Assembly (NCBI GenBank): GCA_035387745.1
Contig: DAOOON010000005.1
Location: 1-14,313, forward strand
Direction of reading: 5' to 3'
DNA: 14,313 nucleotides
Source of the DNA: an archaeon
GTDB lineage: Archaea > Iainarchaeota > Iainarchaeia > Iainarchaeales > CSSED10-239
In this document: piece after piece, positions 1 to 14,313 of the stretch
Layout of the letters: each line of letters opens with the position of its first letter
Position numbering within the stretch: position 1 is the first letter of the stretch
Translations under genes and position numbers: made by a program
The notes under the pieces: generated by a model
The model's database searches: none
What the model saw: the letters and a program-made list of their open reading frames with translations, nothing else
Told to the model about the DNA's origin: nothing

Positions 1-108
1 TTTTCACTCCGTTTTGTTATGCTATATTATAGATTAAATAAAATATCCTTTTAAATATTTGTATTTATCATATTAATTGTAAATAAATTTATTTAAGCAG
101 GTGAAAAA

Positions 109-576
109 ATGGTATTATACAAATATTGTTCAAGATGTTATTCTTTAAATATTTCAAGAGACCCAAATTCTAATAATCAGAAATGTATGCAATGCGGTAA
201 TATTGGGATTATGCCTCAAGATAGTATTGATAAGATTAATGTTATGAAAAAATCAAAAGATGGGCAAAGATATGCAGCAGCATCTCAAAGTGCAAGACCT
301 TTAAGAACTGGTAGTCCAGGTAATGATTGTGAGGTTATTAGAAAGAAGGACGACCCTTATAATGACGATATTGACGAAATCGAAGTTCCAAAATCTAAAG
401 ATAATTTTGAAGACGATGAAGAACCAGAAGACAATTTAGAATCTAGGCAATCAAATATTATGAAAAGATCATCTCAGCAGCCAACGCCTGAGAGACACGG
501 GCTTTCTCCAAAAAGCAATCTTTCAGCAAAAGAAAGATTAAAGGAAAAGGGCGGGAAAGACTGGGATTTAGTTTAA
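109..576 (+). CDS. Hypothetical zinc-ribbon protein with an acidic low-complexity C-terminal part
   Basis: ATG at 109 with AGGTGA at 99-104; 155 aa. The N-terminus carries CxxC-x15-CxxC (CSRC...CMQC), a four-Cys zinc-ribbon signature. The remaining ~110 aa are D/E/K/S/P-rich and look disordered. No family recognised. Confidence 0.6.
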   Translation: MVLYKYCSRCYSLNISRDPNSNNQKCMQCGNIGIMPQDSIDKINVMKKSKDGQRYAAASQSARPLRTGSPGNDCEVIRKKDDPYNDDIDEIEVPKSKDNFEDDEEPEDNLESRQSNIMKRSSQQPTPERHGLSPKSNLSAKERLKEKGGKDWDLV

Positions 577-601
577 ATTTAATCAATTTGGAGGAAATAA
601 A

Positions 602-904
602 ATGAAAACCGAAAAAACAAAATGGTATTTTTTAATTGCAGTAGCTTTAATTGTTGGTGCAATTGTTGGTTATCTTGCAACAACTAAATTTTCAACAACA
701 GGAGATGCAAAAATAGGTATCTCTGATAGTTGTGTAAATGAAGTTGATCTTTTAAGAGATGATGCATCCGCGAGATGTTATTGTTCGGTGGGAACTTGTA
801 CCTGTGGAGGTGATTGTCCTTATGCGCCAAATGGCACAGAAAAGTGTAACTGGACAAAAAAACAATATTACAAATATGTAACAGATGAATTAAGTAAAAA
901 ATAA
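602..904 (+). CDS. Small membrane-anchored Cys-rich protein (hypothetical)
   Basis: ATG at 602 with GGAGG at 590-594; 100 aa. K-rich N-terminus, one hydrophobic helix (WYFLIAVALIVGAIVGYLA), then a ~70 aa tail with 7 Cys (ARCYCSVGTCTCGGDC...KC) and two N-x-T sequons (NGT, NWT). Its stop at 902-904 lies 2 nt from the stop of the convergent gene. Confidence 0.55.
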   Translation: MKTEKTKWYFLIAVALIVGAIVGYLATTKFSTTGDAKIGISDSCVNEVDLLRDDASARCYCSVGTCTCGGDCPYAPNGTEKCNWTKKQYYKYVTDELSKK

Positions 905-906
905 AA

Positions 907-1779
907 TTATTTTATTTTTTCATATTCTTTTTTTAGAAGTAGGGCATCCTGGTGTGGTATTGGACTTTCTGAGATTACAACACCGCTTGCTTTTATTTCT
1001 ACTAATTTTTCTAGTATCTTTTTGTAAGGGAAGTCGTTTGCTTTGTCTGTTAACATAACATGGTTTCTCTCGCCTTTTGGAGAGTATTCAATTCCTGACA
1101 TGTGACAATGCATTTGCTTAACATAATCAGGATAGCTATTGAGCTTTTCAAAGAAGGCATTAATGTTTTTCTGATCTTTAAAATAACCATCAAAACGAGC
1201 GTGCTGGTGTGAGAAGTCAATTACTGGTAAAACGTTTTCTGCTTTATATTTTTCAAAAAAATAAAAGATATCTTCAAGAGAACCAACTTGTGTTTCTTTT
1301 CCTGTCAATTCTAAACCAATATTTATCTTCTCTTTGTTTCCGCGCTTATCAAGTTCAGAAATAATCTTCTCAAGACCAAAAGAAACTTTTTCAAGAACAA
1401 CAGCCCTCTCTTGTTTTTGAAAAAAACCGGGGTGGAACAATGCAATTTTTGAGCCAATCTCTTGTCCAACTAATAGTGAGTTTGTAATATAGCCTGTGCT
1501 GTTTCTAATAATCTCTGGATCAAGAGAACTAAGATTAATATAGTATGGGCAATGAATACTAAGAAGAGTGTTTTTTTCTTCTGCTGTCTTTCTTATCTCT
1601 TGTAATTGTTCTTTATTATTAAGCTTAAGATAAACCCCTCTAACAAACTCAATCTCTAAAGCATCAAGAGAAAAAGAAGAGACTTGCATAATTCCAGTAG
1701 TTGTCTGATCTTTTATTTTTGGAATGGGGGCATTTGACACACCAGGAATTCCGGCAGTTCCAAAATATAACTTATTCAT
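907..1779 (-). CDS. nfo: Endonuclease IV family AP endonuclease (xylose-isomerase-like TIM barrel)
   Basis: 290 aa, ATG at 1779-1777 on the minus strand. Hand comparison with the E. coli Nfo metal-ligand blocks gives: HCPYYINL (Nfo HDSYLINL), FHPG (FHPGS), LELTG (IENTAG), IDFSHQH (IDTCHAF), CHMSG...GERNH (MHLND...DRHH), VISES (LILET). The start overlaps the stop of the upstream ferredoxin gene by 4 nt (ATGA, 1776-1779). Confidence 0.8.
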   Translation of the reverse strand: MNKLYFGTAGIPGVSNAPIPKIKDQTTTGIMQVSSFSLDALEIEFVRGVYLKLNNKEQLQEIRKTAEEKNTLLSIHCPYYINLSSLDPEIIRNSTGYITNSLLVGQEIGSKIALFHPGFFQKQERAVVLEKVSFGLEKIISELDKRGNKEKINIGLELTGKETQVGSLEDIFYFFEKYKAENVLPVIDFSHQHARFDGYFKDQKNINAFFEKLNSYPDYVKQMHCHMSGIEYSPKGERNHVMLTDKANDFPYKKILEKLVEIKASGVVISESPIPHQDALLLKKEYEKIK

Positions 1780-1967
1780 TCTTCTTCAATCTTTATACAA
1801 GAAACCGGGCAACTGTCTGCTGCAACTTGATTACAACCAATCTCTGCAACTTTTGTTTTCTTTGGTACTGGTTTTTCTCCTTGGTATGCCCAGTTATCTG
1901 GACAAACAGCAACACAGGCTCCACAACCAACGCATTTGTTTTTATCATGTATTATTTTAAATCCCAT
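1776..1967 (-). CDS. Small [4Fe-4S] ferredoxin, Pyrococcus/Thermotoga mono-cluster type
   Basis: 63 aa. AAGGAG (reverse complement of 1975-1980) lies 7 nt upstream of the ATG at 1967. CVGCGACVAVCPD is a CxxCxxCxxxCP motif, followed by distal C...CPVSCIKIEEE. The spacing and the acidic ...CPVS.I.IEE C-terminus match the short single-cluster ferredoxins. Confidence 0.85.
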   Translation of the reverse strand: MGFKIIHDKNKCVGCGACVAVCPDNWAYQGEKPVPKKTKVAEIGCNQVAADSCPVSCIKIEEE

Positions 1968-2074
1968 TTAATCGCTCCTTAAGTTTTATTATATTAATAA
2001 GATATAAAATAAACATGTATTTAAATGTTTCTTTCCTTTATAAATATATTTTAATATTAAAAAACAGATGTATA

Positions 2075-4297
2075 ATGCCTGATAAGTATAAAAAATTCAA
2101 GGTCTCAACAGAGAATCCTGGCGAAATTTATAGTTCTATATCAGTGGATTCTAGAGATTTTTCTAAACCTTCAGACAAGCTTACAAAAAGAACATCTGAT
2201 AAATATGTTACTTTATGTAAAAAAATATACCAAAAATTTCCAAGCCTTGGGGTAAATGGGAAATATAACGAAGAATACCAAAAAGCAATTGATTTTCTTG
2301 ACTGGGACTTAACTGCAGAAGAATATACTGCAACCACTAAACTTGTTTTGTTTGGAGGGCTATTTATTACATTGTTTATTTCAGGATTATCTTATGCTTT
2401 TCTATATACTATCCTGTCAGAAGCCTTTGGTAATTCTATGATGGCTTTATTTTTGATATTTGGACTACCAGCAGTTATTTTTATTTTTGTTTTTCTTTCA
2501 TTTCAGAAATATCCATTAAAGAAAGTTGCTGATGAGAAGATAAAAGCACTAACTTTTGTTCCTGAAATTTTAGGTTATATGATAATGTCTATGAAGTTAG
2601 TGCCTAATCTAGAAAAAGCAATAGAATTTGCTTCAGAACATGGACATGGAAAGATTGCTGAGGATCTTAAAAAATTACTTTGGGAAGTAAAGGTCGGAAT
2701 AAAAAACAGTGTTGCCGAAGGATTAGATGATTTAGCTTATCGCTGGGGAGATATTTCTATAGAATTAAAGAAAGGATTAATGAAGATTAGAGCATCAGTT
2801 ATTGAATCTTCAGAAAGCAAGAGATATCAACTTCTTGATCAGACAATGTCTGAAACTCTAGAGTCTGTAAAAGGCAAATTAGAAGATTATGCAAGAACTT
2901 TAAATCAGCCAGCAACAATTATGTTTTATCTTGGAATATTATTGCCTTTATTATTGATTATTGTTTTACCTGTTGGCTCTGCATTTTCTGGTTCTGCTCT
3001 TGCTCAACCAATTTATTTAATTTTAATTTATAATGTAATTATACCATTAGCTTGTTTTTTCTATGCTCAAGGGGTTATTAAAAAAAGGCCACCAACCTAC
3101 AATCCACCAAACATACCTTATGATTTTCCAGGGCTGCCAAAAAAGAATCATTTAAGAGTTAAGAATGCTCAAATTAATGTTTTTATAATAATTGCAATAC
3201 TTCTTGTAAGTTGTGCAGTTATTGGTTTTACGCTACAAAACGCCTATGGTGTGACAAGAGAAAAGATTTTAGAAAGAGAACAGGGCACGACTACACCAAA
3301 TTGGGATTGTACAAGAGAAGAAAGACAACAACAGCTTCTAGATCCTGCCTTTATATGTGCTGATGAAAGAAATTTTTGGCAAGATCCTAAAAATTCTATA
3401 ACTCCTTATTATCTAATATTTTTTATATTGTTTGCAGTTGCTGCTTCCATTTCTTTGTGGGCATATGCCACAAGTGTCTATAAAAGAAAAATACAACTAG
3501 CAACTGAAAATCAAGAAAAAGAATTTAAAGATGCTCTTTATATTATTGCAAGTAGACTTGGAGAAAACAAGCCAATAGAAGATGCTTTTGAGCATACCAG
3601 AAGATTTTTACCTAAGTCTACAGTTGCAAAGGATATTTTTGGTAAAACTGTAGATAATATTAGAGTCTTAGGTCTAACTCTTCAGTCAGCAGTTTTTGAT
3701 AGAAATTATGGTGCTTTAAAGAACAATCCATCAAGAATAATAACAAGTGCCATGCAATTGGTTGTTGATTCTGTGCAGATGGGAGTTAATGTTGCTGCAA
3801 AAACTTTAATTTCATATTCTATGCAGCTAAGAAATACAGACGAGATCAATCGTTTGCTTTCTATTCTGATTGCCGAAATTACAGGAACACTAAATAGTAT
3901 GGCTAAGTTTATTGGCCCAATTATCCTTGGTGTAACAACAACTCTTCATAAGGTGGTTATTTCTACTCTAGCATCAGTTGCAAGTTCTGGGGCAATACAG
4001 GACATGACTCAATCTCTAGAAGGAATAAATACTGCAGAACTTGGAATGGATTTAACGTCTGTATCTTCTTTTGGTACAGCAATCAATGTTGAGGTTATTG
4101 GTAAACTTGCAAGTGCAACTTCTTTTACAATTATTGTTGCGATTTATTTGATTGAGATTGTTCTAATAATGACTTATTTTACAACAATGATTGAGCAAGA
4201 AAATATGACATTAGTAAAATATAGGATTTCACAAACTCTTCCTGTTGCTGTAATTTTGTTTATAATTACAGTGATATTAGCAAACATGGTATTATGA
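2075..4297 (+). CDS. FlaJ/TadC/PilC-like polytopic platform protein of a type IV pilus-like system (two T2SSF-like domains)
   Basis: 740 aa counted from ATG 2075 (MPDKYKK...). The track ORF starts at 2015, but its first 20 codons read through AT-rich promoter-like sequence (ctttataaatatatttt). About 9 predicted TM helices. Two helical cytoplasmic segments each follow a basic stretch and precede TM helices: roughly 2537-2974 (KALTFVPEILGYMIMSMKLVPNLEKAIEFASEHGHGKIAEDL...GLDDLAYRW) and roughly 3512-3964 (KEFKDALYIIASRLGENKPIEDAFEHTRRFLP...). This repeats the GspF/T2SSF domain pattern. The stop overlaps the next gene start (ATGA, 4294-4297). Confidence 0.7.
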   Translation: MPDKYKKFKVSTENPGEIYSSISVDSRDFSKPSDKLTKRTSDKYVTLCKKIYQKFPSLGVNGKYNEEYQKAIDFLDWDLTAEEYTATTKLVLFGGLFITLFISGLSYAFLYTILSEAFGNSMMALFLIFGLPAVIFIFVFLSFQKYPLKKVADEKIKALTFVPEILGYMIMSMKLVPNLEKAIEFASEHGHGKIAEDLKKLLWEVKVGIKNSVAEGLDDLAYRWGDISIELKKGLMKIRASVIESSESKRYQLLDQTMSETLESVKGKLEDYARTLNQPATIMFYLGILLPLLLIIVLPVGSAFSGSALAQPIYLILIYNVIIPLACFFYAQGVIKKRPPTYNPPNIPYDFPGLPKKNHLRVKNAQINVFIIIAILLVSCAVIGFTLQNAYGVTREKILEREQGTTTPNWDCTREERQQQLLDPAFICADERNFWQDPKNSITPYYLIFFILFAVAASISLWAYATSVYKRKIQLATENQEKEFKDALYIIASRLGENKPIEDAFEHTRRFLPKSTVAKDIFGKTVDNIRVLGLTLQSAVFDRNYGALKNNPSRIITSAMQLVVDSVQMGVNVAAKTLISYSMQLRNTDEINRLLSILIAEITGTLNSMAKFIGPIILGVTTTLHKVVISTLASVASSGAIQDMTQSLEGINTAELGMDLTSVSSFGTAINVEVIGKLASATSFTIIVAIYLIEIVLIMTYFTTMIEQENMTLVKYRISQTLPVAVILFIITVILANMVL

Positions 4298-4836
4298 ATT
4301 TTAAATTAAGTAAAAAAGGAGATGATTCAGCTTCTGAAGCCTATAGGCTACTTATTGGATTTATTCTTGGTGCAGCTATTCTTGTTATTATTATGAATAT
4401 GATTAACAGTACACAAAACCAATCAATATTAATAAGTAATCAGAAACTAAAAGAAGGGCTAGTCTCTGCAGTAAAGAGTACAGGAACAAGTGCAAAAACT
4501 CCTTTTGTTATTGAGGATTTAATGCTTAAAGGAAGTATCTCTAAAACTACAATTACAAATTATACAGGTCTTCCAGAAGAATGTATGGCTTTTGTTGCTG
4601 GTCCAAGGCTTTTTTCCGAAAATGACTTTAATATTATAAGAATAAAACCGAGATATTTGAAAATGGATGTTTGGGCATATTGTGATTTTATGCCCCCAGG
4701 AACGACACAGCTACCAGATGGATTAGATACAAACACGCAGGGGCAGCTTACACCAGATCCTGACGATTGTCCGACATACTGTGTATTTTTCTTTAATGTT
4801 AAACCAGATAATGGGCTTTATACTACAACCTCTTAA
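4294..4836 (+). CDS. Pilin-like protein with an atypical class III signal peptide
   Basis: 180 aa, translationally coupled to the platform gene. The N-terminus MNFKLSKKG|DDSASEAYRLLIGFILGAAILVIIMNMI has basic residues, then G, then an S-x-E-xxx-L-like motif, then a ~20 aa hydrophobic helix. The mature part has 4 Cys and an NYT sequon. The globular domain was not recognised. Confidence 0.6.
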   Translation: MNFKLSKKGDDSASEAYRLLIGFILGAAILVIIMNMINSTQNQSILISNQKLKEGLVSAVKSTGTSAKTPFVIEDLMLKGSISKTTITNYTGLPEECMAFVAGPRLFSENDFNIIRIKPRYLKMDVWAYCDFMPPGTTQLPDGLDTNTQGQLTPDPDDCPTYCVFFFNVKPDNGLYTTTS

Positions 4837-4903
4837 AATTAATATTTATAAACAATACCACACTATAATATTTTAATTAAATACAGAAAATGTGAAAAAC
4901 CAT

Positions 4904-5398
4904 ATGAACATCTTTACTAAAATTTTATTTATTCTTTTAGCAATTGTAATACTTATACTTGGCTTTATTGTTGGAACCTTTATCTTAACTTTTATATTTG
5001 TATTATTAATCTTAATGACTTTATTGTTTGTGATTATTTGGTTATTTAATAATCTCGTAAGCCTATTTAAAAGTAGCATAGCTAAACTTATCTTTAAGTC
5101 TGTATTCTCTATGGTCGCTACTTATGGTTTAATTACAATATTGTGGTTATTTACTGGTAAGTTCTTTTTACAGATGGATAAAACAATAGCACTTAGTGTT
5201 ATTTGGGTTATTACGGTTTTAATCTTTGGGGTATTGTGGTATTTATTACACATAAGAAAGCATTCAAAGAAGCACCAATATCTTTGGGATGACTATAAGA
5301 GCACTCCAGATAAACTAGATAGTTGGGATGTTCTTTTAATGCTTGTATTGCCATCAATATTAGTTTATATATTTAATTTTGCTCATGCGATAATTTGA
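4904..5398 (+). CDS. Small polytopic membrane protein (about 5 TM), unknown function
   Basis: The track ORF begins at GTG 4892. ATG 4904 (MNIFTKILF...) lies 8 nt after GTGA and is the more likely start. The protein is almost entirely hydrophobic helices with one basic loop (HIRKHSKKHQ). No GxGD or other catalytic motif was seen. Confidence 0.55.
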   Translation: MNIFTKILFILLAIVILILGFIVGTFILTFIFVLLILMTLLFVIIWLFNNLVSLFKSSIAKLIFKSVFSMVATYGLITILWLFTGKFFLQMDKTIALSVIWVITVLIFGVLWYLLHIRKHSKKHQYLWDDYKSTPDKLDSWDVLLMLVLPSILVYIFNFAHAII

Positions 5399-5399
5399 G

Positions 5400-5422
5400 T
5401 TTAGGTTAAAAAACAACCTAAA
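5400..5422 (+). terminator. Hairpin immediately after the 5398 stop (candidate terminator or RNA-stability element)
   Basis: tttaggtt (5400-5407) pairs perfectly with aacctaaa (5415-5422) around a 7-nt loop. A T5 run follows at about 5446-5450. The stem is AT-rich and weak. Confidence 0.3.
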
Positions 5423-5516
5423 ATAAAGATTTACAATCAAGCTAGTTTTTGGTTTATTATTAACTTTAATTTTATTATTAATATAATTATAATTCAATAA
5501 ACCTTGCAATATCAAT

Positions 5517-5531
5517 AGCTTTTTAAAAGCT
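5517..5531. promoter_or_regulatory. Palindrome AGCTTTT-T-AAAAGCT in the long intergenic region upstream of 5600 (candidate operator)
   Basis: 7-bp arms around one central base, centred ~76 nt upstream of ATG 5600. A related string (aagctttaaaaag, 6395-6407) sits ~83 nt upstream of the paralog start at 6484. This could be chance in AT-rich DNA. Confidence 0.25.
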
Positions 5532-5599
5532 TATATCTTCTATTTCTTTTATTTAATCTTAGTACTAAATACTATTTTAAATAAAATTAGTGAAAATAT

Positions 5600-6385
5600 A
5601 TGAAAAACACAAAAAAAGAAGATCAAGAATACCTTGATTCAATGTTAGAAAAGCACAACATATCTACAAAATACGATAATGAATATTATAGAAAGTTAGA
5701 TAATACAATTTTACAATGGTGTCCATTTGTATTAATATTATTTATTATTCTTTCTATTTTATGGTCTTCTATAGTCGGCAGTAATAAACAAATAATTAGT
5801 TTTTTTATATTTACTGTAATATTTATTTTTGCAGTACTTTATATAATTTTTTCTTTTTTATTTTGGATTGTGGAGTTGTTATCTAAAAAAACTAAAAATT
5901 ATAAGTTTAATTTAATAGTAAAATTATCAATTTCAATTATTTTAGCAATATTAATTACATATACTGTATCTACCCCAATTTGTGCTGGTTGTGGAGGGAG
6001 TACTCCAACAATAGCAACGACACAATTATTAAAATCTTTAATTGATAATCCAGGAGCAGAAAGTTGTACATATCCTGTTACATTTACTATATCAAAATCC
6101 ACACTTTCAGCAGAAAGCATAACAAGAGATACGGGGTTAGAGCCTGAGCAAGTTTATTTTGCCAATCCTGAAGACATAGTAAATTTTGATGCAATTGATT
6201 CTCAATTACTAAAATATACTGCCACATCAAGCAAAAAAGTAGCAATTTGTGCTATTTGTTCGCAAGATGGCAAAACCGGATTAGAGCAAGCACTTCAAGA
6301 AAACGGCATAAGCAACACAACAATAAATTCAATAATAGAAGGAGAAACCATTTGTGCAGTTTATCCAAGAAAATCAGCAAATTAA
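5600..6385 (+). CDS. Membrane-tethered paralog of the 6484-7008 pilin (three N-terminal TM helices plus a shared Cys-containing globular domain)
   Basis: 261 aa; ATG at 5600 with GTGA at 5590-5593. Residues ~137-261 align with residues ~45-174 of the next ORF (LIDNPGAESCTYPVTFTISKSTLSAESIT vs QINNPGAESCTDPVTFTRSKSTLSAEGIT; ...GETICAVYPRK vs ...GETVCVIYPRK). All four Cys are conserved. The N-terminal 95 aa (a cytoplasmic segment plus 2 TM helices) have no counterpart in the paralog. Confidence 0.65.
   Translation: MKNTKKEDQEYLDSMLEKHNISTKYDNEYYRKLDNTILQWCPFVLILFIILSILWSSIVGSNKQIISFFIFTVIFIFAVLYIIFSFLFWIVELLSKKTKNYKFNLIVKLSISIILAILITYTVSTPICAGCGGSTPTIATTQLLKSLIDNPGAESCTYPVTFTISKSTLSAESITRDTGLEPEQVYFANPEDIVNFDAIDSQLLKYTATSSKKVAICAICSQDGKTGLEQALQENGISNTTINSIIEGETICAVYPRKSAN
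6045..6120 (+). repeat. Dispersed near-identical 76-nt block, copy 1 (inside the 5600-6385 CDS)
   Basis: Hand alignment with 6653-6728 gives 69 of 76 identical positions, including most synonymous sites. Flanking homologous coding sequence is far more diverged. Confidence 0.85.
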
Positions 6386-6483
6386 ATATATAAGAAGCTT
6401 TAAAAAGATTTTGTTAATATTATTTCATTAATATATTTATATTAAATAGAGTAAATAAAAAATAAAAAAGGTGAAAACAAATT

Positions 6484-7008
6484 ATGTTAAAATTAACAAA
6501 GAAAGGACAAGCCTCATCAACATTTCAATTGTTGATTGCCGCAGTTGTTGCTCTTGCAATTTTAGGTGTTTTATTAAATATACTAGGGGTTCTTCCAGGA
6601 CTAAATAAAGACCCTACAAAGACTACAAAAACACTTTTAACTGATCAAATAAATAATCCAGGAGCAGAAAGCTGTACAGACCCAGTTACATTTACTAGAT
6701 CAAAATCAACACTTTCAGCAGAAGGCATTACCGTTAATACCGGGATAGAAATGACACAAGTATATTTTGATAATCCAGAGACAATATCCAATTTTGATCC
6801 AAAGGACAGTATATTAAGATATGGAGCGAGCGGCTCAAAAAAAGTAATGATGTGTATTGTTTGTTCTTCAGATAAAAGCACATTAGATCAGGCAATTGAG
6901 GCAAATCAAAAGACAGACCCAGCAGATAATTTTAAAACTCAACCCACAGAATTATCTTCTGGGGAAACAGTATGTGTAATATATCCAAGAAAGACATCTG
7001 CTTCATAA
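6484..7008 (+). CDS. Type IV pilin-like protein with a class III signal peptide
   Basis: 174 aa; AGGTGA at 6469-6474, 9 nt upstream of the ATG. The N-terminus MLKLTKKG|QASSTFQLLIAAVVALAILGVLLNILGV fits basic-G|Q plus a hydrophobic helix (the Q-x-S motif of PF04021-type signals). The mature domain has 4 Cys. Confidence 0.75.
   Translation: MLKLTKKGQASSTFQLLIAAVVALAILGVLLNILGVLPGLNKDPTKTTKTLLTDQINNPGAESCTDPVTFTRSKSTLSAEGITVNTGIEMTQVYFDNPETISNFDPKDSILRYGASGSKKVMMCIVCSSDKSTLDQAIEANQKTDPADNFKTQPTELSSGETVCVIYPRKTSAS
6653..6728 (+). repeat. Dispersed near-identical 76-nt block, copy 2 (inside the 6484-7008 CDS)
   Basis: See copy 1. The shared string starts ataatccaggagcagaaag and ends cactttcagcagaa[a/g]gcat. 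Confidence 0.85.
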
Positions 7009-7033
7009 GATAAAATATAAGAAAAGGTAAGAT

Positions 7034-7273
7034 ATGAACTTAAAACAAGAGCTTAAGAGATTATGGCTTGATAAAAGAGCGCAAGGGGATGGCGCTTCCA
7101 CCCTCTATATGCTTATTATCATAGCTATAGTTGCTCTTGTTCTAATTGCAGTCATTAAACCTATGTTTAATAGCAGTATGAAAACTTCAATGAATGTCGC
7201 AGACTTGCCTAACCAAGGTACAACTGCGACCCCAACAGTCAATTCTACAGCACCAACTACTGGCTCAAGCTGA
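7034..7273 (+). CDS. Short pilin-like protein (Flp/EpdE-like size) with a T/P/S-rich tail
   Basis: 79 aa; AGGT at 7025-7028. MNLKQELKRLWLDKRA|QGDGASTLYMLIIIAIVALVLIAVIKP, followed by only ~35 aa ending NQGTTATPTVNSTAPTTGSS. Two N-glycosylation sequons (NSS, NST). No Cys. Confidence 0.65.
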   Translation: MNLKQELKRLWLDKRAQGDGASTLYMLIIIAIVALVLIAVIKPMFNSSMKTSMNVADLPNQGTTATPTVNSTAPTTGSS

Positions 7274-7292
7274 TTTCTTTAAAACAACAAGC

Positions 7293-7303
7293 TTTTTAAA
7301 TTC
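7293..7303 (+). promoter_or_regulatory. TATA-box-like element (ctttttaaatt) about 27 nt upstream of ATG 7326, possible internal promoter giving a leaderless mRNA
   Basis: The 52-nt gap 7274-7325 has no Shine-Dalgarno-like motif, unlike neighbouring genes. The TTTTTAAA element is preceded by an A-rich BRE-like stretch (aaaacaacaa) at the archaeal -26/-27 spacing. TATA-like strings are common in this AT-rich DNA. Confidence 0.3.
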
Positions 7304-7325
7304 TTTTTCTATATTTATTTCTAAG

Positions 7326-7928
7326 ATGAACAAAAACAAAAATATATTTTTGATAAAAAGTAGTAAGGCTCAAGCAAGCGCGCCTTTTGAAGTTCTTGTA
7401 GCTGTTATTCTTATGGGCTTTGTTATTATGGCAGGTACCTGGGCTTTAATCAACCTAAACCAAAGCGTTTGTGTAGGTAATAAACGACAAAGCATGAGCG
7501 AAATGAAAGGTATAATCGAAGATATAATAATGGGTTCTGATTTAGCAGTTAAAAATGTGAAATTTGATATACAGCCTTGTTTTAATGAAAAATTTGAAGC
7601 AATAACCTTAAAGACCTATACTAACGAAACACTCTGTACTTCTTATTGTAATGCAGGAGAAACCTGTACCTTAATGGAATATGTTTATGATGATGATAAA
7701 ACTACGAAACGACCTATTGCTCCTATGTGTTTAAATCTACCAACTGCAATTAATTATGCAAGTTCTGCTGAAGGTTGTGAAGAAAATTCTGAGGAATGGC
7801 TAGCTTTGAATTTTGGTGGCAGTAATCCAAATTCTATATTAACAAGCGGCAGCTATAAGATTTTCATGAGAAGTCAGACAGGAACAGATTCTATAAGAGA
7901 ATTGTGTTTTTTAAAAAAAATTGATTAA
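7326..7928 (+). CDS. Pilin-like protein with a class III signal peptide (Cys-rich globular domain)
   Basis: 200 aa from ATG 7326. The track ORF starts at 7194 but overlaps the previous gene out of frame. The N-terminus MNKNKNIFLIKSSKA|QASAPFEVLVAVILMGFVIMAGTWALI fits Q-x-S-x-x-x-E-x-L. 8 Cys and NQS/NET sequons in the mature part. Confidence 0.7.
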   Translation: MNKNKNIFLIKSSKAQASAPFEVLVAVILMGFVIMAGTWALINLNQSVCVGNKRQSMSEMKGIIEDIIMGSDLAVKNVKFDIQPCFNEKFEAITLKTYTNETLCTSYCNAGETCTLMEYVYDDDKTTKRPIAPMCLNLPTAINYASSAEGCEENSEEWLALNFGGSNPNSILTSGSYKIFMRSQTGTDSIRELCFLKKID

Positions 7929-7930
7929 AA

Positions 7931-8587
7931 ATGATTGAGTTTTCTTTATCAAAATTAAATTTATTAATTTTTGTAACAGCAATTGCTGCAATAGTAATAT
8001 TCTTTATAGCAACATTTAATTCTAGTATGAAAACAAGACAAAGCTATGAATTGGTTTACAAAGTGGGAAAAGAAATAAAGACCGGGATAGAAAACGAAAG
8101 CTATTGTACTGTAAAATTTATAACAATACCAAAAACCATACAAACAAATTCTGGAAATTCTGATACCTTTAATATGAGATATAAATTAAATGTTTCTGCA
8201 TATTCTGTAGGCGATGATTCAAAAAGGTTAGTTCTTACTGTAATGGATAGAAAAGAAAAACCAAAAATCTATGCTGCTTACGATATTGACTATAATGGTT
8301 CAGTTGCGTTATATGCATCAGAAAGCTGTACAAGTTTTCCAAACTGTACAATTACCAAGTCAGAAAATTTTTCTGTAGATTTTGATCCATCTAAAAGAGA
8401 TTCGATAGACACACAAATACTTTTTGCAAAGATTATTTCAAATGGAAACCCCATAATTTTCTTAATTCCGTGTCTTGAAAAAAAAGGAATATATACTTGC
8501 AGAGAATTTATAAATACGAAAGATTTAAAGACGTTGATTCCTTGTTTAAATATAGTTAGTGATTTAGTAAATTATACTGATAATTAG
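7931..8587 (+). CDS. N-terminally anchored secreted protein, possible minor pilin or assembly factor
   Basis: 218 aa; starts 2 nt after the previous stop. The N-terminus MIEFSLSKLNLLIFVTAIAAIVIFFIATFNSSMKT is a hydrophobic helix without a clear [KR]G|Q site. 6 Cys and 7 N-x-S/T sequons (NSS, NES, NVS, NGS, NCT, NFS, NYT) suggest an extracellular glycoprotein. Confidence 0.55.
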   Translation: MIEFSLSKLNLLIFVTAIAAIVIFFIATFNSSMKTRQSYELVYKVGKEIKTGIENESYCTVKFITIPKTIQTNSGNSDTFNMRYKLNVSAYSVGDDSKRLVLTVMDRKEKPKIYAAYDIDYNGSVALYASESCTSFPNCTITKSENFSVDFDPSKRDSIDTQILFAKIISNGNPIIFLIPCLEKKGIYTCREFINTKDLKTLIPCLNIVSDLVNYTDN

Positions 8588-8595
8588 GATTAAAC

Positions 8596-9108
8596 ATGAA
8601 TAACAAAAAAGGATATATTGGCGCAATTGGAGACGATCTCCCAAGCTTAATACCAATATTTGTAGGTTTAACTATCTTTTTTGCAGTTTTTTTAAATACC
8701 TATAATGTTTATAGAAATAACACAGATCTTTATTCCTTAAGAAATGATGCAATTAATATTTCAGGAATAATAAAAGAAAATCCAATTATTTCAGACCAAA
8801 ATCAATTTATAAAATCTTGTAACAGAGTTAAAACAAAATACAATTGGAATGCGTTTATTATACCGTTAGATCTTAATAGTGAAAATTATAACGGCTTAAC
8901 TATTGATGACTTAGAAGTAGAAAACATTATGAAACATTGGGCAGAAACCGAATCTCAACCTAGAAAATTAATATGTGATTCTGAGGGATTAGGGGCTTTA
9001 AGAACTGCATTACAAACAAAAGATGTAACTGTCTATAAATATCCAATAACTGTTCAACAACAATTTTATGTAGAACCTGCATGGATTTACATTGTTGTGT
9101 GGAAATGA
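8596..9108 (+). CDS. Pilin-like protein with an atypical N-terminus
   Basis: 170 aa; AGGA at 8586-8589. MNNKKG|YIGAIGDDLPSLIPIFVGLTIFFAVFL has basic-G followed by a hydrophobic helix. 2 Cys, NNT and NIS sequons. The domain was not recognised. Confidence 0.55.
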   Translation: MNNKKGYIGAIGDDLPSLIPIFVGLTIFFAVFLNTYNVYRNNTDLYSLRNDAINISGIIKENPIISDQNQFIKSCNRVKTKYNWNAFIIPLDLNSENYNGLTIDDLEVENIMKHWAETESQPRKLICDSEGLGALRTALQTKDVTVYKYPITVQQQFYVEPAWIYIVVWK

Positions 9109-9114
9109 TATAAA

Positions 9115-9918
9115 ATGCAATTAATAAAAATAAAAACGAGAAAAGGTCAAGCAGCAATAACAGATGCTTTATTTTTCTTAATTATAATTGTCGCCCTGTC
9201 TGTATTAATGTTTAGATATTCTTCTACTTATGGCAACAGAATAGAACAAGCAAGTTCTGATTTATATTATAAAGAATATACAAATTCGGTTCTAAAAACC
9301 ATATTTTATGTATCTGCACCTTTAGATTTTGATTTAAATCTTGAAAAAACCAAACAAAACGATTATTTAATGGCTCTTGTAAAACAAGATTATTATGCAC
9401 AGGGAAAACTTGGTTTTTCTGATATGAATGATCTAAAAACAGATAATTATTTAGACATTGCAAAATACAATTTATTTCATACAATTAAAGCCACTATGCG
9501 TCCATTAGAATCACAAGATTATTTGTTCTATATTTTTAATAATGAAGATTCTAATTTTTTATATTTTACAATTAAGAACACACACTTTGAAATATCAGAA
9601 GCTAATCCAAATAGTGGAGTAGATGCGGTTAGAGGAGTTACAAGATACATACTAACAGAAAATCCATATCATTATTATCTTTGTGATCCTGAAAGTTATG
9701 AAGATGTAAGAGCTGTTGTTTCTAGGTCTCCAAAGATTTTTTCCTCTTCTATACCTTTGTCGTTTACATATAATTATAGTACTTATGCACAACTTGGGAT
9801 AAAAGAAGATATTGTTACTTCCACTTTTGCAATGTGGCCAGCAACAGTCGATATAAATAGCGATTTGCTTATTCCATTAAATTGTAAAGAAGTTGATCCC
9901 CTATCTAGCAATCCATAA
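9115..9918 (+). CDS. Pilin-like protein with a class III signal peptide (largest of the set)
   Basis: 267 aa. MQLIKIKTRKG|QAAITDALFFLIIIVALSVLMF is a clean basic-G|Q plus hydrophobic helix. 2 Cys in the mature part. Last gene of the same-strand run. Confidence 0.7.
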   Translation: MQLIKIKTRKGQAAITDALFFLIIIVALSVLMFRYSSTYGNRIEQASSDLYYKEYTNSVLKTIFYVSAPLDFDLNLEKTKQNDYLMALVKQDYYAQGKLGFSDMNDLKTDNYLDIAKYNLFHTIKATMRPLESQDYLFYIFNNEDSNFLYFTIKNTHFEISEANPNSGVDAVRGVTRYILTENPYHYYLCDPESYEDVRAVVSRSPKIFSSSIPLSFTYNYSTYAQLGIKEDIVTSTFAMWPATVDINSDLLIPLNCKEVDPLSSNP

Positions 9919-9939
9919 GCCATACTACCAGTTAATTAA

Positions 9940-10674
9940 TTAAAACTTCAAACCTAATTCGTCATCAGAATCTGCGTCTTCTGCATCATCATCTCCAAAA
10001 TCTAATTTTAATTCTTCTTTTTTAGGTTTTGATGATTCTTTATTCTTTACTATTTTATCTTTAATATTATCTTCTGATTTTTTTGTTGTTTCTTTACTTT
10101 TCTTTTCTTTTGCGTTTTGAATTGCTTTTTCAACTATTTTTTCTTTTTTTGCCTTTTCTCTTATATCTTCTTTTTTATTTTCTTCTACAACATCATCTAT
10201 TACTTTCTCTAGCTCTTCTCTGTCATTTAAGAAATCATAATTTTCTTTGGTTTTAACAGTATTTGTTGAAGTACTGCCAGTTATATTTCTAGAACCCCTA
10301 TAATGTGCGTTGCTTTGAACAACTTGCTTAACACTTTCTTGAGTAACATTAACATCTCTTACTGATAATTGAGAATATATCATTTCTGCGATTTCATCAA
10401 TATCTGGATCAATTCTGTTTTTTAGGTCTATGAGTATTTTATCTATAATTTTTTGCTTTTCTTCAGAATTTAATTTTTTATTTTCTTTTATAGATTTTAA
10501 TGTTTTTTCTGGTATTTCTCTTGTTGATTTTAATTCTGTTTCTTTTTTTTCAGGAACCATTTTTTTTGTATCTTTTTTAGGTTTAGTTATTGGTGTGTCA
10601 CCATAAACCATTTCTCCATTTTCTTCTTTTCTATAAAATCTGCGCTCTCTTCTCTTAATTTTGTTAATATCCAT
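9940..10674 (-). CDS. K/E-rich low-complexity protein with an acidic C-terminal tail (hypothetical)
   Basis: 244 aa from ATG 10674 (MDINKIKRRERRF...). GAGGA (reverse complement of 10681-10685) lies 6 nt upstream. The track start at 10701 has no such motif. Two long K/E-rich stretches flank a short ordinary-composition core (IDEIAEMIYSQLSVRDVNVTQESVKQVV). The protein ends ...FGDDDAEDADSDDELGLKF. Confidence 0.6.
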   Translation of the reverse strand: MDINKIKRRERRFYRKEENGEMVYGDTPITKPKKDTKKMVPEKKETELKSTREIPEKTLKSIKENKKLNSEEKQKIIDKILIDLKNRIDPDIDEIAEMIYSQLSVRDVNVTQESVKQVVQSNAHYRGSRNITGSTSTNTVKTKENYDFLNDREELEKVIDDVVEENKKEDIREKAKKEKIVEKAIQNAKEKKSKETTKKSEDNIKDKIVKNKESSKPKKEELKLDFGDDDAEDADSDDELGLKF

Positions 10675-10773
10675 AATTATTCCTCTTTTTTCTATAAACA
10701 TATAAGTATATAATATTTAAAAACTATTATGCTAATATATATTTAACTAAAATATTATAAAAAGGCATAAATA

Positions 10774-11310
10774 ATGAATGAATTATTATTAAGCACACTA
10801 AATTACATATGGGTTTTTATTAAATTATTACTATTTAGTGCTTTGTTGGCTCTGCCATTTATTGGTTTAACCTATCTTTTCCAGAAAAAATTTAATTGGT
10901 TAAGACTTGATAAAAAGCTAAGCTTTGCAAAGTCTTTGTTTATTATTATTTTTGTTATTTCATATATTGCTTTAATAATAGTTTATTTTGTGCCGGTATT
11001 AGATAAGTTCTCAACATTTACTTTCTTTGAAGGCGTCTTATTTGTATTGATACAAATTGTAAGGTTATTTTTAGTAAATTTATTATTTACTGGAATGTTT
11101 TTTATTATTGCAATGTTTATATCAATGTTATATGATTCCTTTATGGAAAAAAAAGAAAAAAAGAAGAAAACAAAAAAGCAAAAATCAGAAAAATTAGTTT
11201 TTATAGACCTTTGGAAAAGTTTTGCTATGGTTTTGTTTGTTGTTATGTTATTCTTAATAATAATATTCCCATCATTAATTGCAATGATTTTATATTTGAT
11301 ATTTATGTAA
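10774..11310 (+). CDS. Small polytopic membrane protein (4-5 TM) with a poly-Lys cytoplasmic loop
   Basis: 178 aa, ATG at 10774. Hydrophobic helices are interrupted by MEKKEKKKKTKKQKSEK. The stop is 12 nt before the start of the giant ORF, suggesting co-transcription. Confidence 0.6.
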   Translation: MNELLLSTLNYIWVFIKLLLFSALLALPFIGLTYLFQKKFNWLRLDKKLSFAKSLFIIIFVISYIALIIVYFVPVLDKFSTFTFFEGVLFVLIQIVRLFLVNLLFTGMFFIIAMFISMLYDSFMEKKEKKKKTKKQKSEKLVFIDLWKSFAMVLFVVMLFLIIIFPSLIAMILYLIFM

Positions 11311-11322
11311 GGTGTTTTTTAA

Positions 11323-14313
11323 ATGAACGAATCAATTAAAAGAGTTTGGATTTTTTTCTTTTTAATACTTTTCTGCAATAGTGTATTTGCTTATGGATAT
11401 AATCCGGATAACAGCTATTATTTTGCAGAAAAAGAAATAAGTTCTGATGGCGTTGTCTTTGATAGAGGCAATGGCTGTATGACTAAAGAGTTATCAGAAA
11501 AAGAAGTTAATGCTCTTTGGGGAGAAATATTAACAAAGGGATTCTCTGCAGATCTTTTAGATTCAGATCAAGAAGCAAACACTAACAGAGAAAATCTAGA
11601 TAAAAATAATTTGATTGTTGCAGATGCTGATGCTAAATCAGGAGATGTTGGTGCAAAGATGCAAGTTCCCTCTCAACAAATCAACCCTCTTGAAGTTCCA
11701 ATGTTAATAGGTAAAACCTGTTATGGGTCTTATGATTTTGGACTTAATTTAAATGAAACATTAAGAGTTGGCAGATGTGATCTTGATAGTAATACAAGCG
11801 ATTGTTATCTTAGTATGCCTGGGCAATACAGACAAAACAATTTAAGTGCTTCAAATGTTGGAGGATTCTTTAAAGAAGTAAAAGTTGTAGGAAAAGATTT
11901 AATTTCTGGAATTAAAGAAACAGTAATAAAAAATGAAGAAGATGAAATTCCTGGTAAAGAAAATATGGGGCCATTTTCTGATTTATCTTCACGGGAGTTA
12001 AGTAAAATAGAACAGACCATGCTAGCAAACGATGCAAATACAATAAATACAGAAACCTGGGATGCTGTAAGTGATGAAGTTCTAGTAAATAGTTCTTTAA
12101 CTCAAAATTTTGCAGCAACAATGCAAACTACCTGTAGTGGAGAAAATTGTTATATTAACACTTATTCTTTATTTGACAAAATGTTTAATCAATATTTTTC
12201 TGCAGATATGGTTTACAGTTCTGTATCTCCATTTTTATTTAATGGTGCCGCAAGGATATTTAATGTTCCAGGAGTTAAAAATGCAGTCTTAAAACCAATA
12301 AATACTTTAAAAGATAAAGGGCTAATAAAAGACGGCGGTTTTTTAGATACTCTAACTAAAGATCCAGCATTATTTGTTAAAGACCCTTTTGGAAGAATTA
12401 GTCAATCAATAAAAGCAAGCAAATATGCAAACGCTGACGTAGATAGATTCGTAGAATTTAATCTGGCGCACAATGAAATAATGGGAAGAGACATAGCTCA
12501 CTACAATATGAAAGGATTTACAGATAATATGTTTGATTCGGTACAAGATGGTATTGGAGCAACAAGTAAATTTAATAAAGAAATGATTTTAGATGGTACT
12601 AAAAACTTAAGTGCAGCACAAAGACGCGTAGCAACAGATGTAGCTCAGGAATATGCAGATAAACTATATTCTTCTAGCGCATTATTAAAATCAAAACTTG
12701 CAAATCCCATAACTAGTGATGCAATAAACATCTATAAAAAAGGTATTGCAAATGGAGCAAATATAAATGAAATATTAAGCAATTTAACTGAAGAACAATA
12801 TAAAGCATTAGATGATTATGTATATACGGCTACAAAGCTTTCTAAAAGTTTAGAAATTGCAATGGATGGAAAATTTAAATGGAAAGATTCTCTATTTGAC
12901 ACTGCAACAATAAATAATAAAGTTGCAAAAGTATATGATAATGGTGTAGAAAGGGAAATCAAAATTGAAAATTATAAATCATTAGATGGCGGATCAAATG
13001 CTTTGTATAAAAAAGAAATTTTACAAGATGGTTCAGTAAAGATAGATACTAAGGTTTATGGTGATGAATTCAAATTATTTGAATATGATAGAGTAAATCA
13101 AGTCTCTCAAATAAAGGGTGCTGGTAAATCTGTTGTAACAGAAAATATGAAAGTTCCACTTGCTGGTGGGGAAGTTAATAGACAACGACTAAAGGCGGTG
13201 TATAAAGATTTAGACAAGTCTGGAGCAATAAAAATAAATGATGCGGCCGGATTAACACCATTTCAAAAAAACACTACTGCTTTTGTTTCTTTTACAGATT
13301 CGGTTTCTGGACCTCAAACTATATCCATTCATGATTATTTTACTAATTCATACACCCCTTTGCCTGGAACTATAGAACTATATCCAAAAGGCTATAATAC
13401 AATATTAATAGATGATGTAGAAATTTTTGATACAGTGCTGGGAAAAAAAGTAAAAATAAAAGATGCAATTAATCCAAACACCGGAAAACCATATGGCCCA
13501 GGGTATTTTGATTTAGATCCTTTAGAAGTAGCGGCTCCAGTTCTTATTCCTCCGTCTTCCGGAAGTACGGTTGTAAAAAAAATAGACGATACCGCAAATC
13601 GTTTTAGTGACGTCTTAAAAACAATGAGTCATAAAGAATGGGTTTCTGGTAAAGGAAGAGACGCAATTAATCAGTTAATGAGAAATTATAATGGTGGATC
13701 CTATCAAAGGTTTTTAACACAAAATCTATTAGTTTTTGGACTTAATTTTGCATACTGGGAAGTTAAATCTGGTGGTGCAACAATATTTGGAGATACAATT
13801 GGAATGACTAGATGGTCAATGTATCAATTACCTGAAACTTATACTGCTTTAAAAATTAAGCACAAAGAAAACGGAGAGATTTATAAAGACGCATATTTAG
13901 ATTTCTTTGCTAATACTGGTTCAGATCAAGGAGATCTTTTCATGAAATATTTAAATTCTATGTTATTTTGGTCTGTTAATGTAACCTCAAAAGTAGTTGA
14001 AGGTGTAGGTGCCGATTGGTCTACTTCTGTTGTTGATTTCCTAAATGCACGATTACAAGGCCAAATTAGAAGATCAGAAACAGACGATATAGTATTAATT
14101 ACAAATAATATTTCTTCAGGTTGTAACAATCAATTTTGTAATTTTACAATCGGCGCAAACTATATTGATCAAAACACAATGAACGCATCTTTATCTGCTA
14201 TAGAGCTAGAAGAATTAGAAAAAGAAAATAAAGATGCCAAAGAAAATACAGAAGATGCAGATGCCAAAGAAAATACAGAAGATGCAGATGCCAAAGAAAA
14301 TACAGAAGATGCA
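11323..14313 (+). CDS. Giant secreted protein of unknown function, 3' end truncated by the window (at least 997 codons)
   Basis: Not in the supplied ORF track because it has no stop in the window. My codon-by-codon translation from ATG 11323 (AAGGTG at 11309-11314, 8 nt upstream) found no stop through base 14313. The N-terminus MNESIKRVWIFFFLILFCNSVFA|YGYNP is a typical Sec signal peptide. No later TM segment was seen. 8 Cys lie in close pairs around a ~660 aa Cys-free core. The visible end is a DAKENTEDA tandem repeat. Confidence 0.85.
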   Translation, partial: MNESIKRVWIFFFLILFCNSVFAYGYNPDNSYYFAEKEISSDGVVFDRGNGCMTKELSEKEVNALWGEILTKGFSADLLDSDQEANTNRENLDKNNLIVADADAKSGDVGAKMQVPSQQINPLEVPMLIGKTCYGSYDFGLNLNETLRVGRCDLDSNTSDCYLSMPGQYRQNNLSASNVGGFFKEVKVVGKDLISGIKETVIKNEEDEIPGKENMGPFSDLSSRELSKIEQTMLANDANTINTETWDAVSDEVLVNSSLTQNFAATMQTTCSGENCYINTYSLFDKMFNQYFSADMVYSSVSPFLFNGAARIFNVPGVKNAVLKPINTLKDKGLIKDGGFLDTLTKDPALFVKDPFGRISQSIKASKYANADVDRFVEFNLAHNEIMGRDIAHYNMKGFTDNMFDSVQDGIGATSKFNKEMILDGTKNLSAAQRRVATDVAQEYADKLYSSSALLKSKLANPITSDAINIYKKGIANGANINEILSNLTEEQYKALDDYVYTATKLSKSLEIAMDGKFKWKDSLFDTATINNKVAKVYDNGVEREIKIENYKSLDGGSNALYKKEILQDGSVKIDTKVYGDEFKLFEYDRVNQVSQIKGAGKSVVTENMKVPLAGGEVNRQRLKAVYKDLDKSGAIKINDAAGLTPFQKNTTAFVSFTDSVSGPQTISIHDYFTNSYTPLPGTIELYPKGYNTILIDDVEIFDTVLGKKVKIKDAINPNTGKPYGPGYFDLDPLEVAAPVLIPPSSGSTVVKKIDDTANRFSDVLKTMSHKEWVSGKGRDAINQLMRNYNGGSYQRFLTQNLLVFGLNFAYWEVKSGGATIFGDTIGMTRWSMYQLPETYTALKIKHKENGEIYKDAYLDFFANTGSDQGDLFMKYLNSMLFWSVNVTSKVVEGVGADWSTSVVDFLNARLQGQIRRSETDDIVLITNNISSGCNNQFCNFTIGANYIDQNTMNASLSAIELEELEKENKDAKENTEDADAKENTEDADAKENTEDA
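14233..14313 (+). repeat. Perfect 27-bp tandem repeat, at least 3 copies (gatgccaaagaaaatacagaagatgca), in frame and encoding DAKENTEDA
   Basis: Units at 14233-14259, 14260-14286 and 14287-14313 are identical base for base. The array runs off the window edge, so the copy number is unknown. Confidence 0.95.

What the first reader, a model, noticed from the sequence alone, without database searches (positions are those of the whole stretch)
2075..9918. Eight-kb archaeal type IV pilus-like locus: oversized platform protein plus a battery of unrecognisable pilin-like genes, with no ATPase or prepilin peptidase nearby
Ten same-strand genes run from 2075 to 9918. They are joined by a 4-nt overlap (4294-4297) or by gaps of 2-98 nt, apart from one ~200 nt gap. 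The first gene encodes a ~9-TM protein with two T2SSF-like cytoplasmic domains. Six downstream ORFs start with a short basic segment, G or A, then ~20 hydrophobic residues: KKG|DDSASEAYRLLIGF, KKG|QASSTFQLLIAAVV, KRA|QGDGASTLYMLIII, SKA|QASAPFEVLVAVIL, KKG|YIGAIGDDLPSLIPIF, RKG|QAAITDALFFLIII. This is the class III (prepilin-like) signal cut by FlaK/PibD/EppA-type peptidases, and Gln at +1 is the hallmark of EppA substrates in Methanococcus. I cannot place any of the mature domains in a known pilin, archaellin or binding-protein family. Canonical loci put a PilB/FlaI/TadA-type ATPase next to the platform gene. Here the upstream neighbour is a divergent ferredoxin/nfo pair and the downstream genes are pilin-like or small membrane proteins. 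The motor and the peptidase must therefore lie elsewhere or be replaced. Together with the giant secreted protein at 11323, this looks like a dedicated cell-surface appendage or adhesion module.
Basis: partly seen in the sequence, partly recalled or inferred. Interest (0 to 1): 0.75.

Follow-up and report, generated by a model that had tools for sequence, protein, structure and literature searches.

The report
DPANN archaeal type IV pilus operon
This is the platform-and-pilin part of a type IV pilus-like surface machine found across one class of tiny DPANN archaea (Iainarchaeia); its motor ATPase gene sits next door in most relatives but has moved away in this lineage, so the locus is real and poorly characterised but not a new kind of system.

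Summary
Ten same-strand genes lie at 2075-9918 with the stated overlap and gaps. Six have N-termini that fit the class III (prepilin) rule.

The 14.3-kb window is a whole metagenome contig from a low-GC Iainarchaeia (Diapherotrites, DPANN) archaeon. The same gene order recurs in 87 related loci: platform, seven pilin-like genes, a ~178-aa membrane protein, then a giant anchored surface protein. The [KR][GA]Q + hydrophobic helix motif is conserved in each orthologue group.

The 740-aa protein belongs to a 725-810-aa family. Its first cytoplasmic domain matches Pfam T2SSF. That match is below threshold in the window protein and above it in several orthologues. A second T2SSF domain could not be shown.

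In 65 of 67 distant relatives (41-47% identity) a ~760-aa T2SSE ATPase gene lies upstream of the platform gene on the same strand (within 400 nt in 58; gap or overlap of a few nt in the two read). In the window's clade (at least 58% identity, including Ca. Forterrea) it is absent. That clade carries a ~460-aa FlaI/GspE2-like ATPase 2.4 kb away, 23 kb away, or on another contig.

No prepilin peptidase is linked in any locus, which is usual in archaea. The pilin heads match no Pfam or NCBIfam family, and the one modelled matched no solved structure.

Verdict: a divergent, lineage-typical archaeal type IV pilus locus. It is a new variant of a known kind and of moderate interest.

The parts
2075..4297 (+). 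Platform protein (740 aa), a divergent T2SSF/TadC/FlaJ-type polytopic membrane protein with about 8-9 TM helices
   Evidence: Pfam T2SSF at residues 169-299, E=0.02, below cut-off. 24 of 31 family members hit T2SSF and 6 of 8 tested pass the cut-off. 358 homologues of 725-810 aa, some named T2SSF by their sources. AlphaFold pLDDT 77.6, all-helical. Best Foldseek PDB hit is PilC in 3jc8 but weak, E=0.19. In clade B a T2SSE ATPase gene lies upstream on the same strand in 65 of 67 loci.
4294..4836 (+). g2, a prepilin-like protein (180 aa). The leader ends KKG, followed by a hydrophobic helix.
   Evidence: Motif rule. Orthologues in both clades carry [KR]GQ-AFExF(R)LLI. No Pfam or NCBIfam family. 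dN/dS 0.17-0.22.
4904..5398 (+). g3, a small polytopic membrane protein (164 aa; alternative GTG start at 4892). Found only in the window's clade.
   Evidence: Present in clade A loci only. No family hit. dN/dS 0.11-0.15.
5600..6385 (+). g4 (261 aa): a polytopic N-terminal anchor fused to a paralogue of the g5 head domain. It is not a prepilin.
   Evidence: BLASTP against g5: 55% identity over 119 aa, E=1e-39. One to three copies, only in the window's subclade. Fastest evolving gene, dN/dS 0.40.
6484..7008 (+). g5, a prepilin-like protein (174 aa, KKG|QASSTFQLLIAAVVALAIL). Candidate exposed or major subunit.
   Evidence: G8, Q9 and the helix residues are invariant in 55 homologues, as are two Cys, C127 and C164. 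AlphaFold pLDDT 88.1: N-terminal helix plus a beta-rich head. No significant PDB fold match, best E=0.58. Duplicated in several loci. dN/dS 0.31-0.34.
7034..7273 (+). g6, a very short prepilin-like protein (79 aa; mature form about 60 aa, with a Thr/Ser/Pro-rich tail). Candidate Flp- or EpdE-sized pilin.
   Evidence: Conserved ...[KR]A|Q(S/G)EWSS(V/L)YML...IKPMF in 16 representatives of 53-75 aa, out of 1.84 billion proteins. 49-79 aa in all loci. Pfam Flp_Fap only at E=0.097. dN/dS 0.11-0.15.
7326..7928 (+). g7, a prepilin-like protein (200 aa, SKA|QASAPFEVLVAVILMGFV)
   Evidence: Motif conserved as [KR][GA]Q(E)(S/E)APFE(L/V)L(I/V)A in both clades. Gene called at 200 aa on identical contigs. 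No family hit.
7931..8587 (+). g8, a pilin-like protein without a basic leader (218 aa, MIEFSLSKLNLLIFV...). Seventh conserved member of the set.
   Evidence: Orthologues in both clades begin M(L/I)(G/E)F(T/I)LSK(L/I)NLLI. Clade B has 'MLG|F'. Conserved position between g7 and g9.
8596..9108 (+). g9, a prepilin-like protein (170 aa, KKG|YIGAIGDDLPSLIPIF)
   Evidence: KG[FY][IL]G[AP]IGDDLPSLIP is nearly invariant in both clades. No family hit.
9115..9918 (+). g10, a prepilin-like protein (267 aa, RKG|QAAITDALFFLIII). Largest of the set.
   Evidence: [KR][GA]QAA(I/V)TDA(L/M)(F/Y)FL conserved in both clades. Last gene of the pilin block in all loci.
9940..10701 (-). g11, a Lys/Glu-rich 253-aa protein on the opposite strand. 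Conserved in the window's clade only, role unknown.
   Evidence: Orthologues in clade A loci only. No Pfam family.
10774..11310 (+). g12, a conserved ~178-aa polytopic membrane protein that always precedes the giant gene
   Evidence: Orthologues of 163-184 aa in both clades, at the same position. No Pfam hit. Not related to the EpsH-like archaeosortase of clade B (hhalign probability 0.8%). dN/dS 0.11-0.12.
11323..14313 (+). 5' part (997 of 1755 codons) of a giant surface protein, cut by the contig end
   Evidence: Full length read on L091: Sec-type signal, KENTEDADA x6 repeat, C-terminal TM helix plus a basic tail. No Pfam family. Orthologue downstream of g12 in both clades.

Best explanation
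The window carries the membrane-platform gene and the subunit genes of a type IV filament (type IV pilus-like) machine. This machine is a conserved, vertically inherited operon of Iainarchaeia (Diapherotrites, DPANN).

Inferred mechanism:
1. The pilin-like proteins g2, g5, g6, g7, g9 and g10 insert into the membrane through their N-terminal hydrophobic helix.
2. An unlinked A24-type prepilin peptidase removes the short basic leader after the conserved Gly/Ala, mostly leaving Gln at +1.
3. The 740-aa T2SSF-type platform, driven by a cytoplasmic hexameric T2SSE ATPase, lifts the processed subunits out of the membrane into a helical fibre.
4. The small g6 and/or the fast-evolving g5 form the bulk of the fibre.
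5. The other five (g2, g7, g8, g9, g10), each with its own invariant N-terminal signature and a fixed gene order, act as minor pilins that prime or cap the fibre.
6. The co-conserved g12 membrane protein and the C-terminally anchored giant protein are surface partners, possibly an adhesin or cell-envelope component.

In most of the class the motor is a ~760-aa ATPase encoded upstream of the platform gene. In the window's clade that gene is gone from the operon. The likely motor there is a ~460-aa FlaI/GspE2-type ATPase encoded elsewhere in the genome.

Shown here: the synteny, the motif conservation, the T2SSF/T2SSE family relations, purifying selection, and the presence of the short ATPase in related genomes.

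Inferred only: leader cleavage, fibre formation, which subunit is the major one, and the pairing of the short ATPase with this platform.
For: Synteny:
- It is conserved in 87 loci.
- A T2SSE ATPase gene lies upstream of the platform on the same strand in 65 of 67 clade B loci. It ends within 400 nt of the platform gene in 58 of them. In the two loci read directly (L004, L006) the gap is 6 nt.

Family relations:
- T2SSF Pfam hits occur across the platform family.
- The clade B ATPase matches T2SSE at 5.6e-18 and the short ATPase at 7.7e-30 to 2.5e-32.
- Both ATPases are closest to A. fulgidus GspE2 (2oap), FlaI and CpaF among solved structures.

Pilin signals:
- Class III-type N-termini are conserved within each orthologue group across both clades.
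- They are far above chance in the window.
- The g5 model has an N-terminal helix plus a beta-rich head.

Selection:
- All genes are under purifying selection in the ATPase-less clade, with dN/dS 0.10-0.40.

Short ATPase in the window's clade:
- It lies 2.4 kb upstream on the opposite strand in L015 and L016.
- It lies 23.4 kb from the platform on one contig, SRR14932604_5019.
- It lies in the same MAG as a 79%-identical platform, judged by neighbouring accession series.

Precedent:
- M. maripaludis has +1 Gln pilins, a 74-aa major pilin, and pilus genes scattered over several loci (PMC3875500).
- DPANN pilus loci with unrecognisable pilins have been noted (PMC6393860).
Against: - The window's own platform protein scores below the Pfam T2SSF threshold.
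- A profile of the family finds nothing in PDB by sequence.
- The Foldseek match to PilC is not significant.
- The second T2SSF domain is not detectable.
- No pilin-like protein hits any pilin, archaellin or class III signal family in Pfam or NCBIfam.
- The confident g5 model matches no solved pilin.
- No ATPase and no A24 peptidase was found for the window's own organism. The contig is only 14.3 kb, and the genome could not be scanned.
- The +5 Glu typical of Methanococcus and bacterial pilins is absent.
- No filament has been observed.
Confidence: 0.8

Rival explanations
1. The same machinery builds a short pseudopilus, working like a type II secretion or competence (Com) piston rather than a long adhesive pilus. 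It would serve DNA or nutrient uptake, or export or display of the neighbouring giant protein, in an organism that depends on others for nucleotides.
For: A fixed set of seven distinct pilin-like proteins in fixed order resembles the major-plus-four-minor pseudopilin sets of T2SS and Com systems. There is strict synteny with a giant anchored surface protein and the g12 membrane protein. Ca. Forterrea is predicted to be a symbiont centred on nucleotide metabolism (PMC5905446).
Against: No secretin-, ComEC- or ComEA-like gene was seen in the loci. The giant protein has its own Sec-type signal. All characterised archaeal systems of this type make pili or archaella (own knowledge; PMC4858521).
Confidence: 0.15
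2. The locus is a decaying remnant. After the adjacent ATPase gene was lost, the platform and pilin genes no longer function.
For: The dedicated ~760-aa ATPase gene is absent from 18 of 18 loci in the window's clade, where ferredoxin and nfo genes lie upstream instead.
Against: All ten genes plus g12 are intact in every clade A locus. They evolve under purifying selection, dN/dS 0.10-0.40 at dS 0.5-1.6. Gene order is kept over platform divergence down to 58% identity. A T2SSE ATPase is present in related genomes of the clade.
Confidence: 0.03
3. This is not a pilus system. The N-termini are ordinary Sec signals or uncleaved membrane anchors of unrelated surface proteins, and the 740-aa protein is an unrelated polytopic membrane protein.
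For: The T2SSF hit in the window protein is sub-threshold. There are no pilin family hits. There is no structural match for g5 and no significant one for the platform.
Against: Orthologues pass the T2SSF threshold. In 65 of 67 clade B loci a T2SSE ATPase gene lies upstream of them on the same strand. The N-termini have a basic leader ending in an invariant G/A, then an invariant Q and a 20-25-residue helix with no AxA-type c-region. These features are conserved residue by residue across the class.
Confidence: 0.02

Closest known systems
Methanococcus maripaludis Epd type IV-like pili (EpdA-E/MMP1685, EppA peptidase, EpdJ/K platform proteins, EpdL ATPase)
   Same: Short leaders end in Gly and have Gln at +1. 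There is a very small pilin (74 aa in Methanococcus, 49-79 aa for g6), mid-sized pilins of 130-300 aa, and several essential minor pilins. The pilus genes are not all at one locus (PMC3875500).
   Different: There is no hit to the DUF361/class III signal Pfam family, and +5 Glu is not conserved. Here the platform is with the pilins and the ATPase is apart; in Methanococcus the ATPase and platform genes both lie outside the pilin operon (PMC3875500). There is one 740-aa platform gene rather than two essential copies. No EppA gene is linked. The head domains are unrelated at sequence level.
Euryarchaeal/DPANN 'ATPase-TadC-pilins' loci of Makarova, Koonin and Albers 2016, and the DPANN dark-matter pilus islands of Makarova, Wolf and Koonin 2019
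   Same: A core of secretion ATPase plus TadC-like platform plus pilins, often with an S-layer-like or large surface protein nearby. In DPANN the pilins are recognisable only by their signal peptides (PMC4858521, PMC6393860).
   Different: This particular operon has seven one-to-one conserved pilin-like genes, g12 and a giant protein. I did not find it described. The platform is 725-810 aa and the clade B ATPase about 760 aa, with a ~370-residue N-terminal extension. In one subclade the operon ATPase has been lost.
Bacterial Tad/Flp pili (CpaF/TadA, TadB/TadC, Flp)
   Same: The ATPases are about as close to CpaF as to FlaI. There is a very short pilin of Flp size. The platform belongs to the T2SSF family.
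   Different: There is no Flp motif (G|xxxxEY), and Pfam Flp_Fap reaches only E=0.097. There is a single large platform rather than TadB plus TadC. No secretin, TadZ or TadG was seen. The host is an archaeon.
Archaellum (ArlB, ArlI/FlaI, ArlJ/FlaJ, ArlH, ArlF/G)
   Same: A FlaI-like ATPase family, a FlaJ-like polytopic platform, and class III signals.
   Different: There is no archaellin domain. No FlaH, FlaF/G or FlaC/D/E/X genes were seen in any of the loci.

Membership tests
Type IV filament (type IV pilus-like) systems | T2SSF/PilC/TadC/FlaJ-family polytopic platform protein | tested here: met
   The window protein is sub-threshold (E=0.02, 15.3 bits against a 25.2-bit cut-off). 24 of 31 family members hit T2SSF, and 6 of 8 tested orthologues pass the cut-off. 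Only one of the usual two T2SSF domains is detected.
Type IV filament (type IV pilus-like) systems | T2SSE-family hexameric ATPase | tested here: inconclusive
   Absent from the window and from the flanks read on identical contigs: 10 kb upstream of the platform gene and 4.7 kb beyond the giant gene. Upstream on the same strand in 65 of 67 clade B loci. A ~460-aa T2SSE ATPase is present in genomes of the window's clade. The window organism's own genome could not be scanned.
Type IV filament (type IV pilus-like) systems | Subunits with class III signal peptides: a short basic leader, Gly/Ala at -1, and a ~20-residue hydrophobic helix at the mature N-terminus | tested here: met
   Six ORFs fit the rule, against 0-1 in shuffles. 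The motif is conserved in the orthologue groups. Cleavage itself cannot be tested here.
Type IV filament (type IV pilus-like) systems | A24 prepilin peptidase (PibD/FlaK/EppA type, GxGD) | not testable with these tools
   None is in the window. A GxGD scan of polytopic ORFs in 87 loci found one nine-TM candidate (L028:472-1437) and one four-TM chance match. The candidate belongs to a membrane protein family that gave no Peptidase_A24 hit in the two members scanned. A whole-genome scan was not possible.
Methanococcus EppA-substrate pilins (Pfam DUF361/Class_IIIsignal, PF04021) | Match to the family model; +1 Gln and +5 Glu | tested here: not met
   No PF04021 hit at E<=1. +1 Gln is conserved in g5, g6, g7 and g10 and in most g2 orthologues (not the window's own g2). 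+5 Glu is not conserved.
Flp/Tad pilins (PF04964) | Match to the Flp_Fap model and the Flp motif G|xxxxEY | tested here: not met
   g6 scores E=0.097, 12.9 bits against a 32.2-bit cut-off. The motif is absent.
Archaellum | Archaellin domain subunits plus ArlH and ArlF/G accessory genes | tested here: not met
   No such Pfam or NCBIfam hits for any window protein. None among the precomputed Pfam hits of neighbouring genes.
Known pilin/archaellin folds (solved structures) | Structural similarity of the mature head domain to a solved pilin | tested here: not met
   The g5 model (pLDDT 88.1) gave no Foldseek PDB match with E<=0.001; the best was 0.58 and unrelated. The other six proteins were not modelled.

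The most novel reading that the evidence does not exclude
The Iainarchaeia operon may be a distinct, so far undescribed branch of archaeal type IV filament systems. It has a fixed set of seven pilin-like subunits whose head folds have no solved counterpart, coupled to a dedicated membrane protein and a giant anchored surface protein. In the Forterrea-like subclade, which contains this window, the dedicated ~760-aa operon ATPase was lost. An unlinked ~460-aa FlaI/GspE2-type ATPase would then have taken over as motor. That would be a natural motor swap on an otherwise unchanged platform and pilin set.
Probability: 0.4. Interest if true: 0.5.

Novelty: new variant of a known kind. Interest (0 to 1): 0.35.

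Why it matters
DPANN archaea are thought to live attached to, or dependent on, other cells. Their surface machines are mostly genomic dark matter.

This analysis turns ten hypothetical genes into a defined, class-wide pilus operon with clear orthologue groups and conserved processing motifs. It also gives a candidate small pilin and a candidate exposed pilin. These are concrete targets for cryo-ET, metaproteomics and heterologous expression.

The clade-specific loss of the operon ATPase, with a different T2SSE ATPase retained elsewhere, is a natural test of how specific platform-motor pairing is in type IV filament systems.

It does not overturn anything. The architecture, the scattered genes and the unrecognisable pilins all have precedents in archaea.

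Tried and rejected
1. NCBIfam scan of all ten proteins: nothing meaningful.
2. Profile of the platform family against PDB sequences: 0 hits even at E<=10.
3. Foldseek of the full-length platform model against PDB. The top hit was PilC of 3jc8, but at E=0.19 and TM-score 0.14-0.26, so I did not use it as proof.
4. hhalign of the platform's N-terminal half against its C-terminal half, to show an internal duplication: no similarity, with a shallow alignment (Neff 1.8). The 'two T2SSF domains' claim stays unproven.
5. Foldseek of the confident g5 model against PDB: no pilin or archaellin match.
6. Test of g12 as a divergent archaeosortase, using hhalign against the EpsH-like genes of clade B: rejected.
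7. Search for a linked prepilin peptidase by GxGD motif in 87 loci. The single nine-TM candidate (L028) belongs to a family of polytopic proteins upstream of the ATPase in 13 clade B loci. The two members scanned gave no Peptidase_A24 hit.
8. Attempts to find the window organism's own ATPase:
   - The short-ATPase cluster nearest to it (P0125/P0317/P0323) lies in other samples or MAGs, so the link is shown only for relatives.
   - L092 (663-kb contig) does not overlap the Forterrea platform locus L019 at nucleotide level.
9. phmmer of g6 against 1.84 billion representatives: only 16 small relatives and no bridge to known pilin families.
10. Rfam scan of the window: no RNA family.
11. Bindosome-like reading (class III signals on substrate-binding proteins): rejected. 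No SBP domains or ABC transporter genes are present.

Full report
**What the window is**

The 14,313-bp window is a complete metagenome contig, ENA ERZ761564 NODE_4995_length_14313. It is about 30% G+C. Identical copies of the locus lie on longer contigs. These include JGI 3300010355 Ga0116242_10000888 (62.7 kb) and ENA ERZ27257431 k141_1138677 (27.9 kb).

Neighbouring genes include archaeal-type SAM synthetase. The names of homologous records are Candidatus Iainarchaeum, Diapherotrites and Ca. Forterrea. Together these place the contig in the DPANN class Iainarchaeia.

**Observation check**

The gaps are 55-67, 201, 98, 25, 52, 2, 8 and 6 nt.

I applied a FlaFind-like rule for class III signals. 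It finds the six named ORFs at their annotated starts, against 0-1 ORFs per shuffle in 20 shuffles of the window.

No ATPase or peptidase gene is present in any of these stretches:
- the window itself;
- the 10 kb upstream on the identical 62.7-kb contig;
- the 4.7 kb beyond the giant gene.

**The platform protein**

Pfam T2SSF matches residues 169-299 of the window protein only at E=0.02, below the gathering score. The protein belongs to a family of at least 358 proteins of 725-810 aa.
- 24 of 31 sampled members hit T2SSF at E<=0.01.
- Six of eight tested orthologues pass the curated cut-off, always with the same first domain.

The AlphaFold model is all-helical, with pLDDT 77.6. Hydropathy gives eight strong hydrophobic segments.

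Several independent tests were weak or negative:
- A family profile finds nothing among PDB sequences.
- The best Foldseek hit is PilC of the 3jc8 pilus machine model, but at a non-significant E=0.19.
- A second T2SSF domain could not be shown by Pfam or by hhalign of the two halves.

The helix pattern of residues 470-640 resembles that of residues 146-305 in the model. That resemblance remains an inference.

**Comparative genomics**

One scan of GTDB species representatives returned 80 loci. With the metagenome loci this makes 87.

I used tblastn and jackhmmer with the window proteins. They show one conserved gene order:

[T2SSE ATPase] - platform - g2 - (g3) - g5 (one or two copies; g4 paralogues) - g6 - g7 - g8 - g9 - g10 - one or two opposite-strand genes - g12 - giant protein.

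Two clades are clear.

| Feature | Clade B | Clade A (includes the window) |
|---|---|---|
| Platform identity to the window | 41-47% | at least 58% |
| Non-redundant loci | 67 | 18 |
| ~760-aa T2SSE ATPase upstream, same strand | 65 of 67; the other two lack upstream sequence | none |
| Upstream neighbours of the platform | the ATPase gene | ferredoxin and nfo |

- In clade B the last ATPase hit ends within 400 nt of the platform gene in 58 loci.
- In L004 and L006 the gap is 6 nt.
- Clade A includes the complete genome of Ca. Forterrea multitransposorum.
- Ten clade A loci have at least 7 kb of upstream sequence, and none shows this ATPase.

**Where the motor is in clade A**

A different T2SSE ATPase of about 460 aa occurs in clade A genomes.
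- In L015 and L016 it lies about 2.4 kb upstream on the opposite strand. The L015 copy is 469 aa, has Walker A GGTSSGKTT, and matches Pfam T2SSE at 7.7e-30.
- Its orthologues are 455-466 aa and 48-76% identical.
- Elsewhere these orthologues are orphan genes with no platform or pilin gene beside them.
- On Logan contig SRR14932604_5019 the short ATPase is at 8.9-10.3 kb. A clade A platform gene lies at 33.7-35.9 kb, 23.4 kb away on the same strand. That platform is 83% identical to Forterrea's.
- In another MAG, a platform 79% identical to the window's and the short ATPase carry neighbouring accession series: MFA5746244 and MFA5746014, and MFA7708515 and MFA7708721.

Both ATPase types are closest to A. 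fulgidus GspE2 (2oap), FlaI and CpaF among solved structures.

So 'the motor lies elsewhere' is supported for the clade. It could not be shown for the window's own organism.

The genes of the ATPase-less clade are intact and under purifying selection, with dN/dS 0.10-0.40. This argues against a dead locus.

**The pilin-like set**

N-termini of orthologues from both clades align residue by residue.

| Gene | Conserved N-terminal motif |
|---|---|
| g2 | [KR]GQ-AFExFRLLI |
| g5 | KGQ-AFSTFQLLIAAVVALA |
| g6 | [KR]AQ-(S/G)EWSSVYML...IKPMF |
| g7 | [KR][GA]Q-(E)SAPFELL |
| g9 | KG-[FY][IL]G[AP]IGDDLPSLIP |
| g10 | [KR][GA]Q-AAITDALFFL |

- In 55 g5 homologues G8, Q9 and most helix positions are invariant, as are two cysteines.
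- g8 is a seventh conserved member. It has the hydrophobic N-terminus but no basic leader: 'MLG|FTLSK' in clade B and 'MIEFSLSK' in clade A.
- g4 is not a prepilin. It is a paralogue of the g5 head on a polytopic anchor, 55% identical over 119 aa. It occurs only in the window's subclade, in one to three copies.
- g4 and g5 evolve fastest, with dN/dS 0.31-0.40. This fits surface exposure.
- g6 is 49-79 aa everywhere. It has only 16 representative relatives among 1.84 billion proteins.

None of the proteins hits a pilin, archaellin, Flp or class III signal family in Pfam or NCBIfam. The confident g5 model has pLDDT 88.1 and shows an N-terminal helix, a second helix and a beta-rich head. It has no significant match among solved structures.

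**Peptidase and surface partners**

No A24-type peptidase is linked in any of the 87 loci by a GxGD scan. The one nine-TM candidate belongs to a membrane protein family without A24 signal. Unlinked prepilin peptidases are common in archaea (PMC4858521).

g12 is a conserved ~178-aa polytopic protein with no family. It is not related to the EpsH-like archaeosortase found upstream in clade B.

The giant protein is 1755 aa. It has four notable features:
- a Sec-type signal;
- a KENTEDADA x6 repeat;
- a C-terminal TM helix with a basic tail;
- no Pfam domain.

Its orthologues follow g12 in both clades.

**Comparison with known systems**

The closest functional analogue is the Methanococcus maripaludis Epd pilus (PMC3875500). 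It shares these features:
- leaders ending in Gly with +1 Gln;
- a 74-aa major pilin;
- several minor pilins of 130-300 aa;
- genes at four or more loci.

The family models (DUF361, Flp) are not matched, and +5 Glu is absent.

Makarova et al. described the general ATPase-TadC-pilin plan (PMC4858521). They also noted that DPANN pilus islands contain pilins recognisable only by their signal peptides (PMC6393860).

I found no paper describing this particular operon. The Forterrea genome paper mentions only a 'secretion-related ATPase'.

**Verdict**

The finding is a real, conserved type IV pilus-like operon of Iainarchaeia. It has divergent parts, and a lineage-specific rearrangement removed the ATPase gene from the operon. 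It is a new variant of a known kind. It is useful as annotation and as an experimental target, but not surprising to a specialist.

Noticed in passing
window 14232-14313: The contig ends inside a perfect 27-nt tandem repeat (3.0 copies). The repeat encodes the KENTEDADA x6 repeat of the 1755-aa giant protein, so it probably caused the assembly break.
   Followed up: yes
L084:4534-9933 and L051:6130-9987: In some clade B genomes the operon's T2SSE ATPase gene is 1286-1800 codons long. It carries one or two inteins with LAGLIDADG homing endonucleases, inserted in the ATPase domain. Several other loci show similarly stretched ATPase hits.
   Followed up: yes
L004:5922-6470 (-) and about 37 other clade B loci; L004:1-5287 (-): An EpsH-like archaeosortase gene (PF09721, 3e-8) lies upstream of the pilus ATPase in about 37 clade B loci. 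In the loci whose gene tables were read (L004-L007) a second giant surface protein (2700-2800 aa, weak SpaA/CarboxypepD_reg signals) lies nearby. Both are absent from the window's clade.
   Followed up: partly
window 5600-6385; L009:5896-7762; L017:13369-15002: g4 is a locally expanding paralogue family, with one to three copies. The g5 pilin head domain is mounted on a polytopic N-terminal anchor instead of a class III signal. It is the fastest-evolving gene in the locus, with dN/dS 0.40.
   Followed up: partly
L004:6520-7530, L028:472-1437 and 11 other clade B loci: A family of 294-350-aa polytopic membrane proteins lies directly upstream of the ATPase gene in 13 clade B loci. It has only a weak GPDPase_memb resemblance, and its role is unknown.
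   Followed up: partly
L001:6419-7057 (-), about 3 kb upstream of the window's platform gene on the 62.7-kb contig: A 212-aa protein with a GGDEF (diguanylate cyclase) domain. This domain is uncommon in archaea (own knowledge). It lies near a pilus locus.
   Followed up: no
L096:8140-8667, L094:11428-11964, L098-L101: A conserved 175-178-aa gene with no Pfam family always follows the orphan short T2SSE ATPase, which is preceded by an M48 peptidase gene. It may be an accessory factor of that ATPase.
   Followed up: no
window 109-576 and 602-904: Two small ORFs with no family hit: a 155-aa protein with an N-terminal CxxC...CxxC zinc-ribbon-like motif, and a 100-aa membrane-anchored Cys-rich protein. 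On the 62.7-kb contig a single different 157-aa gene occupies this position.
   Followed up: no
window 9940-10701 (-): A 253-aa Lys/Glu-rich protein with an acidic C-terminus sits on the opposite strand between the pilin block and g12. It is conserved only in the window's clade. Clade B has a zinc-ribbon protein and a membrane protein there instead.
   Followed up: no

Follow-up and report, generated by a model that had tools for sequence, protein, structure and literature searches.

The open reading frame at 5600–6385 encodes what is, on the evidence of its sequence, a three-pass membrane protein that carries a paralog of a pilin head outside the membrane, behind a three-helix anchor specific to its locus. 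Its host is an uncultured DPANN archaeon, and the gene lies within a pilus gene cluster, directly upstream of a pilin gene and downstream of the gene for a TadC-like platform, in the stretch of 14,313 nucleotides analysed here (the window; Table 1). What might such a protein do? Our preferred reading, which we hold tentatively and which draws on analogy as well as on sequence, is that it stays in the membrane as a pilus accessory, where it would show its pilin head at the base of the filament.

Table 1. Features of the fused gene and its surroundings in the window: feature, coordinates, strand, and basis or remark (an arrow marks the class III cleavage position).
TadC/PilC-like platform, 740 aa from ATG 2075	2075–4297	+	weak PF00482 T2SSF match, E 0.021
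Class-III-signal protein (KKG↓DDSASEAYRLLIGF), putative minor pilin	4294–4836	+	sequence; conserved in L001–L009
Conserved multi-TM membrane protein, 164 aa from ATG 4904	4904–5398	+	directly upstream of the fused gene
Conserved promoter-like element (ATCAATAGCTTTTTAAAAGCTTATATCTTCTATTTCTTTT)	5511–5550	+	upstream of the fused gene
Shine-Dalgarno-like AGTGA	5589–5593	+	6 nt ahead of ATG 5600; kept in L002
Fused gene: 3-TM anchor plus pilin-head paralog	5600–6385	+	ORF, 261 aa (stop codon within range), full-length homologs
Cytoplasmic N-terminal segment, residues 1–36	5600–5707	+	motif KKEDQEYxDS...YxKLD; predicted helical (AF2)
TM1, residues ~37–59	5708–5776	+	hydropathy; within AF2 helix 4–58
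TM2, residues ~64–94	5789–5881	+	hydropathy, AF2; conserved S-F-L-F-W-I-x-G-L end
Candidate internal starts GTG 5870, TTG 5876	5870–5878	+	both rejected
Cytoplasmic loop SKKTKNYKFN, residues 95–104	5882–5911	+	at the class-III cleavage-site position, without K/R-G
TM3, residues 105–125	5912–5974	+	collinear with the pilin N-terminal helix
Linker STPICAGCGG-ST, residues 126–135	5975–6004	+	low confidence; C-x-G-C motif
Extracellular head, residues 136–261	6005–6382	+	paralogous to the pilin head; four conserved Cys
Conserved promoter-like element of the pilin gene (AAGCTTTAAAAAGATTTTGTTAATATTATTTCATTAATATATTT...)	6395–6445	+	conserved in the window, L001, L002 and L012
Class-III-signal pilin, 174 aa	6484–7008	+	MLKLTKKG↓QASSTFQLLIAAVVALAILGVLL, then head; AF2 pLDDT 85.2
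Five further small proteins	7034–9918	+	class-III-like N-termini in four (7034, 7326, 8596, 9115)

Is the frame real? T-rich, AT-rich DNA (GC is 0.24 at this locus) easily gives rise to pseudo-helices rich in Phe, Ile and Leu, and a sequencing or assembly error might have joined two genes, or translation might begin at an internal GTG or TTG, with the T-rich frame upstream as a by-product. A homolog search found the same fused architecture in at least ten independent assemblies (L001–L007, P0004–6, P0026 and P0040), drawn from Logan, JGI, ENA and GenBank, and in about 17 of the best 150 representatives (clusters at 50% identity) from an exhaustive HMM search of a library of 1.84 billion proteins. 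The frame is open and collinear throughout, in clusters down to 23% identity, and the agreement of so many independent assemblies rules out misassembly. Full-length homologs are 49–73% identical, profile matches cover the entire architecture of anchor and head, and the AF2 model has a mean pLDDT of 83.7. The N-terminal extension evolves at an omega of 0.35–0.45, below 0.5 and similar to the outer domain, and the remaining two frames across it are rich in stops.

The start of the gene is likewise marked. The promoter-like element upstream, a putative archaeal BRE/TATA element, is near-identical in the window, L001 and L002, whereas the flanking intergenic DNA diverges, and a Shine-Dalgarno-like AGTGA precedes ATG 5600, to be compared with GGTGA at the pilin start (6484). 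As for internal starts, the GTG at 5870 is replaced by GTA in L002 and by TTT in L001. The TTG at 5876 stays TTG in three loci, as an internal start would predict, but the GGAG before it abuts with zero spacing, and L001 lacks a Shine-Dalgarno sequence there. Even if either codon were used, the product would still lack a cleavage site. The earlier note had held that the fusion is genuine and that no internal start is plausible, and both statements stand. Judged by these comparisons, the ORF is a genuine gene, conserved and under purifying selection, and an artefactual origin is effectively refuted.

The head of the protein closely matches that of the pilin encoded next to it. BLASTP aligns it to the product of ORF 6484–7008 at 54–55% identity over 119 aa (E 1e-39), and hhalign aligns the two heads with an E-value of 2e-46. 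The four cysteines at A156/217/220/252 of the fused protein correspond to B64/124/127/164 of the pilin and are conserved across the family, bearing out the proposal that the two proteins share a four-Cys globular domain. At the DNA level, a direct repeat links 6005–6141 to 6613–6749, and similarity between the two genes starts only at 6005, that is, at residue 136. The head is modelled by AF2 with a pLDDT above 90 as an alpha/beta domain, with helices at 136–147 and 224–234 plus strands. For neither model, fused or pilin, did Foldseek return a PDB match at E ≤ 0.001, and the PDB sequence-profile search gave none for the head; since the PDB thus offers no structural match to either model, the label ‘pilin’ rests on the class III signal and the locus context. 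Neither the anchor nor the head belongs to a Pfam or NCBIfam family. Only sub-threshold transmembrane noise was found (Pfam DUF4181, 17 bits against a curated cutoff of 25.4; NCBIfam MAG0110, 18.6 against 98), and such matches of 15 members were scattered over unrelated transmembrane families.

The locus context is that of a pilus. The neighbouring pilin has a class III signal (KKG↓Q) and 77 homolog clusters; across 25 sequences, down to 27% identity, its G8, its Q9 and 14 positions of the helix do not vary. The conserved element ahead of it suggests that it has a separate promoter. The start of the platform gene at ATG 2075 was inferred from orthologs of 740–741 aa. In the orthologous locus L010, a platform gene (PF00482) preceded by a T2SSE ATPase gene (PF00437) lies directly upstream; the ATPase gene falls outside this window. 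Downstream of the pilin, the gene order across 7034–9918 is kept in L001, L003, L004, L006, L010 and L012; the one small protein there without a class-III-like N-terminus (7931) has a hydrophobic, uncleavable-looking one. The window proteins include no archaellum gene family and no prepilin peptidase, and an Rfam search of the window gave no RNA family.

In the fused protein, a cytoplasmic segment and two transmembrane helices precede the third helix, as the earlier note described; hydropathy and the AF2 model agree on helices at 4–58 (containing TM1), 64–97 (TM2) and 102–124 (TM3). Because the loop between TM2 and TM3 contains four lysines, the positive-inside rule would place it in the cytoplasm, so that the C-terminal domain faces outward. 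The N-terminal segment (residues 1–36) is under an omega of 0.23–0.39, and its motif is common to most fused members and to the 128-aa anchor-only protein P0093. K108 in TM3 is invariant in the anchor alignment. The linker is poorly defined at residues 124–127 (pLDDT below 50), and its C-[AIL]-G-C motif occurs in many family members, although not in all. As a source of the extension we considered the membrane protein genes at 4904–5398 and 10774–11310, and BLASTP showed no similarity to either.

The fused protein appears to be non-cleavable. Archaeal prepilin peptidases cut at the cytoplasmic face, behind leaders of 6–12 aa, and Gly at −1 is critical (PMC4187195). A K/R-G dipeptide is absent from the TM2–TM3 loop of the window protein and from all 15 aligned family members, none of which has G or A at the aligned −1 position. 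Instead of a short basic leader with K/R at −2 and G/A at −1, the aligned position reads KKTK/NYK and is preceded by about 100 residues and two transmembrane helices. The earlier note had the G↓Q dipeptide replaced by T-K in an alignment free of gaps. The dipeptide is indeed missing, but in both the MAFFT and the hhalign alignment the residue facing Gly8 of the pilin is Y101 instead of T98, a register shift of three. The gapless alignment itself does not survive, since the strings compared were of 23 and 22 residues, so that KK and AIL cannot both be in register.

Could the protein nevertheless be a precursor? A peptidase cut in the TM2–TM3 loop would yield a polymerisable minor pilin and a fragment with two helices, and lipoprotein-type cleavage and lipidation at C-x-G-C would yield a lipid-anchored head. 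The basic loop before TM3 and the PICAGCGG after it resemble the n-h-lipobox order of such signals, other members have CIGC or CLGC, and the head does occur behind bona fide lipoboxes; PibD-type peptidases, moreover, accept more substitutions than FlaK (PMC4187195). We nevertheless regard processing as very unlikely, because no precedent is known for a leader that spans about 100 aa and includes two helices, TM3 lacks the conserved pilin helix, and the −1 residue is unsuitable in every member. Nor does the sequence fit the lipobox pattern [LVI][ASTVI][GAS]C: ICAGC comes after an internal helix and has Cys, not L, V or I, at −3, and C-x-G-C is missing in L001, L003, L005, P0040 and P0085.

How closely does TM3 correspond to the pilin helix? 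In the hhalign comparison, this hydrophobic helix occupies a position collinear with the helix that forms the filament core, as had been suggested. However, when anchors (residues 1–135) were compared with pilin N-termini (1–45) alone, TM3 was the sole match and fell short of significance, with an E-value of 0.14 and a probability of 0.4%. What supports the correspondence is therefore its position and collinearity, and not a demonstrable likeness of sequence. The loop and TM3 evolve at an omega of 0.45–0.65, against 0.03–0.18 for the signal and helix of the pilin in the same genome pairs, and they contain no invariant position in the 15-member alignment. TM3 is thus far freer to diverge than the near-invariant pilin helix, which argues against its incorporation into a filament. 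These observations are consistent with the idea that one outer domain exists in two forms, a canonical cleavable pilin and a version fixed in the membrane.

The divergence of TM3 also bears on the possibility that the protein is a regulator or terminator, that is, a membrane-locked pilin mimic that competes with or senses the pilin pool, capping the base of the filament (for length control or anchoring) or feeding back on pilin supply. Its head is 54–69% identical to that of the pilin, which would be enough for mimicry, the fused protein appears unable to leave the membrane, and a promoter-like element separate from that of the pilin would allow independent dosage. On the other hand, helix–helix recognition would be mediated by the invariant pilin helix, to which TM3 has no significant similarity; versions consisting of the anchor only cannot mimic a pilin head; and no signalling domain was found. 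We consider such a role improbable.

The anchor and the head have separate histories. ORFs of 102–128 aa that encode the anchor only are found at the same locus position in L004, L012, L013 and L014, and with an omega of 0.19–0.34 at dS 0.7–1.4 they are under purifying selection. From these sequences, the three-helix anchor is an independent module, with a predicted function of its own. The head is dispensable in some of these anchor-only genomes, an observation that speaks against an accessory role for the fused protein. Fused proteins have traded outer domains with pilin paralogs (bootstrap 99–100): the head of F3_L004 groups with the neighbouring pilin (99/100), that of P0088 with the pilin P0027 (100/100), and monophyly of all fused heads received 0/100. 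Within the window itself, gene conversion between 6046–6125 and 6649–6728 (nucleotide identity 0.87–0.91) is not supported; the difference at synonymous codons between this tract (18/24) and the remainder (27/46) is not significant (p = 0.2), and conversion is therefore claimed for L004 and P0088 only. The proposal that a pilin lost its cleavage site and gained two helices is thus not established, in that a stand-alone anchor gene and swapped outer domains fit the joining of a pilin head to a pre-existing three-helix module at least equally well.

This modularity allows a bolder variant, in which the three-helix anchor is a subunit of the machine, the pilin head is exchangeable, and the fused protein serves as the final subunit at the base, one that resists extraction, ends the filament and fastens it to the membrane. 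The copy of the head would be renewed again and again by recombination with the pilin gene, and so would go on matching a fast-evolving filament subunit. We know of no such basal terminating subunit described for any type IV filament, and we regard this variant as doubtful.

The wider distribution of the head raises a further alternative. The synteny around the fused gene is identical in L001, L002, L003, L004, L006 and L007, and L004 carries three tandem copies; L005 has an orphan copy outside the locus, between radA and the gene for a PEP-utilising enzyme. More distant loci such as L009 have no tethered paralog, and this, too, counts against an accessory role. The head family also occurs behind lipobox signals (P0150 LLFGC, P0203 VSGC, P0195 LVGC), on single uncleaved anchors (P0089, P0142, P0180 and L010:5394–5927, the last directly upstream of a pilin) and on anchors of three to more than five helices. 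The fused protein might be a short-range surface adhesin, whose tethered head recognises the external ligand that the pilus head also binds (a host cell, a surface glycan or another cell's pilus); one binding domain would then be displayed both far from the cell, on the filament, and close to it, on the membrane, and the anchor would be an interchangeable fixing. Variable copy number (L004, L005) is unexpected for a stoichiometric part of a machine and possible for a surface protein of this kind, and the lipobox and single-anchor versions suggest that surface display itself may be the selected trait. Repeated exchange of the head with the pilin and its moderately high omega (0.33–0.58) point the same way. 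A passive tether, however, would need neither an anchor that is conserved and selected even when headless nor a conserved cytoplasmic motif, and the position of the fused gene directly upstream of the pilin is fixed across the clade. We consider an adhesin unlikely, while taking it seriously.

How, then, might a membrane-retained pilus accessory work? If the prepilin peptidase leaves the fused protein unprocessed and it is not extracted into the filament core, it would stay membrane-bound, an accessory to the type-IV-filament machine. The anchor might dock inside or alongside either the assembly platform or the pilin pool of the membrane, and the tethered head could make pilin-like head-to-head contacts with the filament at its exit from the membrane. 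Such contacts could dock, stabilise, anchor or terminate the filament, a role that would be functionally analogous to that of ArlF/ArlG in the archaellum.

How type IV filaments are held in the membrane of archaea that lack a wall and have only an S-layer is poorly understood. To our knowledge, ArlF/ArlG are the only structurally studied subunit-like proteins kept at the base of a filament. The fused family would be a second, unrelated case in which the outer domain of a filament subunit is fixed to the membrane, with a polytopic anchor that also exists alone and a head that co-evolves with the pilin by exchange. DPANN archaea have lifestyles thought to depend on cell–cell contact, and the preferred reading, if true, would offer a tractable handle on pilus anchoring or short-range adhesion in them. 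Pilin-derived proteins of this type will be missed by screens, FlaFind for example, that rely on class III motifs.

Surveys of archaeal type-IV-filament loci have reported pilin-like proteins without class III motifs and small membrane proteins, both presumed to be parts of the assembly machinery (10.64898/2026.04.22.720090; PMC4858521). These two surveys describe no polytopic anchor joined to a paralog of a major pilin head, no stand-alone anchor and no exchange of heads, and a keyword search of a library of papers gave no title pointing to such proteins. The fused protein is probably a fresh variation on the known uncleaved pilin-like accessory proteins. Among bacterial systems, the alignment proteins PilN/PilO and GspL/GspM of type IV pili and type II secretion systems are small membrane proteins whose N-terminus, short and conserved, lies in the cytoplasm and whose extracytoplasmic domain sits at the base of the filament. 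They are bitopic, have ferredoxin-like periplasmic domains and are not pilin paralogs, and no sequence relationship to them was detected in the fused protein. Canonical class III pilins of the Epd type, with Gln at +1, resemble the fused protein in that its head is a paralog of such a pilin; the neighbouring pilin (KKG↓QASSTF) carries Gln at +1, as EppA substrates typically do (PMC4187195). The fused protein differs from them in having no short leader and no K/R-G, about 100 residues and two transmembrane helices ahead, and a divergent last helix.

A close comparison is with ArlF/ArlG (FlaF/FlaG), for which a role at the base of the filament has been proposed; FlaF, a monotopic protein, has an Ig-like beta-sandwich and binds the S-layer (PMC4425475). 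The likenesses are that the gene lies in a type-IV-filament operon beside genes for filament subunits, and that a subunit-related domain without a class III signal is held in the pseudo-periplasm by an uncleaved N-terminal anchor. The differences are as follows. First, the fused protein has three transmembrane helices and a conserved cytoplasmic segment. Second, its head is an alpha/beta domain with four cysteines that has no match in Pfam, among PDB sequences or by Foldseek. Third, the fused gene lies in a pilus-type locus without arl genes, its anchor also occurs alone, and its heads are swapped with the pilin. We therefore rejected membership of the ArlF/ArlG family, which is marked by a beta-sandwich domain, a single transmembrane helix and an archaellum operon (ArlH/I/J, archaellins), none of which was found here. 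The comparison with FlaF/FlaG drawn in the earlier note accordingly holds as an analogy, and fails as a match of fold, sequence or topology. Most likely, the fused protein is an analogue of ArlF/ArlG that stands outside their family.

Is the fusion of a three-helix anchor to a pilin-like head (ORF 5600-6385) real? The earlier note took it to be genuine, and several observations bear this out. First, full-length homologs share 49-73% identity with the fused protein; when 1.84 billion representatives were searched exhaustively by profile, 168 relatives emerged, and among the best 150 of these the search for homologs with the same fused architecture, as that note had proposed, found ~17 that span it whole and ~130 short relatives whose own residue 2-4 aligns to the profile position where TM3 starts. 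Second, gene order is identical across Logan, JGI and GenBank assemblies (related loci L001, L002, L003, L004, L006 and L007). Third, the omega of the N-terminal extension (0.35-0.45) is close to that of the head, and its other two frames are full of stops. The claim that there is no internal start also held: where the window has GTG 5870, L002 has GTA and L001 has TTT, TTG 5876 lacks a usable SD, and any internal start would still leave an uncleavable N-terminus. An artefact, whether misjoined genes or an internal start, is essentially excluded.

The intergenic DNA at 5399-5490, upstream of the fused gene, shares homology with the 3' end of an ORF of 79 aa. L002 has this ORF intact (1728-1967), and its resemblance to the TM2-loop-TM3 portion of the anchor is weak (E 0.013); the copy in the window appears to have decayed. 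Divergence within the fused gene is mosaic (window 5600-6385 vs L002:2065-2856), with dS of 0.10-0.17 in the anchor and TM3 and 0.5-0.7 in the linker and head, which suggests recent recombination between the two lineages within the gene.

The 261-aa product (AF2 mean pLDDT 83.7) is a three-pass protein, N-in and head-out. By hydropathy and AF2, a cytoplasmic helical N-terminus is continuous with TM1 (H4-58), followed by TM2 (H64-97) and TM3 (H102-124); because the Lys-rich loop SKKTKNYKFN between TM2 and TM3 is cytoplasmic by the positive-inside rule, the head lies outside. Beyond a low-confidence linker, STPICAGCGG, residues 136-258 form an alpha/beta domain with a confident fold (pLDDT >90) and four conserved Cys, 55% identical to that of the neighbouring pilin (119 aa, E 1e-39), and DNA-level duplication between the two genes is detectable from 6005 on. 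Just after TM3, CAGC (window 5984-5995, residues 129-132 of PICAGCGG, 5978-6001) represents a motif, C-[AIL]-G-C, that is common to many fused members (CAGC, CIGC, CLGC) and missing in L001, L003, L005 and the homolog P0040; either a lipobox-like site or a CxxC redox/disulfide motif is conceivable. Non-canonical processing of the fused protein, including at this recurrent, non-universal site, seems to us quite improbable.

Is TM3 an altered pilin signal? The gapless alignment in the earlier note joined strings of 23 and 22 residues, so both ends cannot match. Its proposal that G|Q had been replaced by T-K stands insofar as neither register contains K/R-G, a motif absent from the fused protein and 15 aligned family members; the residue opposite Gly8, however, is Y101 and not T98 (MAFFT, hhalign). 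When head-free profiles were compared, TM3 was the only segment to align with the pilin N-terminus, with an insignificant score (E 0.14), so that profile alignment did not sustain the claimed homology and the equivalence appears positional rather than demonstrable by sequence. In the pilin N-terminus, G8, Q9 and 14 helix positions are invariant in 25 sequences with identity down to 27%, and omega is 0.03-0.18, whereas in the same genome pairs the loop and TM3 of the fused protein show 0.45-0.65, and no position is invariant across 15 aligned fused members. This contrast argues that TM3 is free of the constraint of a filament core. The pilin N-terminus itself, KGQASSTFQLLIAAVVALAILGVLL (window 6484-6590, pilin-family alignment A4), is unusually strongly conserved, being almost invariant though relatives' heads are only ~27-35% identical. 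In the AF2 model the pilin helix is interrupted, with one part at residues 11-34 and another at 44-56, which recalls the division of alpha1 into alpha1-N and alpha1-C in bacterial pilins; Foldseek with this model returned no pilin match.

How might the fusion have arisen? An anchor-only profile retrieved ORFs that are 102-128 aa long and stop just past TM3. Purifying selection acts on them (omega 0.19-0.34 at dS 0.7-1.4), so the three-TM anchor is a separate module that functions without a head. In L012 the head is cleanly missing, and the pilin promoter element comes after the anchor's stop. The anchors of fused proteins with exchanged heads remain clearly homologous (KKEDxxYxDS, YKKxD, SFLFWIxGL, NYKFxLxVK). 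An NJ tree built on head domains only, with 100 bootstrap replicates, shows the fused heads to be polyphyletic (monophyly 0/100). The head of F3_L004, a fused protein of L004 (6929-7762), pairs with the neighbouring pilin (7850-8374; 99/100). The two are 69% identical and agree in 80% of the degenerate codons they share (within L004:5896-8374), whereas identity of this head to the fused head of the window is 53%; the head of P0088 pairs with pilin P0027 (100/100). These pairings imply that heads are exchanged, through recombination or gene conversion, between the tethered and the polymerisable paralogs, and that the breakpoints fall after TM3. Together with the stand-alone anchors, the unconstrained TM3 and the varied anchors described below, they weaken the account of a pilin that lost its cleavage site and gained two helices, of which the absence of K/R-G stands. 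The joining of a pilin head to a pre-existing three-TM protein of the locus would fit at least as well.

Features of the window and of related loci
Feature	Position	Remark
Promoter-like element, 40 nt	5511-5550	conserved, upstream of ATG 5600
AGTGA SD	before ATG 5600	conserved
TadC/PilC-like platform	2075-4297	weak T2SSF match
Class-III-type N-terminus	4294	KKG|DD
Class-III-type N-terminus, pilin	6484	KKG|QASS
Class-III-type N-terminus	7034	AQG|DG
Class-III-type N-terminus	7326	KA|QASAPFE
Class-III-type N-terminus	8596	KKG|Y
Class-III-type N-terminus	9115	RKG|QAAITD
Anchor-only gene	L012:550-936	directly upstream of pilin
Anchor-only gene	L014:144-458	directly upstream of pilin
Anchor-only gene	L013:4001-4309	beside fused copy
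Anchor-only gene	L004:6604-6927	beside fused copy
Relatives with lipobox or single uncleaved anchor	L010:5394-5927	also P0150, P0195, P0203, P0089, P0142, P0180, P0186

The window (GC ~30%) contains a conserved pilus-type locus, in which the platform is flanked by small proteins, the majority with class-III-type N-termini. In the distant orthologous locus L010, a PF00437 T2SSE ATPase and then the platform lie directly 5' of the same gene series, and the locus is therefore a type-IV-filament system. Named homologs of the pilin come from MAGs of Candidatus Diapherotrites, Ca. Iainarchaeum and Micrarchaeota; the organism is therefore a DPANN archaeon. Compared with L010:195-2483, positions 907-2014 of the window have no ATPase gene beside the platform, and ferredoxin and AP-endonuclease genes lie upstream instead. 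Judging by orthologs, the mechanically called ORF starts 2015, 4892 and 7194 are probably too early, the likelier ones being ATG 2075 (platform, 740 aa), ATG 4904 (164-aa membrane protein) and ATG 7326 (KA|QASAPFE pilin-like protein). All related loci keep at their end a 253-aa highly charged protein with the C-terminus DDELGLKF (9940-10701, - strand) and a multi-TM protein of 178 aa that has the loop KKEKKKKTKK (10774-11310), neither with a Pfam family. A large secreted protein (11323-14313, >997 aa, running past the window's 3' end) bears a signal peptide at its N-terminus and matches nothing in Pfam. Its orthologs in L006-L010 measure 1549-1772 aa and are always downstream of the locus; it may be an adhesin linked to the pilus system.

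What might the fused protein do? Archaeal prepilin peptidases, which cleave on the cytoplasmic side, require Gly at -1 and a leader 6-12 residues long (PMC4187195). The fused protein has neither the peptidase motif nor the constraint of a polymerising helix, and we infer that it escapes processing and stays in the membrane. Our tentative preference is for an accessory associated with the machine. Its tethered head would make contact with the base of the filament and so dock, stabilise, anchor or terminate it. We prefer this reading because the anchor is conserved whether or not a head follows it, bears a conserved cytoplasmic motif and has a fixed place in the operon. The head family also occurs behind lipobox-type signals (LLFGC, LVGC, VSGC), single uncleaved TM anchors (one, in L010, directly upstream of the pilin) and larger polytopic anchors, and so seems to have acquired several modes of membrane attachment, possibly independently. 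Such varied devices, the variable copy number and an orphan copy in L005 speak for the main rival, a short-range surface adhesin, which we nevertheless regard as unlikely given the anchor and operon evidence for an accessory. That orphan (L005:7929-8648, 239 aa), a second fused copy in the MAG carrying L003, is located away from the pilus locus, with radA on one side and the gene of a PEP-utilising enzyme on the other. We consider a regulatory or terminator role rather improbable.

Neither the fused protein nor its four-Cys head has a relative in PDB, Pfam or NCBIfam; the architecture is not described in two archaeal filament surveys (bioRxiv 10.64898/2026.04.22.720090; the 2016 census, PMC4858521), and a keyword literature search gave no title pointing to it. 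The earlier likening to FlaF/FlaG holds as a concept and fails as membership: FlaF is a monotopic Ig-like sandwich protein of archaellum operons, whereas the fused protein crosses the membrane three times and its four-Cys head has an alpha/beta fold, so that helix number, head fold and operon type rule out assignment to ArlF/ArlG. ArlF/ArlG are nonetheless the closest concept, since in them too the filament operon encodes a subunit-like domain that lacks a class III signal and is retained in the membrane (PMC4425475).

Follow-up and report, generated by a model that had tools for sequence, protein, structure and literature searches.

The stretch of archaeal DNA analysed here (the window; 14,313 nt from a genome of the Iainarchaeota) ends inside a very long open reading frame downstream of a pilus-like locus, which raises the question of what this frame encodes and whether its product has a part in the machinery encoded next to it. 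DPANN archaea are abundant and mostly uncultured and are thought to live by cell contact, and the molecules that make the contact are largely unknown. The protein described below, which we call the giant, is conserved, has no recognisable fold and is tied to a type IV pilus (T4P)-like cluster, and is thus a concrete candidate for an attachment or envelope apparatus.

An open frame at the window's end and its full-length product

Computational retranslation of frame 1 on the forward strand gave 997 codons with zero stops at 11323–14313, where the frame is truncated by the end of the window. At the base composition of the window the chance of such an open frame is 4e-38, and in 200 shuffles of 11323–14313 the longest open stretch was 131 codons. 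An earlier reading made from the letters alone (the sequence-only reading) had described the frame as uninterrupted and as missing from the ORF track for lack of a stop; no in-frame stop had been overlooked, and the ORF listing does leave out frames still open at the end of the sequence. The span is covered there by four short ORFs instead (11805–12020, 11912–12121 and 13926–14129 on the reverse strand, 12110–12292 on the forward strand), all of them within the long frame, as expected of the shadows that reading took them for. Orthologues number more than 200 cluster representatives with 25–100% identity. The span 11323–14313 is the 5′ part of a genuine giant surface-protein gene.

The suggested extension to the true 3′ end was made through another contig (L001), which is 99.4% identical at the nucleotide level to window positions 8326–14313 and carries the complete gene of 1,737 aa; the window, for which at least 997 codons had been claimed, holds 57% of it (997/1,737 codons). 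The full-length product consists of a Sec-type signal peptide, an ectodomain of ~1,680 aa with 14 conserved cysteines, an [IL]P-x-x-P-E motif, one transmembrane (TM) helix and a K/R tail. The pI is ~5, the tail (KKRK) is basic, and hydropathy detects an N-terminal h-region and one C-terminal TM segment only; within the visible 997 codons the sole TM-like segment is residues 4–26, in keeping with the claim of no further TM segment there. Because of the C-terminal TM helix and KKRK tail, the giant is predicted to be a type I membrane-anchored surface protein rather than a freely secreted one, so that of the original label "secreted protein" the export signal stands and free secretion does not. 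N-glycosylation sequons show no enrichment (24 observed vs 19 expected), and an hhalign self-comparison for internal repeats reached a highest probability of 13.5%.

The part within the window, all on the forward strand, alternates between conserved and variable regions. The signal peptide (MNESIKRVWIFFFLILFCNSVFA, followed by Y; 11323–11391) was located by hydropathy, and its h-region and xFA/AFA end are kept in ~45 orthologues; cleavage probably occurs after VFA, the site proposed earlier, and the small-x-small end (VFA or AFA) is conserved across the phylum. It is followed by a conserved Cys-rich region (aa 24–300; 11392–12222) recognised from invariant columns and the conservation profile, with the block YSLFDKMFNQYFS and cysteines 52, 133, 152, 161, 271 and 276, which AlphaFold models at pLDDT <50. 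The remaining cysteines of the window half are at 18 (within the signal peptide), 934 and 939, with none between 276 and 934; the description as three Cys pairs, a Cys-free core of ~660 aa and a C-x4-C pair was accurate. The most variable part (aa ~305–780; 12235–13662) shows low conservation and many indels and is the only confidently modelled stretch of the window half (pLDDT 60–90), predicted as a helical bundle at ~300–515, a beta domain at ~530–730 and then helices. The next block (aa ~800–945; 13720–14157) is again conserved and comprises YQLPETYT, an acidic loop and the C-x4-C pair, with D860, N864, G866, S867, D868, G870, D871, F873, C934 and C939 as invariant columns; the D/G pattern of the invariant loop, DFFAN-x-GSDQGDLF at 13900–13941, suggests a possible role in Ca binding. 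The acidic tandem repeat reported after the C-x4-C pair proved with TRF to be a perfect 27-nt repeat (14232–14313) encoding a (DAKENTEDA)n linker, with at least 3.0 copies in the window, which cuts it, and 3.9 in L001. It has no counterpart in the family member P0002 or in most of the family (83% gaps at aa 951–1000), and is lineage-specific and variable.

Distribution of the family and linkage to a pilus-like cluster

The giant family was found in 51 species genomes of Iainarchaeota (Diapherotrites), including the complete AR10 and Forterrea, with one locus found per genome. Micrarchaeota encode distant giant relatives that match over the last 200–400 aa only, and phmmer detected no paralogy between these and the large anchored proteins adjoining them. 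The named matches of an exhaustive HMMER search included no relatives from beyond Iainarchaeota and Micrarchaeota; profile searches of indexed protein sets added no members and missed the divergent clade that was found in the genomes. No description of the giant gene was found in the literature on Iainarchaeota, Forterrea and AR10. By these searches the family is a previously unannotated one, restricted to Iainarchaeota with distant relatives in Micrarchaeota.

The giant is nearly always the terminal gene of an ordered cluster of ~12 genes, in which a TadC/PilC-like platform gene, 6–9 prepilin-like genes and a reverse-strand gene for a charged protein precede it. In the window clade the cluster is headed by the TadC/PilC/FlaJ-like platform protein (2015–4297, forward strand), a polytopic protein of 760 aa whose orthologues, 36–90% identical, come first in the cluster as well. 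The Pfam family T2SSF, the partner family of T2SSE, matches three of four of these orthologues (best E 2.7e-5), and the window copy scores below the cut-off (E 0.021). The small genes that follow (4294–9918, forward strand) encode putative major and minor pilins, most of which begin with an archaeal class III (prepilin-type) signal peptide, for instance KKGQ/ASS (6484) and RKGQ/AA (9115); these motifs recur in the AR10 orthologues, and the order of the genes is unchanged in Iainarchaeota and Micrarchaeota. A K/E-rich protein predicted to be cytoplasmic (9940–10701, reverse strand) keeps a fixed position across orthologous loci; its orthologue in AR10 and Micrarchaeota carries a C-terminal zinc ribbon that is lost in the window copy. 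Divergent Iainarchaeota and Micrarchaeota have a T2SSE ATPase gene directly 5′ of the one for the TadC-like protein; in the window clade a secretion ATPase is absent from the cluster. Identification of the cluster as T4P-like is supported by the predicted T2SSF domain, the class III signal peptides and the T2SSE ATPase of the other clades.

The last gene before the giant, on the forward strand, encodes a polytopic membrane protein of 178 aa (10774–11310), which separates the pilin-like genes from the giant in the window clade and in AR10 (9022–9564 of locus L036) and whose orthologues adjoin the giant; BLAST gave no match to it in the majority of the divergent Iainarchaeota loci and none in Micrarchaeota. 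The distances given by the sequence-only reading were right: 12 nt separate this gene from the giant's ATG at 11323, and the last pilin-like gene ends at 9918, 1.4 kb upstream. Within the 12-nt gap, 8 nt 5′ of the ATG, a GGTG motif read from the forward strand (11311–11314) may serve as a Shine-Dalgarno-like signal, and the two genes are probably co-transcribed.

The check proposed at the outset, whether related genomes also pair the giant with the pilus-like locus, was strongly positive. The giant-terminated order was found in L002, L003, L004 and every Iainarchaeota locus with enough flank, and in four of the seven Micrarchaeota loci with full flanks. In a fifth Micrarchaeota locus (L064), the T4P-like cluster next to the giant is of another type, and the other two (L057 and L068) have zero recognisable T4P genes within 10 kb. 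These observations bear on the view that the giant works on its own at the cell surface, for instance as a receptor, in nutrient binding or as part of a protective coat, and owes its position merely to inherited gene order uncoupled from the pilus. The window clade is syntenic throughout, including the flanking housekeeping genes, so order alone is weak evidence there; a reverse-strand gene stands between the pilin genes and the giant, and L057 and L068 also fit such independence. Against it, the linkage holds within Iainarchaeota even where the flanking genes have turned over completely, being retained in 27 divergent loci that lack the flanking AspRS/AP-endonuclease synteny; it crosses the phylum boundary with the order unchanged, and the giant of L064 again sits beside T4P-like genes. 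We consider independence of the two unlikely.

Candidate roles of the giant

We propose that the giant sits in the membrane as an accessory of a T4P-like apparatus of DPANN archaea, exposed at the surface and either adhesin-like or anchoring, a reading to which we give about an even chance. The protein would be exported by Sec, with the signal peptide removed after VFA23, and the ectodomain would fold outside the cell with up to seven disulfides formed by the 14 conserved cysteines. At the C-terminus, the TM helix and K/R tail would fix the giant in the cytoplasmic membrane, and the [IL]P-x-x-P-E motif, at the outer face of that membrane, could be a docking or processing site. So placed, the giant may act as an adhesin-like or anchoring accessory of the apparatus encoded directly upstream, which would consist of the TadC-like platform and prepilin-like subunits, joined by the T2SSE ATPase in other clades. 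Judged from genomic linkage, attachment to surfaces or partner cells would be its most plausible function, and the giant is a good candidate for the attachment machinery of these tiny archaea. Gene neighbourhood is the one basis for the functional link between the giant and the pilus; points against it are the ATPase being outside the cluster in the window clade, the two Micrarchaeota loci devoid of T4P genes and the lack of sequon enrichment. The giant is not itself a pilus subunit: it starts with a Sec-type peptide of n-h-c layout, ending in VFA, and not with a class III signal ([KR]G/[QAS] and then a hydrophobic helix), and a type IV pilin or archaellin-like identity was rejected.

The protein had been described as having no recognisable domain, and this held in every search. 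Pfam, NCBIfam and PHROGs gave nothing above noise for the window and full-length proteins, 27 family members, AR10 and the Micrarchaeota relatives, and PDB sequences queried with the single protein or with two family profiles (A1 and A4) yielded at best a low-complexity helical match (E 0.72). AlphaFold2 models of two segments, built from 32-sequence alignments, were partly confident (mean pLDDT 56 and 64), good at residues 310–780 and 1340–1660 and poor at the N-terminal Cys-rich region, 780–1000 and 1000–1340. Foldseek, recommended for such segment-wise models, found no match for segment A in PDB and BFVD (best E 0.86, with a partly confident model), and the Kelch/propeller matches of segment B (E ~1e-4) superposed with TM ≤0.16 and rmsd ~20 Å and were rejected as generic beta-meander similarity. 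Confident homology to a well-known family, which would have spoken against the initial description, was thus found nowhere, though the absence of a structural match carries less weight because the models are only partly confident.

A further candidate is an enzyme anchored at the surface, such as a hydrolase that attacks polymers or host envelopes, with FSHHTDYDG, C-x-D-D-E-E-G-x-Y-x-H and DFFANxGSDQGDLF as metal or catalytic sites. Such His/Asp/Glu-rich motifs are invariant across the whole phylum and DPANN archaea rely on scavenging; on the other side, no enzyme family was matched by sequence, profile or fold, the motifs sit in regions poorly modelled by AlphaFold, and the FSHHTDYDG block is not kept in the Micrarchaeota tier, which matches over the last 200–400 aa only. 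We regard an enzymatic role as quite improbable.

Highly improbable, in our view, is a fusogen-like protein for cell–cell fusion or bridging that would establish cytoplasmic contact with a host cell. Iainarchaeota are not known to live as obligate episymbionts. Neither a heptad-repeat architecture nor a hydrophobic fusion loop was identified, and Foldseek against PDB and BFVD, with models of partly low confidence, detected nothing resembling fusexins or fusogens of class I, II or III; fusexin, HAP2 and viral fusion glycoproteins were accordingly set aside as candidates. What speaks for fusion is the large, type I anchored ectodomain with its putative conserved disulfides, together with the host-attached life of some members of these lineages (PMC5498576).

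The sequence-only reading had offered an adhesin, a surface-layer component or a host-interaction protein, and of these the main S-layer protein did not hold up. That role is disfavoured because both phyla have a different, PF05123/MSTP-like S-layer protein, known or predicted: SLP_Mh of Ca. Micrarchaeum harzensis (PF05123, TIGR01564/7) was assigned experimentally (10.1101/2021.04.28.441871), and A0A2G9N319 is the MSTP-like predicted protein of Iainarchaeota. Like the giant, the DPANN S-layer proteins are acidic, large, Sec-exported envelope proteins, but the giant belongs to a different family and has a TM anchor, which SLP_Mh lacks; no S-layer N-terminal or MSTP domain was detected by Pfam in the window protein, 27 members and 6 Micrarchaeota relatives, or by NCBIfam.

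A subordinate S-layer role, as a stalk or anchor comparable to SlaB of Sulfolobales that tethers a PF05123/MSTP-type lattice protein, itself devoid of a C-terminal anchor, across the 20–25 nm pseudoperiplasm, or as a second S-layer component, is in our view unlikely. The authors of the SLP_Mh study, in which that protein lacks a clear anchor, speculate on a second TM protein as the stalk (10.1101/2021.04.28.441871), and comparable proteins of T4P loci have been labelled "S-layer-like" (Makarova et al. 2016, PMC4858521). The giant, being type I anchored and acidic with a large ectodomain, and widespread with one locus found in each of the 51 species representatives, would suit the task. It is nevertheless tightly linked to pilus genes and not to an S-layer protein gene, lacks both the S-layer domains (PF05123, TIGR01564/7) and internal repeats, whether Ig/PKD-type or other, and shows no long coiled-coil stalk in the AlphaFold models; the unenriched sequons and the conservation between phyla of the last 200–400 aa only also argue against such a tether.

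Comparison with known accessory proteins and sorting signals

Large proteins with a signal peptide, a C-terminal TM segment and conserved cysteines have been described from archaeal T4P loci, among them predicted, uncharacterised "S-layer-like/adhesin" proteins such as arCOG05471 of Thermoproteales (Makarova, Koonin & Albers 2016, PMC4858521). The giant shares with them a T4P-type locus (ATPase, TadC and pilins), large size, hypothetical status, and a signal peptide, single C-terminal TM helix and conserved cysteines; its locus has the T2SSE, TadC and class III components, with the ATPase adjoining only outside the window clade. The likeness is one of architecture and locus, and the giant family differs in its occurrence in DPANN, its much larger size (1,430–1,770 aa), the LPxxPE before the TM helix, and its place at the end of a ~12-gene cluster, kept across two phyla.

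PilY1/PilC1 and the DUF2341 adhesins of bacterial and methanococcal T4P are likewise large non-pilin proteins encoded with minor pilins in T4P clusters and presumed to act in adhesion. The giant lacks their vWA, DUF2341 and PilY1 beta-propeller domains according to Pfam, and its propeller matches in Foldseek fail superposition. The C-terminal anchor argues against a PilY1-type location, as the giant would be held in the cell membrane and not carried on the pilus tip.

The C-terminus is the most widely shared part of the family. The [FL]N[IL]P[SL][LTM]PE motif, TM helix and basic tail are kept in ~45 Iainarchaeota orthologues, Micrarchaeota have the version LPSWPE/D, and every full-length member in either phylum ends in [IL]P-x-x-PE with TM helix and K/R tail. 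A survey of 931 kb of DNA from the sampled loci, with 2,234 ORFs, found the motif on the giant family only. The Pro-containing motif (LP-x-x-PE), ~20-aa TM segment and basic tail give the family the tripartite C-terminus typical of sortase substrates, as in PGF-CTERM/archaeosortase A, PEP-CTERM/exosortase, LPXTG/sortase and Loki-CTERM. The giant motif differs from each of these named classes and was found on one family only in the DNA sampled, whereas sortase systems usually have several substrates. The known sorting classes were not assignable: sorting-type models were the only weak NCBIfam matches of the isolated tails, all below threshold (Loki-CTERM 12–14 vs a cut-off of 19.9 bits, LPXTG_anchor 12.6 vs 15.9, GG_III-CTERM 15.1 vs 22), and Pfam returned none. 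The DNA read spans about 20 kb around each giant gene, and its annotated neighbourhoods contained no recognisable sortase.

A bolder extension of the pilus-accessory proposal would treat the giant and its cluster as an undescribed surface organelle of Iainarchaeota and Micrarchaeota, in which a T4P-like motor assembles or operates a structure around a 1,500–1,700-aa protein of novel fold, the LPxxPE–TM–basic tail is a new sorting signal processed by a sortase-like enzyme, and the organelle serves as an attachment or exchange interface with partner cells; we think this improbable.

The family flags a possible new C-terminal sorting motif, and Micrarchaeota co-cultures now exist, which makes the candidate approachable. 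Should it turn out to be merely another anchored surface protein, the gain would be modest, namely a name for one family and an improved annotation of the locus. The gene occupies about 0.4–0.6% of a genome of ~0.8–1.2 Mb. A second T4P cluster (L064) encodes a separate vWA-containing protein of 1,185 aa.

An open frame of 1,737 codons

Retranslation of 11323-14313 found no in-frame stop: frame 1 stays open from the ATG at 11323 to the window's final base, 997 codons in all, as the sequence-only reading had claimed. Given the base composition of the window (A 0.356, T 0.343, G 0.160, C 0.140), stops should occur about every 12 codons, and 997 open ones would arise by chance with a probability of 4e-38; in 200 shuffles of the gene's span, the longest open run was at most 131 codons. 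The sole cause of the gene's absence from the ORF track is that the listing drops ORFs running off the end, and the four short track ORFs dismissed as shadows are all present inside the long frame. The gene begins 12 nt after that of a 178-aa membrane protein, with GGTG in the gap, 8 nt before the ATG. Other details of the earlier description likewise held. The only hydrophobic segment in the visible part is the signal-like N-terminal one, no other TM segment being found there, and cysteines 52, 133, 152, 161, 271 and 276 are followed by a 657-residue Cys-free stretch and the pair C934-x4-C939. The giant gene is real, and its initial interpretation is essentially right.

The JGI metagenome contig L001, which matches window 8326-14313 at 99.4 % identity, runs on beyond the window end and thereby supplied the contig extension proposed as a check; just 5 codons of the giant differ across the shared part. 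The complete protein (P0001) has 1,737 residues, and conservation within the family is highest over the 740 that follow the acidic repeat. P0001 closes with a G/S-rich linker, the sequence FNIPLTPES, one TM helix of ~22 residues and the basic tail DRKKRK. Of the claim that the product is secreted, the exported-type N-terminus stands and free secretion does not, since the C-terminal helix and tail indicate a type I membrane-anchored surface protein. Each of the 14 cysteines in the ectodomain is conserved. With a pI of ~4.9 the mature protein is acidic, and it shows no enrichment of N-x-S/T sequons (24 observed vs 19 expected).

The reported acidic tandem repeat is encoded by a perfect 27-nt repeat at 14232-14313, where the cut at the window end leaves at least 3.0 copies. 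It is specific to the window's lineage, with 3.9 copies in L001 (L001:5904-6008) and no acidic repeat at all in P0002, a 77 % identical relative, and marks a hypervariable linker joining the two conserved halves of the giant.

The description of the giant as an orphan with no recognisable domain withstood sequence, profile and fold searches, about half of the protein lying beyond AlphaFold2 modelling. Neither the window fragment nor the full protein matched anything in Pfam, NCBIfam or PHROGs, and the same holds for 27 relatives, the AR10 orthologue and the Micrarchaeota relatives; neither phmmer nor two family profiles retrieved anything credible from all PDB sequences. AlphaFold2 was run on the protein in two halves with 32-sequence alignments and reached partial confidence. 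The window-half model shows residues ~310-780 as a helical bundle and a beta domain, while the conserved Cys-rich N-terminus and residues 780-997 have no confident model; in the C-terminal half, ~1340-1660 is confidently predicted to be all-beta. Foldseek returned no match for the window-half model (best E 0.86). Kelch/propeller matches of the C-terminal-half model (Foldseek E ~1e-4) were rejected for failing to superpose (TM <=0.16, rmsd ~20 Å), and a viral library yielded no better match. Profile-profile self-comparison revealed no internal repeats, so the giant, unlike many archaeal surface proteins, is not built as a string of Ig, PKD or propeller modules. The motifs FSHHTDYDG and CxDDEEGxYxH are invariant, which would suit a surface enzyme, a reading we regard as improbable; that the giant is a fusogen-like protein seems very improbable indeed.

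Distribution and C-terminal signature of the family

An indexed protein search recovered 32 full-length relatives (1,629-1,772 aa), all hypothetical proteins from MAGs labelled 'archaeon', 'Candidatus ainarchaeum' or 'Diapherotrites', the latter a synonym of Iainarchaeota. Scanning GTDB species representatives placed the gene in 51 genomes, among them Ca. Iainarchaeum andersonii and the complete genomes of Ca. Forterrea multitransposorum and AR10, with orthologues of 1,477-1,763 aa. An exhaustive HMMER search whose profile covered the C-terminal 974 residues extended the family to 207 cluster representatives, ~100 of them full-length relatives. In a distant tier (E 1e-28 to 1e-14) the match is confined to the last 200-400 residues; its named members are Candidatus Micrarchaeota, and the remaining matches are Diapherotrites, all annotated 'hypothetical protein'. 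Two related loci carry apparently disrupted giants, which could be assembly errors or pseudogenes and would bear on the dispensability of the gene: in L012 (10001-15025) the C-terminus is frameshifted and the LPxxPE-TM tail missing, and in L041 the giant is split into pieces of 448 aa (9950-11296) and ~1,115 aa (about 11232 onward).

In all full-length Iainarchaeota orthologues the C-terminus consists of [FL]N[IL]P[SL][LTM]PE followed by a TM helix and a K/R-rich tail; in the Micrarchaeota relatives the motif is LPSWPE/D and the tail after the TM helix is Arg-rich. P-x-x-P-E with a terminal TM was confined to this family in a set of 2,234 stop-to-stop ORFs (931 kb of loci DNA). The layout is that of sortase, exosortase and archaeosortase sorting signals. 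On isolated tails Pfam gave no match, and the sole weak NCBIfam matches were to models of sorting-signal type, all below cut-offs. The C-terminus thus looks like a sorting signal, yet fits no known class and is possibly new; it could equally well be a plain stop-transfer anchor whose juxtamembrane contact site is conserved. In one relative, L002, an Rce1-like/CPBP intramembrane protease gene (PF02517; L002:19906-20556, reverse strand) lies ~5 kb downstream of the giant and is noteworthy solely for the possible C-terminal processing signal.

Linkage to a type IV pilus-like cluster

Upstream of the giant, a 760-aa polytopic protein matches Pfam T2SSF (TadC/PilC/FlaJ family) in three of four orthologues (best E 2.7e-5). 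Its gene is followed by a series of small ones, mostly with archaeal class III signal peptides (KKGQ↓ASS, RKGQ↓AA and others), and then by an opposite-strand K/E-rich protein, the 178-aa membrane protein and the giant. Co-occurrence with this locus, suggested earlier as a check, was found in both Iainarchaeota and Micrarchaeota. The order is kept in L002, whose giant is only 32 % identical, and in L003 and L004, and it recurs wherever an Iainarchaeota locus extends far enough upstream. Conservation in the window's clade takes in the neighbouring housekeeping genes (AP endonuclease, AspRS) as well, so synteny alone is weak evidence there. Those neighbours are missing from 27 divergent loci (AR10 and I. 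andersonii among them), where the giant nevertheless still comes after TadC-like and pilin-like genes. Four Micrarchaeota metagenome loci (L060, L066, L067, L072) hold the whole cluster in matching order, giant last; at a fifth, L064, the giant lies beside a different type IV pilus (T4P)-like cluster with a vWA-domain protein, and L057 and L068 have no recognisable T4P genes near it. Persistence of the linkage through flank turnover and across the phylum boundary argues for a functional connection, and we consider it unlikely that the giant is an unrelated surface protein merely keeping its position.

Several archaeal T4P loci encode large proteins with a signal peptide, a C-terminal anchor and cysteines, provisionally named S-layer-like proteins or adhesins by Makarova, Koonin and Albers (PMC4858521); these are the nearest described kind to the giant. 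DPANN T4P loci abound in unrecognisable 'dark matter', as the same group remarked (PMC6393860), and Mia14 has two T4P systems common to many Micrarchaeota (PMC5498576). We hypothesize that the giant is exported by Sec and cleaved after VFA, that disulfides stabilise its ectodomain, and that, anchored as a type I protein, it would act as an accessory surface component of the pilus-like apparatus, adhesin-like or anchoring and probably engaged in attachment. To this combined reading we assign an even chance.

The main rival makes the giant a membrane anchor or stalk for the S-layer. The S-layer protein of the cultivated Micrarchaeon (SLP_Mh) is a 101-kDa PF05123-type protein, the most abundant of the cell (10.1101/2021.04.28.441871), and that of Iainarchaeota is MSTP-like, 1,039 aa, according to a structure-based survey (10.1101/2024.05.28.596244). 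The giant has neither domain and is therefore not a canonical lattice protein. The SLP_Mh authors raise a separate TM-containing partner (10.1101/2021.04.28.441871), a part that we think the giant rather unlikely to play. It is not a pilin, having a Sec signal in place of a class III signal, and a PilY1-like identity was ruled out by the cell-membrane anchor and the lack of vWA, DUF2341 or propeller domains. No description of the family was found in the literature; what is new here is an orphan family in an already recognised locus type. Mechanistically nothing is surprising so far, and the finding deserves follow-up, especially in Micrarchaeota co-cultures.

Variation within and around the cluster

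In divergent Iainarchaeota and Micrarchaeota (L023, L024, L034, L035, L038, L055, L060, L066, L067), the gene immediately before the TadC-like one encodes a T2SSE secretion ATPase (Pfam PF00437). In the window's clade, by comparison with window 1-4297, no ATPase gene occupies that position; its place is taken by an AP-endonuclease gene (907-1779, Pfam PF01261) transcribed divergently. Since the ATPase adjoins the TadC-like gene in both groups, the ancestral state is a complete type IV pilus-like cluster, from which the window's clade has lost or moved the ATPase; its own must be encoded elsewhere or be shared with another system. The Micrarchaeota ATPase at L066:27-1442 carries an intein (Pfam Intein_splicing, E 2e-20) inside the ATPase domain.

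Many divergent Iainarchaeota (L023, L024, L030, L033, L036 (AR10), L038, L041, L042, L045-L049, L054) have a further T2SSE ATPase and T4P-like cluster, paralogous to the first; it lies on the opposite strand, convergent to the giant and about 4-6 kb downstream, so that the giant stands between two pilus-like clusters. In L064 the second cluster (L064:214-9598) is divergent and upstream, includes class III signal-peptide genes and encodes a 1,185-aa vWA-domain protein, a PilY1-like candidate.

Within the window, 5600-6385 and 6484-7008 are tandem paralogous pilin-like genes with clearly related C-terminal domains, which share INNPGAESCT.PVTFT.SKSTLSAE.IT, and both match one single L002 gene; the 5600-6385 copy has an odd N-terminal extension with several hydrophobic segments and no simple class III signal. 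ORFs 7034-7273 and 7194-7928 overlap by 80 nt. As orthologue alignment of the latter starts only at residue ~58 and a class III-like SSKAQ↓ASAPFEVLV follows an internal Met, its true start is probably the ATG at about 7326. The K/E-rich protein (9940-10701, reverse strand) keeps its cluster position in both phyla; its orthologues in AR10 (L036:6825-7733) and Micrarchaeota (L066:8448-9797) have a C-terminal double zinc ribbon, in place of which the window copy, devoid of Cys, has an acidic C-terminus. G+C falls to ~0.24, vs ~0.30-0.35 elsewhere, at 5000-6500 and 10000-11500, where small and very hydrophobic membrane proteins are encoded and where the divergent intergenic region 10702-10773 lies.
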